DNA of 64,000 nucleotides from Candidatus Moraniibacteriota bacterium (GTDB lineage: Bacteria > Patescibacteriota > Minisyncoccia > Moranbacterales > UBA1568). Within the stretch, counting starts at the first letter, position 1. Each line of letters opens with the position of its first letter. Shown piece by piece: positions 1-64,000 of this stretch. The notes under the pieces were generated by a model. The model saw only the letters and a program-made list of their open reading frames with translations, searched no databases and was not told where the DNA came from. The stretch is taken from assembly GCA_052034935.1 (NCBI GenBank), contig JBPOIB010000001.1, forward strand, positions 74,746 through 138,745, written 5' to 3'. A program made the position numbers and the translations under genes.

Positions 1-716
1 CCAGCCTCAAGGGCTACTGGTCATTCAATGGGACAGATATGTCTGGTACCACAGCCTATGACCGGAGTGGTTCTGGCAATCATGGAACACTGACCAACGG
101 ACCAACGAAAACTGTTGGCAAACTCGGCCAGGGATTGAATTTTGATGTGGTCGATGACTATGTCAATGCCGGGTCCTCAGCCTCACTCGATAACCTGCCC
201 GCGGTGACAGCGAGTTTGTGGATCAAACCAAATTCCTTTGGTGAGGGAAACACCTTTGGAAAATTGATTGGGAAAGACGGAAGTATAACTGCGGGAGCTT
301 GGCAATTGAGCCTACTCAATGGCGCTTCTTGTATTTCAGCTGGTACTCCGACCCAAACCGCATCATTCTTTTTCGCTCAGACTGGAGCAACTGGTAATCA
401 TAGACTCAGTCGTTGTAGTGCAGATAATAGTATTACGCTTAACGAATGGCAACACATTGCCGTGACCTGGGATGGCGCTACTACAGGAGCAAATAATACT
501 GGTGTGCGCCTCTATAAAAATGGGGTGGAAGTATCTTACACTACGACGAGTGCCGCCGGTGTAGATAGTTTGGGTTCTGACGCATCACTCGACCTCATCA
601 TTGGCAACCGCCCGGCCGGTGACCGGACATTTGATGGCAAGATTGATGAGGTCAGGCTATATAATCGAGTATTGTCTCCTGATGAGATTGCGGCGCTGTA
701 TAATCAATCGAGGTAG
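1..716 (+). CDS. LamG/concanavalin A-like lectin domain protein, C-terminal part (5' end outside the window)
   Basis: The frame is open from nt 3 (…LKGYWSFNGTDMSGT…). The C-terminal motif DLIIGNRPAGDRTFDGKIDEVRLYNRVLSPDEIAALY is typical of LamG/laminin-G-like jelly-roll domains. Stop codon at 714-716. Confidence 0.6.
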   Translation, partial: SLKGYWSFNGTDMSGTTAYDRSGSGNHGTLTNGPTKTVGKLGQGLNFDVVDDYVNAGSSASLDNLPAVTASLWIKPNSFGEGNTFGKLIGKDGSITAGAWQLSLLNGASCISAGTPTQTASFFFAQTGATGNHRLSRCSADNSITLNEWQHIAVTWDGATTGANNTGVRLYKNGVEVSYTTTSAAGVDSLGSDASLDLIIGNRPAGDRTFDGKIDEVRLYNRVLSPDEIAALYNQSR

Positions 717-726
717 CGAGATGAAT

Positions 727-821
727 CCCGTTAGAGATTGATGAAACAATAACCATGACTTAGGAATGGCATCAAAATGGAATAGGCAGGATGAGGTTAT
801 CAAATCTGTATCTCTAACGGG
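727..821. mobile_element. MITE-like palindromic-terminus element, copy A (95 bp)
   Basis: CCCGTTAGAGAT at 727-738 and its exact reverse complement ATCTCTAACGGG at 810-821 (12/12 bp). Both are flanked by the direct repeat ATGAAT (721-726 and 822-827). The internal 71 nt is related, in inverted orientation, to the element at 50425-50521. Confidence 0.5.
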
Positions 822-2402
822 ATGAATTACGAATTACTGAATGCTTTGCGTGGTTGGCGTGATGAACAGGCTCGGACTGAGGGCGTAGAGGGGTATCGCG
901 TCTTGAATAATGCGGCACTCGAGGAGCTCGCGCGGACGCTTCCGACGACGAAGGAGGGGCTTTGCGAAGTGAAGGGAATCAAGGACGCGAAGTATCGGAA
1001 ATACGGCAAGACATTGCTTGGTATGATTGCTTCGTTTACGGGCAAAGCGAACGGTACGACGGAGGGTGAGCAAGCGATAGCTGCTTTCGAACAGAGCCTG
1101 GTCGCGTCTCGAGAGAGCACTGCTGGCGAAGATCTAGAAAGTGTGCAGGCCGGTCCGGCGGAGCCGCTCTCGGTCTCGCAATTCCTCGACAGCCTCAATA
1201 TGGAGCTTTCCGGGATGGCTGCCCGGATCAAAGGCGAGGTGTCGAGTGTCGATGTCCGCGAACGGGTCGTGTATTTTAGTTTGAAAGATAGTCAGGATGA
1301 AAGCCTCATCAGTTGTCTTATTTTCCGCTACCAGTATGATGTCTCGGGCGTGAAGCTTGCGATCGGGGACGAGATCATCGTCGAGGGAGCACCGGATATC
1401 TACAAGCCGTCGGGCCGGCTCAGTCTGAAAGTCGGCATCATCGAGTATGCTGGTGAAGGTGAGCTGAAGAAAGCCTATGATGCGCTCTACAAGAAGCTCG
1501 AGTTGTCAGGTGCGTTTGCTCCCGAACGGAAACGACTTATTCCGGAATTTTCCGAGCGGATTGCGCTCATCACTTCCCGTGAAGGAGCAGCCATCGGGGA
1601 CTTCACGATGAATCTGGCTCGCTCTGGCATGCACGTCGATTTCTACCCGACCTTGGTCGAAGGAAAGAAAGCGGTGTTCGAGATCATCGAAGCAATCCGT
1701 TTCTTCAATCAGACACCGGAGCGGTATGATGCGCTCGTCATCATCCGCGGCGGTGGTAGTCTCGAGAGTTTACAGGCTTTCAATACCGAAGCGCTTGCGA
1801 ATGAAGTGCTCGGATCGGTGATTCCGGTTTTGGCGGGTATCGGCCATGAGCGCGATGTCTCGCTCGCAGCGCTCGCGGCCGACCATATGGTCTCGACCCC
1901 AACGGCGACGGCCCGCTATCTCTCGGTTTCGTGGGATGAGGCGCGCGCGAGTTTGGGCAAGCAAACGCTCGCTCTTGATCGGGTGGTGAGCGAATTTCAG
2001 GCTGAAATCGAAACTCGAATCCACAATGCCGAAGAAGCGATGCGGGACATGCTCTCGGCGCTTTCGCAAAAAGTAATCATGACACAGATGGCGTTTCGCG
2101 AAGCGGTGGCGCTTTTCCCAGGTCAGTGCCGTTCGCTTGGTGATCGGATCCAGAATGGTACCGCCTTGTGGAAAACGCATATCGAAGCGGCACTGTCGCG
2201 GAGTCGCGAGGACTTGCGGTCAGCCGGGGAGCGGCTGCGACAGTATGATCCGGTCCGCGTGCTCACGCTCGGGTATTCGATTGTCCGTAAAGAAGGTCGG
2301 ATTCTCCGAGGGAGCGGAGATGTCGCCGTCGGGGACCGTATCGATATACAACTCGGCTCGGGCAGGGTAGAATCGGAAGTAATCACCGTAACACAGTCCT
2401 AA
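822..2402 (+). CDS. xseA: Exodeoxyribonuclease VII large subunit with an N-terminal HRDC domain fused
   Basis: Residues ~5-70 (ELLNALRGWRDEQARTEGVEGYRVLNNAALEELARTLPTTKEGLCEVKGI...YGKTLLGMI) resemble the RecQ/RNase D HRDC fold. They are followed by an OB fold and an XseA catalytic core (ALITSREGAAIGDF..., IIRGGGSLESL..., AGIGHERDVSLAALAADH...). Confidence 0.85.
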   Translation: MNYELLNALRGWRDEQARTEGVEGYRVLNNAALEELARTLPTTKEGLCEVKGIKDAKYRKYGKTLLGMIASFTGKANGTTEGEQAIAAFEQSLVASRESTAGEDLESVQAGPAEPLSVSQFLDSLNMELSGMAARIKGEVSSVDVRERVVYFSLKDSQDESLISCLIFRYQYDVSGVKLAIGDEIIVEGAPDIYKPSGRLSLKVGIIEYAGEGELKKAYDALYKKLELSGAFAPERKRLIPEFSERIALITSREGAAIGDFTMNLARSGMHVDFYPTLVEGKKAVFEIIEAIRFFNQTPERYDALVIIRGGGSLESLQAFNTEALANEVLGSVIPVLAGIGHERDVSLAALAADHMVSTPTATARYLSVSWDEARASLGKQTLALDRVVSEFQAEIETRIHNAEEAMRDMLSALSQKVIMTQMAFREAVALFPGQCRSLGDRIQNGTALWKTHIEAALSRSREDLRSAGERLRQYDPVRVLTLGYSIVRKEGRILRGSGDVAVGDRIDIQLGSGRVESEVITVTQS

Positions 2403-2406
2403 ACGT

Positions 2407-2610
2407 ATGAAGAAAGAATCACTCGGCGAATCGCTCAAGAAACTGGAAGCTATCACGGCTTGGTTCGAGGGCCAGGAGGAAATCGATGTCGAAAAGGCAC
2501 TCGAAAAGGTGAAGGAGGGCGTATCGCTCATCAAAGCGAGCAAGGAACGGCTCCGGGAGGTGGAGAATGAGTTCGAGATCGTGAAGAAGGAGCTCGACAA
2601 GAGCGAATAG
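2407..2610 (+). CDS. xseB: Exodeoxyribonuclease VII small subunit
   Basis: A 67-aa helical protein (SLEKLEAITAWFEG...DVEKALEKVKEGVSLIKASKERL) lying 4 nt after xseA. Confidence 0.85.
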   Translation: MKKESLGESLKKLEAITAWFEGQEEIDVEKALEKVKEGVSLIKASKERLREVENEFEIVKKELDKSE

Positions 2611-2660
2611 ACCAAAGCCGGTGCTATACTGAAACAAGAAAACAAACAAAATTTTTTATC

Positions 2661-4361
2661 ATGCATCGGTTTTCAGGAGACATTTCTATCGTGCTCGGCG
2701 GCGCGGCCGGACAAGGCGTCCAGACCGTTGAGACGCTTCTGGTCCAAGTCCTGAAGCGCGAGGGCTATCATGTCTATGCATCGAAGGAATACATGTCGCG
2801 TATCCGCGGCGGAAGCAATTCGACTGAGATCCGTCTCACCTCGAAGAAACGGCGCGCGTATGTCGACCGGATCGACCTTTTGTTCGCGCTCGACAAAAAT
2901 GTCATCCCACATCTCGAACGCCGAACTTCCAAGGATACGATTGTCATCGGCGAGAAGGAAAAAGTTTGCGATACCGAATGCCGGGTAATCGATGTGCCCT
3001 TCACACGTTTCGCCAACGAGCTCGGCCACCCGATCTATACGAGCACGGTCGCGGTCGGTGTCGTTCTCGGGATGCTCAAGGCCGAAGAATCAGTCTTTCA
3101 TGATTACCTCCGGGAGCATTTCGCCCGGAAAGGCGAAGAAGTGGTCGCGAAGAATATCGAAGCCGCCAAAATGGGCTATGTTCATGGTACGCATATCTCT
3201 TTCCTCGAAGGCGTCGAGATTTCTATTCCTCGGAACCGCGATCCCGAAGAGACGCTCCTCATGGAGGGGATTGAAAGCGTCGGTCTCGGAACACTTGCGG
3301 CCGGTTGCAATTACATTAGCTCGTATCCGATGTCGCCGGGCACGGGCCTTTTGACGTTCCTCGCCGCCCATAAAAAAGAATTCGGCGTGGTCGTCGACCA
3401 GGCAGAGGATGAGATCGCCGCTATCAATCAGGGCCTCGGCGCCTGGTACGCCGGTGCTCGCGCGGTCGTGACGACTTCGGGCGGCGGCTTCGCGCTCATG
3501 GGTGAGGGCGTGAGTCTTGCTGGCATCATCGAAACTCCGGTCGTCGTCCATGTCGGGCAGCGTCCCGGCCCGGCGACAGGGCTCCCGACTAGGACCGAGC
3601 AGGCCGACCTCAATCTCGTCCTGTACGCCGGACACGGCGAATTCCCGCGCGCCATCTTTGCGCCGGGTACGCCTGAAGAGGCATATCATGCGATGACGCA
3701 GGCTTTTTATATCGCGGACAAATACCAGGTTCCGACGTTCGTCCTGACCGATCAATTCCTCCTCGATTCAGTGACGACGGTCGTGCCAAAGAACCTGAAG
3801 GCCGCTTCGGCCGAGCAGCATATCGTCGAAACGAAGGACGACTATGCCCGGTATGCGCTCGCGGAAGATGGTGTGTCGCCGCGCGGCGTCCCTGGTTTCG
3901 GCAAGGGACTTGTCGGCGTCGACTCGGATGAACACGATGTGATGGGTCATATCACGGAAAGCGCGGTCGTCCGGATGGAGCAGCATGGGAAGCGCCTCTC
4001 GAAGATCGAAGGTATCCGATCCGAAGCTCTCGCGCCAGCTATCGATGCACAGTCGAAAAAAGCCAAGACGCTCATCGTTACGTGGGGATCGAATCAGGGC
4101 GTTGTCGAGGAGGCACTCGATCTACTTCAGGACAAGGAACTCGGCCAAATCCATTTCGTCCAAGTCTATCCGCTCGATCCGAAAGGGGAGAAACTCTTCG
4201 CCAAAGCCGAGAAAATCGTCGTGGTGGAAAACAACGCTGTCGGACAGTTTGCCAATCTCCTTGAGCAGGAATACAAAATCACCGTCGCTGAGCGGATCCT
4301 GAAATGCGACGGCAATCCGTTTTCCGTCGAAGAGCTCGTCAAACGTTTCAAAAAACTATGA
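2661..4361 (+). CDS. 2-oxoacid:ferredoxin oxidoreductase, alpha subunit (gamma-alpha fused)
   Basis: An N-terminal gamma-like domain ([13 protein letters not shown]...) is followed by a KorA/PorA-type alpha domain. The stop codon overlaps the beta-subunit start (ATGA). Confidence 0.85.
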
Positions 4362-5215
4362 TCGACAAGAAACTCTACGATATGCCGCATGGCACGGACA
4401 TGGCCTGGTGTCCGGGCTGCGGCAATTTTCCAATCCTGAATATCATGAAGGGCGTACTCTCTGAAATGGATATCCATCCGACCGAGGTCGTCATCTGTTC
4501 GGGTATCGGCCAGGCCGCCAAGACGCCGCACTATCTCCGCGTCCATTACTTCAATGGGCTCCACGGGCGAGCCTTGCCGCCAGCCATCGCCATCAAAACA
4601 AGTAATCCGAAACTAACGGTCATCGCTGAAAGTGGTGATGGTGATACCTATGGCGAGGGCGGGAATCATTTTCTGCATACTATCCGTCGCAATCCAGACA
4701 TCACCAATATCGTCCATAACAACATGATTTACGGCCTCACGAAGGGTCAGGCCTCGCCGACTTCGGAGAAGGGGATGACGACGCCGGTTCAGACGGACGG
4801 GGTCATGCTCGAGCCATTCAATCCACTAGCGGTTGCTCTCGCGGCTGGAGCCACGTTCGTCGCGCGTGCCTTCTCGGGTGATATTCCGCAAGCCAAAGAA
4901 ATCGTGAAGATGGCCATCCAACACAAGGGTTATGCGCTCGTCGATGTCTTCCAGCCGTGTGTCGTTTTCAATAAGCAGAATACGTTTCAGTGGTTCAAGG
5001 AACATACCTATTATCTCGGGAGCGAGCATGATAAGCGCGACAAGGCGAAAGCGCTCGCTCTGGCGCTCGATACGAAGCGGATGGCGATGGGAGTGATTTA
5101 CCAAGAGACCGGACGACCGAGCTATGAGGAACTCGTTCGTGAAGGCAACGACCCGCTCTATGAGCGAAAGCTCGATCAGACGAAGCTCGATGCGCTCATT
5201 GAGAAGTACCGATAG
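4358..5215 (+). CDS. 2-oxoacid:ferredoxin oxidoreductase, beta subunit (TPP-binding)
   Basis: The sequence [32 protein letters not shown] matches the thiamine-PP binding beta subunit of the OFOR family. The ATG at 4358 overlaps the alpha-subunit stop. Confidence 0.85.
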
Positions 5216-5256
5216 AAAAAAACCACCCTTCGAACTTACCCAGGGTGGTTTTTTTT
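5216..5256. terminator. Bidirectional rho-independent terminator between convergent genes
   Basis: An A-run, then stem ACCACCCT (5222-5229) pairing with AGGGTGGT (5242-5249), then a T-run at 5249-5256. It lies between the + gene ending at 5215 and the - gene ending at 5259. Confidence 0.6.
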
Positions 5257-5258
5257 GG

Positions 5259-5609
5259 TTAGTCGAGGCCGAGTTGAATCTTGGCCTCAGGCGTCATTTT
5301 TTCAATGGTCCAGGGCGGGTCAAAGGTGAGAGCCGTCTCGACGTCCTCAATCGTGTCGAGTTCCATGACGCGATCCTCGATTTCTTTTTGGATCTGACCG
5401 AAGAGCGGACAACCCATGGTAGTGAGCGTCATGGTGATGATGCATTTCCCCTCCTTATCTACCGAAACGCCGTAAATCAAACCGAGCTCGACAATCGAGA
5501 TGCCGAGTTCAGGATCGAGCACGAGGTCGAGTTTCCCTCGCACCTGTTCCTCGATAGATTTTTTGAGATCAGCTTTTGGCATAGAGGAAGAAAAAGGGAG
5601 CCGGGACAT
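5259..5609 (-). CDS. DUF59 / MIP18-family Fe-S assembly protein (SufT-like)
   Basis: A ~116-aa protein (SIEEQVRGKLDLVLDPELGISIVELGLIY...MTLTTMGCPL) is the last gene of the suf operon. A GGGAG Shine-Dalgarno sequence precedes the ATG. Confidence 0.7.
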   Translation of the reverse strand: MSRLPFSSSMPKADLKKSIEEQVRGKLDLVLDPELGISIVELGLIYGVSVDKEGKCIITMTLTTMGCPLFGQIQKEIEDRVMELDTIEDVETALTFDPPWTIEKMTPEAKIQLGLD

Positions 5610-5636
5610 CCGACTCCCGAGAAGTGATGGATGTAA

Positions 5637-5906
5637 TTACTCTGGGAAAACCTGCTTACCGTTCTCATCCTTGATTCGGATGGCGGCGACCGGACAGCCG
5701 CGGGCAGCGTTCAGGATGGTTTCCTGGTCGTCCGCATCGACCGTCGAGAGGATGCCTGCCTTGCCGGCGTCATCGAGCGCGAAGGTATTTGGTGCCATCG
5801 CAGTGCAGGGGGCAGCCCCGATGCAGACACCGTGGTCAACTTCGACGGTCCAGCCGTTACTGAGGGTTACCGGACCGGCGGGTTTCGTTTCATCTTTCCA
5901 TGCCAT
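5637..5906 (-). CDS. Small ferredoxin (single [4Fe-4S]/[3Fe-4S] type)
   Basis: An 89-aa protein with a VDHGVCIGAAPC...RGCPVAAI cysteine pattern, sitting between sufU and the DUF59 gene. Confidence 0.75.
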   Translation of the reverse strand: MAWKDETKPAGPVTLSNGWTVEVDHGVCIGAAPCTAMAPNTFALDDAGKAGILSTVDADDQETILNAARGCPVAAIRIKDENGKQVFPE

Positions 5907-5915
5907 AAGATGTAG

Positions 5916-6034
5916 AGCTTTTAAAATTTAGCGTATTTCTTCGTTACAAACTCTGGTGCTCGCCGTCGTATAAAAAATACGACTTACTCCGCCCCTCGTC
6001 TGTTCCTCGAACTCCGCCTAAATTTTTAAAAGCT
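5916..6034. repeat. AT-rich inverted repeats inside the suf operon (internal promoter/operator or attenuator candidate)
   Basis: AGCTTTTAAAATTTA (5916-5930) and TAAATTTTTAAAAGCT (6019-6034) are inverse complements with one indel. A nested pair CGTATTT / AAATACG lies between them. The whole region is the 135-nt gap between sufU and the ferredoxin gene. Confidence 0.4.
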
Positions 6035-6041
6035 TGATTAG

Positions 6042-6416
6042 TTATTTATCTAAAACTTTGCTGGTGAGGGTTTTCTTCAGCGTCTCGAGCGAGAGGAGGC
6101 CGCATTTCAGCCGGGCCGGGGAAAGCGCGACTCCGAGGAGCTCGAGTACAGCTTTCGGTTCGAGCGAGCGCGCCGTTTCGACTGTCTTGCCTTTGACGTA
6201 CTCGGTCAGAAGCGAGGCGGAAGCCTGGGAAATCGCGCAGCCGGAACCGGAAAACCTCACATCCGAAATAGTACCATTTTGGACGGCGATGTCCATGGAA
6301 AGCGAGTCACCGCAGGTTGGATTCTTGGCTTCTGCGTGATTGGTCGGTTGTTCGAGTGAGCCAAAATTCCGCGGGGTGCGGTAGTGGTCGAGGATTTGGT
6401 CCTGGTAGAGACTCAT
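6042..6416 (-). CDS. sufU: SufU/IscU-like Fe-S cluster scaffold (sulfur acceptor for SufS)
   Basis: MSLYQDQILDHYRTPRNFG...NPTCGDSL...SGSGCAISQASAS is an SufU-type NifU-like N-domain. The ORF track begins at an upstream TTG (6440); the ATG at 6416 is preferred. Confidence 0.8.
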   Translation of the reverse strand: MSLYQDQILDHYRTPRNFGSLEQPTNHAEAKNPTCGDSLSMDIAVQNGTISDVRFSGSGCAISQASASLLTEYVKGKTVETARSLEPKAVLELLGVALSPARLKCGLLSLETLKKTLTSKVLDK

Positions 6417-6420
6417 AGGG

Positions 6421-7647
6421 TTAGACGGTAAAGCGTTCAAGGGCGGCTTTTAGCGCGTCGATGAATCGATTGATATCGTCGTTCGTCGTGTAGACCGAGA
6501 AGCTGAGACGGGTTGTCGCCGGGAGCAAAAGTGAACGGTGGAGCGGTGCGGCGCAGTGTTCGCCGGCCCGGACACAGACCTCTTTTTCGCCGAGGATCTC
6601 AGCGATATCGTGCGGATGCATACCCTCGAGAGTAAAGGAAAGGATGCTTGGCCTCTTCTTAGCATCTTCCGTACCGAGGATATGAATCTTTTCGCCGAAG
6701 CTTGTCTTCAGACGGTCAATCGCATACAGAGCGATGAGTTCTTCATGGGCGTGGATATTTTCGACGCCGAGTGTCTTTACATATTGGATTGCCGCCGCGA
6801 GGCCGATGGCGCCAGCGATATTCGGCGTTCCGGCCTCGAGATTTTCCGGGAGCGCCTTGTATATGGTTTCTGAACTGCAGGCATCGAGGACCGTGCCGCC
6901 GCCGACATTTATCGGGCGAAGCTGTTCGAGTGCGGACGGTTTTCCCGTGAGGACGCCGATGCCGGTCGGACCGAAGAGCTTGTGTCCCGAGAAGACGAGG
7001 TAGTCAGCGTTCCAATTCTGGAGGTCGACAATCATGTGTCCCACCGCTTGGCAGGCGTCGACAAGGATGAGGGTCCTTGGGTTTTTTCTGCGGATCGCTG
7101 AGATAAGTTCTTTGACTGGGTTTATCACGCCGAAAACATTCGAGACGGCAGAAAAGGCCACGACCGCTGTTTCGCCGTCGATGAGCGAGACGAGATGCTC
7201 TGGGTCAATCTGACCGCTGGTATCGAAGTGTGCGATCCGAAGCTCGGCACCGCTACGATGTGCGAGTTCTTTCCAGGGAAGGAAATTCGAATGGTGCTCG
7301 AGCTCCGTAACAACGAGGTTCTTCTCTGAATCGACCGTATGTCCAAGGCCGAGCGCGACCTGATTGATGCCATGGGTCGCATTCGCGGTGAAGACGACCG
7401 TCTCCTTGCTTTCAACATTCAAAAACTTTGAGACGGTTTCCCGGGCTTCATCAAAAGCCGCGGTCGCGCTCGCCGCAAGCGGGTAGAGACCGCGGCCAAC
7501 ATTGGCCGAATACTCGAAGTAGTAGCGGTTCATCGCCTCGATGACGGCTTTCGGCTTGAGCGCCGTCGCCGCCGAATCGAGATAAACCAGTCTAGGATTC
7601 GACTCAAAAATAGGAAAGTCCCGACGAATAGTTTTTGGATCGAGCAT
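6421..7647 (-). CDS. sufS: Cysteine desulfurase SufS (class II aminotransferase V)
   Basis: IRRDFPIF...VYLDSAATALKP...HK (PLP lysine)...RAGEHCA. The start is taken at MLDPKTIRRDFP (ATG 7647). Confidence 0.9.
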   Translation of the reverse strand: MLDPKTIRRDFPIFESNPRLVYLDSAATALKPKAVIEAMNRYYFEYSANVGRGLYPLAASATAAFDEARETVSKFLNVESKETVVFTANATHGINQVALGLGHTVDSEKNLVVTELEHHSNFLPWKELAHRSGAELRIAHFDTSGQIDPEHLVSLIDGETAVVAFSAVSNVFGVINPVKELISAIRRKNPRTLILVDACQAVGHMIVDLQNWNADYLVFSGHKLFGPTGIGVLTGKPSALEQLRPINVGGGTVLDACSSETIYKALPENLEAGTPNIAGAIGLAAAIQYVKTLGVENIHAHEELIALYAIDRLKTSFGEKIHILGTEDAKKRPSILSFTLEGMHPHDIAEILGEKEVCVRAGEHCAAPLHRSLLLPATTRLSFSVYTTNDDINRFIDALKAALERFTV

Positions 7648-7651
7648 AAGC

Positions 7652-8242
7652 TTAATCAGTGAGGGTATCGAGAAGAATATGAAAGGCTTCAGTTCTGACA
7701 CCGAGTCTTTCTATTCGTTCCATCGCTTCCTGAAAAAATCCTGACACGAGTAGGTTTCGGGCGGCGGCTTTCGGCAATCCGCGTGATTCGGCAAAAAAGA
7801 GAGCTTCGTCGTTCAGGGGAGCGGTTGTTGCAGCGTGATGGCATTTGACATCATGCGCGAGGATTTCCAGAGCGGGCCGAGCCTGGGATCTGGCAAGAGG
7901 AGAGAGAAGAAGGGTACGGCTTTCCTGCGAGGCATCGGAGCGGTGAGCGTCTTTGTCGATGATAATCGCTCCGTCATAAGTGAACGAAGCAGTGCCACCG
8001 AGCGCTGCTTTTACCAGTGCGGAAGAAACCGTGTCGGGCGCAAGATGTTTCTGCACGAGATCAAGCGATTGTCTCGAGTCGCCAGTGCCAGTATAGAAAG
8101 CGAAAACATGTGCCGCCGCGCCGTGGCTAGCCAGTTCAATCGTGATTTTCCCGGTCCGATTGAGCAGGAAGAAAACTATGTTCTCGCTTTCTTCGAGTCG
8201 GTAGACGGTTTGGGTTTCGCTGGAAATATCGCGGTAGCGCAT
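7652..8242 (-). CDS. sufD: SufD-like Fe-S assembly protein (short form, C-terminal domain only)
   Basis: A 196-aa protein between sufB and sufS with SufB/D-family C-terminal helices (LFFAESRGLPKAAARNLLVSGFF). Confidence 0.65.
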   Translation of the reverse strand: MRYRDISSETQTVYRLEESENIVFFLLNRTGKITIELASHGAAAHVFAFYTGTGDSRQSLDLVQKHLAPDTVSSALVKAALGGTASFTYDGAIIIDKDAHRSDASQESRTLLLSPLARSQARPALEILAHDVKCHHAATTAPLNDEALFFAESRGLPKAAARNLLVSGFFQEAMERIERLGVRTEAFHILLDTLTD

Positions 8243-8248
8243 AGGTGT

Positions 8249-9658
8249 TTAGCCGATCGAGCCTTTCATTTCGAGATTGATGAGACGATTGAGTTCGATC
8301 GAGTACTCGAGTGGGATTTCCTTTACGACGGGATCGATGAAGCCGTTGACGAGAAGCCCCTCCGCATCGCCTTGGCTGATACCGCGCGAAGTGAGGTAGA
8401 ACAGCTTTTCCTCGCCGATGCGCTCGACGGTCGCCTCGTGCTCGATGGTGGCGGTTTCTTCATTGATGCGCATCGTCGGATAGGTGTCCGAGCGTGACTC
8501 TCCATCGAGGAGGAGGGCATCACAGACGACAGAGGCTTTCGCATTGGTCGCGCCGTTTGCAATATGGACCAAGCCGCGGTAGGAAGTGCGCCCACCGTCT
8601 TTGGAAATCGATTTCGAGATGACACGCGAAGTGGTGTCGGGCGCGAGATGAACCATCTTGGCGCCGGCGTCTTGATGTTGACCTTTCCCGGCGTAGGCAA
8701 TCGAGAGAACCTCCCCACGCGCACCTCGGCCAGCGAGATAGACCGCTGGGTACTTCATCGTGACGCCCGAGCCGATATTGCAGTCAATCCACTCCATGAT
8801 AGCGTTTTCTTCGGCCCGGGCGCGCTTGGTGACGAGGTTGTAGATATTCTTGGACCAGTTCTGGACCGTCGTGTACCGGACGCGAGCGCCCTTCTTCACG
8901 AAGATCTCAACGACGGCCGAGTGGAGCGAGCTCGCGCGGTAAATCGGGGCAGTGCAACCTTCGATATAGTGGACCGAACTCCCTTCTTCGGCGATGATAA
9001 GCGTCCGTTCGAATTGCCCGAAGCTTTCGGCATTGATGCGGAAGTAGGCCTGCAGAGGGAGATCAACTTTGACTCCTTTCGGAACATAGACGAATGAACC
9101 ACCACTCCAGACAGCAGAGTTGAGCGCGGCGAATTTGTTATCATTCGGCGGGATGAGCGTGCCGAAGTATTCTTTGATGATGTCCGGATATTTCTTCACC
9201 GCCGTATCCATGTCGCAGAAGATGACACCGAGCTTGGTTAATTCCTTGTGGACGCTTTCGTAGACGACTTCGGATTCATACTGGGCCGAGACTCCAGCAA
9301 GGAAATTCTTTTCGGCTTCGGGGACACCAATCTTGTCGTAGGTGTCTTTGATTTCCTTCGGCAGATCTTCCCAGGTCTGTGACTGTTCGGAGGTGGCCTT
9401 CAGATAGTAAGTGATCTTTTCGAAGTCGATGCCGGAGAGATCAGCGCCCCAATCGGGCATCGGCTTGTCGAGAAAAGTCTGGTAGCTTTTCAAGCGAAAA
9501 TCGCGCATCCATTTCCCCTCGCCTTTGACACCCGAGATTTCCGCGACCGTCGCCGCATCCAAACCAGCGCTCGTCTTGTGAACGGAGCGCTCTGGCATGG
9601 AGAAACCGTACTGATAGTCTCCGAGGTCGATATTCTTTTGATCCGTTTTCCGAGCCAT
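8249..9658 (-). CDS. sufB: Fe-S cluster assembly protein SufB
   Basis: A 469-aa protein with the classic SufB core (…YTTVQNWS…GRGARGEVLSIAYAGKGQHQDAGAKM…). Confidence 0.9.
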   Translation of the reverse strand: MARKTDQKNIDLGDYQYGFSMPERSVHKTSAGLDAATVAEISGVKGEGKWMRDFRLKSYQTFLDKPMPDWGADLSGIDFEKITYYLKATSEQSQTWEDLPKEIKDTYDKIGVPEAEKNFLAGVSAQYESEVVYESVHKELTKLGVIFCDMDTAVKKYPDIIKEYFGTLIPPNDNKFAALNSAVWSGGSFVYVPKGVKVDLPLQAYFRINAESFGQFERTLIIAEEGSSVHYIEGCTAPIYRASSLHSAVVEIFVKKGARVRYTTVQNWSKNIYNLVTKRARAEENAIMEWIDCNIGSGVTMKYPAVYLAGRGARGEVLSIAYAGKGQHQDAGAKMVHLAPDTTSRVISKSISKDGGRTSYRGLVHIANGATNAKASVVCDALLLDGESRSDTYPTMRINEETATIEHEATVERIGEEKLFYLTSRGISQGDAEGLLVNGFIDPVVKEIPLEYSIELNRLINLEMKGSIG

Positions 9659-9739
9659 GGTTGTGACTATTCATTTTCTTTCTTCAAACCGGTGAGGAGT
9701 ACCTCAGCAGTTTTCAGTAAAGAAAATCGTATACTCTTT

Positions 9740-10456
9740 TTAAGTAATGCTCTCAAATCCTTTTTCCTCGATTCGTCTCGCCAGGGCGGCCTTGCCGGTC
9801 TTCACGAGCTGCCCGTCGCGCAGTACGAGGACTTCATCGGGTGCGATCGCTTTCAGGAGCCGGGTTGAGTGAGTGATGAAGACGAGCGTTGTTTCTTTTG
9901 GGAGATGTTTGGCGAGGAATTTGGTAATCGTTTTCAGCGCATCGACGTCGACGCCGGTGTCGATTTCGTCGAAGAGCGCGAAGCGAGGAGAAAGAAGAAC
10001 AGCCTGGAGGGCTTCCAGCTTTTTCTTTTCACCACCAGAAAATCCGGCATTGAGTGAGCGTTTGAGGAGTTCGTCTTTGATTTGGAGCTCAACTGCGTAT
10101 TCAGCGACCAGTTTATGGAGCGCGACCGGTGCAATCTTTTTCTCGAGCGCGAGGCGGAGAAGTTCGAAGACGGTGACGCCGGCGAGTTCCATCGGAGTTT
10201 GGAAAGAAAGGAAAACGCCAAGCCGGGCACGTTCATCCGGTGCAAGGTTTTTCAGATTCTTGTTTCCGAGGAGTACTTTGCTTGAACGGGAGAGGGTATA
10301 TTTTGGATGGCCCATGATGGCACTCGCCAAGGTGGACTTGCCGGACCCATTCGGACCCATGAGGGCATACGTTTTTCCTGGTTTGAAATCAAAAGAAAAA
10401 TCACGCAGAATTTTCTTGTCTTCGACGGAAACGGAGAGGTTCTTGACGGAGAGCAT
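9740..10456 (-). CDS. sufC: Fe-S cluster assembly ATPase SufC
   Basis: Walker A GPNGSGKST, ABC signature LSGGEKKK, and the short length typical of SufC. Confidence 0.9.
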   Translation of the reverse strand: MLSVKNLSVSVEDKKILRDFSFDFKPGKTYALMGPNGSGKSTLASAIMGHPKYTLSRSSKVLLGNKNLKNLAPDERARLGVFLSFQTPMELAGVTVFELLRLALEKKIAPVALHKLVAEYAVELQIKDELLKRSLNAGFSGGEKKKLEALQAVLLSPRFALFDEIDTGVDVDALKTITKFLAKHLPKETTLVFITHSTRLLKAIAPDEVLVLRDGQLVKTGKAALARRIEEKGFESIT

Positions 10457-10458
10457 AA

Positions 10459-10863
10459 TTAGCGGGCGTTATGGGACAATCGTTCGAGCGAGATATCGGA
10501 AAGTGTTTCTTCGATTTTTTCTTCGAGCGTACGCCACACCTGATTGGTCTGGCAGTGACTGACTTGGAGGCAGGGGAGCGTGCCTTTGACGGGAGGAAGA
10601 AACATTTCGATCGGACCATCGAGGACGCGGAGAATGTCCCAGGCACTCGTATCCGTAGCTGATCGGGCGAGTGTATAGCCGCCAGCGACACCTTTGGTTG
10701 CTTCGACAATTCCTCCTTTGCGCAGGGTCTGGAGGATCTTTTCGAGGTAATCCTCAGGCAGGTGCTCGCTCTCGGCTAGGGCGTGAATCGAGAGCGCTCT
10801 GCCGGCCTGAGCGAGAGCGATGGTCGCTCGGAGGCCGTAATAGGCTTTTTTTGATACTTTCAT
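10459..10863 (-). CDS. Rrf2-family transcriptional regulator (IscR/SufR-like), first gene of the suf operon
   Basis: A winged-helix N-terminus MKVSKKAYYGLRATIALAQ...SIHALAESEHLPEDYLEKILQTLRKGGIV. Two Cys (CLQVSHC) plus a distal one resemble the Rrf2 cluster ligands. The start is taken at ATG 10863. Confidence 0.8.
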   Translation of the reverse strand: MKVSKKAYYGLRATIALAQAGRALSIHALAESEHLPEDYLEKILQTLRKGGIVEATKGVAGGYTLARSATDTSAWDILRVLDGPIEMFLPPVKGTLPCLQVSHCQTNQVWRTLEEKIEETLSDISLERLSHNAR

Positions 10864-10867
10864 AATG

Positions 10868-10884
10868 CGGACTAATTCAGTCCG
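10868..10884. promoter_or_regulatory. Inverted repeat CGGACT-aattc-AGTCCG immediately upstream of the Rrf2 start codon (candidate autoregulatory operator)
   Basis: A 6-bp perfect arm pair with a 5-nt spacer in the divergent rrf2/dus intergenic region. A TTGATT-N17-TAGCAT promoter-like sequence for dus follows. Confidence 0.3.
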
Positions 10885-10938
10885 ATATAGAATACCAGTC
10901 TTGATTGGGCCTGTCAATCTTGGTAGCATGGGAAAACT

Positions 10939-11949
10939 ATGGAAACACCCTTTCTCGGATTCTGGGAGAAACTTCCCCGGCCATTCTTTGTTTTAGCCCC
11001 ATTGGCCAATATTACGGACTATAGTTTCCGGCAGTTCATGACGCGCTACCAAAAGCCGGATGTGCTCTGGACTGAGTTCGTGGCAGCGGATGGATTGGTG
11101 CATCCCAAGGGTCGTGAAGCGCTTATCCGAGACCTCCGTTTTGATGACAATGAGCGGCCGATCGTGGCACAGCTCTTTACCAGCCGTCCAGAAAACATGT
11201 TCGAGGCGGCGAAGCTCGTGAAGGAGCTTGGGTTCGACGGAATCGATATCAATATGGGTTGTCCCGACAAGAACGTAATGAAGCAAGGCGCGGGGGCGGC
11301 TTGCATGAAGGATCCGGAACTGGCACAAAAAGTGATTTTGGCAGCGATGGCTGGCGTTCGGGCGGATGGTAAAGAACCGATTCCTATCTCGGTGAAAACG
11401 CGGCTTGGATTCAATCAGGATGACCTGGAAATGTGGCTGCCGAAAATCCTTGAGACGAAACCGGCGGCTATCACGCTTCATCTCCGGACCAAGAAAGAGA
11501 TGTCACTTGTCCCGGCGCATTGGGAGCGAATGACGCGCGCTGTCGAAATCGCGCGCGGCAGTGGCACGCTCATCCTGGGTAATGGCGATGTGAAGACAGT
11601 GGCTGAAGGCCGGCAGAAATGCGCTGAGACCGGCTGCGATGGCATCATGATCGGCCGAGGGGTATTCGGAAATCCGTGGGTATTCGACGAAACAAAAACA
11701 TCGGTAACCGTTCGGGAGCGTCTCGAAGCGGTCCTCTTGTTAACGGAAATTTTTGTTTCGACTTGGGGCGAGACGAAGAGCTTTGAACTGCTCAAAAAAC
11801 ACTTCCAAGCCTACATCGTCGGCTTTCCCGGCGCGCGGGAGCTGCGGGCTGCGTTGATGCTCTCGCATGACGGTGTGGCCGTACGGACAGTTGTTGAACA
11901 ATTTCTCGCATCGCATACTGGGCGTTCAAACGAAGTGATTCCTTTATAA
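10939..11949 (+). CDS. dus: tRNA-dihydrouridine synthase
   Basis: A FMN TIM-barrel with LAPLANITDYSFRQF, IVAQLF, GIDINMGCPDKNV, ITLHLRTK. Confidence 0.85.
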   Translation: METPFLGFWEKLPRPFFVLAPLANITDYSFRQFMTRYQKPDVLWTEFVAADGLVHPKGREALIRDLRFDDNERPIVAQLFTSRPENMFEAAKLVKELGFDGIDINMGCPDKNVMKQGAGAACMKDPELAQKVILAAMAGVRADGKEPIPISVKTRLGFNQDDLEMWLPKILETKPAAITLHLRTKKEMSLVPAHWERMTRAVEIARGSGTLILGNGDVKTVAEGRQKCAETGCDGIMIGRGVFGNPWVFDETKTSVTVRERLEAVLLLTEIFVSTWGETKSFELLKKHFQAYIVGFPGARELRAALMLSHDGVAVRTVVEQFLASHTGRSNEVIPL

Positions 11950-12007
11950 GAAAAAAACGCCCCCGATGCATGCGATGCACCGAGGGACGATGGAGGCCGT
12001 ACTTGGC

Positions 12008-13084
12008 CTAGCTGCGAGGGAGACACTTCCAAGGAATCTCTTGGCCGGCGCGAAGCGGCGTGAGCCGGGCGTCACCGAACGCGATGTCCGCCGGCAGTGG
12101 CCAGGAGTTTCGGACGAGCTGGACCAAGTCCGTATTCTTGGGGAGGCCGTAGAAGTCCGGGCCATGGAAACTCGCGAAGCCCTCGAGCACTTCGAGAGCG
12201 CCGGCCGCCTCGAATGCTTCCGCGTAGAGCTCGAGTGCTGAGAGGGCGGTGAAACAACCGGCATGGCCGCCGGTATGTTCTTTCAGATGCGCGGCATGGG
12301 GCGCTGAGTCGGTCCCGAGGAAGAAGCGGTCGCTGCCCGAAGTGACCGCACGGACAAGGGCCAGCCGATGGTGCTCGCTCTTCAGGACAGGTAGGCAGTA
12401 GAAGTGCGGCTGTAGTCCGCCGGTGAAGAGCGCATTCCGGCTGTAGAGAAGGTGCTGTGGCGTCACGGTCGCGGCCGTGAAGGGGTCGTTCGCACCGATC
12501 ACGTAGGCTGCGCCTTCGGCCGTAGTCACATGCTCGAGCACGATCCTGAGTCCAGGGAAGTCACGGCGGAGCGGGATGAGCACGTCTTCGATGAAGCGTG
12601 CTTCGCGGTCGAAGATGTCGACTGCGGGATCGGTCACTTCGCCGTGAACGCAGAGGACGAGACCCTCGCGCTCCATTGCTTCGAGCATGGGATAGATCTT
12701 CCGGATGTCGGTTACGCCGGCCTGACTGTTGGTGGTTGCGCCGGCCGGGTAGTACTTGCAGGCGACGATGAGGCCGCTTCCCTTGGCACGCCGCATCTCT
12801 TCGGGAGAGGTTTCATCCGTGAGGTAGAGCGTCATGAGCGGCGTGAAGTACACGCGCTCCCAGTCGAGCGCCGCCATGATGCGGGCGTGGTAGGTCATCG
12901 CCTCTTCGGTCGTCCGTACGGGCGGCTTCAGGTTAGGCATGACGATGGCGCGGTTGAATTGCCGCGCGCTGTAGCCGGCGACCGTTTTCAGAGCATCGCC
13001 ATCGCGGAGATGGAGGTGCCAGTCGTCGGGACGCACCATGACGATGTTCCTGGGCGTGCCGTTCTCTTCATACTGGATCTGCAT
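12008..13084 (-). CDS. pyrC: Dihydroorotase, class II (E. coli-type)
   Basis: PDDWHLHLRDG near the N-terminus, ~358 aa, and an AAAGGAG Shine-Dalgarno before the ATG. The local GC is ~64%. Confidence 0.85.
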   Translation of the reverse strand: MQIQYEENGTPRNIVMVRPDDWHLHLRDGDALKTVAGYSARQFNRAIVMPNLKPPVRTTEEAMTYHARIMAALDWERVYFTPLMTLYLTDETSPEEMRRAKGSGLIVACKYYPAGATTNSQAGVTDIRKIYPMLEAMEREGLVLCVHGEVTDPAVDIFDREARFIEDVLIPLRRDFPGLRIVLEHVTTAEGAAYVIGANDPFTAATVTPQHLLYSRNALFTGGLQPHFYCLPVLKSEHHRLALVRAVTSGSDRFFLGTDSAPHAAHLKEHTGGHAGCFTALSALELYAEAFEAAGALEVLEGFASFHGPDFYGLPKNTDLVQLVRNSWPLPADIAFGDARLTPLRAGQEIPWKCLPRS

Positions 13085-13126
13085 ATCATGCTCCTTTCGA
13101 GCGTTGGAAAAACCGGAAGGTCAAGC

Positions 13127-14125
13127 TTAGGCGAGATGCTTCTGCAGCCGTTCACTGTCGTTCACGAGGTCCATGAAGAACCGCGGTCCTTGGCGATACC
13201 AGGCTGGTCCGGAAGTGCACTGGACAGCCCGAGCGCCGACATCGAGGTAGTCAGCAGCATCGTCACCCGTGAGAATGCCGCCGCAGCCGATGAGATCGAT
13301 CTTGCTCCAGGGCGGGAGCTGCTCGAGCGTTCGTTTGATCAAGCCGATTGAAATCGGCTTCAGGATCGGTCCCGAGAGCCCGGCCCGGCCGTCGAAGGGT
13401 GTCGTTACTGGCGCACCATCCGATCTGAGCACGCGGCAATTGGCGAGCGTGTTGCTGAAGACGATCGCGCGCACGAACGGGTAACGATCGATGAGTCTGA
13501 CCATCGTCTCGACGAAACCCTCCGGCACTACTGGGACATTGGTGAAGTCGATGCCGGGGTGGGCCTGCGAGAGTGCATCGCGTTCGGATGCGGTGATGTA
13601 GGGCGAGAGCTTGATCCAGATCGGCTTCGTGAGCTGGCCGCCGCGGTGGAGCTTTTCCAGGGCGACGAGCGTCGCTTGAGCGTTCTCGCAGCTGTAGGCA
13701 TCGGGGACCTTTCCGGTATTGCCGCAGCCCCAGTTCACTTCGATGGCCGTGATACTGTCCCGGCGGTTGGCGAGCCAAACGCACATCGCGTATTCATCGG
13801 CTGAGAAAGCGGCGATGCTCGCAATGGTCGGCCGGTCGACCGGGACAGTGTCGAAGCGCTCGAGCGATTCTTCAATGCCCGGGTTCGGCATTCCGAACGA
13901 GTTGAGTCCGATTCCGTGTTCGCGAAAATCCGTCCAGTCGTCCGGCCATTGCACAACGCCATCGTTCTGAGGGCGTTCATGCTGGGTGAACGAACCGGCG
14001 ATGACCGCACCGAGCGAAACGTCACTTCGCAGGTACGGGATGAGATGACGTGGGTCCTTGCAGACGCCGGCACCAAGGATGATGGGGAGGGAAAGCGTCA
14101 GTCCGCCCACCGAGTAGGTTTCCAT
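13127..14125 (-). CDS. pyrD: Dihydroorotate dehydrogenase, class 1-like (Cys active-site base)
   Basis: IEVNWGCGNTGK matches the class-1 DHOD motif (L. lactis NLSCPNVPGK), and GCGGILTGDDAADYLDVGARAVQ matches its C-terminal FMN site. The start is placed at the ATG preceded by AAAGGAG (the track ORF begins at an upstream alternative start). Confidence 0.75.
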   Translation of the reverse strand: METYSVGGLTLSLPIILGAGVCKDPRHLIPYLRSDVSLGAVIAGSFTQHERPQNDGVVQWPDDWTDFREHGIGLNSFGMPNPGIEESLERFDTVPVDRPTIASIAAFSADEYAMCVWLANRRDSITAIEVNWGCGNTGKVPDAYSCENAQATLVALEKLHRGGQLTKPIWIKLSPYITASERDALSQAHPGIDFTNVPVVPEGFVETMVRLIDRYPFVRAIVFSNTLANCRVLRSDGAPVTTPFDGRAGLSGPILKPISIGLIKRTLEQLPPWSKIDLIGCGGILTGDDAADYLDVGARAVQCTSGPAWYRQGPRFFMDLVNDSERLQKHLA

Positions 14126-14345
14126 GGTCAACTCCTTTCGGGGTTTGGTTGTCAAAGGTCGAAACCCTCGGGAATCGAGGATTGGCGGCATTCTACCAGC
14201 TGGAATCGGACTGTCAATCAATGTGGAACGGGCATTTTCGGCCAGCATCTTTACAATCAGTGAGCGTTGCGGTAGGCTCGAGGCGTTCCTAAAGACCCGG
14301 GGAAATACCCCGGATTTGTTCTTACCCAAACGAAAGGACGAGGTC

Positions 14346-15620
14346 ATGGATACCACCGAAGTCGGCCTCGTGCTTGAAGTACGGACCACTGAAACGATTC
14401 GGCCCGAAGTGAAAGATCGGGCGAAAGAAATGCTGGCTGCTGTTTTGACGAAGGCCGGCATGACGGGCTGCTGGCGCTATGACATCCTCATGAGCGAATA
14501 TCGAGCCCTGCCGGATCCATCGCTGTATCGGATGTCGGCAGCGCTTTTGGGCGATACCAAGAGCATGCTCCATATCGCTGTTCGCTCCAGTCTCATGCCC
14601 GGCGGAGCCGTCGCTGGCATTTTGCGCCAGACGGGATTCGTCGATTTTCAGGGACTGCTCAATCGTCTCTTGCCGGCCATCGATGATGGCAACCGGTCCA
14701 ATTGGCAGCCGACTGTCGTCCGAGAAGAGCGGACATCGATGGCACCGAGGGGATTGGCCGATATCGAGGCCGAGCTCGAGAAAGAGCGAATGCAGCCGCA
14801 AGGCTCTCCGATCCGGTCGCTTCCGTTTGTAGATGGCACCGGCCGCGTGATGAGAAACGAGGATGCTCATCGGAGAATGCGGGCCATTCCGCCAAGAAAT
14901 CCGGTTCGCTCTTCGGAGCCGCATGACGTTCGTACGCCCGTGCTTCCAGCTTGGCCACCGCCTAGTCGCTTGGCTTGTCAAGACGGACCGACCTGCGGGA
15001 TGGCTGTTGAAAGAGTCGACCGGGCGATACCGGCGGCAGTATCGCCGCCTGCCTTGCATCAGAATGTCCCGAACGGGATAGAAGGAGAGACAAGCATGTC
15101 TTCATTCGACGACGAGCAACGGCTCGAACGATTTCTCATCGCAGCGGTCCGCGGTACCGCGGACGGCGTTTTTTCCGGCAAAGCGGTCACGCCGGTGGTG
15201 AAGGAGGTTTTTCCGGAGCGCTCCGGCAAAGGGCTGGTCGGGGGGCTGTTCTTCAGGCTGGAAGGTCTGAAGTGGATTACCCGCTTCGCTCCGGGGCAAT
15301 ACCAGCTGGAACGACTGTTTCTGGATGCACATCAGGAAGAGCTGGGGCATGTCAAGCTCTCGCCACGTCCGGCATTGCCGCACGCCAAACCGAAGCCGCG
15401 GAAAGCGGCCGGTAAGCCGTCGGCTGTTTCGGCAGAGCCGGCAATGTCTTCGCCGGGCACTTTCGAGGACTGGGTCAAGTCGCTCGCAGAAGAGCGTTTG
15501 GTTTTGACTGAGGCAGTAACGAGAGCAAGGGGAGCGCTCGCCGCTTTCGATGAGCGCTATCGAATCGCGCTCGGTCCGCTGCATGAACAGCTCTATCCCG
15601 TTCCGCCCGAAGCCGGCTGA
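14346..15620 (+). CDS. Hypothetical protein (no recognisable domain; Pro/Arg-rich central region)
   Basis: A 424-aa ORF in high-GC DNA. AAAGGACGAGG lies 3 nt before the ATG, and GC3-rich codon usage is consistent with coding. No motif was recognised. Confidence 0.45.
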   Translation: MDTTEVGLVLEVRTTETIRPEVKDRAKEMLAAVLTKAGMTGCWRYDILMSEYRALPDPSLYRMSAALLGDTKSMLHIAVRSSLMPGGAVAGILRQTGFVDFQGLLNRLLPAIDDGNRSNWQPTVVREERTSMAPRGLADIEAELEKERMQPQGSPIRSLPFVDGTGRVMRNEDAHRRMRAIPPRNPVRSSEPHDVRTPVLPAWPPPSRLACQDGPTCGMAVERVDRAIPAAVSPPALHQNVPNGIEGETSMSSFDDEQRLERFLIAAVRGTADGVFSGKAVTPVVKEVFPERSGKGLVGGLFFRLEGLKWITRFAPGQYQLERLFLDAHQEELGHVKLSPRPALPHAKPKPRKAAGKPSAVSAEPAMSSPGTFEDWVKSLAEERLVLTEAVTRARGALAAFDERYRIALGPLHEQLYPVPPEAG

Positions 15621-15704
15621 ATCTGGTCGCCTGTTCTCATCCCGTGTCGTAGCAAGAGCTGCGGCACGGTTTTTTTGTCGAATCTTGCGAGTTTTGGGGA
15701 GTCG

Positions 15705-15734
15705 TTGAAGGAGATTTGTCGCCCGTGATATACT
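15705..15734 (+). promoter_or_regulatory. Sigma70-like promoter TTGAAG-N18-TATACT (TG-extended) upstream of the small ORF/ftsB
   Basis: A TTGAAG box, then TGATATACT ending 18 nt before the ATG at 15752. A T-run terminator-like sequence lies upstream at ~15672. Confidence 0.35.
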
Positions 15735-15751
15735 AGCTGAGGAAGAAATCT

Positions 15752-15862
15752 ATGAGTTTTAAGTCGCGCCACAAGAAGATTTATTATGTCTGGGTCGTCA
15801 TTTCGGCCTTGGTCGCGCTTTCTATGGTGCTCTTTCTCATCGCGCCGTTATTCATGTACTAG
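15752..15862 (+). CDS. Small (36 aa) single-TM membrane protein
   Basis: MSFKSRHKKIYYVWVVISALVALSMVLFLIAPLFMY. A GAGGAAG Shine-Dalgarno lies 7 nt upstream, and a promoter is present. It shares the MSF(K/R)S N-terminus with the downstream FtsB-like gene. It is too short for the ORF track. Confidence 0.35.
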   Translation: MSFKSRHKKIYYVWVVISALVALSMVLFLIAPLFMY

Positions 15863-15871
15863 GTCTGGCGT

Positions 15872-16264
15872 ATGAGCTTCCGATCCCTGTGGACCCGCCT
15901 GGGACTGGTCGTCCTCATCGGTATCGGCATCGCCGCCGGTTGGGCGAGCTTCGGCCAATATGAGCGAAGCGTCCGGATCCAGGCCGAAATCGATACGCTG
16001 CGCCGCGAAGCTGAGCGTATCGAGCGGGAAAACGCAACGCTCTCGGAGAAAATCCAGTTCTTTGCTTCGCCCGACTTCAAGGAAAGCGAGGCAAAAGAGA
16101 AGCTCGGGCTGCGCCGCCAGGAGGAGAAGGTAGTGGCAATCGAAGGTGATCTGCGGCTCCCTCCGAAAGAAGGTATCGAAAGAGTTGACGATGGGAATAC
16201 GGCTCATATGGTTGCTTGGGATGTGCCCAATTATGAGAAGTGGTGGAAGCTTTTTTCGAAATGA
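15872..16264 (+). CDS. ftsB: Septum formation initiator family protein (FtsB/DivIC-like)
   Basis: An N-terminal TM helix, then a coiled coil (IQAEIDTLRREAERIERENATLSEKIQFFASPDF…EAKEKLGL) characteristic of FtsB/DivIC. Confidence 0.7.
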   Translation: MSFRSLWTRLGLVVLIGIGIAAGWASFGQYERSVRIQAEIDTLRREAERIERENATLSEKIQFFASPDFKESEAKEKLGLRRQEEKVVAIEGDLRLPPKEGIERVDDGNTAHMVAWDVPNYEKWWKLFSK

Positions 16265-16288
16265 TCCGTATAATGTAAGAGTGATTCT

Positions 16289-17341
16289 ATGGAGATTCAA
16301 CTGCCGATAAAACCATTCCGTCCTCAGTGGCCCCGGCTCGTGGCGGCTTTGGTTGGATTTCTGTTCCTTCTGATACTTGGTGTCTTGGTCCTCGTCTATA
16401 AATTTCCGGATACGGCTTTCGGTCGGATTTTTGTTGCTCGCTTTCCGTTTCCGGTCATCATGATCGGCCAAGGGGTGGCAGTGACGACCAGTGGTCTTGC
16501 CGAGAACCGTAAGGCACTGCAGAATTTTTATGAATCGCAAGATTTTTCCCAGATCGGCATGCGTGTCGATTTTTCGACAGATGATGGGAAGAAGCGGCTG
16601 AAGCTCAAAGAAAAAGACCTGGTGAATAAGATGCTCGAAGACCGGGTGATCCGGATGCTGGCGGAAGATCGGGGAATCAGCGTGACAGCCGAGGCGGTCG
16701 CTGAAGCGACGACCGTGAAGATGGAAGAGCTCGGAACGACAGACAGGGTCGAACAATCACTCGCCCGTTTGTATGGCTGGACCATCGCCGATTTTCAGGA
16801 GGAGATCGTCCGTCCAGCGATGTATGAGGAGGCGCTCTACGCCGAATATGCCAAGGAAGTTGATCAGACGAAACCGAAAGAAAAAATTGGCCTGGCGGAA
16901 AAGGCTCTGAAGGAAAAGAAACCGTTTGTCGATGTCGTCCGGATGTATTCTGAAGGAGAGACAAGTGAAACTGGTGGAGACCTTGGCTGGTACGTTCTCG
17001 AGGATCTCGTTCCGGAACTGCGCAGTGCCGTAGACAACGCAGCTCTGAAGGTAGCGACGGGAGTAATTGAAAGCGATCTCGGCTACCATATCATGTTCGT
17101 GGAAGAGACGAGGGTCGAGAATGATGTTCGCTCATACCATTTGAAGCAGGTATTCACTCGAAAAGTGAGCTTTGTCGATTGGTTGTCGGAAAAGATGAGG
17201 AACCTGCCGATCAGCGTTTTATCGCGCGAGTATGAGTGGAATGCTGATGAGGCCCGGATTGAATTTCGTACCGAAACAATGAAACAGTTCGAGCGTCAGG
17301 TCCGTGAAAATTTAGAGAGTGATCCGACGCTGATTTTCTAG
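16289..17341 (+). CDS. Membrane-anchored peptidyl-prolyl cis-trans isomerase, parvulin type (PrsA/SurA-like)
   Basis: An N-terminal TM helix and a chaperone-like region, then a PpiC domain (GGDLGWY…LGYHIMFVEE). Confidence 0.75.
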   Translation: MEIQLPIKPFRPQWPRLVAALVGFLFLLILGVLVLVYKFPDTAFGRIFVARFPFPVIMIGQGVAVTTSGLAENRKALQNFYESQDFSQIGMRVDFSTDDGKKRLKLKEKDLVNKMLEDRVIRMLAEDRGISVTAEAVAEATTVKMEELGTTDRVEQSLARLYGWTIADFQEEIVRPAMYEEALYAEYAKEVDQTKPKEKIGLAEKALKEKKPFVDVVRMYSEGETSETGGDLGWYVLEDLVPELRSAVDNAALKVATGVIESDLGYHIMFVEETRVENDVRSYHLKQVFTRKVSFVDWLSEKMRNLPISVLSREYEWNADEARIEFRTETMKQFERQVRENLESDPTLIF

Positions 17342-17371
17342 CAGTATAATCTCCACTAACTGTCAAAAGCT

Positions 17372-18664
17372 ATGGAAGACCAAAATTTTTCGTCCCCGAA
17401 AACAGCTGACTCGCTGGTGGTACCGCCCGTGGTGATGAATCGTGAAAAGGAACCGGTTACTCCTCGTCCCCGAACACCCTGGGCGACAGTGCTCCTCGTA
17501 GCCTTTCTTTTTGGGCTTGTGGGCGGATATGTCGCCAAGCTCGATACAGCCTCACCTCTCGCTAAGCTTTTCAAAGCGGCAGATCCTACGGTATCTGACG
17601 AAGAAAAAGAACGTCGACCGGTCGCTATCGAGGACCAATCGGTTGTCGGTGTGGTGGAGAGTGCATCACCGGCAGTAGTGAGTATCGTCATTTCCAAAGA
17701 TGTTCCCAGAATGCGCGGCTTTTCCCGGTCACCGTTCGGTTTTCCGTTCTTCTTCAATCAGGATCAGGGGAACGGTGGCGAGGAATCGACCCGGCAAACA
17801 GTAGGTCACGGATCCGGGTTTTTCGTGAGCGCCGATGGCTACATCGTCACGAATAAGCATGTTGTCTCCGACCAGAATGCCGAGTATACGGTGATCACAA
17901 GTGATGAGAAGGAGTTGCCGGCGACCGTACTCGCCCTCGACCCGGTCAATGACGTTGCAATCATCAAGGTGAACGGAGACAATTTTCCAGCCCTGAATCT
18001 GGGGGATTCGGATCAACTCCGGGTCGGAGAAACGGCGATTGCGATTGGTAATCCGCTCGGCGAATTCGCTAACTCTGTTTCGCGCGGGATTATCTCCGGC
18101 CTGAAGCGGCAGGTAACAGCCGGCGTCTCATTCGGCCAGGAGGAAGTCTTGCGGGACATTATCCAGACCGATGCCGCCATCAATCCAGGAAATTCCGGCG
18201 GACCGCTTTTGGCGCTTTCTGGTGAGGTTGTCGGCATCAATGTCGCTGTCGCTCAGGGCGCGGAAAATATCGGTTTTGCAATTCCGGTGAATCAGATCAA
18301 ACGGGCAGTGAAGGAGGTCCGGGAAACCGGAAAAATCGCGGTGCCGTATATCGGAGTGCGCTACGTACTCTTGAATGAGGAGATCGCACGCGAAGCGGGA
18401 CTCGCGGTCAGTTATGGAGCACTGATCCAGCGCGGAGAGCGACTGACTGATTTCGCAGTTATTCCAGGATCGCCGGCGGACAAAGCGGGGCTCATGGAGA
18501 ACGACATTATTCTCGATATTGACGGAGAAAAAATCGATAGCGATCATCCGTTGGCGAACATTATCAGCACGAAGCGGGTCGGCGATACAGTCAAATTACG
18601 CATTTCTCATAAGGGCGAAGAAAAAGAGGTCGCGGTGAAGCTCGAGGAGCGGAGTCAGCAGTAG
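17372..18664 (+). CDS. htrA: HtrA/DegP-family serine protease with PDZ domain
   Basis: Catalytic motifs TNKHVV, D, GNSGGPL, and a C-terminal PDZ (GSPADKAGLMENDIILDIDGEKI). Confidence 0.85.
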   Translation: MEDQNFSSPKTADSLVVPPVVMNREKEPVTPRPRTPWATVLLVAFLFGLVGGYVAKLDTASPLAKLFKAADPTVSDEEKERRPVAIEDQSVVGVVESASPAVVSIVISKDVPRMRGFSRSPFGFPFFFNQDQGNGGEESTRQTVGHGSGFFVSADGYIVTNKHVVSDQNAEYTVITSDEKELPATVLALDPVNDVAIIKVNGDNFPALNLGDSDQLRVGETAIAIGNPLGEFANSVSRGIISGLKRQVTAGVSFGQEEVLRDIIQTDAAINPGNSGGPLLALSGEVVGINVAVAQGAENIGFAIPVNQIKRAVKEVRETGKIAVPYIGVRYVLLNEEIAREAGLAVSYGALIQRGERLTDFAVIPGSPADKAGLMENDIILDIDGEKIDSDHPLANIISTKRVGDTVKLRISHKGEEKEVAVKLEERSQQ

Positions 18665-18760
18665 CGTACCCGGTACCCCTGAGTGAGGAAGACGGTCCTT
18701 GGCACAACCACTGATTTTCGTTAGGATGCAGTCACTTGTTCTGGTTGTCTCGATTATCAG

Positions 18761-19546
18761 GTGCGGATACGTTTCCGCTCAGCTCTCGCTATGATTTTTC
18801 ACTTCACTGTTTTCCTGTTCTCAGCGCTCTTTTTCGGGATGCTCTCGTTTCTTCTCCGTGACCCAATTATCCCATCCTGGACTTGGTACGGACTGACGAC
18901 GTTTGTTTTCACGACGCTTTCGATGGCCGCTTCCCGCCAGTTGACGGGCAAATGGTATCCGGCCTTCCTTCCGAGTGTCGTCTCATTCAGTGCCCTTCTC
19001 CTCCTGTCGCTCATCGATATCGAGTTCGAGCAGAATGCTTTTGTCTGGGTCGCAACTTTGCTTTTCTACAGCTCTCTTCTCGGCATCTATCGGCTGAAGA
19101 TTATTCCTGAAGATGAAACTGCTCGGGCGCTCCTCAATACCGCTGCACTCGCCAGTCTCTTCTTCACCTATGCGGCCGCGTATGGTCTCTATCTCAATTA
19201 CACGGTTCCGATTTCGCTGCTCATGTTTGTTTTCTTTCTTGCGACCGCTATTGTTGCCTTTCAGACGCTTTTTTGGGCCGGTAGGGATGATGTCCGTTCC
19301 GTGTTCCTCTCGGCCGTTGCACTCGGCACTGTTATCGGAGAACTCATCTGGATTGTCCATTTCTGGCCGTTCGGCTATCTAACGGTCGGTGCAGTCATGC
19401 TCGTCTTCTTCTACGGTCTGTGGCGCTACGCCCTCGATCTTCTCCGTCACACAGCAACACTCCGACGCACCATCTTTGAAAGCGCGATACTCCTGATCCT
19501 CATTGCCATCCTCGTTGCAACATCGCCTTGGCGTATGCGGGCATAA
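18761..19546 (+). CDS. Polytopic membrane protein, unknown function
   Basis: A 261-aa protein with ~8 predicted hydrophobic helices and no recognisable motif. Confidence 0.55.
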   Translation: MRIRFRSALAMIFHFTVFLFSALFFGMLSFLLRDPIIPSWTWYGLTTFVFTTLSMAASRQLTGKWYPAFLPSVVSFSALLLLSLIDIEFEQNAFVWVATLLFYSSLLGIYRLKIIPEDETARALLNTAALASLFFTYAAAYGLYLNYTVPISLLMFVFFLATAIVAFQTLFWAGRDDVRSVFLSAVALGTVIGELIWIVHFWPFGYLTVGAVMLVFFYGLWRYALDLLRHTATLRRTIFESAILLILIAILVATSPWRMRA

Positions 19547-19596
19547 GGAGCATTGCCGAAACGGGGAAAGTATGTTAGAAACCGTCTAGGCTTATT

Positions 19597-20772
19597 ATGG
19601 AAATTTCCGCTGTGATCAAAAAAACTATCCGTACCATCCTCTCGTTGACTATCGCAGCAGTTGTAGCCGGTGTTTCTGGCGCCTTTGCCTATACGGTGCT
19701 GTTTCCTCAGCTCACTGTTTGGCCGTGGACAGAGCGCTTTTCTTGGCCCGCTCCGATCAAAAATACGACCACGGTTATCGAGCGTACCGAACAGATACTT
19801 CTTTCCCCCGAAGAGGGCATAGAGCGGTTTATCACGGCTCCACGCACTGCGGTCGTGAGTGTAGTTGCCTTTCCAGAGGTGCAAAATGCGCGAGCTCTCT
19901 CCTCTTCCGGAGCGGCTAAAAGCGTCATTCCAGGCCTGCTCATCACGAATGACGGGCTGGTTGCCACGTATAGTGCAGAAAAACCGCCGGTTGAAAATCG
20001 CCGGTTCAGTGTGTTTTTTTCGGATGGTCAGAGCTCTGATGCGACATTCATCGGGTTTGATACGGTTAGGAACATCGCTTACTATCGAACGGCGCGTTCC
20101 GATACGCCCTCGATCGCCTTTACGAATTCGGCCGATATCAAGCCGGGCCGGCGCTTCATTGCGATTGCTAGGAATGCGAACGGAGACGGTGAAAAAGTTG
20201 CGGCCGGCGTGATTAGTGAATATGCACGCACGTTCAATCTTTCGGGGAAAACGGTTGCATCAACCGATAAATGGGAAGGCGTTTTCTTTCTTGATCGAGA
20301 GATAGACCCGGCTTTTTCTGGTGGAGCAGTAGTGGCGATGAATGGTGAATTGATTGGCCTTATCGGCATGACAGTGCTTGACGGGGAGGAGCGTGTTTTT
20401 GTGCTTCCGGCGAACGCCCTGCGGCAATCGTTCGAACGTGTGGTGGAACGGCCTGATGACGCCTCTCGACAGGATTTTGGTGCCTACTACCTACCTTTGA
20501 CGCCAGCGACGGCGCGAGTGCTTGGTCTTGTCCGTGATCGCGGCGCCTACATCTATACCCCCTCTGAAAAAAACAGTCTAGCTGTTATTTCTGGCTCGCT
20601 TGCTGAACGGATGGGCGTCCGGTACGGAGACATCATTATCTCCGTAAATGGTACCGAGATTGATCTCGATCGGCCGTTCTCGGTTGCGCTCGATAGCGTT
20701 GCGACCGGCGGTGAAGTGGTGCTTGCGGCTGATCGGGGAGGAAAGAGAATTGAACTTCGCGGAGTGCGCTAG
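19597..20772 (+). CDS. HtrA-like protein with PDZ domain, probably catalytically degenerate
   Basis: An N-terminal TM helix and a trypsin-fold-like region in which the His box reads ITNDGLV and the Ser box reads FSGGAV, instead of TNxHV / GNSGGP. The C-terminal PDZ is intact (GDIIISVNGTEI). Confidence 0.6.
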   Translation: MEISAVIKKTIRTILSLTIAAVVAGVSGAFAYTVLFPQLTVWPWTERFSWPAPIKNTTTVIERTEQILLSPEEGIERFITAPRTAVVSVVAFPEVQNARALSSSGAAKSVIPGLLITNDGLVATYSAEKPPVENRRFSVFFSDGQSSDATFIGFDTVRNIAYYRTARSDTPSIAFTNSADIKPGRRFIAIARNANGDGEKVAAGVISEYARTFNLSGKTVASTDKWEGVFFLDREIDPAFSGGAVVAMNGELIGLIGMTVLDGEERVFVLPANALRQSFERVVERPDDASRQDFGAYYLPLTPATARVLGLVRDRGAYIYTPSEKNSLAVISGSLAERMGVRYGDIIISVNGTEIDLDRPFSVALDSVATGGEVVLAADRGGKRIELRGVR

Positions 20773-20876
20773 TTGTAGTTATGTGGCAAAGAGTTATAAA
20801 AGGCTTGAAGAGGCCTTTTTTTCTTTGACACTGGTCGAGAGAGTCCGTACAATGAAGGAAATTACTGCCCTGTCAT

Positions 20877-22133
20877 ATGCGACAATCATCACTTTTTACG
20901 AAGACTTTGAAGACTGCGCCGGCCGACGAAGTGAGTCGCAATGCGTCGCTGCTCATCCGCGCCGGCTATGTCCATAAGGAGATGGCAGGCGTCTATAGCT
21001 ACTTGACGCTGGGACTCCGGACGCTCGAGAAAATCATCTGTATCATCCGGGAAGAGATGAATGTGGCTGGTGGCAATGAGATTCTCATGCCGGCGCTCCA
21101 GGACAAGCAACTCTGGCAGAAAACGGACCGCTGGGACGACACCAAGGTTGATAACTGGTTCAAGACCGAGTTCAAGTCCGGTGGCGAAACTGGCCTCGGC
21201 ATCACGCATGAAGAGCCGGTGACGAATATGATGCGCGGCCATATCGCTTCGTATCGTGACTTGCCGAAGTCCGTCTACCAATTTCAAACGAAGTTTCGAA
21301 ATGAGCTCCGAGCCAAGAGCGGTATCATGCGCGGAAAAGAGTTTCTCATGAAAGATCTCTACACCTTTGATCGCAGTGATGAAGAGCATCAGAAATCGTA
21401 TGTCCGGGTGCGCGAGGCCTATTTCCGAGTCTTCGATCGGCTTGGAATCGGTGAACGAACACATGTGACGTTCGCTTCGGGTGGAATTTTCAGCCGGTTT
21501 TCCGAAGAGTTCCAGACGGTTTCTGATGCGGGCGAAGATGTCATCTATGTCCACGAACAGAAAGGCATCGCGCTCAACAAGGAAGTCATGACCGATGACG
21601 TACTCACCGAGCTTGCTGTCGAACGCAAGGATCTGGTGGAGCGAAAATCGATTGAGGTGGGGAATATTTTCCATCTTGGAACGAAGTTTTCCGAACCGCT
21701 CGGTCTGACGTATAAAGACGAGTCGGGTGAATCACATCCAGTGGTGATGGGCTGCTACGGTATCGGCCCAACTCGGCTCCTTGGTACTATCGTCGAAGTA
21801 CTGGCGGACGAAAAAGGCTTGGTCTGGCCGAAATCAATTGCGCCATTCCAAGTCCACCTGCTCTCGCTCGGGGCAGACGAAAAGGCAGCTGAGATTTATA
21901 CCCTCTTAACGAAGGCGGGGATTGAAGTTTTGTATGACGATCGGGATATGCGTGCCGGCGAGAAATTCGCCGAATCGGATTTGCTTGGGATTCCATACCG
22001 CGTTGTTGTTGGTAGGCGTTCGGTCGAGAGCGGCGAAGCAGAAGTGAAATTGCGGACCGGGGAGCGGACAGATACTATCGCGTTTGAAAAGCTTATTGAT
22101 TATTTCCATACCGCGTATGTCAAAGGCGAATAG
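20877..22133 (+). CDS. proS: Prolyl-tRNA synthetase, short bacterial-type form lacking the INS editing domain
   Basis: Class II motifs (FRNELRAKSGIMRGKEF, GCYGIGPTRL) with a C-terminal anticodon-binding domain. At 418 aa it is much shorter than ~570-aa bacterial ProRS. Confidence 0.85.
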   Translation: MRQSSLFTKTLKTAPADEVSRNASLLIRAGYVHKEMAGVYSYLTLGLRTLEKIICIIREEMNVAGGNEILMPALQDKQLWQKTDRWDDTKVDNWFKTEFKSGGETGLGITHEEPVTNMMRGHIASYRDLPKSVYQFQTKFRNELRAKSGIMRGKEFLMKDLYTFDRSDEEHQKSYVRVREAYFRVFDRLGIGERTHVTFASGGIFSRFSEEFQTVSDAGEDVIYVHEQKGIALNKEVMTDDVLTELAVERKDLVERKSIEVGNIFHLGTKFSEPLGLTYKDESGESHPVVMGCYGIGPTRLLGTIVEVLADEKGLVWPKSIAPFQVHLLSLGADEKAAEIYTLLTKAGIEVLYDDRDMRAGEKFAESDLLGIPYRVVVGRRSVESGEAEVKLRTGERTDTIAFEKLIDYFHTAYVKGE

Positions 22134-22839
22134 TGTTGCAGTGAAGAAGGGTGAGCGGATTATTATCTCGCTCGGCGGCTCGCTTTTAGTTCCGGAGTCG
22201 ATTGACGACGTGTTTGTCGCGAATTTCAAGAAGTTCATCATTGCGCACATCAAGAAGGGGTATCGTTTTATTCTAGTGACGGGTGGCGGACGGACGGCGC
22301 GCAAGTATATTGAATCGGCCGCGACAGTGACGAAGATCAATGATGAGGATCGTGACTGGCTAGGCATTCACGCGACCCGCATGAATGCACATCTTGTTCG
22401 GACGATTTTCCGCGAATATGCCCATCCGCGGATTAACACGAATCCACATGATTTGGAGGATTTTTACTCAGCACCGGAGCCGATTCTGGTCGCCGCTGGC
22501 TGGCGTCCGGGGTTTTCGACGGACTTTGATGCGGTTGTACTCGGGAAATACCTCGGAGTGAAGCGTATCGTGAACCTCTCCAATATCGAGCGTGTCTATG
22601 ACAAGGATCCTCGCCATAATAGCGACGCGAAGCCGTTCGATCGGTTGACGTGGAAGGAATTCCGAAAAATCGTCGGCAAGAAATGGAATCCGGGCATGAA
22701 TGTCCCATTCGATCCGATTGCTTCAGCGATGGCTGACGAAGAAGGGATGGAGGTCGCAATCATGAACGGTGGCGACCTTGGCAATGTGACGGGGTATATT
22801 GCTGGAAAAAAATTCGTCGGTACACTTATCCGGAACTAG
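22117..22839 (+). CDS. pyrH: UMP kinase
   Basis: An amino-acid-kinase fold with IISLGGSLL, ILVTGGGRTARKY. The start is chosen at MSKAN and overlaps the proS end by 17 nt. The alternative is a later GTG. Confidence 0.75.
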   Translation: MSKANSVAVKKGERIIISLGGSLLVPESIDDVFVANFKKFIIAHIKKGYRFILVTGGGRTARKYIESAATVTKINDEDRDWLGIHATRMNAHLVRTIFREYAHPRINTNPHDLEDFYSAPEPILVAAGWRPGFSTDFDAVVLGKYLGVKRIVNLSNIERVYDKDPRHNSDAKPFDRLTWKEFRKIVGKKWNPGMNVPFDPIASAMADEEGMEVAIMNGGDLGNVTGYIAGKKFVGTLIRN

Positions 22840-22840
22840 T

Positions 22841-23800
22841 ATGGGTGTCGAGAAAGTCCTTACCGCCCTGCCGCATGGATTCTGCGCTGGTGTCGCGCGG
22901 GCGGTGAAGGCAGTCGAAGATACGATTGAGTTTTTCGGCGCTCCCGTCTATGTCAAACACGAAATCGTCCATAACGTTCATGTTGTAGAAACGCTTGCTA
23001 AGAAAGGCGCGATAACGGTCGAAACATTGAGCGAAGTTCCAGAGGGGGCGGTGGTAGTCTTCTCCGCCCATGGATCACCACGCGTTCACTATGATGAGGC
23101 GAAGGAACGAGGCATCCATCTCATCGACGCGACCTGTCCCCTCGTGACGAAAGTCCATCTCGAAGTAGTCCGTTTTATCAAGGAAGGGTATTCCGTCATT
23201 TATATCGGGCATAAAGGGCATATTGAGGGAGTCGGAGTGCTCGGCGAAGCACCCGGGACGTTGATTCCGATAGTTGAGTCCGTTGGTGATGTCATGGCGC
23301 TTGATTTGCCAGTGGCTGAAAAAATGGTCTATCTTACTCAGACGACTCTTTCGGTCGACGAAACAAGGGAGGTTATTGCCGCATTGAAGCAGAAGTACCC
23401 TGGTATTAGTGCTCCTCCGCTGGAGGATATCTGTTATGCGACTACCAATCGCCAAGAAGCGGTGAAAGCGCTCGCGAGGGTGACGCCGGTCGTCATTGTG
23501 GTCGGTTCGAAAGCTTCCTCGAATTCGAATCGACTGCGCGAGACAGCTGAGCAGTCGGGTGCGCGTGCTTATCTCGTTGATGATGCGTCTGAAATACAGC
23601 CAGAGTGGCTTAGAGGGGTCTCGGTAGTCGGCGTGACCGGCGGAGCGAGCGCTCCCGAAGATCGGATTCAAGGTGTCATCCAGTACTTTGTTGAACGAGG
23701 TGCCGTAGCGGAACTCTTTTCGGTCAAGGAGGAAAAGATGTTTTTTGCTGAGCCGGTAGAACTCATGCGTATCCGACGCGAGCGGTCATCTCACGTATGA
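22841..23800 (+). CDS. ispH: 4-hydroxy-3-methylbut-2-enyl diphosphate reductase
   Basis: PHGFCAGVARAV, SAHGSP, ATCPLVTKVH, and HKGHIEG match conserved IspH/LytB residues including the three Cys ligands. Confidence 0.85.
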   Translation: MGVEKVLTALPHGFCAGVARAVKAVEDTIEFFGAPVYVKHEIVHNVHVVETLAKKGAITVETLSEVPEGAVVVFSAHGSPRVHYDEAKERGIHLIDATCPLVTKVHLEVVRFIKEGYSVIYIGHKGHIEGVGVLGEAPGTLIPIVESVGDVMALDLPVAEKMVYLTQTTLSVDETREVIAALKQKYPGISAPPLEDICYATTNRQEAVKALARVTPVVIVVGSKASSNSNRLRETAEQSGARAYLVDDASEIQPEWLRGVSVVGVTGGASAPEDRIQGVIQYFVERGAVAELFSVKEEKMFFAEPVELMRIRRERSSHV

Positions 23801-24915
23801 AACTCGCTCTCCAAGTGAGTGATCTCGACCATGCTCGCATCGACGGGACACGCGTCTATGTCCGCGAACTTTTGAAACGCTTTGGGCCTCTTTCGCCGGG
23901 AACGGAGTTTTTCCTCTATCATCAGACCAGGTTTAATCCGGCTCTTGCTCCTCCAACGACCGTGAATTATACCGAACGCGTGGTTCCGTTTCCTCTCGCC
24001 TGGATGCAGACGAGGTTTGCTTGGGAAATGTGGCGAACCCTTCCGGAAAAACTCTTTTTGCCGATTCAGGCCGCGCCGTTCATACTTCCTGCCTCGATCG
24101 ATGTCACCATAACCATCCATGATCTCGCTTTCAAGCATTTTCCGGAAACGTTTCCGAAAAAACATCTGTGGAAACTGAACTTCATGCTCGATACGGCTGT
24201 TCGTCAGGCAAATCGGCTCATCGCGGTCTCGGAATCGACGAAGCGGGATCTCCTCGAGTTTTTTCCAACGCTCGATGAGAAAAAAATTCGAGTCATCCAC
24301 CATGGTCTCGATGCCAATTTTTTCGCCCAGGAACTGTCCAAGAGCGAGCTTTCAGAAACACTCCGCCCCTGGGGTCTCCAGCCGAAATCATACGTTCTCT
24401 ATGTCGGGGCGCTCCAGCCAAGAAAGAATTTAGCTCGTTTGATGCAGGCGTTTGAACAGGTAAAAGCGACGTATCCTGAAATGAAGCTCGTGCTCGCTGG
24501 CGAACCGGCCTGGTTGGCAGATAGTATTCTCACGGTCAGAGAAAAGAGCCCGTATCGAACGGATATCGTTCTGACAGGGAGGGTTGACTCCAACAGACTT
24601 CGCGCGCTGTACCGGGGCGCCCGGGTCTTTGCTTTCCCCTCGCTTTATGAAGGCTTCGGTTTGCCGCTCCTTGAAGCGTTTGCCTCTGGCGTGCCGGTGC
24701 TGACAACTGACAATTCGAGTTTGCGCGAAGTAGCGGGTGAAGGAGCGCTTTATGCGGAAGCTACGGATAGTACCGATATAGCTGAAAAACTTGGCCGACT
24801 TTGGTCAGATGATACGCTCCGGAAGATACTTCAGGAAAAAGGAAACCAGGAGCTTCAACGTTTCTCATGGGATAAGACTGCCCGCGAGACTCTCGATTAC
24901 ATTCTGAATTCCTGA
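23797..24915 (+). CDS. Glycosyltransferase family 1 (GT4-type)
   Basis: The C-terminal Glycos_transf_1 core (YVGALQPRKN…FAFPSLYEGFGLPLLEAFASGVPVLTTDNSSLREVAG). The start overlaps the ispH stop (ATGA). Confidence 0.8.
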   Translation: MKLALQVSDLDHARIDGTRVYVRELLKRFGPLSPGTEFFLYHQTRFNPALAPPTTVNYTERVVPFPLAWMQTRFAWEMWRTLPEKLFLPIQAAPFILPASIDVTITIHDLAFKHFPETFPKKHLWKLNFMLDTAVRQANRLIAVSESTKRDLLEFFPTLDEKKIRVIHHGLDANFFAQELSKSELSETLRPWGLQPKSYVLYVGALQPRKNLARLMQAFEQVKATYPEMKLVLAGEPAWLADSILTVREKSPYRTDIVLTGRVDSNRLRALYRGARVFAFPSLYEGFGLPLLEAFASGVPVLTTDNSSLREVAGEGALYAEATDSTDIAEKLGRLWSDDTLRKILQEKGNQELQRFSWDKTARETLDYILNS

Positions 24916-25323
24916 TTATTTCACCTCGGAATTTCTGAGAAAAAGCCAGGCGATGATGAGATACCCTCCAGTGGAGAGCGGAATACTCCACCAGGGAAAA
25001 CGATAATGAGCGATTATTATCGTACCGACGACGAAAAGACCAGTCATCCAGATAAGACGAGTGGGTGCTGTCTTCTCTGAATCAGTCTCCGGTAAACTTC
25101 TCCGTAAGCGAGCGAGCAGCGCCGTGAGGGTGATGAGGAAGACGCTAAATTTGACGAGCGAAAGGCGTGCGGTGACGAAGGTCGGGAGGAGCACTTCAAG
25201 GGCGTAGAGTCCGGCAAAGATGATCCAGCCGAGGAGGACGGCATCGAAAAGAAGGTTGGCAAAAATAGCAAGGCTACCGTTTTTTTTCGTGCGTTCGAGG
25301 AGTCCGTCCAGTGGAGATGTCAT
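24916..25323 (-). CDS. Small 4-TM membrane protein (possibly GtrA-like)
   Basis: A 135-aa protein with four hydrophobic segments, adjacent to glycosyltransferases. The family assignment is weak. Confidence 0.4.
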   Translation of the reverse strand: MTSPLDGLLERTKKNGSLAIFANLLFDAVLLGWIIFAGLYALEVLLPTFVTARLSLVKFSVFLITLTALLARLRRSLPETDSEKTAPTRLIWMTGLFVVGTIIIAHYRFPWWSIPLSTGGYLIIAWLFLRNSEVK

Positions 25324-25333
25324 AAGATAGCTG

Positions 25334-26488
25334 TTATTTCAGTCCGAATCGAGTAAGTAGCCGGTCCTTTACCTTCGCGAGGAGTATTGCTCCATTTTCG
25401 GCATCGAGGCGTGTGTCGAATGCGAGTGTAAGCGTCGAGATATCGATGGCGACATCATTTCCCGAGAGGGTTACTTCATAGTCTGATCCAACCGAACCAG
25501 CGAGGGATTTGAGGTCGATGGTGCAATCGAGGGTGCGTGGGAGGAGACCGGCCTTGGCTGAGCAGGCCGCCTCGAGAGAGGTATCGGGCGCAGTAGTGAC
25601 GATCGGATGAGTTTTTGAGAGGAGGAAATCAAGGTAGTCGCCGGAGTTTAGGGGGCGGCGAAAACCGGATTCGATGAGGAAATACTCGCCAGTGTCTTGG
25701 TTTTGGAAAAGCGTTCCGTCGGGATGCGGCGCTCCCATGAGAAAAATCCGGCCGCGCTTATAGATGCCGAGATCCTCCTCGTTTCCTGGAATGACGTCTT
25801 CAAAGCGGTAACCGAGCGCGAGAAATATTTCGGCGCTCCCGATCGGCCGCATATCACGCTCGCTTGTGATAAGAAAGATGCCGTCGGCGAACGAGACGAG
25901 ACTGCCGACACGGAAGCCGATGAATTCATTGGACACAGGGTGCTGCGCGCGCCATTCAGGACTTTCGATCCGGGCGGCGGCCATCGGGAAACGCGAAAGG
26001 AAGGCGGTTTCGCTGACGAACGGATAGAGCTGATCCCCCGAAAGCTGGTAGTAGGTGTCTTCAATACGGAAGAGTGAGGTCATGTCAGGGCGTTCGACGG
26101 GCGCGCCAAGTGGAAAGAGATAGGCTCGGTAGTTTTTTCGAATGACCACGTCGATAGAGGTAGGGGTCGCGGATCGCTTCTCAAGGTCAATGCCGACCGA
26201 AAGGACAGAGAAATCACCGAGTGGGCTCGTATTCGCGACCAGCTTTTCTGAGGGATTGATTTTTCCGTTCGTCTTGACTGAATCGTCGGTTCCGCGCGGA
26301 TCAAAGATCTGATTCTTGCTTGATTTCGGGTTCCGGAAATCGAAACCGGTCGTGATCGTCGGAAAAAGAAAGCTGTAAGCGAGCGCTCCACCAGAAAGAA
26401 ACAGAACAATAAAGAGCATAATGCGGAGCCGGACGTAGAGGGGCTGTAGTGCGTCGGGAATTGGCGTAAAGGGCGGGTGCATGATCAT
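25334..26488 (-). CDS. Membrane-anchored hypothetical protein
   Basis: A 384-aa protein with one N-terminal TM helix, no recognisable motif, and co-orientation with the GT-C gene. Confidence 0.5.
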   Translation of the reverse strand: MIMHPPFTPIPDALQPLYVRLRIMLFIVLFLSGGALAYSFLFPTITTGFDFRNPKSSKNQIFDPRGTDDSVKTNGKINPSEKLVANTSPLGDFSVLSVGIDLEKRSATPTSIDVVIRKNYRAYLFPLGAPVERPDMTSLFRIEDTYYQLSGDQLYPFVSETAFLSRFPMAAARIESPEWRAQHPVSNEFIGFRVGSLVSFADGIFLITSERDMRPIGSAEIFLALGYRFEDVIPGNEEDLGIYKRGRIFLMGAPHPDGTLFQNQDTGEYFLIESGFRRPLNSGDYLDFLLSKTHPIVTTAPDTSLEAACSAKAGLLPRTLDCTIDLKSLAGSVGSDYEVTLSGNDVAIDISTLTLAFDTRLDAENGAILLAKVKDRLLTRFGLK

Positions 26489-26496
26489 GGATGGTC

Positions 26497-28242
26497 TTAC
26501 TCGGTGATTCGGAAGAGAAGCGCGTCGCTCGTTACCTCAAGCTTTTCCGGCGCAGCATACGGGGCCTTTGCGCTGAGAGCGGAGAAAGAGAAAGAGATGG
26601 TCTGGATAGGGAGGAGTCGATCACCGAAAGCGCCATAATAGCGTCCGAGAGAATCTTCAGCCGCGAGGAGATAGGTGCGGTCGAACTGCGATCGATCGAG
26701 CCGGGCGTAGTCTTCGGGATTGAAGAAATAAACGGCGTTCTTTCCAGAGAGAGAGGAAAGCGGTCCCGCGATGAGCGCGAAGGGATCACCGGATGCGCCA
26801 CGGTCAATCAGAATAAGATCGCGCTCAGTGAAAAGCGCCGCCAGATACTCTGCCTGAGCGAGAAGGCCTCGCTGTTCTCTTGTCTGAATGGCCTGAAGAG
26901 CGGGATAACACTGGAAGGCGAAGAGGATGGTAAAAACAGCGGGAATGACACGGCTTCTCCAGGTATGAGCAGACTGTGCGGCAAGCCCCTCGATGAGGCA
27001 GATAGTCGCGAGGAGAAAGAGTGGAAAGAGTGTGAAGGCGTAGCGTCGGAGGAGCCAGGGATGGTCATCAGAGATATGTCCGTTGATGAGGTAGAGGAAC
27101 GTCGGTGCGGCGATGAGAACGGGTATAAGGAGAGTGAAGCGGCGTTTCATGATGCCGAAGAGGAGCGAGGCGATGCCGAGAATGAAAATAGGGAAGAGGC
27201 CGTAAGAGAAAAGAATCGGACCGAGCGCGGGATCGGAGCTGCTCCCGGCTGCCGCCGTTCCGCTCAGTTCCTGCCAGTACTTGAGCGCCGCTTTGCCGAT
27301 CATGGTGTAGAAGGGCAGGTTCATGAAAAGGTCACGGAGAAAGAGGAGGATGAAGAAAAGCAGTGTCGGGATCACCCAGTGTTTGGGGAGCGCGAAGAGA
27401 TGGGAACGCAGATGAGGTCGCCAGATGAGCAGGAAGAAGGTGATAGCGGCAATGACGAATCCTTCAATCCGTGTCAGGGCGAAGAGAAAGGCTGTAAGAA
27501 TGACGAGCGGGAGAAAGCGAGTATCATTATCACGATCGAGTTTTGTCAGGGCGCCGGCGAGGACGAGATAGAGAAGCAGGGCGAGGTTTTCGGTGAGGGC
27601 GAGCTCGGTAAGCCAGATCGTAATGAATGATGTCGCAAAGAGTCCGGTCCCGTAGAACGCGGAGCGGCGGGACACGAAGAGACAAAGAAGCTCAAAAAAC
27701 GACCAGCCGGAAAGAACGAAGAGAAAAGCGTTTCCGACGAGGAGCCCGTGGATGCCGAACCAGCTGACGAAGAGTGCGAGGTAGCTGGTGTAGCCGAGCG
27801 GAAACTGTGTGATGAGCGCGCCTGATTCCGTATAGGAAAACCCAGGGAAATTGAGCGCTCGTCCGGGTCCGTAGATGTCGAAAAAAACATCCGATGCCGC
27901 GCTTCGGAAAGCGAGCTCATGATTCTCTGCGAGTTCTACGGCAGCGAGACCGATCGAGCCCTGGTCACGGCCGGTGAAGATGCTCGGTTCGGCTCGGAAT
28001 GCGATGATGAATGCAAGGAATGCGAGGCTCGCGAGTAAAAGAAGGCGGCCGTGGTCTTTGGACCGGAAAAGTGCAGTGATGGCTATGCTAGTGGCTCCGA
28101 AAAAGAGGATGAGCGCGAGCGATGCGAAGAGCGGGGAAAACCAACCGAAGAGAGCAAGCGTGAGAGCAAGCATGAGAGCAAGCACAAAACCGGAGAGTGC
28201 GGTCAGCCATGGCGTCCGCAAGAAGGCGGGGAGGAAGTTCAT
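26497..28242 (-). CDS. GT-C superfamily glycosyltransferase (PMT/ArnT-like, ~15 TM)
   Basis: A 581-aa polytopic membrane protein. The first-loop DQGSIGLAAVELAE region and overall topology resemble GT39/GT83 enzymes. Confidence 0.55.
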   Translation of the reverse strand: MNFLPAFLRTPWLTALSGFVLALMLALTLALFGWFSPLFASLALILFFGATSIAITALFRSKDHGRLLLLASLAFLAFIIAFRAEPSIFTGRDQGSIGLAAVELAENHELAFRSAASDVFFDIYGPGRALNFPGFSYTESGALITQFPLGYTSYLALFVSWFGIHGLLVGNAFLFVLSGWSFFELLCLFVSRRSAFYGTGLFATSFITIWLTELALTENLALLLYLVLAGALTKLDRDNDTRFLPLVILTAFLFALTRIEGFVIAAITFFLLIWRPHLRSHLFALPKHWVIPTLLFFILLFLRDLFMNLPFYTMIGKAALKYWQELSGTAAAGSSSDPALGPILFSYGLFPIFILGIASLLFGIMKRRFTLLIPVLIAAPTFLYLINGHISDDHPWLLRRYAFTLFPLFLLATICLIEGLAAQSAHTWRSRVIPAVFTILFAFQCYPALQAIQTREQRGLLAQAEYLAALFTERDLILIDRGASGDPFALIAGPLSSLSGKNAVYFFNPEDYARLDRSQFDRTYLLAAEDSLGRYYGAFGDRLLPIQTISFSFSALSAKAPYAAPEKLEVTSDALLFRITE

Positions 28243-28308
28243 AGTGGCTCTATTATACGCAAAATCAGGTCCGGCTTCAATTTACCAAAGACTCTCAAAG
28301 GCGGTACA

Positions 28309-30786
28309 ATGAAAGAAATACAAAAAGACTGCTCCATGGGCTTTTTTTTCTGGTACTACACGAAAGGGATCGCGGGCATCGCGCATATCGCGCGCGGCTA
28401 TGTTCGCTATGTCTGGCATCGTTTCAATATCGCCGGTCTTTTTCGGACGCTCCTCTCCCCCTGGCATCGCGATGTGAGTTTCCAGACCTGGCGCGGCTTC
28501 CATCCGATCCTTGCGGCGGAAGCGCTCATCAATAACCTCGTGACACGGATACTGGGCGGTGTCATGCGTCTTGCTGTCATCGCTTTCGGTCTGGGCATGA
28601 TGCTTCTCGTTGGTGCGTTGGTACTGGTGCTCTCCGGATTCGCGTTTGTCGCGCCGATCCTTCTCGTCGGAGGTAGCTTCGTGCTTGGTCTCATCCTCGG
28701 AACCGTCTTCGGGATTGCTCTTTTTATCGCCGCGGCGGTCGTTATCTTGGTCGGCGTTCTCGCGTGGCACGAATCGGAACGCAATTCCAAAGACTATACG
28801 CTTGAGCCCGAGCATGCGCCTTGGCGTGACCGGGCGCTTCTCCGACTCGGAATTCCGCCCAAGGAAGTATCGGCCGAAAATATCGCTACGCTTGAGAACC
28901 GGGAAGCATTCCTCACTTCGCGTCGGATCGCGCCCGAGCTTTTCGACCAGGCTTGGGAAGTTGAGCGACAGCGCTATCTCGAAAAAGAGCAGGTAGAACG
29001 CTTCTGGGATTGGGGGCAGCTGAAGAAAGCACCGCGGATTGGTAAGTACTGGTCATATGCTTACACACCGCACCTTGACCATTACGTCATCGATCTCTCC
29101 GAGGGCGATAACTCTAACTATCGCGGTCAGCAGGCGATCGGCCGGGAGAAGACCATCGAGATGCTCGTCCTCACGCTGACTCGCCCGACGGATAACAGCG
29201 CTCTTCTCGTCGGCGATCCCGGTATCGGCAAGCGCACTATCGTGCATGCCCTGGCCGAGCGGATCCGCGAAAACCAGTTTACACACCCTGCGCTCGATGA
29301 AGCGCGCTTCGTCATTTTCGATCTCGGCCAGGTCATCTCGGATGCTCGGAGCCAGGGAACGGACCCGAAGGGTCTCCTCCGTGATCTCCTGAATCAGGTG
29401 GTGTACGCCGGAAATGTCGTCCTCATCATTGAGGGCATCGATATGTTTCTCGATCCGAGCAATGACATGGCGGTCGGGGATGTCCTCAATGACTATCTCT
29501 CTCTCCCGACGTGCCGTATCATCGGGCTGATGACGGGTGAAGCGTATCATACGCTCGGCCAGCGGCAGATTCCCGCGCTCAAGTACTTCGAAACTGTTCA
29601 GGTGCTGGAGCCAACGCGCGAAGACACGATTCGCATCCTGCTCGATACGTTCAAGACGCTTGAGAAAAACCGGCCGGTCTTCACGCTCCAAGCGCTCCAT
29701 GGAATCGTCGAGGGCGCCGAGCGCTACAATTGGGAAATGCCATTTCCGGAGCGGGCGATTGACCTCGCTCAGGAAGTACTCGTCTATTGGGAGAAGCATC
29801 CTGAATTGCCGTTCATCGAGCGAACGATTGTCGAGGACTTCCTTGAGGAAAAATCGGGGATTCCGATGGGAGAGGCGAGCGAGGAAGAGCGCGAGAAACT
29901 TCTCAATCTCGAGTCCCTCCTCCATGAGCGGGTCATCGGTCAGGCGCTCGCCATCAAGCAGATGTCGGAGGCATTCCGGAAAGCACGCTCAGGACTCGGC
30001 AATGACAAGAAGCCGATCGGGTCCTTCCTTTTCCTCGGTCCAACCGGTGTCGGCAAGACGGAGACCGCGAAAGCACTCGCCGCCGTCTATTTCGGTGACG
30101 AGGACCGGATGGTGCGGCTTGATATGAGCGAATTCCAGACACCCCAGTCCATCGATGAGCTCATCGGATCGGCTGAAATGAATGTCCAGGGTCGGATGAC
30201 GACACTCATGAAAGAACACCCGTACTCGATCCTACTCCTTGACGAGCTTGAGAAAGCGTACCCTCGCGCCCTTGACCTTTTCCTTCAGATCCTTGATGAG
30301 GGCTATGTGACGGACGGCTTCGGTCACAAGGTGAATTTCCGGAACGCTATCATCATCGCGACCTCGAATGCGGGTGCTGATATCATCCATGCAGCGACGG
30401 CGGAGGGTCGGTCGATGGTCGATGTTGAGGACGAGCTCATGAGCACGATCATCTCGAAGGGGCTTTTTCGCCCGGAATTCCTCAACCGCTTCGACGGCGT
30501 GATTCTGTTCAATTCGCTTACGGCTGAAGAAATGGAACAGGTCACCGCGCTTAAGCTTCAGGCGTTCGCTGACAAGCTCTACACGGAGAAGAAAATCCAT
30601 CTCTCGTTCACGCCGGAAGCAATCCGTGCGGTTGTAGCGAACGGCTATGAACGCGAGTACGGCGCCCGCTCGATCAATCGCTACATTGCCGATGTCGTGG
30701 AGGATACGATCGTGAAACAGCTTCTCCAGGGTACATTGGTCGAAGGTGCAGAGGTCACCTTCACCGAGGCGGATCTGGCCGAATAG
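28309..30786 (+). CDS. Membrane-anchored Clp/Hsp100-family double AAA+ protein (degenerate D1, canonical D2)
   Basis: The N-terminal ~190 aa carries ~4 TM helices in place of a Clp N-domain. D1 reads IGREKTIEMLVLTLTRPTDNSALLVGDPGIGKRT (Walker A degenerate, K-R-T) with a Walker B-like LIIEGID. D2 is canonical: VIGQALAIKQ…GPTGVGKTETAKALA, LLLDELEKA, sensor ATSNAG. No ClpB M-domain and no IGF/L loop were seen. The start was moved to ATG 28309 (Shine-Dalgarno AAAGG), because the track ORF start overlaps the convergent GT-C gene. Confidence 0.8.
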   Translation: MKEIQKDCSMGFFFWYYTKGIAGIAHIARGYVRYVWHRFNIAGLFRTLLSPWHRDVSFQTWRGFHPILAAEALINNLVTRILGGVMRLAVIAFGLGMMLLVGALVLVLSGFAFVAPILLVGGSFVLGLILGTVFGIALFIAAAVVILVGVLAWHESERNSKDYTLEPEHAPWRDRALLRLGIPPKEVSAENIATLENREAFLTSRRIAPELFDQAWEVERQRYLEKEQVERFWDWGQLKKAPRIGKYWSYAYTPHLDHYVIDLSEGDNSNYRGQQAIGREKTIEMLVLTLTRPTDNSALLVGDPGIGKRTIVHALAERIRENQFTHPALDEARFVIFDLGQVISDARSQGTDPKGLLRDLLNQVVYAGNVVLIIEGIDMFLDPSNDMAVGDVLNDYLSLPTCRIIGLMTGEAYHTLGQRQIPALKYFETVQVLEPTREDTIRILLDTFKTLEKNRPVFTLQALHGIVEGAERYNWEMPFPERAIDLAQEVLVYWEKHPELPFIERTIVEDFLEEKSGIPMGEASEEEREKLLNLESLLHERVIGQALAIKQMSEAFRKARSGLGNDKKPIGSFLFLGPTGVGKTETAKALAAVYFGDEDRMVRLDMSEFQTPQSIDELIGSAEMNVQGRMTTLMKEHPYSILLLDELEKAYPRALDLFLQILDEGYVTDGFGHKVNFRNAIIIATSNAGADIIHAATAEGRSMVDVEDELMSTIISKGLFRPEFLNRFDGVILFNSLTAEEMEQVTALKLQAFADKLYTEKKIHLSFTPEAIRAVVANGYEREYGARSINRYIADVVEDTIVKQLLQGTLVEGAEVTFTEADLAE

Positions 30787-30888
30787 TCCAGTGGTTGCCG
30801 GATCGGCCCGGTACCGGACCTGTTTTGAAAACTAATGGTACGCTGGTACGTAGTAGGTAGAGAAGGTAGCTAAAAATAAAAAAAACAT

Positions 30889-32343
30889 ATGCGCACCGAA
30901 GGTTCACATAAGGCACTAGCGTTTGCGGTCGGGACATTCATGCTGTTCGGGGGTTATTTTGCCTACGCCTCCTATCTCTCGGGGATTCCCAGTACCTTGC
31001 CGTTTATTCAGACCATCTCAGCCAAGGATGGTGAGGATGACAGTAACGATGAGGAGGAAGATGACAATGAGGACGAAGAGAAGGAACAAGAGAAGGCTGA
31101 GAAAGAAAAGGAAAAGGCAGCGGAAAAGAAGAAAAAAGAAGATGAGAAAAAACGAGAGGCTGCCAAGAAGGCCGCTGAACGGTCTTACAAATCTTCGAAT
31201 TCTGGTTCAGGAAGCGGTGTGAAGCTTCGCAGCGACGGAACAGTCGACGATGACTCTTTTGAGGATGAGTCGGAAGATGATGACTATGTGAATGGCGTGA
31301 AGGTCCGTGGTGATGGCAGTGTCGATGATGATGCCGAAGAGAACGAGGTCGGGGATGATCGAATGGAACAGCGTTCGGGCAAGGATGAGCGCGAAGCCAT
31401 GTACAAGGACCGGGAGAAGACGCTCGAGCGTGTGAATGAGAAGATTGCTCAGGCCGAAGAGAAGATACTGGAAAAGCAGGCCGAGGGCGTCGATGTGACG
31501 GCAGCCCTGGCCGAGCTCGAGAAGGCAAAGGCAAAAGTTGCCGGTATTGAATCCGCTTTTGCGACCGGAGCGGTTGTGGATATCAAATCCCTCGTGAAAG
31601 AAGTGGAGCGTCTCGCGCATTTCTCTCGTGGCAAAGTACTGAAGGCTTCGGAGGATGTCGCAAAAGATGTCGCGAAGGTCGCGAAGCGCATCGCTCAGAC
31701 CAAAGAGAAGATTGCTTATCTCAAAGCAATGGGCGGCGATGCGACCAGCTATGAATCGAGCCTGTCGGAGGCAGAATCCGCCTTTGCTGACGCGAAGTCG
31801 AAAATCGCCCTCGGAGGCAGCGACCTCCTCGCGGGCCTGACGTCCTTGGAGATTGTTGAGCGGCGGGTGAAGTCGATCAAGAATTCAGTCGAAGGAGCAT
31901 TGCTCGCTCTCGGAGTTTCCGACGAGGATGAGTTCGAGACCGAGCATGATGAGGATGTCGAGGATGCCTCGGATGATCTCGTCGAACTGGCGGAAGCCGA
32001 TGAGGACCATCTCTCGCTCAAGAATCTCGCCAAGACCCATAAGGAAGAGGCAATCAAAGTCTCTGGTCTCGTCTCTCGGCTCGATGACCGCAGCCGAATC
32101 GTCCGTGGCCTTGTTGGAAACGATTCCGATATCCTGAACGAGCTCCAGAACGAAGTAGCTATTAATGAAGCGCGGATAGCGGCGATGCAGACGGCGGTGG
32201 CCGAGATCGAGGATCAGGACCTGTCTGAACTCATAAATGAGAAGATTGGCGATCTCAAATCTGAGAACGCGAAGCTCGCGAACTTCATTAGTTCTCAGTC
32301 TCTCGAAACCGGAGTCTTTGGCTGGTTCTTCAAATTGTTTTAA
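30889..32343 (+). CDS. Membrane-anchored acidic low-complexity / coiled-coil protein
   Basis: An N-terminal TM, then a D/E/K-rich tract (DGEDDSNDEEEDDNEDEEKEQEKAEKEKEK…) encoded by a purine-rich repeat at ~31020-31160. Two VK(L/V)R(S/G)DG(T/S)VDDD repeats follow, then long heptad-like helices, and a C-terminal GVFGWFFKLF. Confidence 0.6.
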   Translation: MRTEGSHKALAFAVGTFMLFGGYFAYASYLSGIPSTLPFIQTISAKDGEDDSNDEEEDDNEDEEKEQEKAEKEKEKAAEKKKKEDEKKREAAKKAAERSYKSSNSGSGSGVKLRSDGTVDDDSFEDESEDDDYVNGVKVRGDGSVDDDAEENEVGDDRMEQRSGKDEREAMYKDREKTLERVNEKIAQAEEKILEKQAEGVDVTAALAELEKAKAKVAGIESAFATGAVVDIKSLVKEVERLAHFSRGKVLKASEDVAKDVAKVAKRIAQTKEKIAYLKAMGGDATSYESSLSEAESAFADAKSKIALGGSDLLAGLTSLEIVERRVKSIKNSVEGALLALGVSDEDEFETEHDEDVEDASDDLVELAEADEDHLSLKNLAKTHKEEAIKVSGLVSRLDDRSRIVRGLVGNDSDILNELQNEVAINEARIAAMQTAVAEIEDQDLSELINEKIGDLKSENAKLANFISSQSLETGVFGWFFKLF

Positions 32344-32371
32344 AAGAAACAATACTAGAGTGGAAATTAGG

Positions 32372-32394
32372 GGCCCGGATTTTCCGGGCTTTTG
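32372..32394 (+). terminator. Rho-independent terminator
   Basis: GCCCGG-attt-CCGGGC followed by TTTT, after the acidic protein gene. Confidence 0.55.
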
Positions 32395-32451
32395 ATTTAT
32401 AGTAAATTGTTTAAATCTGCTAGAATAAAAAAGCACTATTTTTGAAAAAAT

Positions 32452-32913
32452 ATGAAATTTGTTCAGGTTAGCGTCGGAAAAAAACAAAAAATAGTCATCA
32501 GTCTGTTCGTCATAATACTGATAGTAGTTTTTGCTCTGGTGATAAAGAGAGTCTACGTTGATCGTGATTATCTTTTGATAAATGAGGTTGTGTGCGATCC
32601 CGGTACGGAGACGTGTTTCAAGCGGCTGTGTGAAGAATGCGAGGCGGAAGGCGAAGAATATGAGTTTTATAAAAAACAGTTCGTTTCTGCAAAGAATGTT
32701 TCGATGTGTAACCCGAGCCAAGAAGAATGCTCAGAGCTTATATGTGCTGAAACCGAGGGCTGTCAGGAACAATACTGCGACGAGACAAATGTTCCAGAGG
32801 GCGAGGAGTGTTCTAGTGCCGAAGATGCTTCCTCTGAAGACGAACCGTCTGATACCGAGGGAGAGGTAGATGAGGAAGGTGTCGTTGAATCTCCAGAGAA
32901 TGAAGGAGCTTAA
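32452..32913 (+). CDS. Small membrane-anchored Cys-rich, poly-acidic protein
   Basis: A 153-aa protein with an N-terminal TM, then 10 Cys in a D/E-rich ectodomain (CDPGTETCFKRLCEECEAEGEE…CAETEGCQEQYC…), and an acidic tail EGEVDEEGVVESPENEGA. The gene is ~38% GC, far below its surroundings. Its stop codon lies 3 nt before the ATP-grasp start. Confidence 0.55.
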   Translation: MKFVQVSVGKKQKIVISLFVIILIVVFALVIKRVYVDRDYLLINEVVCDPGTETCFKRLCEECEAEGEEYEFYKKQFVSAKNVSMCNPSQEECSELICAETEGCQEQYCDETNVPEGEECSSAEDASSEDEPSDTEGEVDEEGVVESPENEGA

Positions 32914-32916
32914 TCT

Positions 32917-34212
32917 ATGCGCGTACTGTTCATCTCCCGAGAGCTTGGGGCCTCTGAACTTGTGCTCAAATTGAAGGCCGAGGGCTGTGAAGTGAAGCTC
33001 TACATACAGGACGAGGCGGTTTCAGACTGTCTAGAGGGGATGATTTCAAAGGTAGATGACTGGAAATCAGAGCTTCCTTGGGTCGGAAAAGATGGACTTC
33101 TCGTTTTTGATGATATCGGTTTCGGCGATGACCAATCCAGACTGAGGAAAGAAGGCTATCGGGTTGTTGGCGGAAGTGCTGGCGGCGACCAGATTGAAAT
33201 AAATCGACTGGTTGGAAAGCAGGTGCTCGAAGCGAGTAGTATGCTGGTATTACCAGCTCATACCTTTTCTCATCCCTCTGAAGCGAAAAAATTTCTCCTC
33301 GCGCACGCCGATTCTCGGTGGGTAGTAAAGGTGAACAATGGACATGTGAGCTCCCTCTGTTATATTGGGCAGCTTCAGGATCAGAGCGACCTCCTCGGCA
33401 TTCTCGATTTGTATGAGGAACGAGGGATAAAAGATGTCTACCTCCAGCAGCGTGCGGAAGGAGTGGAGGTAGGGGTGGGCCGCTACTTCAATGGCAACGA
33501 CTGGGTTGGTCCGATTGAGATGAATGTAGAGCACAAATCTCTGATGTCTGGGAATGTCGGACCGAAGACCGCAGAGATGGGAACACTCATGTGGTACGAC
33601 GCTGATGAGAGTAATCCGCTTTTCCTCGCGACACTCTCCCGGCTCAAAAAGCATCTGTCGGACATCGATTTTCGAGGAGATGTCGATATAAATTGTATCG
33701 TAAATGGCGATGGCGTCTGGCCTCTTGAGTTTACGGCGCGATTCGGTAATCCTGCGACGGCACTTCAGATTGAGCTGCACGACTCTCCCTGGGGAGAATT
33801 CTTGTCTGCTATTGCTGACGGGAAGCAGTATGATCTCAAATATAAAAAAGGGTTCGGAATAACAGTCACGCTCGCCGTGCCTCCTTACCCATATTGCTTC
33901 GAGCTTGATTCAGCTGAGACGTCCAAGGGTTTGCCGGTGGCATTCACGAGATTCGTCGCCTCGGAAGAACTCGTTCATTACGGTTTCGAAGAGGTTAGCA
34001 CCGACAGTAAAGGTCGGCTATATATCTCCGGAAGCCGGGGGTGTGTCGCTCATATTTCTGGCCACGGAAAGACTATCGAGTTGGCTCGTAAGGGAGCGTA
34101 TGATCGGGTGAAAAACCTGATTGTCCCAAAATCATTCTATCGAACGGATATTGGTCTGGAGTTCATCGAGCATGACTGCGATAGGCTCAAGCAGTGGGGA
34201 TGGTTAAAATAA
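32917..34212 (+). CDS. PurD-family ATP-grasp ligase, divergent (lacks canonical N-terminal GGGGREHA loop)
   Basis: EFTARFGNPATA… and the C-terminal DIGLEFIE align with PurD EFNCRFGDPETQ… / DIGWRAIE. The ATP-grasp core is present (VVKVNNGHVSS…). The N-terminus (RVLFISRELGASELVLKLKAEGCEV) is not PurD-like. Confidence 0.65.
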   Translation: MRVLFISRELGASELVLKLKAEGCEVKLYIQDEAVSDCLEGMISKVDDWKSELPWVGKDGLLVFDDIGFGDDQSRLRKEGYRVVGGSAGGDQIEINRLVGKQVLEASSMLVLPAHTFSHPSEAKKFLLAHADSRWVVKVNNGHVSSLCYIGQLQDQSDLLGILDLYEERGIKDVYLQQRAEGVEVGVGRYFNGNDWVGPIEMNVEHKSLMSGNVGPKTAEMGTLMWYDADESNPLFLATLSRLKKHLSDIDFRGDVDINCIVNGDGVWPLEFTARFGNPATALQIELHDSPWGEFLSAIADGKQYDLKYKKGFGITVTLAVPPYPYCFELDSAETSKGLPVAFTRFVASEELVHYGFEEVSTDSKGRLYISGSRGCVAHISGHGKTIELARKGAYDRVKNLIVPKSFYRTDIGLEFIEHDCDRLKQWGWLK

Positions 34213-34221
34213 AAGGACCCT

Positions 34222-35184
34222 ATGATTGAATATCATCAATGGCTGCTTGTGGCTTTCATCGCGCCGACGCTCTGGGCCATCACGAATATCATTGATGTAT
34301 ATTTTGTCGAGTCGATATACCGTGACGAGTATGATGGAGCGATCATCTCCGGTCTCTTCCAGATTCTTCCGTGGATTTTTGTGCCGATTGGCCTTATTTC
34401 ATTCGCGCTCTCTGAGTATCAGGCAACCCCACTTTTCTTTGCCGGGTTCTTCTATATTACCGCTCTCTTCTTCTTCTTTCGCTGCTTGTTCAGACAAAAC
34501 GACGCTTCCCTCATCCAGATCCTCTGGAATCTGAATGTCCCGCTCACTCTCTTCGCCAGCTGGCTTTTGTGGCAATCGCCGCTCCACCCTGTACAGTACG
34601 TCGGCTGTGCGCTTGTATTTCTGGGAGTTTGCGCGCTGACAATAAAGGGCCAAGTACCGTTCGCTATGATTCGGTCCGTCGCCCTTCCGGTCTCTGGCGC
34701 CATTGTGTTCCTCACACTCAGTATGCTGCTTTCTGGATATGGCTACGATCGTAGCACCGGCAATTTCTTTGGTTCGTACCTTCTCTTTTCACTTGGTTCT
34801 TTCGCTGCCGCCATTGGGCTGACGCTTATCCGAATGCTGTCCCGGAGATCATCACAGGAGGCGCATACTGTTGCTCATCTCGCTAGGCTTTCCTCAAAGT
34901 ACTTCATCGTTTTTTTTCTAGCTGAGCTTTTGGCGCTCTTCGGCACGATTGCTTCTCAGCGGGCACTTGATTTGAGTCCCTCAGTCGGTCTTGTGGCGAC
35001 CATAGAAAGTTTGACCCCGGCGATCATTATTCTCCTCAGTATTATCCTGGCTCTGACCATGAAAGTATTCCGGCCAGACGATGCTCGATGGGGTAAGCTC
35101 CTTCAGGAACAGACATTCGGGATGAAGGCCAAAATCATTTCCACGGTTATTATTGCTGTAGGTATCTACTGTATTGCCCGCTAG
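34222..35184 (+). CDS. 10-TM membrane protein, DMT/EamA-like transporter (putative)
   Basis: Two 5-TM halves typical of the drug/metabolite transporter superfamily. No other motif was seen. Confidence 0.45.
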   Translation: MIEYHQWLLVAFIAPTLWAITNIIDVYFVESIYRDEYDGAIISGLFQILPWIFVPIGLISFALSEYQATPLFFAGFFYITALFFFFRCLFRQNDASLIQILWNLNVPLTLFASWLLWQSPLHPVQYVGCALVFLGVCALTIKGQVPFAMIRSVALPVSGAIVFLTLSMLLSGYGYDRSTGNFFGSYLLFSLGSFAAAIGLTLIRMLSRRSSQEAHTVAHLARLSSKYFIVFFLAELLALFGTIASQRALDLSPSVGLVATIESLTPAIIILLSIILALTMKVFRPDDARWGKLLQEQTFGMKAKIISTVIIAVGIYCIAR

Positions 35185-35211
35185 AGGGTAAAATCTGTTA
35201 AAATATAAAGT

Positions 35212-36879
35212 ATGTTCTGCACCGATATCCCATCTCCAATTGCTCTTATTTTTTCGAGCAGCACGCCCACCTTGCTGTACTATTCGCATCTCCCGGTCAT
35301 TTTCACAGCGCTTATTGTGGGGTTGCTTGTCTACTCGAAGAATAAGAGCCTTGAGAGCAGACTTCTCCTGGCCTTGGTTTCACTCTTTTCTCTCTGGAAT
35401 TTTATCGACTTGATAAATTGGACGAACATCGACAGTCGGATAATCATGGTTTCTTGGACATTCATGAATTTTGTCTTCGTCCTCATCCCGGCGGTGGCCC
35501 TGTATTTTTCGTACGTCTTTCTTGAAAAGAAGGAGCCCCCGCTCTTCTTTTTTTTGGCGGGTATCATCCCGTTCTTCCCATTTGCATTTCTTTTACCAAC
35601 GAGTCTAAATCTGATCGGATTTGACCTGTCGATTTGTGAAGCGGTAGACGGTGAATTCAACTTCTACTTCCATCTTCTTCAGGCATTTTATTTCGCCTGG
35701 CTTATAGCCTTTCTGGTTTACCAGTGCATTAAGAACTGGCGGAACAATAGAAAACCAGTCATCCTCTTTTCATCGGGAATAGCCTTCTTTATCTCGAGTT
35801 TCTATGCAGGGAATCTTGTCGCGGATCTTCTGGACACATGGGAATTCGAGCAGTATGGTCTTTTCGGAATGCTTGTCTTTCTCACACTCCTCGTGATTAT
35901 GATTGTCAAATATGAGGCGTTCAATATCAAGATACTTGCGGCCCAGGCGCTCATGGGGGGATTCATCGTCCTGATTGGAGCTGAATATTTCTTTGTCTCT
36001 TCGACGACTGGTCTTGTTTTGACGACGATAACCTTTTTGCTAGCTGTTGTCTTTGCCTATTTCCTCATTCGTTCAGTGCGGCTCGAGATAGCACGCAAAG
36101 AGCAGTTGCAGGATATTGCCAACCGACTCTCCGTAGCTAATGCGGAACTGCATCGGCTCGATACAGCCAAGAGCGAGTTCATCTCAATCGCATCGCATCA
36201 ACTGCGGACGCCGCTGACTGCAATCAAGGGATTTGTTTCTCTTCTTCTCGAAGGAGCGTACGGCAAACTCGAGCCACCGGTTGCTGATACGCTCAACAAA
36301 GTCTACCTTGCCAATGCTCGCCTTATGAATCTGGTTGAGAATCTCCTCAATATTTCGCGAATCGAAGCGGGTCGCATTCAGTATCAGTTTGTGCCGACGC
36401 GGGTCGAAGAGCTCCTCGAGGAGCTTCGGGATATTTTCCAGTTGGCGGCCCACGAAAAAGGCATCACGCTTCAAATAGCTGTTCCGGAAAAGCCGCTTCC
36501 AATTCTCTCTCTCGACAGCGCTAAAATTCGCGAGGTTATCTCGAACGTAATTGACAATGCAATCAAGTACACCGAAACAGGTTCGGTCACCGTTGTTTCG
36601 GAACTCGTAGGGGAGAAAGTGATTATCACTGTTGCTGATACTGGGGTTGGTATCGATCCGGATGATTTACCGCACCTATTCCAAAAATTTGAACGTGGCA
36701 AGAATGCTGCCCAGATCAATGTCTCGAGCACTGGTCTCGGACTCTATGTCGGCAAGAACTTCATCGAGGCGCACGGCGGGACGATTCGGGCCGAGTCGGC
36801 TGGAAAGGGAAAGGGCTCCCGGTTTATCCTGGAGTTCCCGCTTCAGACGCTGAAGCTTGAAAAGAAGGCTCTGGGCTGA
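35212..36879 (+). CDS. Sensor histidine kinase with N-terminal multi-TM (7TM-like) sensor domain
   Basis: ~8 TM helices, then a HisKA H-box (EFISIASHQLRTPLTAIKG) and HATPase_c N/G boxes (NVIDNAIKYT, DTGVGID, GTGLGLYV). Confidence 0.85.
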   Translation: MFCTDIPSPIALIFSSSTPTLLYYSHLPVIFTALIVGLLVYSKNKSLESRLLLALVSLFSLWNFIDLINWTNIDSRIIMVSWTFMNFVFVLIPAVALYFSYVFLEKKEPPLFFFLAGIIPFFPFAFLLPTSLNLIGFDLSICEAVDGEFNFYFHLLQAFYFAWLIAFLVYQCIKNWRNNRKPVILFSSGIAFFISSFYAGNLVADLLDTWEFEQYGLFGMLVFLTLLVIMIVKYEAFNIKILAAQALMGGFIVLIGAEYFFVSSTTGLVLTTITFLLAVVFAYFLIRSVRLEIARKEQLQDIANRLSVANAELHRLDTAKSEFISIASHQLRTPLTAIKGFVSLLLEGAYGKLEPPVADTLNKVYLANARLMNLVENLLNISRIEAGRIQYQFVPTRVEELLEELRDIFQLAAHEKGITLQIAVPEKPLPILSLDSAKIREVISNVIDNAIKYTETGSVTVVSELVGEKVIITVADTGVGIDPDDLPHLFQKFERGKNAAQINVSSTGLGLYVGKNFIEAHGGTIRAESAGKGKGSRFILEFPLQTLKLEKKALG

Positions 36880-36919
36880 TACGCTCTAGACTGGCAGTTT
36901 CGAACTAATAACCATTGCT

Positions 36920-37753
36920 ATGCAAAGAATACTCCTTGTTGAAGATGATCCGTTCATTTCTGAGATTTACACAAAAAAGCTCGGATCATCAGGATTCGAG
37001 GTGATACCGGCGTTGACCGGCCGGGATGCGTTGAAGAAAATACAGGAAACGCCGTTCGACCTCGTCATGCTCGACATGGTTTTGCCGGAGCTCTCCGGTA
37101 TGGAGATTCTGCGCGAACTCCGGACGAATAAGGACTACGATGCGAATCTCAAAGTCGTCGTTTTCAGCAATCTCTCGGGACCTCAGGAGCGTCAGGATGC
37201 GGTTTCCGCTGGTGCGAACGGATTTATCTCAAAGACGGACTTCACCCCATCTGAAGTCGTCGTCGAGGTGAGGCGTTATCTCGAGCAGTTCGCTTCTCAA
37301 GCGAAAAACGCGGACCGAATCATTATCGAACCAAAGAGAGAGGTATCTTCGGTACCGACGGAGGAACAGACATCGAAGCGTATCCTCCTTATCGAAGATG
37401 AACCGGTGTTCATCGAGATGTTCGGCAAGGCATTGACGGACGCGGGATATACCGTTGTGACCGAGCGAAACGGTCAGAACGGGCTGGATCGGGCCAGGAC
37501 AGGAGAATTTGATCTCATCGTAACGGACCACCTCCTTCCGGTGGTGTCCGGCAAGGAGATTATTCAGGCTCTCCGAGGTGATGAAGCGTTCAAGTTTCTC
37601 CCTATCTTTCTTCTGACGGCCTCTCTGGAAGAGGAAGAGGTGAAAGATCTTCAGGCTTCGGGGGCGGTCAATCGTTCCTTCCTGAAGACTCAGGTGACAC
37701 CGAGCGAGCTTGCAGCAACAGTAGATTCATTTTTTTCCGGGCAAGCTTCCTAA
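36920..37753 (+). CDS. Response regulator with two tandem receiver domains and no output domain
   Basis: REC1 (ILLVEDDPF…DLVMLDMVLPELSG) and REC2 (ILLIEDEPVF…DLIVTDHLLPVVSG), each with an acceptor Asp and a conserved Lys. There is no DNA-binding or enzymatic domain. Confidence 0.8.
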   Translation: MQRILLVEDDPFISEIYTKKLGSSGFEVIPALTGRDALKKIQETPFDLVMLDMVLPELSGMEILRELRTNKDYDANLKVVVFSNLSGPQERQDAVSAGANGFISKTDFTPSEVVVEVRRYLEQFASQAKNADRIIIEPKREVSSVPTEEQTSKRILLIEDEPVFIEMFGKALTDAGYTVVTERNGQNGLDRARTGEFDLIVTDHLLPVVSGKEIIQALRGDEAFKFLPIFLLTASLEEEEVKDLQASGAVNRSFLKTQVTPSELAATVDSFFSGQAS

Positions 37754-37773
37754 ATATCTTGATTCGAATACAT

Positions 37774-39102
37774 ATGCAAGAACGAACGCTCGTGAGCGAA
37801 GCGGTTGGTAAGACGGGGGAGGTAATCGGGCTTTCCGGCTGGATTTCCGTTCGTCGCGACCATGGAAAGCTTATTTTCTTCGAACTGCGTGATCGGAGTG
37901 GCTCAGTGCAACTCGTTGTGACGCCGGAAAAAGCTGAAGTTATCGAAGCGGCCAAAGACGTACGGGTAGAGTACGCAGTTGCGGTATCCGGACTTGTCAA
38001 AGCCCGGCCAGCGAAAAAGGGTGCTGAGGTGGTACGTGCCACGGATCAGATCGAAATCGAAGTGATGGCCATATCGACCTTGAGCAAACCAACGGAAGAT
38101 CTCCCAATTGACGTCTCTTCACCGGAAATGAATCTCCAGTTGGAAACACTGCTTACCAATCGGACGGTCGCGCTCCGTAATCCGAAAATCCAGGCAATCT
38201 TCGGGATTTACAGCGCACTTCTCGAGGGGTACGCCGATTTCATGCGAAGCGAAGGCTTCCGGGAGATCAAGACGCCGAAAATCCTCTCAGCAGCAACTGA
38301 AGGTGGCGCAAACTTCTTCAAGATCAAATATTTCGATCGTGACGCCTATCTTGCCCAAAGTCCCCAATTTTACAAACAGGCCGGCATGAGCGCTTTTGAA
38401 CGTGTTTTCGAGATCGGGAGCGTTTTTCGGGCGGAGCCGAGCTATACGACTCGTCATGTGACTGAGTTCACCGGGCTCGACGCGGAAATGGGCTTCATCG
38501 ACAGTATGGAAGACGTCATGGCGATGCTCGAAAAAACAATGCATCATGTGATGCAGCATATCGGTGCGCGCTGTCAGCCGGAGCTCGCTTTGTACGGTGC
38601 GACGATCCCGGAACCGGTTGCGATTCCGCGCATCCGACTTTCCGAAGCGTTCGAGATTCTGAAGCAAGAATATGGTAAAGAATTAGAGGAGGGTGATATC
38701 GACAGCGAGGGAGAGCGGATGATTGGGGAATATGTGAAGGAGAAGTATCACTCGGATTTCGTCTTCCTGACCCACTATCCGACGGCTACTCGCGCGTTCT
38801 ATAGCTTGCCCAGTCCGGAAAACTCAAAGCTCTGTGAATCGTATGATCTCGTTTTCCGTGGTGTTGAGATTGCTTCAGGTGCACAGCGCGTCCATGACTA
38901 TGTTCAGTTGAGGGAGATTATCGAAGGACGTGGACTCGATCCGGAAGCCTTCAAGGACTATCTCGATATCTTCAAATATGGCGCTCCGCCGCATGGCGGC
39001 TGGGGTCTCGGAAGCGAGCGCATCGTCCAGAAGCTGCTTGGTCTCGCTTCTATTAAAGAAGCGATTCTCTACCCGCGCGATGTGAAGCGGCTCACCCCCT
39101 AG
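37774..39102 (+). CDS. aspS: Aspartyl-tRNA synthetase, archaeal/eukaryotic-type (class IIb, ~440 aa)
   Basis: An OB-fold N-domain and motif 2 FRAEPSYTTRHVTEFTGLDAEMGF, which is closer to archaeal AspRS (…D.EM.F) than to AsnRS. Motif 3 is GGWGLGSERI. The start is at ATG 37774; the track ORF starts at an upstream TTG. Confidence 0.75.
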   Translation: MQERTLVSEAVGKTGEVIGLSGWISVRRDHGKLIFFELRDRSGSVQLVVTPEKAEVIEAAKDVRVEYAVAVSGLVKARPAKKGAEVVRATDQIEIEVMAISTLSKPTEDLPIDVSSPEMNLQLETLLTNRTVALRNPKIQAIFGIYSALLEGYADFMRSEGFREIKTPKILSAATEGGANFFKIKYFDRDAYLAQSPQFYKQAGMSAFERVFEIGSVFRAEPSYTTRHVTEFTGLDAEMGFIDSMEDVMAMLEKTMHHVMQHIGARCQPELALYGATIPEPVAIPRIRLSEAFEILKQEYGKELEEGDIDSEGERMIGEYVKEKYHSDFVFLTHYPTATRAFYSLPSPENSKLCESYDLVFRGVEIASGAQRVHDYVQLREIIEGRGLDPEAFKDYLDIFKYGAPPHGGWGLGSERIVQKLLGLASIKEAILYPRDVKRLTP

Positions 39103-39168
39103 AGTTCGCTTGAGCCGGGAGGTAATTTCAGCTATGATAGGGGAATCCTTTTAGACCCCTTTTTTGCT

Positions 39169-40254
39169 ATGCCTGCATCCTGGACTCTCTTTTTGAAAAA
39201 CCTGTATGGCCGGTTTTTTGGGAATTTGACCCAGGATATCGGAATTGATCTCGGAACGGCGAATACACTGGTCTATGTCCGTGGCCGAGGCATTGTCATT
39301 AATGAGCCATCCGTTGTTGCTATCAATCAGCGGACCGGACAGATTCTTGCAATCGGCCGGGAGGCAAAAAAGATGGTTGGCAAGACGCCGGGTCATATCG
39401 TCGCAATTCGGCCCCTTGTCGATGGTGTCGTTTCGGATTTCGAGATCACTCAGCAGATGCTCCGCTACTTCATCGGCAAGGTGACGGAAGGAAGCTTCAA
39501 GTTTCTCCGTCGCCCTCGCGTGCTTATCGGTATCCCGTCAGGCGTGACGGAAGTAGAAAAGCGCGCCGTGATCGAAGCGGCGATGAATGCCGGTGCTCGT
39601 CAGGCTTTCCTTATCGATGAGCCGATGGCGGCGGCGATTGGCGGCCGGCTACCGGTTATCGATGCGGCCGGTAACATGGTCGTCGATATCGGTGGCGGAA
39701 CGACCGAAATAGCAGTGATCTCTCTCGGCGGCGTCGTCATCGCGCGCAGCCTCCGGATCGCGGGCGATGAAATGAATGAAGACATCATCCGGTATTCTCG
39801 TGATGAGTTCAATCTGCTCGTTGGTGAACGGACAGCCGAAGACGTCAAGATCGCGATCGGTAGTGCCTTTCCTCTGAAAGAGCGTCTCCAGTATTCGATC
39901 CGTGGGCGTGACCTTGTTTCAGGTCTGCCGAAAGAGGTTGTCATCACGGATGAGCATGTCCGCGAGGCACTTTCGCGCTCGATCCGTATTATCGTGAATA
40001 ATATCAAAACACTCATCGAGGAAACTCCACCCGAACTTATTTCCGATATCATGCAGCGTGGCATAGTCATCTCGGGCGGCGGCAGTCTCATCCGCGGCCT
40101 CGACAGGCTTATTGCCAGTCAGACGGGGATTCCAGTGAAACTGGTTGATGATCCGTTAACTGCCGTGGTCCGAGGTACCGGCATCGTGCTCGATGACATG
40201 GACACGCTCAAGGATGTCTTGATCGAGGACGAGCGGGGCGGACCGTTAAAGTAA
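39169..40254 (+). CDS. mreB: Rod shape-determining protein MreB
   Basis: Actin-fold motifs (DIGIDLGTANTLVYV, DIGGGTTEIAVIS, VISGGGSLIRGLD) with a ~20-aa N-terminal extension. Confidence 0.9.
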   Translation: MPASWTLFLKNLYGRFFGNLTQDIGIDLGTANTLVYVRGRGIVINEPSVVAINQRTGQILAIGREAKKMVGKTPGHIVAIRPLVDGVVSDFEITQQMLRYFIGKVTEGSFKFLRRPRVLIGIPSGVTEVEKRAVIEAAMNAGARQAFLIDEPMAAAIGGRLPVIDAAGNMVVDIGGGTTEIAVISLGGVVIARSLRIAGDEMNEDIIRYSRDEFNLLVGERTAEDVKIAIGSAFPLKERLQYSIRGRDLVSGLPKEVVITDEHVREALSRSIRIIVNNIKTLIEETPPELISDIMQRGIVISGGGSLIRGLDRLIASQTGIPVKLVDDPLTAVVRGTGIVLDDMDTLKDVLIEDERGGPLK

Positions 40255-40261
40255 TATATCC

Positions 40262-41083
40262 ATGAGAAGGGAAGAATCTTTTTTCCGCAGAAACAGCGTC
40301 CGGGCGGTGGGAGCGGTGTTTTTTATCTGGGTGATTGCTCTCATTCTTCCGGAGAGCATAACGAAAAGCCTGAAGCATATCATCGCTCCAATCGCGGCTC
40401 CAATCGAGGGTGTTATGGCCTGGACCGCATTCGAAATCCGTGACCTATCATCTTTTCTTTCTTCGATTGGCGACCTGAAGCGTGAGAACGAGCGTCTGGA
40501 AACGGAGCGGTTAGTTCTTTCTCAAAATAACGGCCGTCTCCGTGAGCTTGAGGAAGAAAATCGTTTGCTCCGCGAAGCGCTTCGTCTCCCTCTTGATACG
40601 GAGCTCGCGGCCATACCGGCCGAAGTCATCGGCCGCGATCTGAATGGTGTCTCGATGAGCCTGATACTCAATCGAGGCAGTGTTGATGGTGTCGAGATGG
40701 GGATGGCGGTCGTGGTTGGAACCGGAAACTTAATCGGACGTATCGTCGCGGTGCATCTGACGAGCGCGGAGGTCCGTCTTTTGTCACATGCCGAGAGTAC
40801 GGTCGCAGCCCGGATTGCCGGTTCCTCGATCCAAGGAGTGATTCGTGGCGACCACGGCCTCGGTCTTGTCTTTGATATGGCGCTTTCGGGGGAGGCACTT
40901 GAGCCCGGGGCGCCACTCATCACTTCGGGTCTGGGTGATGCTTTGCCGAAAGGTCTCGTCATCGGAGAAATCCGGGAAGTCCGTCCATCGGCCGACCGGC
41001 TTTTTCAGCAGGCGACGGTGGCCGTACCGGTTGCCTTCAGTGATGTCCGCTACGCTTCCATCATCAAACGCTCTTCACCATGA
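40262..41083 (+). CDS. mreC: Rod shape-determining protein MreC
   Basis: An N-terminal TM, a coiled coil, and a beta-rich C-terminus, immediately downstream of mreB. Confidence 0.8.
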   Translation: MRREESFFRRNSVRAVGAVFFIWVIALILPESITKSLKHIIAPIAAPIEGVMAWTAFEIRDLSSFLSSIGDLKRENERLETERLVLSQNNGRLRELEEENRLLREALRLPLDTELAAIPAEVIGRDLNGVSMSLILNRGSVDGVEMGMAVVVGTGNLIGRIVAVHLTSAEVRLLSHAESTVAARIAGSSIQGVIRGDHGLGLVFDMALSGEALEPGAPLITSGLGDALPKGLVIGEIREVRPSADRLFQQATVAVPVAFSDVRYASIIKRSSP

Positions 41084-41586
41084 GTATTTTCGTCCAACGT
41101 TCGGCGCTTTTTCTTGTCCTTGCTGTCTTCCAGTACTCATTCCTCGATATTCTGTGGCCGTCGTTTCCTGCTCCGGCTGCCATGATTGCTCTCATTGTGT
41201 CGCAGGTTTTTCTGAACGGTTTCGAGAAGGGCGGCCTCTGGTCGCTTTTTGCCGTCGGACTTTTTCTTCTTCTTGGTCAGAGCGATCATATTTTCGTTCT
41301 GTTTGGAGTCCTTATCGCCTACGGGACGGGCTTTCTCTCTCGCCGACTGGTCATCGAGCGTCCGGTCCAGACGAGCTTTCTCCTCGCCTGCACGAGCGCC
41401 GGATTCGCTGCAACGTATATAATTGTGATAGTCTTGTTTTTCCAACATCCGCTGGTAGTGTGGTCACTCTTCGGAAATATTCTTCAGACTCTTTTTGTCT
41501 TCCCGGTCATTTTCTTTATTCTAACAACATGGGAAAGATATGTGAGGGAAAGCGCAATGTCTGAATTCCGCGGGCTGCGGACCTGA
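41080..41586 (+). CDS. mreD: Rod shape-determining protein MreD (polytopic membrane)
   Basis: A 168-aa hydrophobic protein overlapping the mreC stop. Position and size fit MreD. Confidence 0.65.
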   Translation: MSIFVQRSALFLVLAVFQYSFLDILWPSFPAPAAMIALIVSQVFLNGFEKGGLWSLFAVGLFLLLGQSDHIFVLFGVLIAYGTGFLSRRLVIERPVQTSFLLACTSAGFAATYIIVIVLFFQHPLVVWSLFGNILQTLFVFPVIFFILTTWERYVRESAMSEFRGLRT

Positions 41587-41591
41587 AATCT

Positions 41592-43460
41592 ATGTTTTTC
41601 TCTCGTAATACCCGCCGTCAATATGACGCGACAGAAATCGATGATGCTGTTCTGACGCTGTCTCGGCCGGAGGCAGCACGCATCGAATGGGCGCTTCAGA
41701 GGTCGCCGGTCCGATTCTTTTTCTTTGCTGCCTGCTTTGGCCTGCTTCTTCTCGGCGGACGACTCGTCTATCTCAATGTCCTGAAGGGCGGATACTATGG
41801 AGAGATAGCAGCGCGCAATAGTCTTCGATCGATCATCCTGGCTGCTCCGCGCGGCATCATCTTCGACCGTTTTGGTGAACCGCTCGTGAAGAATACGCCC
41901 AGTCTGGATGGTTTGGTGATTCCGGCCTCATTGCCGCAGGACCCCGCGCTTCGTGATCAGGTGCTCTCGCTCGCGGAAAGTATTTTTCAGCCAGAGACCG
42001 GAGCATGGCGCGAAGCGGTCCTCCAGCAGGATTTTCGACCGGGCGAGGCGCTTATTATCCGCCAGGATATTTCTCAGGAACAAGCAATCATCTACTACAG
42101 CCAGGCGAATGCTCTTCCCGGAATTGGGCTTCAGAAATCAGCGCGCCGTGAGTATATCAACGGCCCGATGTTCGCGCACGTGCTCGGATACGAAGGTAAA
42201 ATCAGGAAGGAGGAGCTTGATGAGAATCCGGACTATCTTTTTACTGATTCGATCGGTAAACAGGGAGTAGAGCGTTCGTACGAATCACTGCTCCGCGGAA
42301 CACATGGGCGCGAGATAGTCGAAGTGGATTCGCTCGGAAGAATCCAGAAGGAGCTCGGCATTGTTCCGCCGAAACCGGGTCAGGATATCTCGCTCACTCT
42401 CGACAAGGGTCTTTCAGAAAAGATTTACACGACGCTCGCTGACTGGTTTGTGGCAAATGATCTGAAGGCGGGGGCTGCAATCGCGCTTGATCCGCGCTCA
42501 GGCGCAATCCGGGCACTCATCTCCTATCCGAGCTACGATAATAATCTCTTTTCAGGCGGCATCGAGCAGTCGGCCTACGCGAAGCTTATCACTGACGAGA
42601 AAAGACCGCTCTTCAATCGGGCGATCGGGGGCGAGTATCCGCCTGGGTCGACTATCAAGCCGGTATTGGCTGCCGCCGCGCTCGCCGAGGGAGTGGTAAC
42701 ACCGGAGACAGTCATCGAGAGCCGGGGTGGAATCAGTGTCGGCCAATCATTCTTCGGCGACTGGAAAGCGCATGGCTTCACTGATCTGCGCCGGGCAATC
42801 GCGGTCTCGAGTGATGTCTACTTTTACTCGATTGGCGGCGGTTATGGCGGGATTCGAGGACTTGGTATGGAGCGGATGAAACGTTATGAAGAATACTTCG
42901 GTTATGGGCGGAAAACTGGCATCGATCTGCCGAGCGAAGCGGACGGTCTCTTGCCGGATCCGGAATGGAAGCGTCAGAAAATCGGTGAGCGTTGGTATAT
43001 CGGTGACGACTATAATGCTTCAATCGGGCAGGGATACGTCACCGCAACACCGCTCCAGATCCTGAATTCGATTGCGACAATCGCCAATGGCGGGACACGC
43101 TACACGCCTCATGTCCGAGCGTCATCTGATACGAGCGATCCGGACTTCCCGAAAGAAAGTGTTGCTGTCCCCGCAGATATCCTTCGCGTCGTCCGGGAAG
43201 GGATGCGTGAAACAGTGACCGAAGGGACAGCTCAGTCGCTTCAATCTCTGCCGGTCGCGGTAGCTGGAAAGACGGGGACGGCACAGTACGGTGGTAAAGA
43301 AAATACGCATGGCTGGTTCGTCTCCTTCGCGCCCTATGAGAACCCGGAGCTGGCGCTCATTGTTCTTGTCGAGGGTCAGGAAAAAGACAGTACCTATCAT
43401 GCAGTCCCGATTACGCAGGCGATCTATGAGTGGTACTTCAATCGTGAAAAAAAGCTTTAG
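41592..43460 (+). CDS. mrdA: Penicillin-binding protein 2 (elongasome transpeptidase)
   Basis: A PBP dimerisation domain, then transpeptidase motifs STIKP, SSD(V), and KTGTA. It follows mreD. Confidence 0.85.
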   Translation: MFFSRNTRRQYDATEIDDAVLTLSRPEAARIEWALQRSPVRFFFFAACFGLLLLGGRLVYLNVLKGGYYGEIAARNSLRSIILAAPRGIIFDRFGEPLVKNTPSLDGLVIPASLPQDPALRDQVLSLAESIFQPETGAWREAVLQQDFRPGEALIIRQDISQEQAIIYYSQANALPGIGLQKSARREYINGPMFAHVLGYEGKIRKEELDENPDYLFTDSIGKQGVERSYESLLRGTHGREIVEVDSLGRIQKELGIVPPKPGQDISLTLDKGLSEKIYTTLADWFVANDLKAGAAIALDPRSGAIRALISYPSYDNNLFSGGIEQSAYAKLITDEKRPLFNRAIGGEYPPGSTIKPVLAAAALAEGVVTPETVIESRGGISVGQSFFGDWKAHGFTDLRRAIAVSSDVYFYSIGGGYGGIRGLGMERMKRYEEYFGYGRKTGIDLPSEADGLLPDPEWKRQKIGERWYIGDDYNASIGQGYVTATPLQILNSIATIANGGTRYTPHVRASSDTSDPDFPKESVAVPADILRVVREGMRETVTEGTAQSLQSLPVAVAGKTGTAQYGGKENTHGWFVSFAPYENPELALIVLVEGQEKDSTYHAVPITQAIYEWYFNREKKL

Positions 43461-43480
43461 CTAAGCCAGAAAATCAAGAG

Positions 43481-43509
43481 TTGACAGTGGCTGATAGCTG
43501 TAGTAGGAT
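43481..43509 (+). promoter_or_regulatory. Sigma70-like promoter TTGACA-N17-TAGGAT for greA
   Basis: A consensus -35 at 43481-86 and a -10 at 43504-09, ~60 nt upstream of the greA ATG. Confidence 0.4.
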
Positions 43510-43569
43510 GGGTGGCATCGTGTGACTCTGAAAGAAATAAAAAGTCCAATCCACTAGAAGTTTGAAACT

Positions 43570-44025
43570 ATGTCCCGAATATTCACTGAAGAAGGTCTGA
43601 AGAAGCTTGAGCAAGAACTTGAAGACCGTAAGACACGTGTCCGTCAGGAGATCGCGCATTCGATTAAAGAAGCTAAAGAACAGGGCGACCTCTCGGAGAA
43701 CGCCGAGTACACTGAGGCGAAGCGTCACCAGAATGAGAATGAGACTCGGATTGCCGAGGTTGAAGCCTTGATCAAGGAATCGGTGGTCGCTGTCCCGCAC
43801 AAGAAATCATCCAAAGTCCAGGTCGGCTCGAAGGTTTCAGTGAAGGTGCAGAGCAAGGAGATGGAGTTCGAGATTGTCGGCGCGAACGAGGTTGACCCGT
43901 CGAACGGAAAGATTTCGAGCGAGTCGCCGCTTGGCAAGGAATTCATGGGCAAAGAGAAGGGCGAGACCGTGACGGTCGCTGCTCCGGCTGGACACATCAA
44001 ATACGAGATTCTCTCGGTGAAATAA
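43570..44025 (+). CDS. greA: Transcription elongation factor GreA
   Basis: The N-terminal coiled-coil signature GDLSENAEY is followed by an FKBP-like C-domain. Confidence 0.85.
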   Translation: MSRIFTEEGLKKLEQELEDRKTRVRQEIAHSIKEAKEQGDLSENAEYTEAKRHQNENETRIAEVEALIKESVVAVPHKKSSKVQVGSKVSVKVQSKEMEFEIVGANEVDPSNGKISSESPLGKEFMGKEKGETVTVAAPAGHIKYEILSVK

Positions 44026-44049
44026 TCAAGGTTGTCCTTGTCTCTTCTT

Positions 44050-44072
44050 CCGCCCGAAAGGGCGGTTTTTCT
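44050..44072 (+). terminator. Rho-independent terminator after greA
   Basis: CCGCCC-gaaa-GGGCGG followed by TTTTT. Confidence 0.65.
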
Positions 44073-44101
44073 TTCTTTGACGCTTGCTTTGAGCCAAAAA
44101 A

Positions 44102-45601
44102 ATGGGTAGAGTGGACTATATGCGCGAAGATATTCTTGCTGTAAAACATGAGAAATTAGCCAAGCTGGTTTCAGCGGCCGGCACCGCTTACCCTGAAAAA
44201 GCATTCCGGACTCATACGAACCAGGAAGTACTTGAACGTTTCGACGAATTCAATGGTACCGCCACACAGGTTTCTGTGGTTGGTCGCTTGCGATCACTCC
44301 GAACGATGGGTAAGATTGCTTTTTGTCATGTCGAGGACGGGAGTGGAAAAATACAGGGATTTTTCTCGCAGGAAATGCTTGCCCCGGTTGATGTGCCACA
44401 AGATAAGGACACATTTACCCTTTTTAAAGAAACCGTGGAACTCGGAGATTTCATCTCAATGACGGGCACGGTGTTTCTGACGAAACAGAACGAGAAAAGC
44501 ATCCGTGTCGAGAATTGGCAGATGCTTTCGAAATCGCTCCTTCCGCTCCCGACCGAGTTCTATGGCCTGAAGGATGAAGAGGAGCTGCTTCGTCGACGTT
44601 ATCTGGATCTGGTGATGAATCCGGAGATCCGCGAGCTTTTTGTGAAGAAAAACGCGTTCTGGCAGACGGTGCGTGGCTTTCTCGCGAAGCGGAATTTCCT
44701 CGAAGTGCAGACACCGGTGCTTGAACATGTACCGGGTGGAGCGGAGGCGGAACCGTTCATTACGCATCATCATGCCCTTGATCAGGATTTCTACCTGCGC
44801 ATCTCGCTCGAACTCCCGCTGAAGCGGCTCCTCGTGGGTGGTTATGAACGCGTGTTCGAAATCGGCCGTGTTTTCCGAAACGAAGGTATCGACCGTGAAC
44901 ATCTCCAGGAATTTGACCACATTGAGTTCTACAGCGCCTACACCGATTTTGAGACCGGCTGTGCCATGGTCGAGGAGCTCTATCGAGAAATCGTCCGAGC
45001 GGTGGCTGGAGACGGACTGACAACGACCCATGAAGGCGAGACACTCGATTGGTCCAAGCCGTTTCCGCGCGTCGATTACTTCGAAGCGTTCCAGAAAGAA
45101 ACCGGACTCGATCTGTCGGAAGATATTTCGGTCGAGATACTTCGCGCCAAAGCGGACGAGCTCCATATCAAATATGAGGAATCAGCCGGTAAAGGCCGGC
45201 TCATCGACACCATCTACAAGAAGACGGTTCGTCAGAAATTGATTCAGCCCTGCATCCTAGTCGGCCACCCAGTCGAGGTATCGCCCTTGGCGAAGCTTGA
45301 TCCGGCGAATTCTCGCCGTACGCTTCGTATGCAGCCGATTGCAGGGCGAAGTGAACTGGGTAATGGTTTCGCCGAGCTCAATGATCCGATTGACCAACGA
45401 TCTCGTTTTGAGGCGCAAATGAAGCTGCGTGAGGCGGGTGACGGTGAAGCCCAGATGCTTGATGAAGATTTTCTCGAGGCGCTCGAGTATGGGATGCCGC
45501 CAGCCTTCGGCTTTGGAATGAGCGAACGACTCTTTGCCGTGCTCATGAACAAAAGCGTTCGGGAGACGGTCATCTTCCCACCAATGAAGGAAAAAGGGTA
45601 G
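44102..45601 (+). CDS. lysS: Lysyl-tRNA synthetase, class II
   Basis: An OB anticodon-binding domain and class IIb motifs (FRNEGID…, GGLGIGIDR-like GFGMSERL). Confidence 0.9.
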   Translation: MGRVDYMREDILAVKHEKLAKLVSAAGTAYPEKAFRTHTNQEVLERFDEFNGTATQVSVVGRLRSLRTMGKIAFCHVEDGSGKIQGFFSQEMLAPVDVPQDKDTFTLFKETVELGDFISMTGTVFLTKQNEKSIRVENWQMLSKSLLPLPTEFYGLKDEEELLRRRYLDLVMNPEIRELFVKKNAFWQTVRGFLAKRNFLEVQTPVLEHVPGGAEAEPFITHHHALDQDFYLRISLELPLKRLLVGGYERVFEIGRVFRNEGIDREHLQEFDHIEFYSAYTDFETGCAMVEELYREIVRAVAGDGLTTTHEGETLDWSKPFPRVDYFEAFQKETGLDLSEDISVEILRAKADELHIKYEESAGKGRLIDTIYKKTVRQKLIQPCILVGHPVEVSPLAKLDPANSRRTLRMQPIAGRSELGNGFAELNDPIDQRSRFEAQMKLREAGDGEAQMLDEDFLEALEYGMPPAFGFGMSERLFAVLMNKSVRETVIFPPMKEKG

Positions 45602-45669
45602 ACAGCTGCTCGGGAAAACGCTAGATTGAGAGCGGTCCGGTGCTTTCTGGCGGAGGGAGACGAAAATTT

Positions 45670-45746
45670 GGTCGCATAGTTCAGTTGGTTAGAACGTTCG
45701 ATTCACATTCGAAAGGTCCCTGGTTCGAGTCCAGGTGCGACCACCA
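45670..45746 (+). tRNA. tRNA-Val (anticodon CAC), CCA encoded
   Basis: A cloverleaf read by hand: acceptor GGTCGCA/TGCGACC, D-arm GTTC/GAAC, anticodon stem TTCGA/TCGAA with loop TTCACAT, and T-arm CCTGG-TTCGAGT-CCAGG. Confidence 0.85.
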
Positions 45747-45762
45747 AATATATTTCTTGAGT

Positions 45763-47088
45763 ATGCTCGACATCGGATTCATTCGGGACAACGAAGCGGC
45801 CATTCGTTCGGCAATCATGAACAAGAATCTCTCGCTGGATCTTGACCATCTGATTGCTGTAGACAAAGAGCGGCGCGAGCTCCTCCAAAAGATGGAGGAG
45901 TTGAAGTCGCTCAAGAATGACATCAATACTCTCATCCAATCAGCTGCCTCGCCGGAGGAACGGGCGGAAGTGATCGCGAAAGGGAAGGAGATTAAAGCTG
46001 CGCTCGAGGTGGTGGAGCCGGACTGGCGGCGAGTCAAGGCGGAATTCGATGTCCTCATGGCGGCAGTGCCCAATATCGTCTCTCCGGATACGCCGATTGG
46101 CAAAAGCGATGCGGAAAACAAGGAGGTGCTCGTTTCAGGTAATAAGCCGTCTTTTCCGTTCGCTCCGAAAACACATATCGAAATCGGCCATGACCTGGAC
46201 ATCCTTGACCTTGAGCGGGGTGCGAAGGTTGGCGGCTACAGAGGTTATTATGTGAAGAATGAGGGCGTTCTTCTCGTCATGGGACTCATGATGTATGCAC
46301 TCCAGAAGCTTGCCGCCAGAGGCTATCAGCCGATGATTCCACCGACTCTGGTCAAAGGGTTTCCACTTTTCGGCTCCGGCTATTTCAAGGGTCTCGACTA
46401 CGATCAGTCAATCGATGAAGTCTATGAAGTGGCGTCCGCTGACAAAGAGAGTGACGGCAGCATCTCGAAAGAACAGAAGTTCCTTGTTGGTACTGCCGAA
46501 CCATCGCTTCTTGCCTACTATAGCGACGAGGTGCTCGACGAGTCTGTCCTCCCGCTCCGGCTGGCGGGTTTCAGTCAGTGCTACCGTAGTGAGATTGGCT
46601 CTTATGGCAAGGATACCAAGGGGATGTACCGCGTCCATGAATTCATGAAGGTGGAGCAGGTTGTCATCGCGCCGGCCGATATCGCGCTCGCCGATTCACT
46701 CCAGGAAGAGATGATCGGCCTGTCCGAAGAGATGCATCAAGAGCTTGGGTTACCATATCGCAAGATCCAGATCTGCACTGGCGATATGAGCGCGGGGAAA
46801 TATCGTGCGTTCGATCTGGAGGCGTGGATGCCGGGAATGAACCGCTATGGTGAAACTGGCTCAGCCTCGAACTTCCTTGATTGGCAGGCCCGTCGGCTCA
46901 ATGTGAAGTATACTGAGGGAAGAACAGGTGAGAAGCGCTACGTGTATATGCTCAACAATACAGCACTTCCGACGCCGCGTGTCCTTATTGCCATTCTTGA
47001 AAATAATCAGGAGAGCGATGGGAGTGTTCGGGTACCGGAAGTTTTGCGGCCATTCGTGGGCAAGGATCGGATTCAGAAAAAAGGATAG
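45763..47088 (+). CDS. serS: Seryl-tRNA synthetase
   Basis: An N-terminal coiled-coil arm and class II core (RSEIGSYGKDTKGMYRVHEF, GETGSASN). The start is at ATG 45763; the upstream part of the track ORF runs through the tRNA. Confidence 0.9.
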   Translation: MLDIGFIRDNEAAIRSAIMNKNLSLDLDHLIAVDKERRELLQKMEELKSLKNDINTLIQSAASPEERAEVIAKGKEIKAALEVVEPDWRRVKAEFDVLMAAVPNIVSPDTPIGKSDAENKEVLVSGNKPSFPFAPKTHIEIGHDLDILDLERGAKVGGYRGYYVKNEGVLLVMGLMMYALQKLAARGYQPMIPPTLVKGFPLFGSGYFKGLDYDQSIDEVYEVASADKESDGSISKEQKFLVGTAEPSLLAYYSDEVLDESVLPLRLAGFSQCYRSEIGSYGKDTKGMYRVHEFMKVEQVVIAPADIALADSLQEEMIGLSEEMHQELGLPYRKIQICTGDMSAGKYRAFDLEAWMPGMNRYGETGSASNFLDWQARRLNVKYTEGRTGEKRYVYMLNNTALPTPRVLIAILENNQESDGSVRVPEVLRPFVGKDRIQKKG

Positions 47089-47153
47089 GTGGCATTGACC
47101 GGAAGGGTGGTTTTGGTACAATGCCTAAAGTTTTGATTTTGCCGGAAAAATTT

Positions 47154-47226
47154 GGGTGCGTAGCTCAGTCGGTAGAGCAGTGGCCTTTTAAGCCAACGGT
47201 CGAGGGTTCGATTCCCCCCGCACCCA
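47154..47226 (+). tRNA. tRNA-Lys (anticodon UUU), no encoded CCA
   Basis: Acceptor GGGTGCG/CGCACCC, D-arm GCTC/GAGC, anticodon loop CTTTTAA, and T-loop TTCGATT. There is one G-A at pair 27-43 and one A-C in the T-stem. Confidence 0.75.
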
Positions 47227-47236
47227 CAAAACGAAA

Positions 47237-47262
47237 AGTCCCCGCTCGGGGATTTTTGTTTT
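47237..47262 (+). terminator. Rho-independent terminator after tRNA-Lys
   Basis: GTCCCC-gctc-GGGGAT followed by TTTTTGTTTT. Confidence 0.55.
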
Positions 47263-47380
47263 GGGTAGGAGGAAGCCAACTGATTGGCTTCCGGGGGGTG
47301 GGGGGGCAGAAATCTGGCCACGTCGGTGGATAGATTATCTGTGACCGATTCCCACTGCCCCTACCAAAGAATGTTTTAGA

Positions 47381-47409
47381 AACGCCCCCCTCGGGCGTTT
47401 TCTGTTTTT
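47381..47409 (+). terminator. Second rho-independent terminator-like hairpin
   Basis: ACGCCC-ccctc-GGGCGT followed by TTTCTGTTTTT. With the previous terminator it brackets a ~120-nt structured GC-rich segment. Confidence 0.5.
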
Positions 47410-47446
47410 CAGGTCATGGTATAATCAGGGAGAAATCTTTCCACCT

Positions 47447-48625
47447 ATGTTGCGAAAAATAACGCACCTTACCTTGCTTCCCGCTACTCTTCTCATGCTC
47501 TCGGGCTGCAGTCTGAAACCACCGATTGTTGGAAATACCCCAGCGAATCCCGATCAAGATCCCAATGCCTTTAGTGCTACGGTTGAACCGGGGAGTATCT
47601 GGCGCTCCGATGATGGCGGTAAGTCATTCGCCCCAAAGGTATATGTCGATGAGAAGCGCAAGGTAACGAAGGCAGACGTTCTCAATATCTCCTTTCTTCT
47701 TCGGGAGGATGAAGAAACGCGAACTCAGACGGCCGAAATCCGTCGCGTCCCGGACATCTATGTCGGTACGATTGATGACATGATTTTCAAGACAGTTGAT
47801 GGTGCCGAAGTCTGGGAGCCAGTCAACTTTCCTCCGCAAAAAGTCTATAGCTTTGTCGCCTCCAAGCGGAGCGTCGATCGGATGTATGCAACCGGAGCGG
47901 TTGCGGGAAGAGGAAAAATATTTCGCACCATTGACGGTGGCGAGACATGGAAGGATGTTTACAGCGAACCAGGGGCTGGTACAACTATCGTCTCGTTGGC
48001 AGAGCATCCGATGGACATCAATCTCCTCTACGCTGGAACGAGTGCTGGGACGGTGGTCCTGAGTCGTGACGGCGGAGAAACCTGGAAGAATGTCGGAACA
48101 GCAGTAAACGGACCGATTACCGGTATTGTCTTCGATGCCAAAGAAAAGAACATAGTGTACCTCCTTGCCTTCAATTCGAAGATCTACACGACGTCAGACG
48201 CCGGTGATACCTGGAAAGACCTCGATACGCTGCGGACCGAAGAGAAGAAAAAAAATCCTGATTCTGCAGCGAAACCAGTTGTCGCGATGCAGGCCATCAA
48301 TATCCTCGTCGCTGATCCCTATATCTCAGGCACGATTTATGCTGGCACGAAAACGGGAATCTTCCGAAGCCGCGATTTCGGGATCAACTTTGAAAGGATG
48401 AATATCATCGAGAGCGCGGAGAAGTTCCCCATTCGGGCGCTCGCCATCAATCCGAAGAATTCGAATGAAATCGTTTTTGTTGCTGGCCGGACATTTTATA
48501 AGTCCATGAATGGCGGAGATACCTGGTCGGTTGAGCTCCTCTCTGTCGACCGAGAAGTCTCCGTCCTCACCTATGATCCGCTCTATCCAGAAGTACTGTA
48601 TCTCGGACTCCGTAAACTGAAATAA
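47447..48625 (+). CDS. Lipoprotein with BNR/Asp-box-like beta-propeller repeats (Ycf48/sortilin-like)
   Basis: A lipobox LLMLSGC. A repeated S/D-x-DGG-x-(S/T)-W motif occurs at least 6 times (DGGKSF, DGAEVW, DGGETW x2, DAGDTW, NGGDTW). Confidence 0.7.
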   Translation: MLRKITHLTLLPATLLMLSGCSLKPPIVGNTPANPDQDPNAFSATVEPGSIWRSDDGGKSFAPKVYVDEKRKVTKADVLNISFLLREDEETRTQTAEIRRVPDIYVGTIDDMIFKTVDGAEVWEPVNFPPQKVYSFVASKRSVDRMYATGAVAGRGKIFRTIDGGETWKDVYSEPGAGTTIVSLAEHPMDINLLYAGTSAGTVVLSRDGGETWKNVGTAVNGPITGIVFDAKEKNIVYLLAFNSKIYTTSDAGDTWKDLDTLRTEEKKKNPDSAAKPVVAMQAINILVADPYISGTIYAGTKTGIFRSRDFGINFERMNIIESAEKFPIRALAINPKNSNEIVFVAGRTFYKSMNGGDTWSVELLSVDREVSVLTYDPLYPEVLYLGLRKLK

Positions 48626-48642
48626 TCTCTCCTAAAAGTCAT

Positions 48643-49200
48643 ATGACCAAAGACATCATTGAAAGCAAGAAAGAGTCCTTCCTGAAAGCGGTCACTCATT
48701 TCACCGAGGAAGCGGGGACGCTTCGGACCGGTCGGGCGAACCCGGGCATTGTCGAAGGGCTGCTCGTTGACTACTACAATGCAAAGACTCCACTCATTCA
48801 GATGGCGAGTATTTCCGTGCCGGAACCGCGCCAGATCGTTATCTCTCCCTGGGACAAGGGTGTGCTTTCTCAAATTGAGGCAGCTGTCCGCGAATCCGAC
48901 CTCGGCCTCAATCCGGTGAACGATGGCTCGGTGGTTCGGATCACCCTGCCAGCCTTGACGGAAGAGCGGCGCCGGGAGTTGGTGAAGACACTCAATAGTC
49001 GGGCGGAAGAAGCTCGAATTTCCATTCGCACGATTCGAGAAGAAGCCTGGAAAGAGATTCAGGAGGCCGAAAAGGAGGGGCTCATCAGCGAGGATGATAG
49101 ATTTCGCGGCAAGGATGAGCTTCAGAAAGTGATTGATGAATATAACGGACAACTGGAGACAATCCGAGAGAAAAAAGAGGCGGAAATAATGACGGTATAA
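48643..49200 (+). CDS. frr: Ribosome recycling factor
   Basis: A 185-aa protein with the conserved RRF core (RTGRANPGIVEGLLVDYYN…RITLPALTEERRRELVK). Confidence 0.9.
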   Translation: MTKDIIESKKESFLKAVTHFTEEAGTLRTGRANPGIVEGLLVDYYNAKTPLIQMASISVPEPRQIVISPWDKGVLSQIEAAVRESDLGLNPVNDGSVVRITLPALTEERRRELVKTLNSRAEEARISIRTIREEAWKEIQEAEKEGLISEDDRFRGKDELQKVIDEYNGQLETIREKKEAEIMTV

Positions 49201-49223
49201 ATAAACACATCGCTTGATCGCTT

Positions 49224-50366
49224 ATGCTCACGATTCTCATTTTCGTTTTGGTCCTGGGAGTACTCGTCTTTGTTCACGAGCTCGGTCACTTTGCCGTCGC
49301 TCGCTTTCACGGCATCAAGGCGGATGAATTCGGTTTCGGCTTTCCGCCCCGGATTTTCGGTGTCGTCAAAGACGAAACGACCGGAAAGTATCATTTCGTG
49401 AGAGGGAATGCTGATGTCGCGAGCGAGAATACGGTCTACTCGCTCAACTGGATACCGCTCGGCGGCTTCGTCAAAATCAAAGGCGAGGACCGGAATGCGG
49501 CGGCCGGCGCTGACAGCTTTGCGGAACGCAGCGCTTGGACGAGGATCAAGGTGCTCGGGGCTGGTGTTTTCATGAATTTCCTCCTGGCCTGGCTCCTTTT
49601 CTCGGTCGTGCTCATGCTTGGATTCCCAGAGCAGGTCGATCCGGAGAGGAGTGGACAGTACGGACCGACGAGCATCCAGATTCTCCAGGTTCAGCCGGAG
49701 ACTCCAGCGGATGAAATGGGTCTCAAGGCCGGAGATGTGCTGCTTCAGCTTGACCGTACGCCGGTCGTCACCCTTGATGGCGTTTCGAGCTACATTCGCG
49801 AACATCGCGGACAATCGATTGCGATCGAAGTACGGCGTGGCGACGAGATCGTGACGCTTTCCGCGACGCCGCGAGTGTCTGCACCCGAAGGCGAGGGTGC
49901 ACTCGGCATCAGCTTCTCCGAGACGGCCATCGTCAGCTATCCGTGGTACCAGGCGATCCGACTCGGCTTCGAGCAGACCTATGTGAAGACGGCGGAGATC
50001 CTTGGTGCGCTCGGCGGTATGGTGGCGAGTGTCTTCACCGGAGCGAAAACCCAGGTTGATATCGCCGGACCGGTCGGCATCGTTAACCTGACGAAAGACA
50101 TGAGTGACCTCGGAATCACCTATCTCCTCTATTTCGCCGCCATCCTCTCGATCAACCTCGGCATCATCAATATCCTCCCGATCCCGGCGCTCGACGGCGG
50201 GCGCATCCTCTTTGTTCTGATCGAGAAAATCAAGGGTTCGCCGGTCTCGACGAGAGTGGAAGGATATGTGCACCAGATCGGATTCATCCTCCTCATTATC
50301 CTCATGGTTCTGGTTACCTTGAATGACATTATCCGGCTCGATTTTTGGAGCCGCTTTACCAGCTGA
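49224..50366 (+). CDS. rseP: Site-2 protease RseP (M50 zinc metalloprotease with PDZ)
   Basis: HELGHF zinc motif, a PDZ domain (GLKAGDVLLQLDRTPV), and the LDGG motif in the C-terminal TM region. Confidence 0.85.
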   Translation: MLTILIFVLVLGVLVFVHELGHFAVARFHGIKADEFGFGFPPRIFGVVKDETTGKYHFVRGNADVASENTVYSLNWIPLGGFVKIKGEDRNAAAGADSFAERSAWTRIKVLGAGVFMNFLLAWLLFSVVLMLGFPEQVDPERSGQYGPTSIQILQVQPETPADEMGLKAGDVLLQLDRTPVVTLDGVSSYIREHRGQSIAIEVRRGDEIVTLSATPRVSAPEGEGALGISFSETAIVSYPWYQAIRLGFEQTYVKTAEILGALGGMVASVFTGAKTQVDIAGPVGIVNLTKDMSDLGITYLLYFAAILSINLGIINILPIPALDGGRILFVLIEKIKGSPVSTRVEGYVHQIGFILLIILMVLVTLNDIIRLDFWSRFTS

Positions 50367-50424
50367 AAACCGCTTCGACGTGGGATGATTGCTCCAGGTG
50401 GAGGCAGAGAAGAGCCCTATTGAC

Positions 50425-50521
50425 CCCGTTAGAGATAACGTGGGTTTTTCATGCGAAACGCCCTGCCGATAATGCCTGAGATGAAGCGTTTTCGATGCCT
50501 AATAACCGAATCTCTAACGGG
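50425..50521. mobile_element. MITE-like palindromic-terminus element, copy B (97 bp, inverted relative to copy A)
   Basis: CCCGTTAGAGAT at 50425-50436 and ATCTCTAACGGG at 50510-50521. It is flanked by TTGAC (50420-24) and G+TTGAC (50522-27); the right flank forms the -35 box of the downstream promoter. The interior shares GGCATC(G)AAAA / CCTGCC blocks with copy A in reverse orientation. Confidence 0.5.
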
Positions 50522-50522
50522 G

Positions 50523-50551
50523 TTGACAAAAAGCTCTTTTTTTGCTAGTAT
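50523..50551 (+). promoter_or_regulatory. Sigma70 consensus-like promoter TTGACA-N17-TAGTAT
   Basis: TTGACA at 50523-28 and TAGTAT at 50546-51, 30 nt upstream of the wzz-like ATG. The same TTGACAAAAG…TAGTAT architecture recurs at 54516 and 63733. Confidence 0.5.
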
Positions 50552-50581
50552 TCAACGTTACTTCATTATTACTCAAAGGCT

Positions 50582-51211
50582 ATGCCGATGAACAATGTTT
50601 TGGCTCTACTGTGGGGAAAAAAGGGGAGTGTCTTCCTTTTTGGTGTCTTCGTGTCCGCTGCGGTCTTCTTCGTTGAGACAGCGGTATCGCCGCGTTACGC
50701 TGTGCGAACCGACTTCATGGTGGTACAATCATCTGGCTCTCAGGACTTCTATACGCTTTTCAAATCGTCCGAATACCTGAGCAAGGTCCTTTCCGAATCG
50801 CTCTATAGCGAGCGCTTCATCAACGCCGTCATTGAGACGGGCAAGGTGAGCGCACAGGGATTCTTGCCGACCAATAAGAAAGACCGGCTCACTGCTTGGC
50901 GCTCGATGGTCGCGGTCGAAAAGAATATCGAACTCGGCATGCTTGCCGTGACCGTGAAGTCCGATACCGAGAAAGAGGCGTCGAAGACGATGGACGCGAT
51001 TTCGGATGTTCTCATTAACCGCAACAAAGAATTCCGCGGCGGCGATGAGAAGGCGATCGAGATCCGCATCCTCTCCGGTCCGATCAGCGACCGTAATCCG
51101 AACCCGAAAGACCTACTTGTACTCGCTCTCGCAGGGTTCATCGCCGGCGCTTTCATCCGCTCCGCCTGGATCGCGGTGAAAGTCATCGATACTTCAGCGA
51201 AACGAGGATAA
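50582..51211 (+). CDS. Wzz/chain-length-determinant-like protein (two TM, short periplasmic domain)
   Basis: An N-terminal TM followed by SPRYAVRTDFMVV (the P-x-Y-x-A…V pattern of Wzz N-termini), and a C-terminal TM (LLVLALAGFIAGAFI). Confidence 0.55.
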   Translation: MPMNNVLALLWGKKGSVFLFGVFVSAAVFFVETAVSPRYAVRTDFMVVQSSGSQDFYTLFKSSEYLSKVLSESLYSERFINAVIETGKVSAQGFLPTNKKDRLTAWRSMVAVEKNIELGMLAVTVKSDTEKEASKTMDAISDVLINRNKEFRGGDEKAIEIRILSGPISDRNPNPKDLLVLALAGFIAGAFIRSAWIAVKVIDTSAKRG

Positions 51212-51349
51212 TATTTCTGGAGAAAGAGGGGGCTCTCGCCTCCTCTGGACCATCTCTCTCGAGAACGAGGGGGTTGTTCCAGAGGATAGCGTCGAAAAAG
51301 TTCGTTCAAAACTTACTGCTTACAATCAATCAACACAAGGAGTCTTAGC

Positions 51350-52210
51350 ATGCGATTCACATCGCTCGCTCTCATGTCAGTCCTGACGGTGCTCGTTGGC
51401 TGTTCGTCACTTCCCCGCGATAGCGGCTTCGAAGTGCGGACGGTTGAAGCGACCGGCCGCCAGGAGCCGTGGCAGAACCGCGCGCTCAACCGCAGCGTGT
51501 TCGCCAAGAACGGCATCGCAGTGGTCTACGTCGCACTGCCGCAGCCGCTCCCGGAAAAGTGGAAGAAAGAATTCGTCGACACCGCCCGAACCTACGAGGT
51601 CCGGGAGGGACGGCGGAAAGTCTCGAAGTCGCTGGTCCGGGAAGTATTTCGCGCCGTCGCGACCTATGGTCCGAACGAGGTATCGATCTATGACGCCGTC
51701 GTCGATCGGGACAAGGGCTTCATGGTCCTCATCCCGGTTTCCGATCGGCGCCGGATTGAAGGGAAGTCCCTCCATATCTTGTCTTCGGACGGGAAGTGGG
51801 GGATGACGACCCTCGGTGTCATGCTCGAGTTCGAGAAGGGGTTCGCCCCGGACCGGATTCTCGCCACACCGAGCTCGCTCGTGACCCAAGTGATCCATCT
51901 TGATCCGGAAGGCGACGAGAATGCGAGGCGCATGCTTGATCGTCTGGTCAAGTCTTTCCCCGAGCCGTTCTGGTTCCGGGGCAAGGCCGAAGCCTACATC
52001 GGCAAAAGCGATGTGGTCACCGTCATCGCCGAATTCACTTCGGTCGACAGTGCAGCCGATCGGCTGATCTCGTGTACGAGCCTCAAGCTCGGACCGAATA
52101 CCGTCGCGGCACTCCCTCTCGTCGCGACACTCTATGCCTACCAGGCCGTGAGCGCGCTGACCAAGGAAGACTGCTACCAACCGATCCGTCTCCCGGATGC
52201 CCCGACATAA
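51350..52210 (+). CDS. Lipoprotein, unknown function
   Basis: A signal peptide with lipobox LVGCSS, 286 aa, and an AAGGAG Shine-Dalgarno. GC rises to ~62% from here. Confidence 0.55.
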   Translation: MRFTSLALMSVLTVLVGCSSLPRDSGFEVRTVEATGRQEPWQNRALNRSVFAKNGIAVVYVALPQPLPEKWKKEFVDTARTYEVREGRRKVSKSLVREVFRAVATYGPNEVSIYDAVVDRDKGFMVLIPVSDRRRIEGKSLHILSSDGKWGMTTLGVMLEFEKGFAPDRILATPSSLVTQVIHLDPEGDENARRMLDRLVKSFPEPFWFRGKAEAYIGKSDVVTVIAEFTSVDSAADRLISCTSLKLGPNTVAALPLVATLYAYQAVSALTKEDCYQPIRLPDAPT

Positions 52211-52374
52211 GGGCAGCCGGATCCGAGTCGGAGCGATCTGTAAAGAAAGGAGCTCATCCGTGAGCGACCCATCCGTTTTGAAACCGTCCAGGGATCAAGC
52301 GTGGGTCGCTCATATCGACCCACCTTTGTTCCTGGGTTTACCAAATGAACCTATGGCTGAAGGAGGCCGAAATC

Positions 52375-54354
52375 ATGACTGACTCTGTCCAATCCGGCGC
52401 TCCTAAAAGCGTCCAAACCCACGCGACGAGCGATCGTCCGTGGTACTTCCATCCTGTCGCAATCATCATCACTGCCGTCCTCATCGCCATCGTGGCAAGC
52501 TTCCTCACCTTCACCCCTCAGGGTGCGGCGTGGATGAAGTCCCTCCGGGCTTCGGGTACGGCTGTTCCGATGGCTGTGGCTCCCGCTGCTTCGGCTGCCG
52601 AGACGGCTGCCAGCGCTGCTGCCCAGGCTGAACCGCAACCGGCGGCAGCTGACGCAGCGACCGAACCCAAGACCTACACGGTCGAAAAGGACGACTGGCT
52701 CTCGCTGGTTTTCCCGAACGACTGGAAGTCTGTCTGCGAACTGAACCGCGACATCCTGAAGAAGGGTTGCGGTCACATCGTCGAGGGCCAGGTGCTGAAG
52801 CTCCCCGAAGGCGTCCAAGCCACGGAAAAGAGCGCCCGCGCCAGGAAGCCCCAAGGCAAAAAGGTCGTCAAGACCGAAAAGCCCCAGGCTTCGCGTGCGG
52901 TTCTGCCGAAGACAAACGCTGCAGGCGAAATCCTGTACGCGAGAGTCGGCGCGGCACCCCTGAACGGCTGCGGCAAGCGCGACATCGCTGATATCAGCAA
53001 GGAAGCATGGAATGTGCTCGGCCTGTCGGAAGACGACCAAGCTTACCTCGTGCTGAATGCTGACCTGAAGTACGGTCCGCGCATCAATGCCACGGCCCAT
53101 TCCGGCATCGTGCAGCTCGTGCCCGACATGCGTCTCGATCAGGTCACCTTCTGCCGCAAGGGCAAGGTGGTCGCGATCGGTCCCATGCGCACGGCCTGGA
53201 ATCAGGATACGGCGGTCTACGGCGAACGGTTCGTGCTTCCTTCCGGCAAGTTGCTGGTGTGGATGCGCAACTGCTTCAATTGGGTCATCCTCCCCGAGGA
53301 GAAGAAGGCACTTCCTGTGCCCCCTCCTCTCCCCGAGGAGCCCCCGATCGAGCCGCTGCCGCCCGAACTACCTGTCTCAGTGCCACTGCCTGTGGTCCCG
53401 CCGCCGACCGTCGCCGAAGCCCCCAAAGGCCTGTGCGATTGGATCGACATGGCTGGCGCCCTCGGCCAGCACCATGTCCCTCGTCAGAACGGGGACAAGG
53501 CAAGCTCTGACTTCCTCACCTTCGTCTTGGACTGCCAACAGCGCCTCGAAAGCAATGATGGTTCCTGGGGCATCGGTGGGAAGGCTGAATACTCTGCCTG
53601 GCATGGGACTGCCAACCGTGGTGTCGGCAAGTACGAAGGCTGGAACTACAAGGCGATGGTTTCGTACCGCCAGATTATGGACGAAGGGTACGACTGGGGT
53701 GTGGCCGCCGGCGTCGGGCATCAGCGCGAGCGCTACCATCAGGACAAGTACGCTTCTCGAAGCGACTATGACCTGGTGACCGTCTCGCTGGTCCATAACG
53801 ACTACCGTCGCCGCATGGCCGGTGAGACCTGGGACGTGGAACGCCAGTATTACGGCGGCATCACGATCCCGATCGCATCGGAGCTCAGCCACACGTGGAA
53901 CGGCGAGAAGATCGCCGACACGTCCGGTATGGGTCGCCTCAAGTTCGGCGTCCAAGCTGGCGCCCGCTGGTGGTTCTACGAGTCCCAAGATCTGCCGTTC
54001 CTGCCGTATCTCGAAGGCGGACTGTTCGTCCAGCATCCGACGAGCGCGTCGGGCAATGCCATGATCGGTATCGCTGATCCGGCCCGCATCTGTGGCATCG
54101 GCATCGGCATCGACCAGGACTTCCAGAACGGCGGCAACCCCGTCGGTGCCTGGGGATGGAACTGCGACCCCTTCCAGGGTGCTCGTGTCGTCCGCTCCAA
54201 GTACCGCAAGCATCAGGTCATTACCGATGCAGCGAGGAGGGGCGTCACGATCGAGGAGAAGGACGGGTATATCCAGAGCATCCGCTTTGGACCAGAATGG
54301 CTCAAGACGCAAGGTCTGACCATCGTGCCCGCTCCCGATTCGAGTAAGCAGTAA
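52375..54354 (+). CDS. Membrane-anchored LysM-domain protein with Pro-rich linker and large uncharacterised C-terminal domain
   Basis: GAAGGAGG Shine-Dalgarno 7 nt before ATG 52375. A TM helix, then LysM (YTVEKDDWLSLVFPN…GHIVEGQVLKLP), a linker PVPPPLPEEPPIEPLPPELPVSVPLPVVPPP, and a ~320-aa Trp/Gly-rich domain of unknown fold. Confidence 0.6.
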   Translation: MTDSVQSGAPKSVQTHATSDRPWYFHPVAIIITAVLIAIVASFLTFTPQGAAWMKSLRASGTAVPMAVAPAASAAETAASAAAQAEPQPAAADAATEPKTYTVEKDDWLSLVFPNDWKSVCELNRDILKKGCGHIVEGQVLKLPEGVQATEKSARARKPQGKKVVKTEKPQASRAVLPKTNAAGEILYARVGAAPLNGCGKRDIADISKEAWNVLGLSEDDQAYLVLNADLKYGPRINATAHSGIVQLVPDMRLDQVTFCRKGKVVAIGPMRTAWNQDTAVYGERFVLPSGKLLVWMRNCFNWVILPEEKKALPVPPPLPEEPPIEPLPPELPVSVPLPVVPPPTVAEAPKGLCDWIDMAGALGQHHVPRQNGDKASSDFLTFVLDCQQRLESNDGSWGIGGKAEYSAWHGTANRGVGKYEGWNYKAMVSYRQIMDEGYDWGVAAGVGHQRERYHQDKYASRSDYDLVTVSLVHNDYRRRMAGETWDVERQYYGGITIPIASELSHTWNGEKIADTSGMGRLKFGVQAGARWWFYESQDLPFLPYLEGGLFVQHPTSASGNAMIGIADPARICGIGIGIDQDFQNGGNPVGAWGWNCDPFQGARVVRSKYRKHQVITDAARRGVTIEEKDGYIQSIRFGPEWLKTQGLTIVPAPDSSKQ

Positions 54355-54382
54355 GTCCACAAGTCGGGGGAGTTCCCTCGTA

Positions 54383-54420
54383 GGGGCGGCGTCGATCACA
54401 CTCGATGCCGCCCTTTTTCT
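54383..54420 (+). terminator. Rho-independent terminator
   Basis: A 12-bp stem GGGCGGCGTCGA / TCGATGCCGCCC with loop TCACAC, followed by TTTTT. Confidence 0.6.
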
Positions 54421-54515
54421 TTTTCCGTCGCAGTAAGGTGGACAAGAGTAAAAAAAGCCGATTGCAGCAGTCATTTTGAGGCTCATGAAAGCCATTTTTT
54501 TATACTGATACGGGC

Positions 54516-54544
54516 TTGACAAAAGCCAGTTTTTGCTCTAGTAT
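54516..54544 (+). promoter_or_regulatory. Promoter TTGACA-N17-TAGTAT
   Basis: TTGACAAAAGCC…TAGTAT, ~85 nt upstream of the ATG at 54628. A strong hairpin (CCGGCATTTCCC-ggat-GGGAAATGGCG, 54563-54590) lies in the 5'UTR. Confidence 0.5.
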
Positions 54545-54627
54545 GTAGGGTCATCTTCCTTGTCCGGCATTTCCCGGATGGGAAATGGCGAACCTCTTTA
54601 CCAACCAGCCTTGAAAGGGCGTACACC

Positions 54628-55344
54628 ATGAAGACCTCCGTCTCCATCCTGATGGCTTTCGCCATCGCCATCCTGCCGGGTCTCGCGCTCGCGCAGGCCA
54701 AGCCCACCGTCGCCGTCGATGGCAACACCGATGCCGTGGGCAAGCTGCTTCCGACCGGTGGCACCAGCATGACCGCCACCTCCGACGGCAAGACCACGAC
54801 CCTGACCTTGCGCCAGCTGTACGCCTTCGGCGAAGCCGGCCTCGGCAAGGGCGAGAACGGCGCCAAGAAGAAGCTCGACATGGAGCAGGGCACCGCGTAC
54901 ATGCTGCGGGCCAATTCCCGCGACTGGCGCGGCGGCCGGACCGCGGCAAGCGTCAAGCTCGACGACGACAAGGGTGCGGTCATCCTGGCCAAGGGTGTGA
55001 TCACCGACAACACGGTGACGTTCACGTTCCCGAGCGGCCGCGCGAAGCCGGGCGATCCGTTCGACTGCAAGAGCACCAATTTCCTGGTGCAGCCCAAGAG
55101 CGGCAACCGTGCCGATCGTGCCTGGCTCGGCCACCCCGGCTGGGCCGCCGCCAACACGGCGCCGAACATCGGCGACTACATGGTCCTCGCGGGTGACGAT
55201 GCCCGTTTCCCGGCGACCGCGCTCTGCTATGACGCGAACGGCAAGCTGGTGCCGCTGACCCCGGCCATGCGCGCCGAGCTCTCGAAGATCATCAACAAGC
55301 CCGAAGGCGCCGACAAGGCGACCCGGGTGGCCGCGGACAACTGA
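54628..55344 (+). CDS. Secreted protein, unknown function
   Basis: A signal peptide (MKTSVSILMAFAIAILPGLALAQA), 238 aa, no known motif. High-GC codon usage. Confidence 0.6.
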   Translation: MKTSVSILMAFAIAILPGLALAQAKPTVAVDGNTDAVGKLLPTGGTSMTATSDGKTTTLTLRQLYAFGEAGLGKGENGAKKKLDMEQGTAYMLRANSRDWRGGRTAASVKLDDDKGAVILAKGVITDNTVTFTFPSGRAKPGDPFDCKSTNFLVQPKSGNRADRAWLGHPGWAAANTAPNIGDYMVLAGDDARFPATALCYDANGKLVPLTPAMRAELSKIINKPEGADKATRVAADN

Positions 55345-55367
55345 CCTGCAAGCCTGCCGCAAGCCCG

Positions 55368-55412
55368 AAGGGCTCCCAACCGAACGCAACACGTTCACCG
55401 GGAGCCCTTTTT
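55368..55412 (+). terminator. Rho-independent terminator (long loop)
   Basis: AAGGGCTCCC … GGGAGCCCTT followed by TTTTT. Confidence 0.5.
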
Positions 55413-55439
55413 CATACCTAAAAATAGCGTTTTCATTCA

Positions 55440-55468
55440 TTGACAAGAAAGACTTTTTATAGTATCAT
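55440..55468 (+). promoter_or_regulatory. Promoter TTGACA-N17-TATCAT
   Basis: TTGACAAGAAAG…TAGTATCAT, ~105 nt upstream of ATG 55573. Confidence 0.45.
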
Positions 55469-55572
55469 GGGGAGTCAATTCCGGGCTTGAATAAAGCCTG
55501 GCATTGGCAGGTTTTTCAAGTCCCTTCCCATCTAGTCTGATTTATTTTCAGGCCACAACTCAGGAGTTTGCC

Positions 55573-56118
55573 ATGCAAGCCACACGTCCCTTTTTCTCGT
55601 TCCGCATCGCCTGCGCCGTACTGCTTCTCATCGGCGTCGCGTTCCTTGCGAACCCGGCCCGTGCGGAGACCGTCAAGGTCGAAGGCAATGCGCCCACCCC
55701 GACCATCGTGAGCATCGTGGCCAAGGGTGCCGGCCAAGGTGAAGTCACCATCACCGGTGTCCAGTTGAAGTCCAGCCTGTCCTACTGCCTCATCGGCGTG
55801 GGGCGCGGCAACTGGTACGGCACTGCGACCAAGGTCCAGCTCGAGAAGATCGGCTGCGCCAAGGCCGTCAGCGGTTCGGTAACCGTGCCGATCCGTCTCG
55901 ATGCCAAGCGCTACGAAGCGAACGGCAGCGTCATCGGCTACATCCCGATCGTGACCGACGCGAACGGCGTCATCATCGATTGGCCGCAGAAGCCCGTCGG
56001 TGCTCTCACGTTCGAGCGCACGAGCGGCAAGCCGGATGAGGCCATCGCCGTCTTCTGGGCGACGAACGGCCAACCAAAGCTCGCCACGGCCGAACAAGCC
56101 ATGACCATCAACGACTAA
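55573..56118 (+). CDS. Secreted protein, unknown function
   Basis: A signal peptide ending ANPARA, 181 aa, and an AGGAG Shine-Dalgarno. The start was moved to ATG 55573 from the upstream alternative in the track. Confidence 0.6.
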   Translation: MQATRPFFSFRIACAVLLLIGVAFLANPARAETVKVEGNAPTPTIVSIVAKGAGQGEVTITGVQLKSSLSYCLIGVGRGNWYGTATKVQLEKIGCAKAVSGSVTVPIRLDAKRYEANGSVIGYIPIVTDANGVIIDWPQKPVGALTFERTSGKPDEAIAVFWATNGQPKLATAEQAMTIND

Positions 56119-56127
56119 GGAGAACGC

Positions 56128-56877
56128 ATGTTCCATCGACTCATCGGAGCGCTCCTTGCGCTCCTTGTCTCGGGCTTCGTCTGGTCCGCGCCCTGTGCAC
56201 CGGGCTTGCCTGAGCGCCTCATCCCAGAGGCGGGGAAGGAGGGCACCGCCTTCTTTGCGAGCGAGACCATCAAGGACGAGTACCAGAATCCGGCCTGGAT
56301 GGCCAGGCAGAAGTTCGACCGTCTGGTTGGCATGTGGAACGCCGTGACGGTGTACCCCTGCGACCGCGGCCGGCCGGCGACGATCGAGTTCCACTCGTTC
56401 GAGATCGTCCGGCTCGACAAGACGACTGGCCGTCTCGTGCCCGAGCTCACCCTCGTGTTCGATGGTTCCACTGGCTCGTCGTTCGACGACATCAGCCAAT
56501 GGAAACGCGCCCCCGAATGGTGGGTGAACGGCCGGGCTGATCGCGAGCCTTCGGTCGTCAGCGTGAAAAGCGGCGTGTTCCGGGTCGACCTGAAGTCGGT
56601 GCCCGACAACATCGTCCACATGTGGACGAGCCGCATCGCTGCCAAAGCTGGCGAGATCTACGGTATCCGGGCGAAGGTCCGGATCGCCGGCGATGCCCGC
56701 TTGCAGGTCGCCATGGATTACTGGAAGGGCTTCGAAAGCCCCGAAGGAAGGCCCTGGAAGCCGGCTTGTGAAGGCATGGCCAACTGCGAAGCTTGGCTCG
56801 GCGACTGGTACGGCGATACCGGTGGCAAGTTCGTCACTGTCGTCTCGCCGCGGTCACTCCTCGGCAAGTCCTACTAG
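56128..56877 (+). CDS. Secreted protein, paralog A of a tandem pair
   Basis: A signal peptide and AAGGAG Shine-Dalgarno. It shares TAFFA(S/T)ETI…EYQ, LVGM(W/L)NAVTVYPCDRG, GDARLQ…MDYW(K/R)G, and C(E/Q)AWL…GDT.GKFVT blocks with 57051-57818. Confidence 0.65.
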   Translation: MFHRLIGALLALLVSGFVWSAPCAPGLPERLIPEAGKEGTAFFASETIKDEYQNPAWMARQKFDRLVGMWNAVTVYPCDRGRPATIEFHSFEIVRLDKTTGRLVPELTLVFDGSTGSSFDDISQWKRAPEWWVNGRADREPSVVSVKSGVFRVDLKSVPDNIVHMWTSRIAAKAGEIYGIRAKVRIAGDARLQVAMDYWKGFESPEGRPWKPACEGMANCEAWLGDWYGDTGGKFVTVVSPRSLLGKSY

Positions 56878-56895
56878 CAGCAATGCTGCTCTCTC

Positions 56896-56935
56896 GGCCC
56901 CAATGGATTTACAATCCGGCGGGGCCTGTTTTTTT
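56896..56935 (+). terminator. Rho-independent terminator
   Basis: GGCCCC …19 nt… GGGGCC followed by TGTTTTTTT. Confidence 0.5.
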
Positions 56936-57050
56936 ATCCGCTCATACCCTTGACAAAATATAAAATAAGGAGCATTATATAAAGTCATTTTCCAGACACT
57001 TCCGTTTGGAAGTGACGCCCTTTCAGCCCCTTACCAATAGGAGTTCCGCC

Positions 57051-57818
57051 ATGAAGGCAATCTGGAAATCATTTTTCGCTTTCGTTTTCGTCCTGTCCGG
57101 CCTGAGCCCGGCCATGTCCCAGACCCTGTCTGGCGTCTGCCCAGCACCGGTGCCGACCGCGAGTCCGACCATCCCGCAAGGCGTGGCGACTGGCGACACG
57201 GCCTTCTTCGCGACCGAGACGATCGCGCCGGAGTATCAGCCGCCCTCGAACATGTACAACCAGGGCTTCAACTACCTGGTGGGCATGCTGAATGCGGTGA
57301 CGGTCTATCCGTGCGATCGCGGCAAGGCAGCCAAGATCGAACTGAACAGCCTGCGCGTCATCCAGCGTGATTTCGTTGGCGTCGAAACGGTGGTGCAGCA
57401 CGTCACCTTCGGCCGCGGCTGGCAGAAGCCCAACAGTCTGGTCTACAAGACCTTTTACCGCGAACCGGGCTGGTTCACGAGCGGTGCGCCCGAAGCGCAG
57501 CCGACGCTCGCCTCGATCGCGCAGCAGACCTACGCCGTCGACCTGCGGTCCATCCCGAAGGGTATCTTCCATGCCTGGACGAATCCGCGGACGCCGGCCA
57601 TACCCGGCTATGCCTATTTCGTCGAAGTGGTGGTCCGGGTGACGGGTGATGCGCGCCTGCAGCTCGGCATGGACTACTGGCGCGGCAGCGACTCGGACTA
57701 CACCGGCTGGACGCCCGGCTGCACCGGTTCGAACAACTGCCAAGCGTGGCTGTCGAACTGGCTCGGCGACACGAAAGGCAAGTTCGTGACCTGGCGGGCG
57801 CCGTCGATGGCCTTCTGA
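57051..57818 (+). CDS. Secreted protein, paralog B of a tandem pair
   Basis: A signal peptide (MKAIWKSFFAFVFVLSGLSPAMSQ) and an AGGAG Shine-Dalgarno. It is a paralog of 56128-56877, and has its own promoter-like TTGACA at 56950. Confidence 0.65.
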   Translation: MKAIWKSFFAFVFVLSGLSPAMSQTLSGVCPAPVPTASPTIPQGVATGDTAFFATETIAPEYQPPSNMYNQGFNYLVGMLNAVTVYPCDRGKAAKIELNSLRVIQRDFVGVETVVQHVTFGRGWQKPNSLVYKTFYREPGWFTSGAPEAQPTLASIAQQTYAVDLRSIPKGIFHAWTNPRTPAIPGYAYFVEVVVRVTGDARLQLGMDYWRGSDSDYTGWTPGCTGSNNCQAWLSNWLGDTKGKFVTWRAPSMAF

Positions 57819-57861
57819 CGACTCCTGCGAGATTCCATTCTCGCGTACTCGCCTGATGACA

Positions 57862-57900
57862 AGCCTCACTTTTCGCAACCACGAAGGGTGAGGCTGTTTT
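57862..57900. terminator. Bidirectional terminator between convergent genes
   Basis: AGCCTCAC …18 nt… GTGAGGCT followed by a T-run. It sits between the + gene ending 57818 and the - gene ending 57905. Confidence 0.5.
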
Positions 57901-57904
57901 ATTT

Positions 57905-59299
57905 CTAGTAAGAATCCTGCAGCTCGCGGGGGAGCGAGTGATGGAAGAGGGCGAGGAAACCGCCGACGACGATCGCGAGGATCCACTGGACCGGGGTATT
58001 CTTGAAGACATTGTCGGAGAGGCTTGCGATGACGAGGGTCGCGAGGAGGAGTAGGAGAAGGACTGCCATGTTCTTCAGGCTGTGGCTCGGGGAAAGGCGC
58101 TTCACCTGGATGATCGGAAAGGCGAAAGTGACGAGATAGAGCACAAGGACACCGAGACCGACCAGGCCGCCTTCGACATAGAACTTCACGAAATCGTTGT
58201 GGGACTCGTTCGAGCCGAAACGTTCGCCCCGCAGCTGCTCGGAGGAGATGCGAAAGGTGTCGAGGCCGCTGCCGTAGCGGACTCGCTCTTCAAGTTGGGT
58301 CTTCAAGATCATGTCGTGCCAGAGGTTTTGCCGCCAGACGATCGATGAGTCGGCCGTCGGATTGAGCGCTTCGACGACGCGCTCCTTCACGGCCGGAACG
58401 AAAGCGGTGAGCACGATCGGGAGCAGGATGAGCGGCAGGAGGAGAAAACGAAAGCGCCAAAGCGCGAGGAGGAGTAGGAAGACAAAGAGCGCGACCCACG
58501 CGATGCGCGCGAACGTGAGGAGGAGCGTGAAGAGGACGAGGCTGATATAGAGGAGCGTGAGGAGTCGCGCACCGTCTTTCCGGGCGTAGACGATCCCGTA
58601 GATGGTCGCGACGGCGGCCACGGTGAAGAGGTAGAGACTGAAGACATTCGGATGGCTGAAGGTGCCGAAGATGCGGAGAGCGGAAACGTTCTCGTCGGAG
58701 AGTCCGATGCCGAAGGCGAACTGGTAGAGTCCGAAGGTAATCGGGATGAGACTTGAAATGAAGATCGCCATGAGAAGCCGCCGGTAATCGCGGTAGCGCT
58801 CCACACTCGCATAGGCGATGAAGCCGACGACGAAGAGGTCGAAGATGCGAAGCGCTTCCTGAGCCGTGCTCGACGGTGAGATCGAATAGACGAGGGTGCC
58901 GAGACCCCAGGTGATGACGAGGCCGTAGGGGACGACGAGCGCATAGCGGGTGAGCGCGCGGGCGTGGAGGAGGATGAAGACGATGCCGAAGCCGGCGATG
59001 CCGAGGCCGAGGAGCTGGGAAAGCGAGAGCGACAGTCCGAAGAGATCGAGCGCGAGGTATTGGGACGAATAATCGAGCGACATGCGGACCACGATGAGCG
59101 TCATGAGGAGCGCGAGCGGATTCCGGAAGAGCGCGACAATCCCGGCGATGCCCGCCATGAGCGCGACCGGGAGGAGAAGTGAGACTTTGGCGAAAACCGC
59201 GAGGAGTGCGAAAAGCGAGAATAAGGCGAGTGAAACGAGATAGGCGCGCGGGTCGGCCCAGATCGGTGTCTCTTTCAGCGCGGAAAGCTCGGGATTCAT
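57905..59299 (-). CDS. O-antigen ligase / Wzy_C-family polytopic membrane protein
   Basis: ~12 TM helices, with RIFGTFSHPNVFSLYLF matching the Wzy_C motif R..G.....H.N..S.YL. Confidence 0.7.
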   Translation of the reverse strand: MNPELSALKETPIWADPRAYLVSLALFSLFALLAVFAKVSLLLPVALMAGIAGIVALFRNPLALLMTLIVVRMSLDYSSQYLALDLFGLSLSLSQLLGLGIAGFGIVFILLHARALTRYALVVPYGLVITWGLGTLVYSISPSSTAQEALRIFDLFVVGFIAYASVERYRDYRRLLMAIFISSLIPITFGLYQFAFGIGLSDENVSALRIFGTFSHPNVFSLYLFTVAAVATIYGIVYARKDGARLLTLLYISLVLFTLLLTFARIAWVALFVFLLLLALWRFRFLLLPLILLPIVLTAFVPAVKERVVEALNPTADSSIVWRQNLWHDMILKTQLEERVRYGSGLDTFRISSEQLRGERFGSNESHNDFVKFYVEGGLVGLGVLVLYLVTFAFPIIQVKRLSPSHSLKNMAVLLLLLLATLVIASLSDNVFKNTPVQWILAIVVGGFLALFHHSLPRELQDSY

Positions 59300-59958
59300 G
59301 ATGGTTTTTTCCAGACAAGCGTATACGTCATCGCGAGCCCGAAAAAGCGGTTTGGGATGAGCTTGAAGTTGTCGATACCGGCTTCTTTGGCGAGGGCGGA
59401 GAGTTCCGGACCGGTGAGGAGTCTCATATAGTCGCCGGCAGCCCAGCCTTTGCCGAGCCTCGTCGCGACCCAGTCGAAACCAGCTTTCGGAAGCAGGATG
59501 TGAAGGAGTGGAATCCGGGTGTGGATCTCGATCGGGAAATGCCGGTTCGGCATGGTGAGATAACCGCGCTTTCCCACGCGGTAGAGCTCAGTAACGAAAG
59601 CAAGCTGCTGGTCGCGTTCGCCGACGTGCTCGATGACGGCGTTCGAGTAGGCGATGTCAAACTGATTATCGGTGAACGGTAGTTTTGTCCCGTCGGCCGA
59701 AACTGCCGTGACCGACGGGTAGCGATCCTGGAATGCACTGAGATCAGATTCGATCGCGACGGCGGTGATATTTTCCGGATGCGTGTAGTGTTGCTCAAGG
59801 TAGTTATCGGACGGCGAGTATTCGGTGACGTTCACGCCAACATCGACAATCCGGTCATCTGGGCCCGGAGTCATGAGAGCGAGAAATTGAGCCCATTTCT
59901 TGGTGCGGCTTTTTTCCGAGACGGATGCGGCGAGCGCTTCGATCAATGGGAGGGGCAT
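59296..59958 (-). CDS. Class I SAM-dependent methyltransferase
   Basis: IVDVGVNV (motif I-like) …FDIAYSNAVIEHV (motif II/III). The stop overlaps the ligase start (ATGA). The start is uncertain: ATG 59958 is chosen, with upstream alternatives to 60021. Confidence 0.65.
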   Translation of the reverse strand: MPLPLIEALAASVSEKSRTKKWAQFLALMTPGPDDRIVDVGVNVTEYSPSDNYLEQHYTHPENITAVAIESDLSAFQDRYPSVTAVSADGTKLPFTDNQFDIAYSNAVIEHVGERDQQLAFVTELYRVGKRGYLTMPNRHFPIEIHTRIPLLHILLPKAGFDWVATRLGKGWAAGDYMRLLTGPELSALAKEAGIDNFKLIPNRFFGLAMTYTLVWKKPS

Positions 59959-59998
59959 AGGGTAGGAAGAATCAAAAGGATTCAGTATACTGCATGAT

Positions 59999-61210
59999 AT
60001 GCGCGTGCTTCTCATCAACAAGTTCCACTACCTGAAAGGCGGGGCGGAACGGGCATATTTCGACACTGCCCATATTTTAACAGAAAACGGCCATGAGGTC
60101 GCTTTCTTTGCCATGAAGCATCCGGAGAATCTCACGACCCCGTGGCAGCGGTTTTTTGTCTCGCAGGTTGACTACCATGACGAGCGCGCGGGACTCTGGA
60201 CCAAACTCCGAGCTGCGGCGCATATCATTTGGAACTTCGAAGCGGCCCGGAATCTCGAAGCACTCATTCTCGAGTGGAAGCCCGATGTCGCCCATCTGCA
60301 CAATATCTATCATCAGCTCTCACCCTCGATTCTCTGGACGCTGCGGAAGCATAAGGTGCGGGTCGTCATGACGCTTCACGACTACAAGCTCATCTCGCCG
60401 AACTATAGTCTTCTGGTGCGCGGCAAGGTCTGGGATTCGACGAGTGGTGTCTGGGCGATTTTCGATCAGGCGGTCCAGAATTCGACGTTGAAAAGCGCGA
60501 TTTGCGCTTTCGAAAAATGGATTCACGGGTTTCTTCGAAGCTACAGTAAGGTTGACATGTATCTCGCGCCGAGCCGTTTCCTCATCGAGCGTTTCCGCCA
60601 GGCGGGCTTTCATCATCCGATTAAGCATATCGTCCAGCCGATCCGCCCCTTTCCACCAGAGCCGGAGTATCAGGAGGGCGGCTACTTTCTCTATTTAGGA
60701 CGCCTCGCCGAAGAGAAAGGCGTAGCGACGCTTATTGAAGCTGCGTGGGAGCTTCAGAATGAGGTGAAGATAAAAATCGTCGGGAACGGCCCGGATGAGG
60801 CGAAGCTGCGGGCTTTAGCTAAAGGACTCGGTAATATCGAGTTCCTCGGCTACAAGACTGGAGAGGAGTGGGAAGCGGTGCTCCGTGGCGCCCGCGCCCT
60901 TGTCTTACCCTCACTTTGGTATGAGAACATGCCCTATGTCATCCTCGAGGCACTGTCGCGCGGCAAGCCCGTCATCGCCTCGCGCATGGGCGGCATCCCG
61001 GAGCGGGTTATCGAGGGCGTGAGCGGCTGGCTTTTCGAAGCGGGCAATTCCAACGATCTCGTCCGGGCGATACGGAAGCTGATGCTGTTTCCGTCGCCGG
61101 AGAAACTTTCCGAGACGTGCTATAAAAGTGTTTCGGATGCTCGGCCGGAGAGCTATTATGAAGAATTGATGAAAGTCTACTCGGGTCCGCGCATTGATCC
61201 GCCCCTGTAA
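59999..61210 (+). CDS. Glycosyltransferase family 1 (GT4-type)
   Basis: An N-terminal GT4 fold, and C-terminal YLGRLAEEKG…LPSLWYENMPYVILEALSRGKPVIASRMGGIPE. Confidence 0.8.
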   Translation: MRVLLINKFHYLKGGAERAYFDTAHILTENGHEVAFFAMKHPENLTTPWQRFFVSQVDYHDERAGLWTKLRAAAHIIWNFEAARNLEALILEWKPDVAHLHNIYHQLSPSILWTLRKHKVRVVMTLHDYKLISPNYSLLVRGKVWDSTSGVWAIFDQAVQNSTLKSAICAFEKWIHGFLRSYSKVDMYLAPSRFLIERFRQAGFHHPIKHIVQPIRPFPPEPEYQEGGYFLYLGRLAEEKGVATLIEAAWELQNEVKIKIVGNGPDEAKLRALAKGLGNIEFLGYKTGEEWEAVLRGARALVLPSLWYENMPYVILEALSRGKPVIASRMGGIPERVIEGVSGWLFEAGNSNDLVRAIRKLMLFPSPEKLSETCYKSVSDARPESYYEELMKVYSGPRIDPPL

Positions 61211-61294
61211 GGGTCACTTATCGACCCTTGCAATTTTCTATAATTCGTGCTATACTTTTAGACGTGTCAAATTTTTGTTCCTTAGGAGTTGATT

Positions 61295-61501
61295 TTGAGT
61301 GAAAAAAGGCATTACCGTAACCGGTATCCTGAGCTTGAGGCGGATGCAAAACACCGCCGTTCGTTGCGTCGCATCAGCTGGGGCGCAGCAATCATCTGCG
61401 TCGCGCTCGTTGGTGCGTGCATCTGGATTGTCCTCGCAGCCCAGAGTGAATCAATCACCGTCGAGGATCCCTTTCCAACCGGGAATGTGTGGAGCAGATA
61501 A
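61295..61501 (+). CDS. Small single-TM protein (TTG start), hypothetical
   Basis: An AGGAG Shine-Dalgarno 6 nt before TTG. 68 aa, with a basic N-terminus then a TM helix (AAIICVALVGACIWIVLAA). Confidence 0.3.
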   Translation: MSEKRHYRNRYPELEADAKHRRSLRRISWGAAIICVALVGACIWIVLAAQSESITVEDPFPTGNVWSR

Positions 61502-61514
61502 GTCTGCAAAGAGT

Positions 61515-61556
61515 AGGGCCCGAATGCAAACGCGTTCGGGCCCTCAAAATTTTTTA
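61515..61556. terminator. Bidirectional rho-independent terminator
   Basis: A 10-bp stem AGGGCCCGAA / TTCGGGCCCT with a 10-nt loop, flanked by an A/T run. It lies between convergent genes. Confidence 0.65.
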
Positions 61557-61576
61557 TACGAAGGAGTGGCGGGACT

Positions 61577-63688
61577 TCAATTCTCCGCGATACGAAGGCG
61601 CGAATCGAGAATGCGGAAATCATTGCGGTCGGGGAAGGCAAGGAGCGGATTGATGTCGAGTTCTTCAATCTCCGGAAACTCGATGGCAATTTGCGAGAGA
61701 CGGGCGATGTATTCTTTGAGCCGTTCCAGATCGATCGGGTCGCTGCCGCGCGCACCGAGGAGAAGTGGTAAGCTTTTGAGCTCACCGAGCATCTCATCGA
61801 TGTCCGACGGCAGAAGCGGTGCGAAACGCATCGCGACATCCTTGAAAGTTTCGACGTAAATGCCGCCGAGGCCAACGACGACGAGCGTGCCGAGGCCCGG
61901 CTCCTTCTTCAATCCGAGGAGGAGCTCTCGCCCTCCGGTCTTGGCCATCTCAGCGATGGTTGCCCCCTCAATGCGAGCGTCGGGAACATTGGCCTGTACG
62001 GTCGCGATGAGGTGTTCGAAGGCTTGATCGGCTTCATCCGGATCGATACCGAGGAGTACGCCACCGACGTCAGATTTGTGGATGATATCGGGCGATGCGA
62101 TCTTCAGGACCACCGGAGTACCGAGGGATTCGGCGAAATGCCGCGCCTCTTCGGCGGTTGTCACGAGCGCGCTTTTCAAGAAGGGGAAATCGGCGCATTT
62201 GAGGAATTCGGCCGCCTGGTATTCGCCGAGCGAGAATTGTTTTTTTGACCGGACCTCAGTCAGGATCGCCTTTGCTTTTTCAATCTCCATCGGAAAGCTG
62301 GTAGGCGACTCGCTTTTCGCTTCGCGTTTCATCCGGGCGAAACGAGCGAGAGTCCCGAGCGCCCGCGCACCGCTTTCGGGATAGAGTAGGTTCGGAATCC
62401 GACCTTGTTGGAGGATCCGCTGGCCCTTGCCGACGAGCCGGTCGCCGGAAAACACAGTCACGATCGGGAGCGCGGGGTATTTCTTCCGGAGCCGCAGAAT
62501 CGCTTCGGCTGTTTTTTCCGCCTCGGTCATGGTCTGCGGCGTGAGGACAACGAGGATCATGTCGACCGAATCGTCACTGGCAACAACGCCAAGCGCCTGT
62601 TCGTAGCGCGCGGCGAGCGCATCGCCGAGGACATCGATCGGATTCAGGGTATTGGCGGCCGGAGGGAGGATCGCTTTGAGTGCTTCGACCGTCGCCGGAT
62701 CAAGCGAGGCGAGCGTGAGACCGCTCTCGATCGCGGCATCCGTCGCGAGGACGCCGAAGCCGCCCGCGTTCGTCACGATAGCCACTCGGTCGCCTTTCGG
62801 GAGCGGGTTCTGGTCCAAGACGAGGAGGAGCTCCATGAGCTCCTGGAAATTTCCGGCCCGGAACATCTTCGCCTGGCGGAACAGCGCATCATAGGCTGCA
62901 TCGCTCCCGGCCACTGCACCGGTGTGCGAGCTCGAGGCATGGGTTCCCGCTTCGGTCGTGCCGCTTTTCAAGGCGACGATTGGCTTCGATTTCTTTGCGC
63001 TGATATTGCTTCGGCCGAGCGTGATGAAGCCGGCGGCATCCAGGATGTTCTCGGTATACATGCCGATCGTCCGCGTATCCTCATCCTTGAAAAGATGCTC
63101 GAGGAGGCGCTTCTCATCAAGTACCGCTTTGTTGCCGATCGAGGCGAAGAGCGAGAAACCGAGTTTGTCCTGCGTGAGGTCGAGGAAAGCGCTCGTCAAA
63201 GCGCCGCTCTGCGAGAAGAACGCGATGCTGCCGGTTGCCGGAATCGACGAGGCGAAGGAGGCGTTGAGGTATTGGCTCGGATGGATGAAGCCGAGACAGT
63301 TCGGACCGAGGACGGAAATATTGAACTCTTCGGCGATTGATTGGATCTCGGCTTCGAGCGCCGCGCCGGCCGCGCCGCTTTCCTTGAAACCGGCCGAGAT
63401 GATGACGGCCGCGCGGACCATATGTTCGCCCGCCTCGCGGAGCACGGAGGGGACGATCTTGGCGGGGACGATGATGATCGCGAGCTCAGCCTTGCCCGGA
63501 ATGGCATCGAGGGACGGATAGCATGGCCGATCGAAGAGCTCATCGGTTTTCGGATTGATGAGAAAAACCTCGCCGGTGTAGTCGCTTTTAACGAGGTTCT
63601 TGGTGACGTCGTTGCCGACGGATCCCGGCGTCGTAGAGGCACCGATCACCGCGACCGAGCGGGGAGAGAAAAGGCTATGGAGAGACAT
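61577..63688 (-). CDS. Acetyl-CoA synthetase (ADP-forming), fused alpha-beta (NDP-forming acyl-CoA synthetase family)
   Basis: An N-terminal CoA-binding Rossmann domain (SVAVIGAS…PGSVG), a succinyl-CoA-synthetase-like His region (…GHTGAVAG…), and a C-terminal ATP-grasp. The start is at ATG 63688; the track ORF begins at an upstream GTG. Confidence 0.8.
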   Translation of the reverse strand: MSLHSLFSPRSVAVIGASTTPGSVGNDVTKNLVKSDYTGEVFLINPKTDELFDRPCYPSLDAIPGKAELAIIIVPAKIVPSVLREAGEHMVRAAVIISAGFKESGAAGAALEAEIQSIAEEFNISVLGPNCLGFIHPSQYLNASFASSIPATGSIAFFSQSGALTSAFLDLTQDKLGFSLFASIGNKAVLDEKRLLEHLFKDEDTRTIGMYTENILDAAGFITLGRSNISAKKSKPIVALKSGTTEAGTHASSSHTGAVAGSDAAYDALFRQAKMFRAGNFQELMELLLVLDQNPLPKGDRVAIVTNAGGFGVLATDAAIESGLTLASLDPATVEALKAILPPAANTLNPIDVLGDALAARYEQALGVVASDDSVDMILVVLTPQTMTEAEKTAEAILRLRKKYPALPIVTVFSGDRLVGKGQRILQQGRIPNLLYPESGARALGTLARFARMKREAKSESPTSFPMEIEKAKAILTEVRSKKQFSLGEYQAAEFLKCADFPFLKSALVTTAEEARHFAESLGTPVVLKIASPDIIHKSDVGGVLLGIDPDEADQAFEHLIATVQANVPDARIEGATIAEMAKTGGRELLLGLKKEPGLGTLVVVGLGGIYVETFKDVAMRFAPLLPSDIDEMLGELKSLPLLLGARGSDPIDLERLKEYIARLSQIAIEFPEIEELDINPLLAFPDRNDFRILDSRLRIAEN

Positions 63689-63732
63689 TTTTTGTGTTGG
63701 TTCACTTCCTAGTTTACCTGAGGCGGAGGCAA

Positions 63733-63761
63733 TTGACAAAAGCACCGCTCCCTGGTAGTAT
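63733..63761 (+). promoter_or_regulatory. Promoter TTGACA-N17-TAGTAT
   Basis: TTGACAAAAGCACC…TAGTAT, 40 nt upstream of ATG 63801. Confidence 0.5.
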
Positions 63762-63800
63762 CGTCAATCACGGTCAAACCGTTTAATGCTCAGAACACGT

Positions 63801-64000
63801 ATGAAAGAAACGCTCCTCCACCAGTGGAATACCTGGAAAAACGGCCTGCTCGCGCTCGGTCTTGTTCTCGCTGTCCTCGGTCCGGTTGTCGCTTTCGGCG
63901 GCTCGAAGGCGATCTATGTCGATAAGGATAATGACGGTTCGGAAGACGGTTCGCGCAACCACCCGTACCAGAGTATCGACAAGGCACTCCGCAAAGCCAA
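63801..64000 (+). CDS. Secreted protein, N-terminal fragment (3' end outside window); possible parallel beta-helix family
   Basis: A signal/TM segment (LLALGLVLAVLGPVVAF), then KAIYVDKDNDGSEDGSRNHPYQSIDKAL, which resembles the N-terminus of pectin-lyase-fold/DUF1565 proteins. Confidence 0.45.
   Translation, partial: MKETLLHQWNTWKNGLLALGLVLAVLGPVVAFGGSKAIYVDKDNDGSEDGSRNHPYQSIDKALRKA

Follow-up and report, generated by a model that had tools for sequence, protein, structure and literature searches.

The genes considered here lie in a window of 64 kb, by which the whole stretch of analysed DNA is meant, and form a tightly packed array in which all members run in the same direction in the order CYS-GRASP-EamA-HK-RR-AspRS (Table 1). 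The organism is a Moranbacteria-like patescibacterium, and its array represents one version of a module that is conserved in Patescibacteria at large. The array begins past a strong intrinsic terminator, at whose hairpin the upstream gene, encoding a protein of 484 aa, comes to its end; among 200 shuffled sequences none folded equally stably (0/200). With this terminator in front of it, the CYS gene opens a new transcription unit as its first cistron. Positions 32344-32451 are non-coding and hold, next to the hairpin, an AT-rich leader that is presumed to be the promoter region. A scan for the sigma-70 consensus upstream of CYS gave neither a confident site nor enrichment. A riboswitch or other RNA in these 108 nt was also considered and ruled out, as the structure present is that of the terminator, and across the whole window the only Rfam matches are two tRNAs. 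The junction between the first two genes reads TAA-TCT-ATG, so that the CYS stop codon lies 3 nt before the GRASP start as the initial annotation of this DNA had it, and the GAAGGAG ribosome-binding site is embedded in the CYS gene. The position of this site and the short gap are consistent with close translational coupling of CYS and GRASP.

Table 1. Features of the locus, in window coordinates
Feature	Position	Strand	Description
Terminator hairpin and U-tract	32364..32398	+	Intrinsic; -21.7 kcal/mol, z -4.74; sequence GGGGCCCGGAUUUUCCGGGCUUUUGAUUU
AT-rich leader	32399..32451	+	Presumed promoter region; full intergenic stretch 30.6% GC
CYS	32452..32913	+	153-aa ORF; single-pass membrane protein with basic N-terminal stub, TM helix (aa 10-37), juxtamembrane R-D-Y motif, 10-Cys beta-rich domain (aa 41-120) and disordered acidic tail (aa 121-153)
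Shine-Dalgarno-like GAAGGAG	32902..32908	+	Inside the CYS 3' end, 8 nt ahead of the GRASP ATG
GRASP	32917..34212	+	431 aa, soluble; ATP-grasp ligase
EamA-like permease (DMT superfamily)	34222..35184	+	320 aa, polytopic, 9-10 TM
HK, polytopic sensor histidine kinase	35212..36879	+	555 aa, HisKA + HATPase_c
RR, response regulator	36920..37753	+	Two receiver domains, no recognisable output domain

The description of the small protein in the initial annotation, with one TM helix, exactly ten cysteines and a disordered acidic tail, was borne out. Its cysteines (C48, 55, 60, 63, 86, 93, 98, 104, 109 and 120) are all invariant in an alignment of 34 homologs, in which P50, F56 and Y73 are conserved as well and a conserved T/S-D/E core is absent. 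Exactly ten cysteines are found in 110 of 147 family representatives and an even number in 135 of them. The AF2 model of the protein has a pLDDT of 83-92 for most of the domain, 71-76 at aa 81-100 and less than 50 in the tail. No Pfam or NCBIfam model matched CYS, and its fold found no match in the PDB (best Foldseek E 3.7). In the best 150 of 848 representatives the family profile matches a single stretch, with no obvious added domain, and nearly all of these proteins are at most ~230 aa long, the longest having 318 and 258 aa. CYS represents a conserved family with a new 10-Cys domain. The charge distribution predicts, by the positive-inside rule, an N-in/C-out orientation in 52/52 homologs, which would place the Cys domain and the tail outside the cell, where the cysteines probably form five disulfides. 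For the putative ectodomain the net charge amounts to about -0.25 per residue. The tail is the least constant part of the protein. Past the last cysteine it has a median length of 22 aa, is at most 10 aa long in 40 of the 147 representatives (27%), and ends in varying residues (L in 30, E in 28, I in 27, K in 12, others in the remainder). It is absent altogether at six loci (L050, L073, L031, L044, L035 and L062), all of which keep GRASP; in the first of these, from the cultivated Minisyncoccus, the tail-less CYS adjoins a well-conserved GRASP ortholog. CYS also diverges much faster than GRASP, with 53-59% identity versus 86% for the GRASP homolog on a contig of equal length (10,261 bp) that is presumably the same one.

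GRASP belongs to a large and well-conserved Patescibacteria-wide family (45-69% identity); the database search gave 1514 matches, the best of them ~50% identical across the full length. Hydropathy analysis revealed no TM or signal segment in the protein. The AF2 model (pLDDT 94, pTM 0.92) has the full four-domain N-B-A-C fold of PurD, the glycinamide ribonucleotide (GAR) synthetase (EC 6.3.4.13; PDB 2yw2, 1gso, 2qk4). The Foldseek search that had been suggested for the N domain, run here on the ATP-grasp protein, returned 15 PurD chains (E 1e-24 to 1e-27, TM 0.72-0.80), followed by biotin carboxylase as the next best fold (E 1e-17). Alignment with E. coli PurD by hhalign covers the whole length (probability 99.6, 20% identity, 392 columns), confirming the relationship to PurD that had been proposed from sequence. 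The claim that the PurD N-terminal loop is missing held in part: the loop is replaced, the E. coli GNGGREHA reading SRELGASE in GRASP, but the N domain as such is there and was modelled with high confidence (pLDDT 94). Some source annotations name GRASP homologs phosphoribosylamine-glycine ligase.

The protein scores far from the PurD models, with 84.2 bits for the PurD equivalog TIGR00877 (cut-off 288), Pfam scores under the thresholds for GARS_A (22.6, <27) and GARS_C (31.2, <34.8), and no match to GARS_N. The Arg and Glu of the G-x-G-G-R-E-H-A loop of PurD bind the phosphate and ribose of phosphoribosylamine (PRA) (PMC2978367). In the same hhalign alignment, the E. coli DHKR corresponds to EHKS and EFNCRFGDPE to EFTARFGNPA. 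The PROSITE motif PS00184, R-[LF]-G-D-P-E-x-[EQIM] as quoted in PMC3261824, does not fit GRASP, which reads RFGNPATA, and across the family the Asp position holds N/T/C/S/V/W and the Glu position A/S/T. According to the residue roles described for the glycine ligands, loop and catalytic core of PurD (PMC2978367; PMC8880213), GRASP has lost two of the four glycine ligands (the D295/E297-equivalents). K138, E205, K207, E271 and R275 are invariant in the family and H206 nearly so; residues aligned to the Lys that binds ATP, to the H-K dyad, to the Glu that binds Mg and to the Arg that stabilises the acyl-phosphate (R275, in RFG) are thus kept, making acyl-phosphate carboxylate-amine ligation the likely chemistry, and the loss of the PRA loop and of two glycine ligands indicates a product other than GAR. 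At the position of the Mg-ligand Asn in E-x-N the family has an invariant Thr, and the Gly-rich B-loop is replaced; the former leaves some doubt about the details of catalysis. GRASP is probably an active enzyme, as predicted from phylum-wide conservation, the invariant residues and the confident fold.

Compared with PurD, GRASP shares the domain architecture and the residues listed above as kept. It differs in being only 17-21% identical, in replacements at the GGGREHA loop, the GLAAGK B-loop, the GPNTGGMG motif, the glycine ligands and the Asn of E-x-N, and in its occurrence outside any pur context in organisms that lack purine synthesis. As had been claimed for its surroundings, no purine-pathway gene lies nearby, none being found in the whole window, and none is among the recurrent neighbours at the 81 GRASP loci compared. 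The Minisyncoccus that carries a GRASP ortholog (L050) lacks nucleotide biosynthesis (PMC12281837). These comparisons support the view that GRASP has the PurD fold but has diverged from PurD itself, with remodelled substrate sites. A precedent is provided by additional PurD-like paralogues of haloarchaea (Hlac_1553, rrnAC0307), which were judged not to be GAR synthetases because of a divergent N-terminal loop and the loss of the Asp of R[LF]GDPE (PMC3261824); GRASP is set apart from PurD for the same reasons, although the lineage differs. The literature searched did not describe the GRASP family or its module in Patescibacteria, and the patescibacterial operons of the Lipocone paper are unrelated to it.

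The permease downstream of GRASP scores 22.5 bits against Pfam EamA, under the gathering score of 28.2, and shows nine TM peaks by hydropathy; its clustered orthologs have precomputed EamA matches. EamA genes occur at 51 of the 81 GRASP loci, and an EamA or an M228 membrane protein at 39 of the 49 loci that are fully flanked, which makes the EamA-like permease the most consistent partner of GRASP. Pfam assigns the kinase HK a HisKA domain (60.8 bits) as well as a HATPase_c domain (92.9 bits), and hydropathy gives it 8-9 TM segments joined by loops of at most 22 aa and hence no ectodomain; it is present at 55/81 loci. The regulator RR matches Response_reg in two stretches (129.9 bits) and is found at 24/81 loci. 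A kinase with HisKA and HATPase_c and a regulator with receiver domains qualify the two proteins as a two-component system.

At 53 of the 81 loci a homolog of CYS is encoded no further than ~6 kb from GRASP, so that the linkage of the two genes is real. The initial annotation had asked whether homologs of the ligase always follow a small acidic Cys-rich ORF; they do not, as 16 of the 49 fully flanked loci have no CYS. Immediately upstream of GRASP lies EamA at 19 loci, CYS at 16 (with gaps of at most 8 nt or overlaps in several of them) and a decarboxylase at 13. Among 50 CYS copies obtained by clustering, 21 adjoin GRASP, 20 EamA and 11 HK. Seven distinct CYS-centred arrangements all have HK downstream of CYS (7/7), with a 4-nt overlap of the two genes in three; GRASP is missing within 8 kb in five of the seven, in which HK is kept. 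Gene order inside the module has been reshuffled repeatedly and the set stays together. The module sits in a conserved syntenic block (dnaK-dnaJ ... trpS, aspS, mreB), and because much of the linkage falls inside this block, part of the co-localisation could be inherited gene order. In a few relatives another gene occupies the slot of GRASP: a stand-alone LPG_synthase_C protein beside AdoMetDC-like, EamA, CYS and HK genes (L089, L091), a deoxyhypusine-synthase-like protein (L081/L082) or a member of a family termed c39 (L086, L090).

The decarboxylase upstream of GRASP is a protein of ~135 aa that belongs to Pfam AdoMet_dc (PF02675, 93 bits) and retains the ES/H/C processing and catalytic residues. 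Its gene is separated from GRASP by -4 to +9 nt, a coupling as tight as that of CYS. Some members (L023, L035 and L062) have F/T/Y/Q at the positions where they depart from T. maritima SpeD and may belong to the ODC (SpeDC) subtype, whose diagnostic positions are given in a figure of PMC10407285. An AdoMetDC-family homolog of Kaiserbacteria has proven ODC activity. The partners in published clusters of the family are SpeE, HSS, SpeY and CASDH/CASDC, and neither a PurD-like ligase nor 'ATP-grasp' is mentioned in that paper. The GRASP-linked gene resembles this family in sequence and kept residues, and the window differs in lacking it: a tblastn search of the window for homologs of AdoMetDC, DS, SET, GNAT, agmatinase, radical-SAM and M228 proteins found none. 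The amine link of the present locus is therefore borrowed from other lineages.

GRASP and EamA also occur together at five proteobacterial loci, three of which contain the AdoMetDC-like decarboxylase. Two loci, L015 and L056, carry GRASP with EamA, the former as an island of low GC within a chromosome of 6.04 Mb; the order is decarboxylase-GRASP-EamA in L060 and in the Rhodocyclales locus L068, and decarboxylase-SET-GRASP-x-EamA in L046. No CYS or HK is present in the available flanks of these five loci, of which that of L056 ends 198 nt upstream of EamA. Among the loci compared, the nearest relatives of the proteobacterial GRASP copies are mostly patescibacterial, and on this sequence comparison GRASP and EamA appear to have been transferred together into Proteobacteria.

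These observations are best accommodated, with a probability of roughly 55%, by a module of two separable arms, one for an enzyme and transport and one for sensing, in which CYS is a neighbour of GRASP and not its substrate. In the first arm, GRASP would act in the cytoplasm as an ATP-dependent carboxylate-amine ligase on a PurD scaffold, together with the EamA-type permease, which would move its substrate or product, and in many lineages also with the pyruvoyl decarboxylase of the AdoMetDC family encoded just upstream. The position of this decarboxylase makes a small amine, for instance a polyamine-type decarboxylation product, the likeliest acceptor of GRASP. In the second arm, CYS would insert N-in/C-out, display its 10-Cys domain and variable acidic tail outside the cell, and assist the ectodomain-less polytopic HK and its regulator, either as an accessory protein or as a co-sensor. 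A more specific version, which we regard as speculative, is that GRASP, the decarboxylase and EamA make up an undescribed pathway that HK monitors through CYS as an external sensor. The decarboxylase would yield a putrescine- or agmatine-like amine, GRASP would add an amino acid or small carboxylate to it, and the permease would move the resulting amide-linked polyamine analogue; in some relatives the equivalent step would be performed by the aminoacyl-tRNA-dependent LPG_synthase_C protein or by the deoxyhypusine-synthase-like enzyme. Such a pathway would be widespread in Patescibacteria and would have been exported to Proteobacteria.

Another way of combining the same genes is to let GRASP aminoacylate or amidate, on the cytoplasmic face, a membrane lipid or a lipid-linked precursor of the cell wall that EamA would then flip. 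Synthase and flippase would together be a split counterpart of MprF, with CYS, HK and RR sensing cationic stress in the manner of GraS/ApsS by means of an acidic ectodomain that binds cations. LPG_synthase_C, which takes the place of GRASP in two relatives, is the synthase domain of MprF; mreBCD-PBP2 and glycosyltransferase clusters lie nearby, the predicted ectodomain of CYS has a net negative charge and HK is membrane-embedded. The combination of an enzyme that adds amino groups, a polytopic protein and a kinase lacking an ectodomain also recalls MprF under the control of GraSR/ApsSR, and LiaF-LiaS and BceAB-BceS, in which a kinase lacking an ectodomain depends on accessory membrane proteins, a likeness that is organisational only, as EamA is not homologous to the MprF flippase nor CYS to LiaF or GraX. 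This explanation is possible but unlikely, since consistent linkage to a gene of lipid synthesis was not seen, known EamA proteins mainly transport small solutes, the deoxyhypusine-synthase-like and c39 proteins in the GRASP slot fit amine metabolism at least equally well, and the LPG_synthase_C replacement could be an unrelated insertion at a variable spot.

A purely syntenic origin, in which CYS, GRASP, EamA, HK and AspRS are a mere block of a streamlined genome with no functional link, would be in keeping with the well-kept gene order of such small genomes and with the fact that aspS, trpS, mreB and dnaJ travel with the block. We nevertheless find it unlikely in view of the persistence of the set through repeated reshuffling, its 4-nt overlaps (CYS-HK and decarboxylase-GRASP) and the presence of GRASP and EamA, in three cases with the decarboxylase, as a unit in proteobacterial DNA.

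ATP-grasp enzymes include protein and peptide ligases, and the initial annotation had suggested on this ground that the ligase modifies the acidic tail of CYS. CYS would then be a dedicated substrate of which the tail or another residue is aminoacylated or cross-linked, possibly before membrane insertion. The 3-nt gap with its embedded ribosome-binding site, the loci in which CYS directly precedes GRASP and the frequency of CYS in the vicinity of GRASP speak for such a pairing. It is very unlikely all the same: the tail is variable, short in more than a quarter of the family and absent in six loci with GRASP, and its C-terminal residue is not conserved; the predicted topology would put the conserved domain on the side of the membrane opposite to a ligase that has no TM segment; the two genes are separable in both directions, GRASP being without CYS at 16/49 loci and in the proteobacterial transfers, and CYS without GRASP in 5/7 arrangements; the fold of the ligase is that of PurD and not of RimK or MdnC; and GRASP is coupled equally tightly to the decarboxylase in other lineages. 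In the present case, tight coupling to an acidic, Cys-rich, substrate-like ORF thus cannot be taken as evidence that the ligase acts on its neighbour. RimK-S6 and LysX-LysW resemble the present pair in that an ATP-grasp gene adjoins that of a small acidic Cys-containing protein, but the substrates there are soluble proteins of the cytoplasm whose C-termini share a conserved motif with Glu, and the ligases are of the RimK type, whereas CYS is membrane-anchored, predicted to face outward and variable in its tail, and its neighbour is of the PurD type. Graspetide maturation by MdnB/MdnC differs as well, as the fold of GRASP matches PurD and then biotin carboxylase, and CYS has no conserved T/S-D/E core like that of the short graspetide precursors, in which conserved Thr/Ser and Asp/Glu/Lys form lactone or lactam rings. 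That GRASP is instead a divergent true PurD serving purine synthesis or salvage, as its best sequence and fold match and some source annotations would have it, is hardly credible given its distance from TIGR00877, the altered PS00184 and GGGREHA motifs, the lost glycine ligands, orthologs in an organism without nucleotide biosynthesis, and a conserved neighbourhood in which permease, kinase and decarboxylase genes occur but never pur genes, with none in the whole 64-kb window.

Patescibacteria are a very large and mostly uncultivated group with small genomes and many conserved genes of no known function. What is now defined is a PurD-fold ligase that has stayed ~50% identical throughout the phylum in organisms without purine synthesis, its recurrent partners, namely a DMT permease and often also a pyruvoyl decarboxylase, and a new 10-Cys family that is predicted to face outward and is tied to a membrane-embedded kinase. 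If GRASP does use decarboxylase-derived amines, it would represent a new branch of polyamine-type metabolism, which would also explain the presence of the unit in Proteobacteria.

The base composition of the CYS gene deserves a comment, as a GC content of 38% had been assigned to it. This value had to be revised. The whole gene has 43.9% GC, and ~38% is reached only in 300-nt windows that span the AT-rich leader and the first 150 nt of CYS, which encode the TM helix and have 36% GC. Over 47 loci, the difference in GC between CYS and GRASP averages only +0.5%. Recent horizontal acquisition of CYS, which a low GC content might suggest, was ruled out on the basis of this small mean difference and of the contribution of the leader and the TM-coding part to the dip. 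These effects do not fully account for the GC3 of the CYS gene in the window, which at 41.6% is lower than that of the adjoining genes (53-60%).

CYS, the ten-cysteine single-pass membrane protein, and GRASP, the PurD-like ATP-grasp protein encoded directly downstream, belong to a gene neighbourhood that the data split into an enzyme/transport arm and a sensing arm, and that represents a well-defined, phylum-wide module yielding testable hypotheses. The junction sequence (GAAGGAG-CT-TAA-TCT-ATG) bears out the 3-nt gap between the two genes reported in the initial annotation and includes a Shine-Dalgarno-like motif 8 nt upstream of the GRASP start; the ORF and its hydropathy likewise agree with the initial description of CYS, showing exactly ten cysteines, an acidic C-terminus and a single strongly hydrophobic segment. 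The 38% GC once attributed to the gene is reached only in 300-nt windows taking in its leader and start (leader 30.6%, first 150 nt 36%), the whole gene having 43.9% as compared with 50.2% for GRASP and 48-56% for neighbouring genes. The TM-coding segment accounts only in part for the GC3 of CYS (41.6%, versus 53-60% in adjacent genes), and no such trend is seen across the family. The hairpin preceding CYS is the intrinsic terminator at which the upstream 484-aa gene ends, and the following gaps are short (3, 9, 27, 40 and 5 nt between CYS, GRASP, an EamA-like permease, a histidine kinase, a two-receiver response regulator and AspRS, in this order). The packed array of co-directional genes thus has CYS as its first cistron and, through the mre/PBP2 genes directly following AspRS, abuts cell-elongation genes. 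The identical arrangement, with the 153-aa gene called, is found on an independent assembly (L093), and a 15-billion-protein collection contains the identical GRASP and lacks the exact CYS sequence.

Features of the window around the CYS and GRASP genes
Feature	Position	Strand	Remarks
581-aa membrane-protein ORF	26497-28242	-	convergent to ClpB-like gene
ClpB-like AAA+ protein	28051-30786	+	AAA_2, ClpB_D2-small; two hydrophobic segments in an unusual N-terminal region
484-aa protein	30889-32343	+	hydrophobic N-terminus, long Asp/Glu/Lys low-complexity stretch, coiled-coil-like repeats; no Pfam model
Non-coding leader	32344-32451
Terminator hairpin	32364-32398		17 bp, then UUUUGAUUU; -21.7 kcal/mol, z -4.7
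CYS, 153 aa	32452-32913	+	ORF list
GRASP, 431 aa	32917-34212	+	ORF list
mreB, mreC, 168-aa mreD-like ORF, PBP2-type transpeptidase	39169-43460	+	directly after AspRS
Two tRNA genes	45670-45743, 47154-47226	+
ADP-forming acyl-CoA synthetase-like protein	61577-63745	-	CoA_binding, Succ_CoA_lig, ATP-grasp_5

GRASP matches GARS_A and GARS_C of Pfam below threshold only and GARS_N not at all, and scores 84 bits with the PurD equivalog TIGR00877 (cut-off 288). Every match in a PDB sequence search was a PurD (E 1e-15 or weaker), and the AlphaFold model (30 homologs as input; pLDDT 94, pTM 0.92) superposes full-length on 15 PurD chains (E 1e-24 to 1e-27, TM 0.72-0.80, 17-21% identity), the E-values of biotin carboxylases being ten orders of magnitude weaker. 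The model thus includes the N domain, the change being confined to its substrate loop. In a profile alignment with E. coli PurD (probability 99.6, 392 columns), interpreted with the published residue assignments for human and Aquifex PurD (PMC2978367, PMC8880213), GNGGREHA becomes SRELGASE, with loss of the Arg and Glu proposed to hold the phosphate and ribose of PRA, and DHKR becomes EHKS. In GRASP and its family, GPNTGGMG is GP(K/L)TxEMGT, the B-loop GLAAGK is NGxHxSS, and an invariant Thr replaces the Mg-ligand Asn. EFNCRFGDPE is EFTARFGNPA in GRASP, which retains the Arg and loses the glycine-binding Asp and Glu, the former of which also binds the PRA amine in PurD (PMC2978367, PMC8880213). 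GRASP is thus predicted, from sequence and fold model, to be an ATP-grasp ligase that uses the PurD scaffold on new substrates.

The family is large (1514 database matches), the best 120 of these being 48-100% identical over the full length and every named one among them patescibacterial and labelled 'hypothetical' or 'GARS C domain-containing'. Many alignment columns are invariant among 30 diverse members, and GRASP appears to be under strong purifying selection. The cultivated Minisyncoccus archaeiphilus, whose genome is devoid of nucleotide biosynthesis (PMC12281837), has an ortholog (L050). The literature searched contains no description of this ligase family, the ten-cysteine family or the module; new are a PurD-fold ATP-grasp ligase of predicted new specificity and its context.

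To define the neighbourhood, 80 species-representative GRASP loci were fetched and, together with the window (81 loci), their ORFs called and clustered by script, a crude longest-ORF procedure that leaves start sites and some gaps approximate. Within about 6 kb of GRASP we found a polytopic histidine kinase in 55 loci, an EamA-like permease in 51, CYS in 48 by clustering and 53 with an HMM (which bears out the linkage to a small Cys-rich ORF), a response regulator in 24, AspRS in 19, an AdoMetDC-family decarboxylase in 18 (Pfam 93 bits) and a 228-aa membrane protein, M228, in 15. Where both flanks reach 5 kb or more (49 loci), EamA or M228 occurs in 39 cases, the kinase in 36, the decarboxylase in 14 and CYS in 30, a number that the HMM raises to 33. 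Linkage was assessed over 5-8 kb around each gene, absence from which is not absence from the genome. Immediately 5' of GRASP, EamA was found at 19 loci, CYS at 16 and the decarboxylase at 13; the closest decarboxylase-GRASP spacing is an overlap of 4 nt, in Minisyncoccus, and tight coupling is therefore not special to CYS. Gene order is shuffled across lineages (CYS-GRASP-EamA-kinase, CYS-EamA-GRASP-kinase, decarboxylase-GRASP-EamA-CYS-kinase, GRASP-CYS-kinase). GNAT, SET-domain, PrmA/PRMT-like, arginase-family (agmatinase-like) and radical-SAM genes are scattered around GRASP, such SAM- and amine-related enzymes recurring in L013-L080 (clusters c9, c10, c12, c16, c25, c30); one neighbour family looks GAMT/Rmt2-like by eye and has no Pfam match.

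Seen from CYS, the kinase lies downstream in 7/7 distinct arrangements, with a 4-nt overlap in three, and GRASP is present in only two. Elsewhere the slot beside the decarboxylase or EamA is filled by a deoxyhypusine-synthase-like protein (L081/L082; L081:8001-13385), a stand-alone LPG_synthase_C (MprF synthase domain) protein (L089:5548-10332, L091:5540-10063) or an unannotated 264-283-aa family lacking a Pfam match (L086, L090), in neighbourhoods otherwise equivalent (AdoMetDC-like protein, EamA or membrane protein, CYS, kinase).

A locus was counted as proteobacterial only if record size, GC content or a flanking gene agreed, some titles being evidently mis-binned (e.g., patescibacterial-type loci titled 'Bdellovibrionales'). 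On the available sequence of the five such loci (L015, L046, L056, L060, L068), neither CYS nor the kinase was found. L060 and L068 (62%-GC Rhodocyclales contigs) carry decarboxylase-GRASP-EamA, L046 decarboxylase-SET-GRASP-x-EamA, and L056 EamA-GRASP, its sequence ending 198 nt upstream of EamA. The 6.04-Mb chromosome OZ244972.1 (Rhodospirillales) carries, at L015:6001-8307, a GRASP-EamA island of 41%/38% GC within 55-60% flanks, which looks as if it had passed recently from a patescibacterium to an alphaproteobacterium, unless the assembly is chimeric; close by, on the opposite strand, is a single-receiver gene of 44% GC. The nearest relatives of the proteobacterial copies are mostly patescibacterial among the fetched loci.

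The enzyme/transport arm would thus consist of GRASP and EamA, often with the decarboxylase, a GRASP-EamA unit that occurs in proteobacterial DNA and also where CYS is absent. AdoMetDC-family decarboxylases yield an amine and PurD-type enzymes join a carboxylate to an amine, which makes a small amine the most economical guess for the acceptor of GRASP. CPR homologs of the decarboxylase include proven ornithine decarboxylases (PMC10407285); the window itself encodes no AdoMetDC-family decarboxylase. The sensing arm would comprise CYS, kinase and regulator, and CYS and the kinase persist where GRASP is replaced or absent. As the kinase, with 8-9 membrane segments, has a longest loop of about 22 aa (hydropathy), CYS may plausibly provide an outward-facing accessory domain and act as co-sensor. 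An unlikely though not negligible alternative is envelope modification by a split MprF analogue under GraS-like control, for which speak the LPG_synthase_C protein in the GRASP slot and the nearby mreBCD-PBP2 genes and glycosyltransferases. Somewhat less likely still is simple inherited synteny: part of the linkage lies within a wider conserved block with dnaK/dnaJ, trpS, aspS and mreB, but for GRASP-EamA repeated reshuffling and joint presence in Proteobacteria argue against it.

A single-sequence search with CYS returned four relatives only, and its family emerged on clustering the ORFs around the 80 GRASP loci. A profile scan of 1.84 billion representative proteins gave 848 members with an E-value cut-off of 1e-3 and 518 with one of 1e-10; the top 150 have one profile stretch each and are almost all small (longest 318 and 258 aa). 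Neither Pfam nor NCBIfam has a model for CYS, and its AlphaFold model (helix 10-37, beta-rich domain 41-120 with pLDDT mostly 83-92, disordered tail) has no neighbour in a PDB fold search. All ten cysteines are invariant, and P50, F56 and Y73 nearly so, in 34 trimmed members; 110 of 147 representatives have exactly ten cysteines and 135 an even number, and in L044 the third and fourth are missing together, a pattern that disulfide pairs would give. A basic N-terminal stub is combined in 52/52 homologs with an acidic 15-residue stretch past the helix (net +2.3 versus -2.2), which predicts an N-in/C-out topology. The acidic tail, initially taken as a key feature, is instead the least conserved part: its median length past the last cysteine is 22 aa (<=10 aa in 27% of members), its last residue varies (L, E, I, K, others), and several tail-less members adjoin GRASP orthologs of ordinary conservation. 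CYS seems to diverge much faster than GRASP (53-59% versus 86% identity on a 10,261-bp contig, presumably shared). That GRASP modifies CYS, as initially proposed, is improbable and mostly unsupported. Such a pair would require a conserved acceptor, of which none was found in CYS, a shared compartment, contrary to prediction, co-inheritance, here not obligatory, and a protein-ligase-type enzyme, where the GRASP fold is that of PurD. Hardly worth entertaining is a genuine PurD: with the Asp and Glu of RFGDPE lost, GRASP does not match the PROSITE PurD signature, the argument by which haloarchaeal 'extra' PurD-like proteins were dismissed as PurD (PMC3261824), and purine genes are absent from the whole 64-kb window, as noted initially for the vicinity.

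In 8 loci, most of them with Moraniibacteriota in the title, a homolog of the 484-aa protein is encoded upstream of CYS, and loci other than the window repeatedly have an mreB-like gene close to the module. The acyl-CoA synthetase-like protein, the only other ATP-grasp-domain protein among the window ORFs scanned, and the two tRNA genes are unrelated to the CYS/GRASP finding. The longest ClpB-like ORF, taken from its GTG start, overlaps the 581-aa ORF for some 190 nt, which makes a true start further downstream probable.

Follow-up and report, generated by a model that had tools for sequence, protein, structure and literature searches.

Among the described systems, those closest to the element analyzed here are the Correia elements, whose ends can create promoters and can be cut by RNase III (PMC10969869, PMC2649163), and the piggyBac transposons, which are characterized by a TTAA target and by 12-19-bp ends beginning with CCC (PMC5381638). 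The prokaryotic relative of piggyBac is the IS1380 family (PMC10813416). The locus that we compare with these systems lies in a 64-kb stretch of DNA (the window), which homologues of the protein encoded downstream of the locus place in a Moranbacteria-like organism (Patescibacteria). Genomes of the Candidate Phyla Radiation are tiny and densely packed, and they are usually described as poor in mobile DNA. The locus most probably holds a 99-bp non-coding, non-autonomous MITE (copy B) with 13-bp ends, which was inserted, with duplication, into the TTGA of a -35 hexamer. A second copy (copy A) is present in the window at the xseA start codon. The interest of these elements rests mainly in the pattern seen at the level of the family and less in the single insertion.

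Copy B (50424-50522) is flanked by the gene of an RseP-type M50 site-2 protease (49224-50366, + strand; Pfam Peptidase_M50 and PDZ) and by a downstream gene coding for a 209-residue protein (50582-51211, + strand), tentatively a CpsC/Wzz-like chain-length determinant. A ribosome recycling factor (RRF) gene also neighbours the locus. An earlier note on this DNA had called the downstream gene wzz-like. Matches of the CpsC/Wzz type do exist, but they are weak (TIGR01006, E 2.8e-6, far below the cut-off; Pfam Wzz, E 0.41). The 12-mer CCCGTTAGAGAT, which the earlier note had described as the element's terminus, has four exact matches in the window, at 727-738 (+), 810-821 (-), 50425-50436 (+) and 50510-50521 (-). 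They form two inward-facing pairs (727-738/810-821 and 50425-50436/50510-50521), while 100 shuffles of the window produced no match at all. The same two pairs came out of an independent inverted-repeat search over the 64 kb, in which their arms are perfect over 14 nt and separated by 71 nt and 73 nt; besides copies A and B, the window has no other perfect 14-nt pair of this kind. The layout of copy B is CTA TTGA C-CCCGTTAGAGAT [73 nt] ATCTCTAACGGG-G TTGA CAAAAAGCTCTTTTTTTGCTAGTATTCAACG, so that the flanks read TTGAC ... G-TTGAC, as had been reported. The predicted fold of the element is a long hairpin (z = -5.5).

The exact boundaries of copy B follow from the comparison with relatives that lack it. 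Syntenic loci were found via homologues of the downstream protein. In six other assemblies the orthologous RRF-RseP-[spacer]-CpsC/Wzz-like loci carry an uninterrupted TATTGACAAAAGGCTCTTTTTTTGCTAnTAT together with the same promoter (alignments A2, A4). Copy B is missing from L247 (96% protein identity), L123 and L124 (88%), L248 (87%), L125 and L126 (84%) and L127 and L128 (79%); in all of these TTGA occurs once, and the promoter around it is intact. The spacer of these relatives is ~100 bp shorter than that of the window and reads AGAGCCaTATTGACAAAAGGCTCTTTTTTTGCTAnTATT, with an uninterrupted TTGACA-N17-TAnTAT promoter. At each of these identity levels (96, 88, 87, 84 and 79%) the uninterrupted site is TATTGACAAAAGGCTC, and the junction of the empty allele is TATTGACAAAAG, compared with TATTGA[99-bp element]TTGACAAAAAG in the window. 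Subtracting the empty allele from the window leaves exactly [CCCCG...CGGGG] plus a second TTGA. Therefore, the element spans 50424-50522 (99 bp), its ends are 13 bp long and the target-site duplication comprises 4 bp (TTGA). The left terminal inverted repeat, CCCCGTTAGAGAT, occupies 50424-50436 and the right one, ATCTCTAACGGGG, 50510-50522 (both given on the + strand). The left TTGA (50420-50423, + strand) is the orphan half of the old -35 box, and the right TTGA (50523-50526, + strand) supplies bases 1-4 of the working hexamer.

These boundaries modify the earlier description. Its 12-bp ends were placed exactly (50425-50436 and 50510-50521), yet both the empty sites and the family logo extend the repeat to 13 bp; the 13th terminal pair differs between the two copies, being T..A in A but C..G in B. 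The duplication, taken previously to be TTGAC, is the tetramer TTGA according to the empty sites. We also considered 12-bp ends combined with a 5- or 6-bp duplication; this scheme leaves the extra G in copy B unexplained and is contradicted by three other copies (L069, L086 and L103, see below). The interiors of the two copies had been thought to be related and inverted with respect to each other. The best local alignments (AATAACC and GGCATC[A/G]AAA) have p values of 0.30 and 0.15 against shuffles, in either orientation, and no BLAST cluster unites the two interiors. Since they align no better than shuffles, a related interior in inverted orientation may not be asserted, and copies A and B have nothing demonstrable in common beyond their ends.

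In other respects the empty alleles bear out what had been proposed. The earlier note suggested a recently active element inserted into a pre-existing -35 box, called for a comparison of orthologous loci in relatives, and held that it would be wrong if there were no empty site and no other copies genome-wide. Empty sites are present, the orthologous loci being uninterrupted and having the same promoter, and other copies were found as well. The insertion of copy B is recent because its closest relative, L247, is empty; the comparison of alleles shows that copy B entered after the split from this relative of 96% protein identity. In one more relative (L122, 89%), exactly the TTGA that copy B entered is occupied by another element. 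This element has variant ends, CCCCGTTAGAAG / CTTCTGACAGGG, one of which is altered by two transitions; its interior is unalignable to that of copy B, and the arm of the adjacent terminator-like hairpin is lost. It probably represents a separate hit on the same site, and it is decaying.

The regulatory context of copy B is well defined. A promoter scan detected a sigma-70-type promoter of the CpsC/Wzz-like gene, TTGACA-N17-(TGc)TAGTAT (50523-50551, + strand), which has 10 of 12 matches and a TG-extended -10 box and whose end is 30 nt upstream of the ATG at 50582, in agreement with the earlier reading. The same promoter is kept in all empty relatives (promoter scan of L123; alignments), and the promoter region is 88-92% identical between relatives, compared with ~62% for the rest of the spacer. 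As the downstream TTGA together with the original CA restores TTGACA, and the 17-bp distance to the -10 box is unchanged, the promoter sequence is left intact. The TTGA duplication thus preserves the -35 box, and the promoter is predicted to be used. Fold prediction further indicates a putative terminator-like hairpin after rseP with the element in its loop. The 5' arm of this hairpin lies at 50404-50415 and the 3' arm with a T-run (GCTCTTTTTTTGC) at 50533-50545 (both on the + strand). In the empty allele the fold is AAAGAGCC[AUAUUGACAAAA]GGCUCUUU, with a 12-nt loop containing TTGACA, followed by a U-run; in other words, the loop of the predicted terminator-like hairpin would hold the -35 box of the next gene. 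In the window, the outer stem (50404-50415/50533-50545) is predicted to be closed around the copy B hairpin (-53.7 kcal/mol, z = -6.6). A simple terminator scan calls neither the filled nor the empty form, because the loop exceeds the limit of the scan.

Copy A (726-822, 97 bp) has the ends TCCCGTTAGAGAT / ATCTCTAACGGGA according to the inverted-repeat search, and its layout is GAG A TGAA [T-CCCG...CGGG-A] TGAA TTAC. The left TGAA (722-725, + strand) together with A721 keeps an original ATG (721-723), while the right TGAA (823-826, + strand) follows A822, so that A822 and the next TG rebuild the xseA start codon (822-824). The xseA-like ORF (HRDC, OB fold and Exonuc_VII_L) begins exactly at A822. 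One relative (L130, 83% identity) is empty and has its xseA start codon 14 nt past the upstream gene, and two others (L129 and L131) have the same element in the same place. It follows that the TGAA of ATGAA was duplicated and that the original ATG stayed upstream. Comparison of these alleles shows that the element's last base A, with TG, rebuilds an ATG, the same kind of event as in copy B. The window is 90.7% identical to L131 over copy A, compared with 66-83% in the flanking coding DNA. In L129, identity swings between 72 and 100% along 4 kb, and the inference of selection is weakened by such recombination mosaics being common at this locus. For L249, an xseA relative at a greater distance, the sequence begins only at a contig break, within a degenerate stretch that resembles an element end, and is uninformative on the conservation of copy A.

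To see how far the family extends, we scanned one genome per species with the pattern CCGTTAGAGAT-N55-85-ATCTCTAACGG. This search yielded at least 120 loci from at least 96 species-level assemblies (counted by accession prefix). Among the matches listed, the hosts include many Patescibacteria classes, Omnitrophota, Planctomycetota, Nitrospirota, Elusimicrobiota, WOR-3, Ratteibacteria and others; the Omnitrophota matches include contigs of 420 and 593 kb, and the Nitrospirota one of 1.7 Mb. The terminal repeat of the family is 13 bp long (YCCCGTTAGAGAT), with the end variants CCCGTTAGAAG and CCCGTTACATTT. The flank logo of the matches listed reads T-N-N-A-Y-C|CCGTTAGAGAT ... ATCTCTAACGG|G-R-T-N-N-A, and in 121 of these 127 copies the 13th pair is complementary (Y/R). 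The median length is 101 bp among the matches listed, in a sample that is censored by the search pattern. Outside the 13-bp ends, an exact 4-bp duplication is present in 76 of the 127 copies listed, compared with 11.4 expected and a maximum of 25 in 1000 shuffles; the other 51 have no exact duplication. Its consensus among the matches listed is TNNA, chiefly TGAA/TTCA (35 copies), TAAA/TTTA (11) and TCAA/TTGA (10), followed by TCCA/TGGA (6). Self-complementary centres are rare (9 of the 127 copies listed), and an exact TTAA duplication is found in none of them.

The behaviour of the loci is that of a mobile unit. The ends are nearly always paired, and solo ends occur at about the chance rate, from which we conclude that the pair is the unit. 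Similar interiors are found within one MAG at different, unrelated genes and with different duplications (L005/L082, L011/L017, L012/L081, L052/L076 and L099/L118), and there are nested and tandem copies. Several sites are occupied by near-identical copies in the MAGs CAYVNM01, JAGLLX01, DATDWZ01, CAZLLR01 and DHGX01. Across phyla the 13-bp ends are identical, whereas the interiors are unrelated between subfamilies, even within one genome. Such conservation of the ends exceeds what the simple decay of old copies would give. Metagenome scans with interiors specific to copy A or copy B returned 0 matches, and so did the paired pattern in the viral contigs of IMG/VR, where the 14-mer matches were unpaired and at chance level. 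Overall, the view of copy B as a mobile element has been strengthened by more than 120 further copies in at least 96 genomes and by the excess of exact 4-bp duplications. Copies A and B are 97 and 99 bp long and have no capacity to code for a transposase; terminal repeats, target duplication, several copies and filled/empty polymorphism at both window loci are all observed. Having every structural property of a MITE, the family is a MITE by structure, with its autonomous partner missing.

Copies that survive cluster at places where a signal is restored by the duplication and the end base together, namely at start codons, at -35 boxes and at a tRNA 5' end. Among the matches listed, the element's last base (R) plus TG is the exact start of an ORF of 60 or more codons in 45 of 128 copies. 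Where the duplication is TGAA/TTCA, 27 of the 32 listed copies coincide with start codons (p = 5e-7 against a conservative null of 41%; a cruder null based on gene calls gives 7%). The listed start-codon copies that have an exact duplication retain the original start codon upstream in 33 of 33 cases (ATG in 32, GTG in 1). In L069, L086 and L103, the far side keeps ATGnA and the gene side reads GTGnA. This pattern is explained by an element with C..G ends and a TGnA duplication, which predicts GTG. The two end variants are distributed very differently in the matches listed, with 36 of 52 T..A copies at start codons versus 7 of 68 C..G copies (p = 2.6e-11). The duplication is TTGA in 10 listed copies, each of which gives TTGAnn; a strong -35/-10 pair (at least 5/6 matches in the -35 box, at least 4/6 in the -10 box and a spacing of 16-18 bp) is present in 8 of these 10, compared with 4.2% for TTGA sites overall (p = 4e-10). 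A tRNA-Pro has its 5' end rebuilt in L095 and L116, by the end CGGGG together with a CGTG duplication. An association with stop codons was seen in just 5 of 122 copies among the matches listed. The preference for expression signals that had been suspected from two copies is thus supported for start codons as well as for -35 boxes, and in view of the family-wide pattern copy B is a typical member of its class and no coincidence. This site bias may arise from a choice of targets combined with purifying selection, which in such compact genomes, having hardly any spare intergenic DNA, would let only the self-repairing insertions survive.

Taken together, the data suggest the following course of events. 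A transposase supplied in trans would bind the 13-bp ends and make a 4-bp staggered cut, the enzyme being most likely of the DDE cut-and-paste type. The element entered the -35 hexamer at TTGA, a site that the predicted terminator-like hairpin behind rseP has in its loop. With TTGA duplicated, the downstream copy plus CA restores TTGACA, and the upstream copy is left as an orphan. The hairpin formed by the element ends would let the interrupted terminator stem still close, so that both promoter and terminator may keep functioning after the insertion. As to the source of the enzyme, Pfam revealed no transposase, integrase or nuclease candidate in the 53 ORFs of the window, 10 of which matched no family, and no autonomous partner or transposase was found in ~0.9 Mb around 120 other copies, where the proteins recurring near the elements are housekeeping or envelope proteins. 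End pairs 130-4000 bp apart with a matching duplication were inspected as candidate autonomous copies and turned out to be two neighbouring MITEs or chance. A 'solo' end in L062 (at 2934), considered as a partner, lies inside an ordinary ORF.

Other kinds of mobile or structured sequence share some of these properties. A hairpin element that is mobilized as a single strand, by an enzyme of the HUH/tyrosine type (REPIN-RAYT or IS200/IS605-like) and not by a DDE transposase, would also be ~100 bp long, hairpin-forming and extragenic, and a single-copy enzyme encoded by the host would fit the lack of a linked transposase; the TTAC-like and TCAA-like flank tetramers recall the target words of IS608-type elements. 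However, we consider this origin quite improbable, as such systems make no target duplication, and here 76 of the 127 copies listed have an exact one of variable sequence, with a single copy of the duplicated tetramer at the empty sites. The ends, too, are a simple perfect inverted repeat and not REP-type imperfect palindromes. The strong predicted stems (z = -4 to -6.6) and the location of copies at the 5' ends of genes could, on the other hand, point to a structured RNA that is inherited vertically, either a small RNA gene or a leader resembling a riboswitch, whose closing stem is conserved. Against this, close relatives differ in the presence of the element, with exact duplications, copies adjoin unrelated genes, and copy B is upstream of the promoter that it adjoins. 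As the interiors are non-homologous, there is nothing available to co-vary. Rfam returned nothing at the gathering score (for copy B nothing at E <= 10, for copy A chance-level values of 1.1 and 5.5), and a tRNA scan of the window detected two unrelated tRNAs only. Altogether, an RNA gene is highly improbable. A recombination site, either integron attC-like or the target of another site-specific recombinase, or a chance palindrome is hardly conceivable. The end words GTTAGAG / CTCTAAC resemble the attC core words, but their order (GTTAGAG ... CTCTAAC) is the reverse of the attC arrangement RYYYAAC ... GTTRRRY, neither cassette arrays nor an integrase were detected nearby among the window ORFs, and 4-bp duplications of variable sequence speak in favour of transposition. 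The absence of matches in shuffles and the presence of the pair at more than 120 loci exclude chance.

A further possibility adds to the transposon explanation instead of replacing it. The element could be a domesticated regulatory hairpin that arrived by transposition and was kept for its action in cis, possibly as an RNase III-cleavable or stabilizing 5' hairpin, by translational coupling at start codons, or as a terminator or insulator near promoters. We regard it as rather unlikely, even though several observations speak for it. The orientation of the interior relative to the unrelated downstream gene is the same in 13 of 13 start-codon pairs with similar interiors (~11 independent contrasts, p near 5e-4). 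An inverted end tip, ACGGG, falls into the half remote from the gene in 12 of 13 cases; over the interiors, ACGGG occurs 11 times (2.8 expected) and CCCGT 16 times (2.7 expected). In many copies a small hairpin and then CCT directly precede the end that faces the gene. Stop codons are supplied by the right end, namely TAA at -7 and, in combination with ATGA, TGA at +1, and 10 of the 33 upstream mini-ORFs traverse the whole element and stop exactly at the right-end stop; stops encoded in this way would allow termination-reinitiation. The higher identity of copy A to L131 than of the neighbouring coding DNA and the preference of T..A ends for start codons fit the same idea, as do the Correia elements, since MITE ends can be RNase III sites and bear promoters (PMC10969869, PMC2649163). 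On the contrary, at each of the two window sites there are close relatives that lack the element, the subfamilies have unrelated interiors, and the L122 element, with its two end transitions and lost terminator arm, is decaying. Moreover, insertion in a preferred direction, or selection acting on one orientation only, could produce the orientation bias, and recombination mosaics of the kind seen in L129 could explain the patchy conservation. The orientation bias and the conservation of copy A suggest host-level selection on some copies at least, which would then not be purely selfish.

Returning to copy B as a non-autonomous MITE, the family appears to have been undescribed so far. In the literature searched we found no description of these end sequences in such a context and no report of MITEs for Patescibacteria, CPR or Omnitrophota; a 2024 review of prokaryotic MITEs is silent both on these phyla and on start codons. 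The identity of the 13-bp ends in at least 96 species from several phyla implies either a circulating conserved transposase or repeated horizontal spread; the transposase, if circulating, would be shared among groundwater and biofilm lineages. On a broader scale, we put forward with considerable doubt the idea of a cross-phylum group of ~100-bp hairpin transposons that are specialized for expression signals (start codons, -35 boxes and tRNA 5' ends), which they would rebuild through the end base and the 4-bp duplication, and that are moved by a possibly piggyBac/IS1380-like or host-encoded enzyme. In streamlined genomes, some copies would serve as oriented cis-regulatory modules, for instance in translational coupling or in RNA processing at the start codon. 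The self-repairing geometry shows how a transposon can last where nearly every intergenic base is functional, and it offers a concrete explanation for ATG-to-GTG start changes and for promoters that are split and rebuilt. In practical terms, the ends and the TNNA target constitute a candidate transposition system for organisms without genetic tools, and the elements cause contig breaks and start-codon miscalls in the annotation of MAGs.

With Correia elements and other bacterial MITEs the family shares the size range (~100-200 bp), the lack of coding capacity, terminal inverted repeats, short duplications and many gene-adjoining copies, and with Correia elements also a presence that varies between strains and transcripts that form hairpins. 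Unlike Correia elements, which have 26-bp ends and a TA duplication and are confined to Neisseria, it has other ends, a TNNA duplication and hosts in several phyla, and its interiors are unrelated between subfamilies. In addition, the -35 box or start codon of the host is split and then rebuilt here, and the promoter is not brought in by the element. The likeness to piggyBac/IS1380 consists of a 4-bp T..A duplication, 13-bp ends with CCC at or beside the tip, asymmetric sub-terminal repeats and footprint-free empty sites. In contrast to those transposons, the target is TNNA, the tip is YCCC, with an extra Y before CCC, and the duplications among the matches listed are TGAA, TTCA, TCAA, TTGA, TAAA, TTTA and others instead of TTAA. 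Given this difference in target, and given that no such transposase was found near the scanned copies, we treat the kinship with piggyBac/IS1380 as a lead only. REPINs, which are REP doublets moved by RAYT, are likewise ~100-bp extragenic hairpins with no linked transposase, but they have two imperfect REP palindromes and no duplication, as opposed to perfect simple ends and a 4-bp duplication.

Two further comparisons concern the sites of insertion. As in hybrid-promoter insertion sequences, a mobile element is found at the -35 position of a host gene; there, however, the end of the insertion sequence supplies a new -35 box, whereas here that of the host is duplicated and preserved, and for this reason the copy B event is expected to be near expression-neutral. 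Rickettsia palindromic elements are also small palindromic mobile elements that are tolerated at sensitive sites in reduced genomes. They are tolerated as in-frame insertions within coding sequences, while the present family inserts at start codons and promoters and is tolerated there because these are rebuilt.

Proline tRNA genes provide a third kind of signal rebuilt by the element, in addition to start codons and -35 boxes. At two loci from the one-genome-per-species scan, an element adjoins tRNA-Pro(TGG) (L095, 92-189; L116, 3989-4085), and in both the 5' acceptor sequence of the tRNA is restored by the end CGGGG together with the duplication CGTG. A different association with tRNA genes is seen at two other loci, where the interior between both ends consists of one complete tRNA gene, tRNA-Ala(CGC) in L034 (5897-5998) and tRNA-Pro(CGG) in L062 (1406-1510), without a flanking duplication. 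These structures are possibly elements that carry a tRNA gene; alternatively, the ends may act as a processing stem.

The element also varies in size, ends and arrangement. Mini-elements of just 49-50 bp are present in L047 (5947-6055 and 6424-6472), where two of them are arranged in tandem with a spacer of exactly 4 bp, TTCA. In L008, a standard element (2041-2138) is nested within a variant element (1996-2202) that has the ends TCCCGTTACATTT and the duplication TAAA. Since further variant ends, CCCGTTAGAAG... and CCCGTTAGAAAT, were found repeatedly across many loci, the element family is wider than the exact search pattern. Clusters of 4-5 copies within ~1.5 kb occur in two Nitrospirota genomes (L089, 5275-6170; L109, 5357-6879), and the L109 cluster is closely followed downstream by the tmRNA gene (7327-7679).

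Copy A contains a 19-codon ORF (MASKWNRQDEVIKSVSLTG; window 765-825), the TGA stop of which overlaps the xseA ATG as ATGA. Among loci of relatives carrying copy A, this ORF is preserved in L129 and, with a GTG start, in L131. In a more distant relative (L249, 1-86), a degenerate end-like sequence (ATCCCGTTAGAGAA) is located exactly at the contig start, and xseA lies 86 bp downstream of it. Its position suggests both that element repeats break assemblies and that the spacer upstream of xseA has been struck by insertions repeatedly. At the copy B site, the loop of a predicted terminator-like hairpin behind rseP contains the -35 box that belongs to the following gene (window 50404-50545; L123, the orthologous site in a relative, 1925-1957), an arrangement kept in all relatives. 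The predicted overlap of terminator and promoter is unusually tight.

Comparison of the window (39-3260) with L129, from a related strain, revealed nucleotide identity switching between ~72% and 100% over 4 kb. Such jumps indicate that homologous recombination is frequent among these Moranbacteria-like populations. The MAG GCA_041730415.1, the source of L131 and of L122 (a locus orthologous to the copy B site), carries the label Undibacterium sp. Both contigs are syntenic with the Moranbacteria-like window at 77-89% protein identity. Either the organism name or the binning is probably in error.

Copy B adjoins a polysaccharide/cell-surface locus (window 50582-61210) that includes a CpsC/Wzz-like gene, Wzy_C (57905-59299) and GT4 (59999-61210). 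Elsewhere, the commonest recurring neighbors of the element are also envelope genes, namely epimerases, GT4, sugar transferases and type II/IV secretion E/F (loci L003, L020, L024, L050, L086 and others).

Follow-up and report, generated by a model that had tools for sequence, protein, structure and literature searches.

Repeated TTGACA…TAGTAT motifs before cell-envelope and secreted-protein genes of an uncultured bacterium: probably ordinary, vertically inherited sigma-70-type promoters

The best-described counterparts of the sites studied here are the sigma-70 promoters of Escherichia coli and the sigma-A promoters of Bacillus subtilis, including those of the extended -10 type. At such promoters, sigma regions 4, 3 and 2 act at the -35 hexamer, the extended -10 TG and the -10 hexamer, respectively. 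Some mRNAs are known to be stabilised by a stem-loop at the 5' end, as in the leader of E. coli ompA. A four-region spacer followed by a pyrimidine-purine-pyrimidine (YRY) 'start' element has been found across 49 bacteria, and these features raise promoter strength in E. coli (Kuo et al., Nucleic Acids Res 2025, PMC12641261). Some bacterial MITEs, Correia elements among them, bring promoter hexamers with them or form new ones (reviewed in PMC10969869).

The window analysed here is a 64,000-nt stretch of a Candidatus Moraniibacteriota contig (JBPOIB010000001.1), from an uncultured lineage. A preliminary description reported the same promoter motif, with identical first four spacer bases, at three loci in its final part. 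In the form TTGACA-N17-TAGTAT the motif is present at 50523, 54516 and 63733, with exact hexamers and a 17-bp spacer at all three. The longer form, TTGACAAAAG-N13-TAGTAT, is matched exactly at just two places, 54516-54544 and 63733-63761, both on the + strand. At the third site (50523-50551) the sequence is TTGACAAAAAGCTCTTTTTTTGCTAGTAT, one mismatch from that pattern; the 10-mer there is TTGACAAAAAG, and the spacer begins AAAA where the other two have AAAG, so the four spacer bases are not identical at the three loci. The variants reported at two further loci both exist, as TTGACA-N17-TATCAT at 55440 and TTGACA-N17-CATTAT at 56950. A TAGTAT at 55460 lies only 14 bp from the -35 of the 55440 site, and we take the hexamer at N17 to be the -10 because orthologues read TACACT or TAGACT there. 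The promoter type of this cluster (50-64 kb) can also be written as TTGACAAAA-type.

With the E. coli and B. subtilis promoters the five sites share an exact TTGACA and a 17-bp spacer (5/5 for each), the TAnnAT form of the -10 and an intergenic position. All five are correctly oriented, with start codons 30-105 nt downstream. An extended -10 TG, one base before the -10, is found at 50523 and 63733 and is missing from 54516, 55440 and 56950. The -10 hexamers, unlike the TATAAT of the model species, are TAGTAT (three sites), TATCAT or CATTAT, and all have A as their second base and T as their sixth.

The first promoter (50523..50551, +) has its -35 at 50523-50528, spacer AAAAGCTCTTTTTTTGC, TG at 50543-50544 and -10 at 50546-50551, and precedes a 209-aa gene (50582-51211). 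The 'Wzz-like' label of this gene is weak: the product's TIGR01006 match (E=2.8e-6) falls far short of the family cut-off, and its Pfam Wzz match has E=0.41. The second (54516..54544, +), with spacer AAAGCCAGTTTTTGCTC, precedes the gene for a 238-aa secreted protein (54628-55344). Upstream of it are the intrinsic terminator that ends the unit of a 669-aa gene (54382..54425, +; 14-bp stem with 9 GC pairs and a T-run, kept in relatives) and, 22 bp from the -35, the palindrome GGCTCATGAAAGCC (54480..54493). The 5' leader (54550..54627, +) has a predicted stem-loop that starts from GUCAU, approximately 6 nt after the -10. The third promoter (55440..55468, +) precedes an operon for secreted proteins of 181 and 249 aa (55573-56118 and 56128-56877), with a terminator upstream at 55370-55412 and a 5' stem-loop from 55474. 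The fourth (56950..56978, +) precedes the gene for a 255-aa secreted protein (57051-57818), a paralogue of the 249-aa protein, with a terminator at 56896-56936 and a 5' stem-loop from 56984. The 'secreted' label stands, as the N-termini are signal-peptide-like. The fifth promoter (63733..63761, +), with spacer AAAGCACCGCTCCCTGG and TG at 63753-63754, precedes a gene that starts at 63801 and runs past the window end; the full-length gene in an identical contig, L001, has Beta_helix/NosD domains, in agreement with its beta-helix label. Divergent from it is the promoter of an ADP-forming acetyl-CoA synthetase gene (63711..63739, -; TTGTCA-N17-TAAACT; ATG at 63688), the -35 of which shares 5 bp with that of the beta-helix gene, inside the palindrome AATTGACAA. 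This divergent promoter is kept in relatives as TTGTCA-N17-TACTAT or similar.

Hexamers alone give false positives, and a loose scan of the window found 13 sites where 6.4 were expected; to that extent a chance likeness to the promoter consensus, without function, might be entertained. However, the scan for TTGACA-N16-18-TAnnAT returned 7 sites against 0.11 expected, and 100 shuffles (dinucleotide) gave no match to the exact long form, nor any to TTGACA-N17-TAGTAT. Moreover, every site lies between genes and points towards one, and nine other genomes have kept it although the DNA just upstream of it is not conserved there. Chance likeness is contradicted by this conservation, and we give it almost no weight.

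The nine genomes are related and uncultured (L002, L003, L005, L007, L009, L011, L013, L014 and L015), with 45-90% protein identity. Their public labels conflict, Moranbacteria (candidate phyla radiation) in some cases and Bdellovibrionales in others. All five promoters were found at orthologous positions, including in genomes diverged to 45-55% protein identity, which bears out the earlier description of consensus-strength promoters before envelope and secreted-protein genes. Over 5-10 orthologous loci the hexamers vary hardly or not at all, and conservation does not extend upstream of the -35. Between orthologues, 7-15 of the 17 spacer bases agree (at least 9 at every promoter but one), as do up to 36 of 40 bases downstream. 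Both the Wzz-like promoter, including its spacer and first ~25 transcribed bases, and the 54516 site are conserved in 10 loci, and the Wzz-like layout is found again in the distant locus L027, ahead of an orthologue with 44% identity. With hexamers that do not change and a spacer particular to each promoter, these appear to be functional promoters that are under purifying selection and were inherited vertically.

The preliminary description had also suggested a repeated promoter cassette spread by recombination, to which gene conversion or carriage by a MITE could be added. Three identical hexamer pairs in one genome, one of them abutting a MITE end, are what such copying might leave. The spacers and flanks argue otherwise: paralogous sites within the window have only 4-10 of 17 spacer bases in common and near-random flanks, which is less than orthologous sites retain, and every promoter is in its orthologous place in the diverged genomes. 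The Wzz-like -10 is TACTAT in most relatives and changed to TAGTAT in this lineage; the change can be counted towards copying, as it made three sites look alike. The link to a MITE is sharper than was first described. The element (50424-50522; 50420..50526 with its repeats) is 99 bp and non-coding, has a long hairpin as its predicted fold (z = -5.2) and carries terminal inverted repeats of 13 bp without a mismatch, CCCCGTTAGAGAT / ATCTCTAACGGGG. It sits inside the -35 hexamer, flanked by direct repeats of TTGA at 50420-50423 and 50523-50526, and the right-hand copy rebuilds TTGACA. L002 has the insertion in common with the window, but in L003, L005, L007, L011, L013 and L015 the promoter is there and the insertion site is empty (..ccataTTGACAaaagg..), so the MITE did not bring the promoter. 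The other copy in the window, at 726-822, has the same ends, an unrelated interior and no promoter at its end. Copying of a cassette is thus contradicted and very improbable.

Outside the hexamers the features in common are an A-run after the -35, a T-run plus TG before the -10 and a pyrimidine-purine-pyrimidine start. This resembles the published four-region layout (PMC12641261): AT tracts at the -35 and again further on, separated by a patch that leans towards GC, then a G-rich/TG stretch, with CAT or TAC triplets close to where the start is expected. It differs in three respects: the -35-proximal tract is adenine, where the published one is 'mainly thymine'; the YRY centre is ~9 nt after the -10, against an E. 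coli optimum of 7-8 nt; and 63733 lacks both a YRY centred at 8-10 nt and the second AT tract. In relatives, the tRNA-Lys promoter has the spacer AAAG..TTTTTG, with the layout of the cluster promoters. When 0.94 Mb of distant relatives was scanned for exact TTGACA-N17-TAnnAT, A directly followed the -35 hexamer in 62% of the 26 sites, and six downstream genes examined were those for HtrA (two), a cold-shock protein, secreted proteins (two) and the Wzz-like orthologue. Because the layout is that of strong promoters in general and recurs at tRNA-Lys, HtrA and cold-shock promoters of relatives, the shared bases do not appear to be specific to a regulon.

The co-regulated regulon of the preliminary description is therefore not upheld. 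Generality of the motif, which that description had set against a regulon, is largely what was found at the level of the lineage, although within the window only cluster promoters have the A-run, 5/5 sites there against 0/7 other promoter candidates (suf, pyrD, 18699, 20825, greA, tRNA-Val and tRNA-Lys; Fisher p=0.0013). The last of these, the promoter of tRNA-Lys (47154-47227), is TTGACC-N16-TACAAT with TG (47095..47122, +). This confinement may mark a class distinction between cluster and other window promoters, which would count against a generic explanation. The Wzz-like promoter is kept from the -35 to about +25 even against the 44%-identical orthologue; a plain constitutive promoter would need less, and this too counts against the simple explanation. 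A dedicated regulon would have a common regulator, or a specialised housekeeping-like sigma factor, switch these genes together by recognising TTGACAAAAG, the start region (GTCAWTTC / GTTAMTTCAT) or the palindrome TGGCTTrTATAAGCCA. Conservation through the start region at the Wzz-like and GT4 promoters fits such a reading, as do the leader motifs GUCAW, CCCTTTCCAAC and AAGGAG, which are common to non-homologous secreted-protein genes. Against it, the -35 and -10 are of the housekeeping consensus, and a search of the locus found no regulator gene.

The TGGCTT…AAGCCA palindrome is the only candidate regulator site. In relatives it lies upstream of the promoters of the 238-aa, 181-aa and second GT4 genes, and in several genomes its distance from the -35 is 12 or 21-23 bp, approximately one helical turn apart, which counts in favour of a regulon. 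However, in about 0.2 Mb of close relatives it was found, at these two spacings, with some cluster promoters, and in the window at 54480 only; most cluster promoters of the window lack it. The spacing, moreover, is not constant, and in L001 a MITE puts 65 bp between palindrome and promoter, with no evident loss of the gene. Overall, we consider a dedicated regulon unlikely. The palindrome has a GG-N10-GC spacing similar to that of sigma-54 sites, but it is truly palindromic and lacks the TTGC -12 element. The five sites do not fit alternative-sigma promoters (ECF, sigma-28, sigma-54), as their hexamers match the housekeeping consensus.

Several features bear on expression level. Four of the five units have an upstream terminator, with none evident for the Wzz-like unit. 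Three secreted-protein leaders have a predicted 5'-terminal stem-loop (fold z-scores -1.6 to -3.7), and in that of the 238-aa gene three of 21 predicted pairs show compensatory changes in eight genomes. As in ompA, the stem-loop starts no more than a few bases from the predicted 5' end and is followed by a ribosome-binding site; unlike in ompA, it is known as a prediction. The ribosome-binding site is of AGGAG type on two of the three stem-loop leaders and AAGGAG(G) in relatives; on the 238-aa leader the AAGGAGG of relatives is degenerate (GAAAGGGCG). The four secreted-protein genes have a GC3 of 0.83-0.91, compared with about 0.55-0.65 for housekeeping genes, and the bias recurs in two relatives and weakly in a third, in genomes that differ in GC, although high GC3 could have a cause other than expression level. 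High expression, as first proposed, is therefore plausible from sequence alone, given the terminator-promoter-stem-loop-SD units and the codon bias.

We consider it probable that each of the five sites is an independent housekeeping promoter of the sigma-70/RpoD type, passed on vertically, and that they converged on the same optimum. Each would stand at the head of a separate transcription unit, in a conserved locus for cell-envelope and secreted proteins. The perfect TTGACA would be read by sigma region 4, with the optimal 17-bp spacer placing region 2 on TAnnAT and, at 50523 and 63733, region 3 additionally reading the TG. The A-run, GC patch, T-run and G-rich/TG stretch would act as a generic four-region spacer that raises promoter strength, with the start marked by CAT or TAC in GTCAT / GTTAC. 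Upstream terminators would insulate four of the five units, and the 5'-terminal stem-loop and ribosome-binding site on secreted-protein mRNAs would probably complete very high, largely constitutive expression. It is from the observed sequence features, conservation and codon bias that we infer the identity of the sigma factor, the start sites, the promoter strength and the constitutive behaviour. The repeated TTGACA…TAGTAT motifs are on this evidence real and conserved but ordinary strong promoters, with probably no special regulon signal, no copied cassette and a likeness that would reflect neither shared ancestry nor a special regulatory code.

The MITE-like element resembles Correia elements and other MITEs (PMC10969869) in being short and non-coding, with terminal inverted repeats and target duplications, and in lying directly upstream of a gene and touching promoter hexamers. 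Correia elements contribute their own promoter elements, whereas this one entered an existing -35, duplicated TTGA and left the resident promoter intact, so that only what lies upstream was replaced. Many loci have related ends; no transposase-bearing parent element was seen in the available sequence. In a second case the site is filled in L001 (15508-15572) and empty in its closest relative, L002. Six apparently independent insertions into -35 boxes were found: these two, one each in L003 and L011, both at the promoter of the 238-aa gene, and one each in the distant relatives L056 and L019. Small palindromic mobile elements of this kind (ends CCCCGTTAGARAT…ATYTCTAACGGGG, 4-bp TTGA duplication) might thus prefer the -35 hexamers of strong promoters, a suggestion that we make tentatively and with some doubt. 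If so, the -35 box would double as a transposon target, and each insertion would rebuild the promoter while cutting it off from upstream DNA such as the TGGCTT…AAGCCA palindrome. Three MITE copies, at two independent sites, are flanked by TGAA rather than TTGA.

All five promoters of the cluster are intergenic and face the genes named in the preliminary description, namely the Wzz-like gene (50523), a 238-aa gene (54516), a 181-/249-aa operon (55440), a 255-aa gene (56950) and a beta-helix gene (63733). The pattern TTGACAAAAG-N13-TAGTAT, said to be exact at three loci, is indeed exact at 54516 and 63733, but 50523 carries TTGACAAAAAG…, which is one mismatch away. What these three share exactly is TTGACA, a 17 bp spacer and TAGTAT. 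Exact matches to the pattern were absent from every shuffle of the window. The variants reported at the other two loci are real, with TTGACA-N17-TATCAT at 55440 and TTGACA-N17-CATTAT at 56950. The TAGTAT at N14 of 55440 is not its -10, as orthologues carry TACACT or TAGACT at N17.

Using homologues of the 238-aa protein, syntenic loci were reached in nine other genomes (45–90% protein identity), plus L001, a contig identical to the one studied here. The sample of run SRR34217545 likewise contains an identical contig. The five promoters, and a sixth that precedes the next glycosyltransferase family 4 (GT4) gene just past the window, are found at orthologous places in these loci. Their hexamers are invariant or nearly so across orthologues, and the DNA upstream of the -35 is unconserved. 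Between orthologous promoters, 7–15 of 17 spacer bases agree (four of the five promoters reach at least 9), as do up to 36 of 40 bases downstream, whereas promoters within the window share 4–10 of 17 spacer bases with one another and their flanks agree only at the random level. As each promoter has kept its own spacer across orthologues while its paralogues in the window are dissimilar, we conclude that these are old, separately maintained promoters, and reject the proposal that a repeated promoter cassette had been spread by recombination. The uniformity in this genome is partly incidental, because the -10 of the Wzz-like gene, TAGTAT here, is TACTAT in most relatives. Gene duplication does not account for the likeness of promoters and leaders, as paralogy is confined to the 249-aa and 255-aa proteins; no relatedness was detected among the 238-aa, 181-aa and 255-aa proteins.

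At most of these promoters, TTGACA is followed by an A-run, a short GC patch, a T-run, a TG or G-rich stretch and the -10, with GTCAT, GTCAAT or GTTAC after another four to five bases. A four-region spacer that raises promoter strength in E. coli has been described across 49 bacteria, as has a pyrimidine-purine-pyrimidine 'start' triplet (PMC12641261), and the spacer extras shared by most of the cluster promoters match this four-region layout. The A-run is present in five of five cluster promoters versus none of seven other candidates in the window (p=0.0013), a possible class difference among window promoters, e.g. in strength. However, the layout is not restricted to envelope genes, as the tRNA-Lys promoter of relatives also has it. 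Eighty metagenome loci were fetched via HtrA (43–68% identity, 39% GC); these are more distant than hoped, and promoter statistics drawn from them are lineage-level, not genome-level. In 0.94 Mb of DNA belonging to more distant relatives, an A directly follows the hexamer in 16 of 26 exact TTGACA-N17-TAnnAT sites. Of the six downstream genes examined there, two encode HtrA, two encode secreted proteins, one encodes a cold-shock protein and one is an orthologue of the Wzz-like gene. A literature search for promoter studies in Patescibacteria found nothing specific. The five sites are conserved and most likely represent ordinary strong promoters of the housekeeping type, serving an envelope and secreted-protein locus that is probably expressed at a high level. 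In themselves they change existing knowledge little; they indicate that standard bacterial promoter grammar, down to the spacer layout described only recently, is in use in an uncultured and little-studied lineage. They also provide a usable template, TTGACA-AAAr-N5-6-TTTTTG-n-TAnnAT, with which promoters and surface proteins of high expression could be predicted in genomes of this kind.

A co-regulated high-expression regulon had also been suggested, and a specific regulon of the cluster promoters is unproven. The sole candidate for a shared regulator site is the palindrome TGGCTTrTATAAGCCA, which lies 12 or 21–23 bp upstream of the -35 at the promoters of the 238-aa, 181-aa and second GT4 genes in several genomes. 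Within the window it occurs only at 54480–54493, and further copies are in the related loci L005 (10881), L013 (10860), L015 (9837 and 10801), L009 (9855) and L014 (9789). It may be a regulator binding site, and there is a modest probability of co-regulation through this motif, which is not the one first flagged. A sigma-54 site was rejected, as the motif lacks a TTGC -12 element and is a complete palindrome.

The physical link of one promoter to a MITE, a small non-coding element with terminal inverted repeats, is real and is the most interesting lead of the analysis. The element (50424–50522) has perfect 13 bp inverted ends, CCCCGTTAGAGAT, with TTGA on either side. In six relatives, the same promoter is uninterrupted (..ccataTTGACAaaagg..). 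Thus, the element inserted inside the -35 hexamer, where the right-hand duplicate restores TTGACA, and it did not carry the promoter in. The left-hand TTGAC is not a second promoter, as no -10 follows it. Another copy, at 726–822, has the same 12–13 bp ends (T/CCCCGTTAGAGAT) and an interior unrelated to that of the 50424–50522 copy. It is flanked by direct TGAA (or ATGAAT) repeats and lies exactly at the start codon of xseA (exonuclease VII large subunit, 822–2402), the original ribosome-binding site of which is consequently now about 100 bp upstream. No promoter was found beside this copy.

Insertions at -35 boxes recur. In the same genome, about 1.8 kb past the 3′ end of the window, a 65 bp element (L001 15508–15572) bounded by CCCTGTGAGAAT / ATTCTCACGGGG and by duplicated TTGA sits within the -35 box of the second GT4 promoter and parts this promoter from the upstream palindrome GCTTATATAAGCCA; in L002, the closest relative, the site is unfilled. 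The -35 of the 238-aa gene promoter contains an insertion in L003 (~9765–9870) and L011 (9764–9872), and promoter-like TTGAC sites are occupied in the distant loci L056 (9081–9184) and L019 (20378–20485). These four elements and those in L022 (6103–6158) and L032 (5476–5537) are related and palindromic, with ends CCCCG…CGGGG. Four of the six are flanked by TTGA, the right copy making TTGAC(A/T)-N17-TAnnnT, and two by TGAA. Target duplication is not universal, as a copy in L036 lacks direct flanking repeats. The recurrence may reflect a genuine preference for promoters, or it may reflect a TTGAC target preference plus survival in intergenic DNA only. If confirmed, -35 insertions would be a natural way of cutting promoters off from regulatory DNA upstream while keeping them alive. 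Short hairpins that share the CCCGTTAGAA arms of these elements are found at L022 15048 and L032 14497, and inverted ends of the CCCGTTAGA type beside or between tRNA-like sequences (L011 1119–1233 and L015 161–273) may mark an element inserted at a tRNA gene.

Several features bear on expression. A terminator lies upstream of four of the five units, the Wzz-like unit having no evident one. The leaders of the 238-, 181- and 255-aa genes open with a predicted stem-loop that starts at the G of GUCA; the stems show some compensatory change, and their folding z-scores lie between -1.6 and -3.7. An AGGAG-type ribosome-binding site ends two of the three here (AAGGAG(G) on all three in relatives). 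As Rfam at gathering threshold returned two tRNAs only, the conserved leaders belong to no known RNA family. G+C at third codon positions (GC3) is 0.83–0.91 in the four secreted-protein genes (54628–57818), versus about 0.55–0.65 in housekeeping genes, and is raised to 0.75–0.81 in neighbouring envelope genes (51350–54354 and 57905–59299), with about 0.6 elsewhere, which accounts for the GC rise at 52–58 kb. L005 and L003 show the contrast too, and L009 shows it to a lesser degree, despite differing genomic GC. Such codon usage suggests translational selection in very highly expressed genes. The secreted proteins of this row, which have no assigned function, are reasonable candidates for major surface components.

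The locus begins with genes for a BNR/sortilin-like protein, ribosome recycling factor and the RseP protease, followed by a 209-aa protein weakly similar to CpsC/Wzz chain-length determinants (TIGR01006, E=2.8e-6, below cut-off), a lipoprotein, a small ORF, a 669-aa membrane protein, the four signal-peptide proteins of no known family (238, 181, 249 and 255 aa), a Wzy-like polymerase, a methyltransferase, a GT4 glycosyltransferase, an ADP-forming acetyl-CoA synthetase on the opposite strand and the beta-helix protein. None of the four secreted proteins matched Pfam or NCBIfam. The predicted model of the 238-aa protein is a beta-sandwich (pLDDT 74.7) with no significant match among solved structures.

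An exact-sequence look-up of the 669-aa protein returned no match, and its annotated start is probably too far upstream. The stop of the conserved small ORF (52260–52379; about 38–40 aa, MSDPxVLKPxRxQAWVAHIDPPLFL…) overlaps, at ATGA, what is probably the true start of the 669-aa gene, and the start codon of the ORF lies within a perfect 12 bp inverted repeat, GTGAGCGACCCA…TGGGTCGCTCAT (fold z = -4.75). This arrangement looks like translational coupling or leader-type control. A hairpin between the Wzz-like and lipoprotein genes (51242–51326), CCTCTGGA…TCCAGAGG, is conserved, and L013 has a compensatory change in it (CTCTGAA/TTCAGAG); the conserved CTTACTGCTTACAAT that follows is a possible -10 without a recognisable -35. 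At 59985–59999, in the 40 bp divergent intergenic region upstream of the GT4 gene, a TATACT hexamer ends 8 nt ahead of the ATG (59999), and this mRNA may be leaderless or nearly so. At 63711–63761, the TTGACA of the beta-helix gene (+ strand) and the TTGTCA of the acetyl-CoA synthetase gene (- strand) stand back to back and overlap by 5 bp. Two polymerases could not bind simultaneously; the arrangement is kept in L002, L003, L005, L009 and L015. Separate promoters serve tRNA-Val and tRNA-Lys (45599–45746 and 47095–47227), and as the long ORF 45640–47088 overlaps tRNA-Val, seryl-tRNA synthetase probably starts near 45763. Public labels of the relatives L011–L015 conflict, with four 'uncultured Bdellovibrionales bacterium' and one 'Candidatus Moranbacteria bacterium'; the distant relatives L085 and L092 come from 0.1-µm groundwater filtrates, a better fit to a candidate-phyla-radiation organism.
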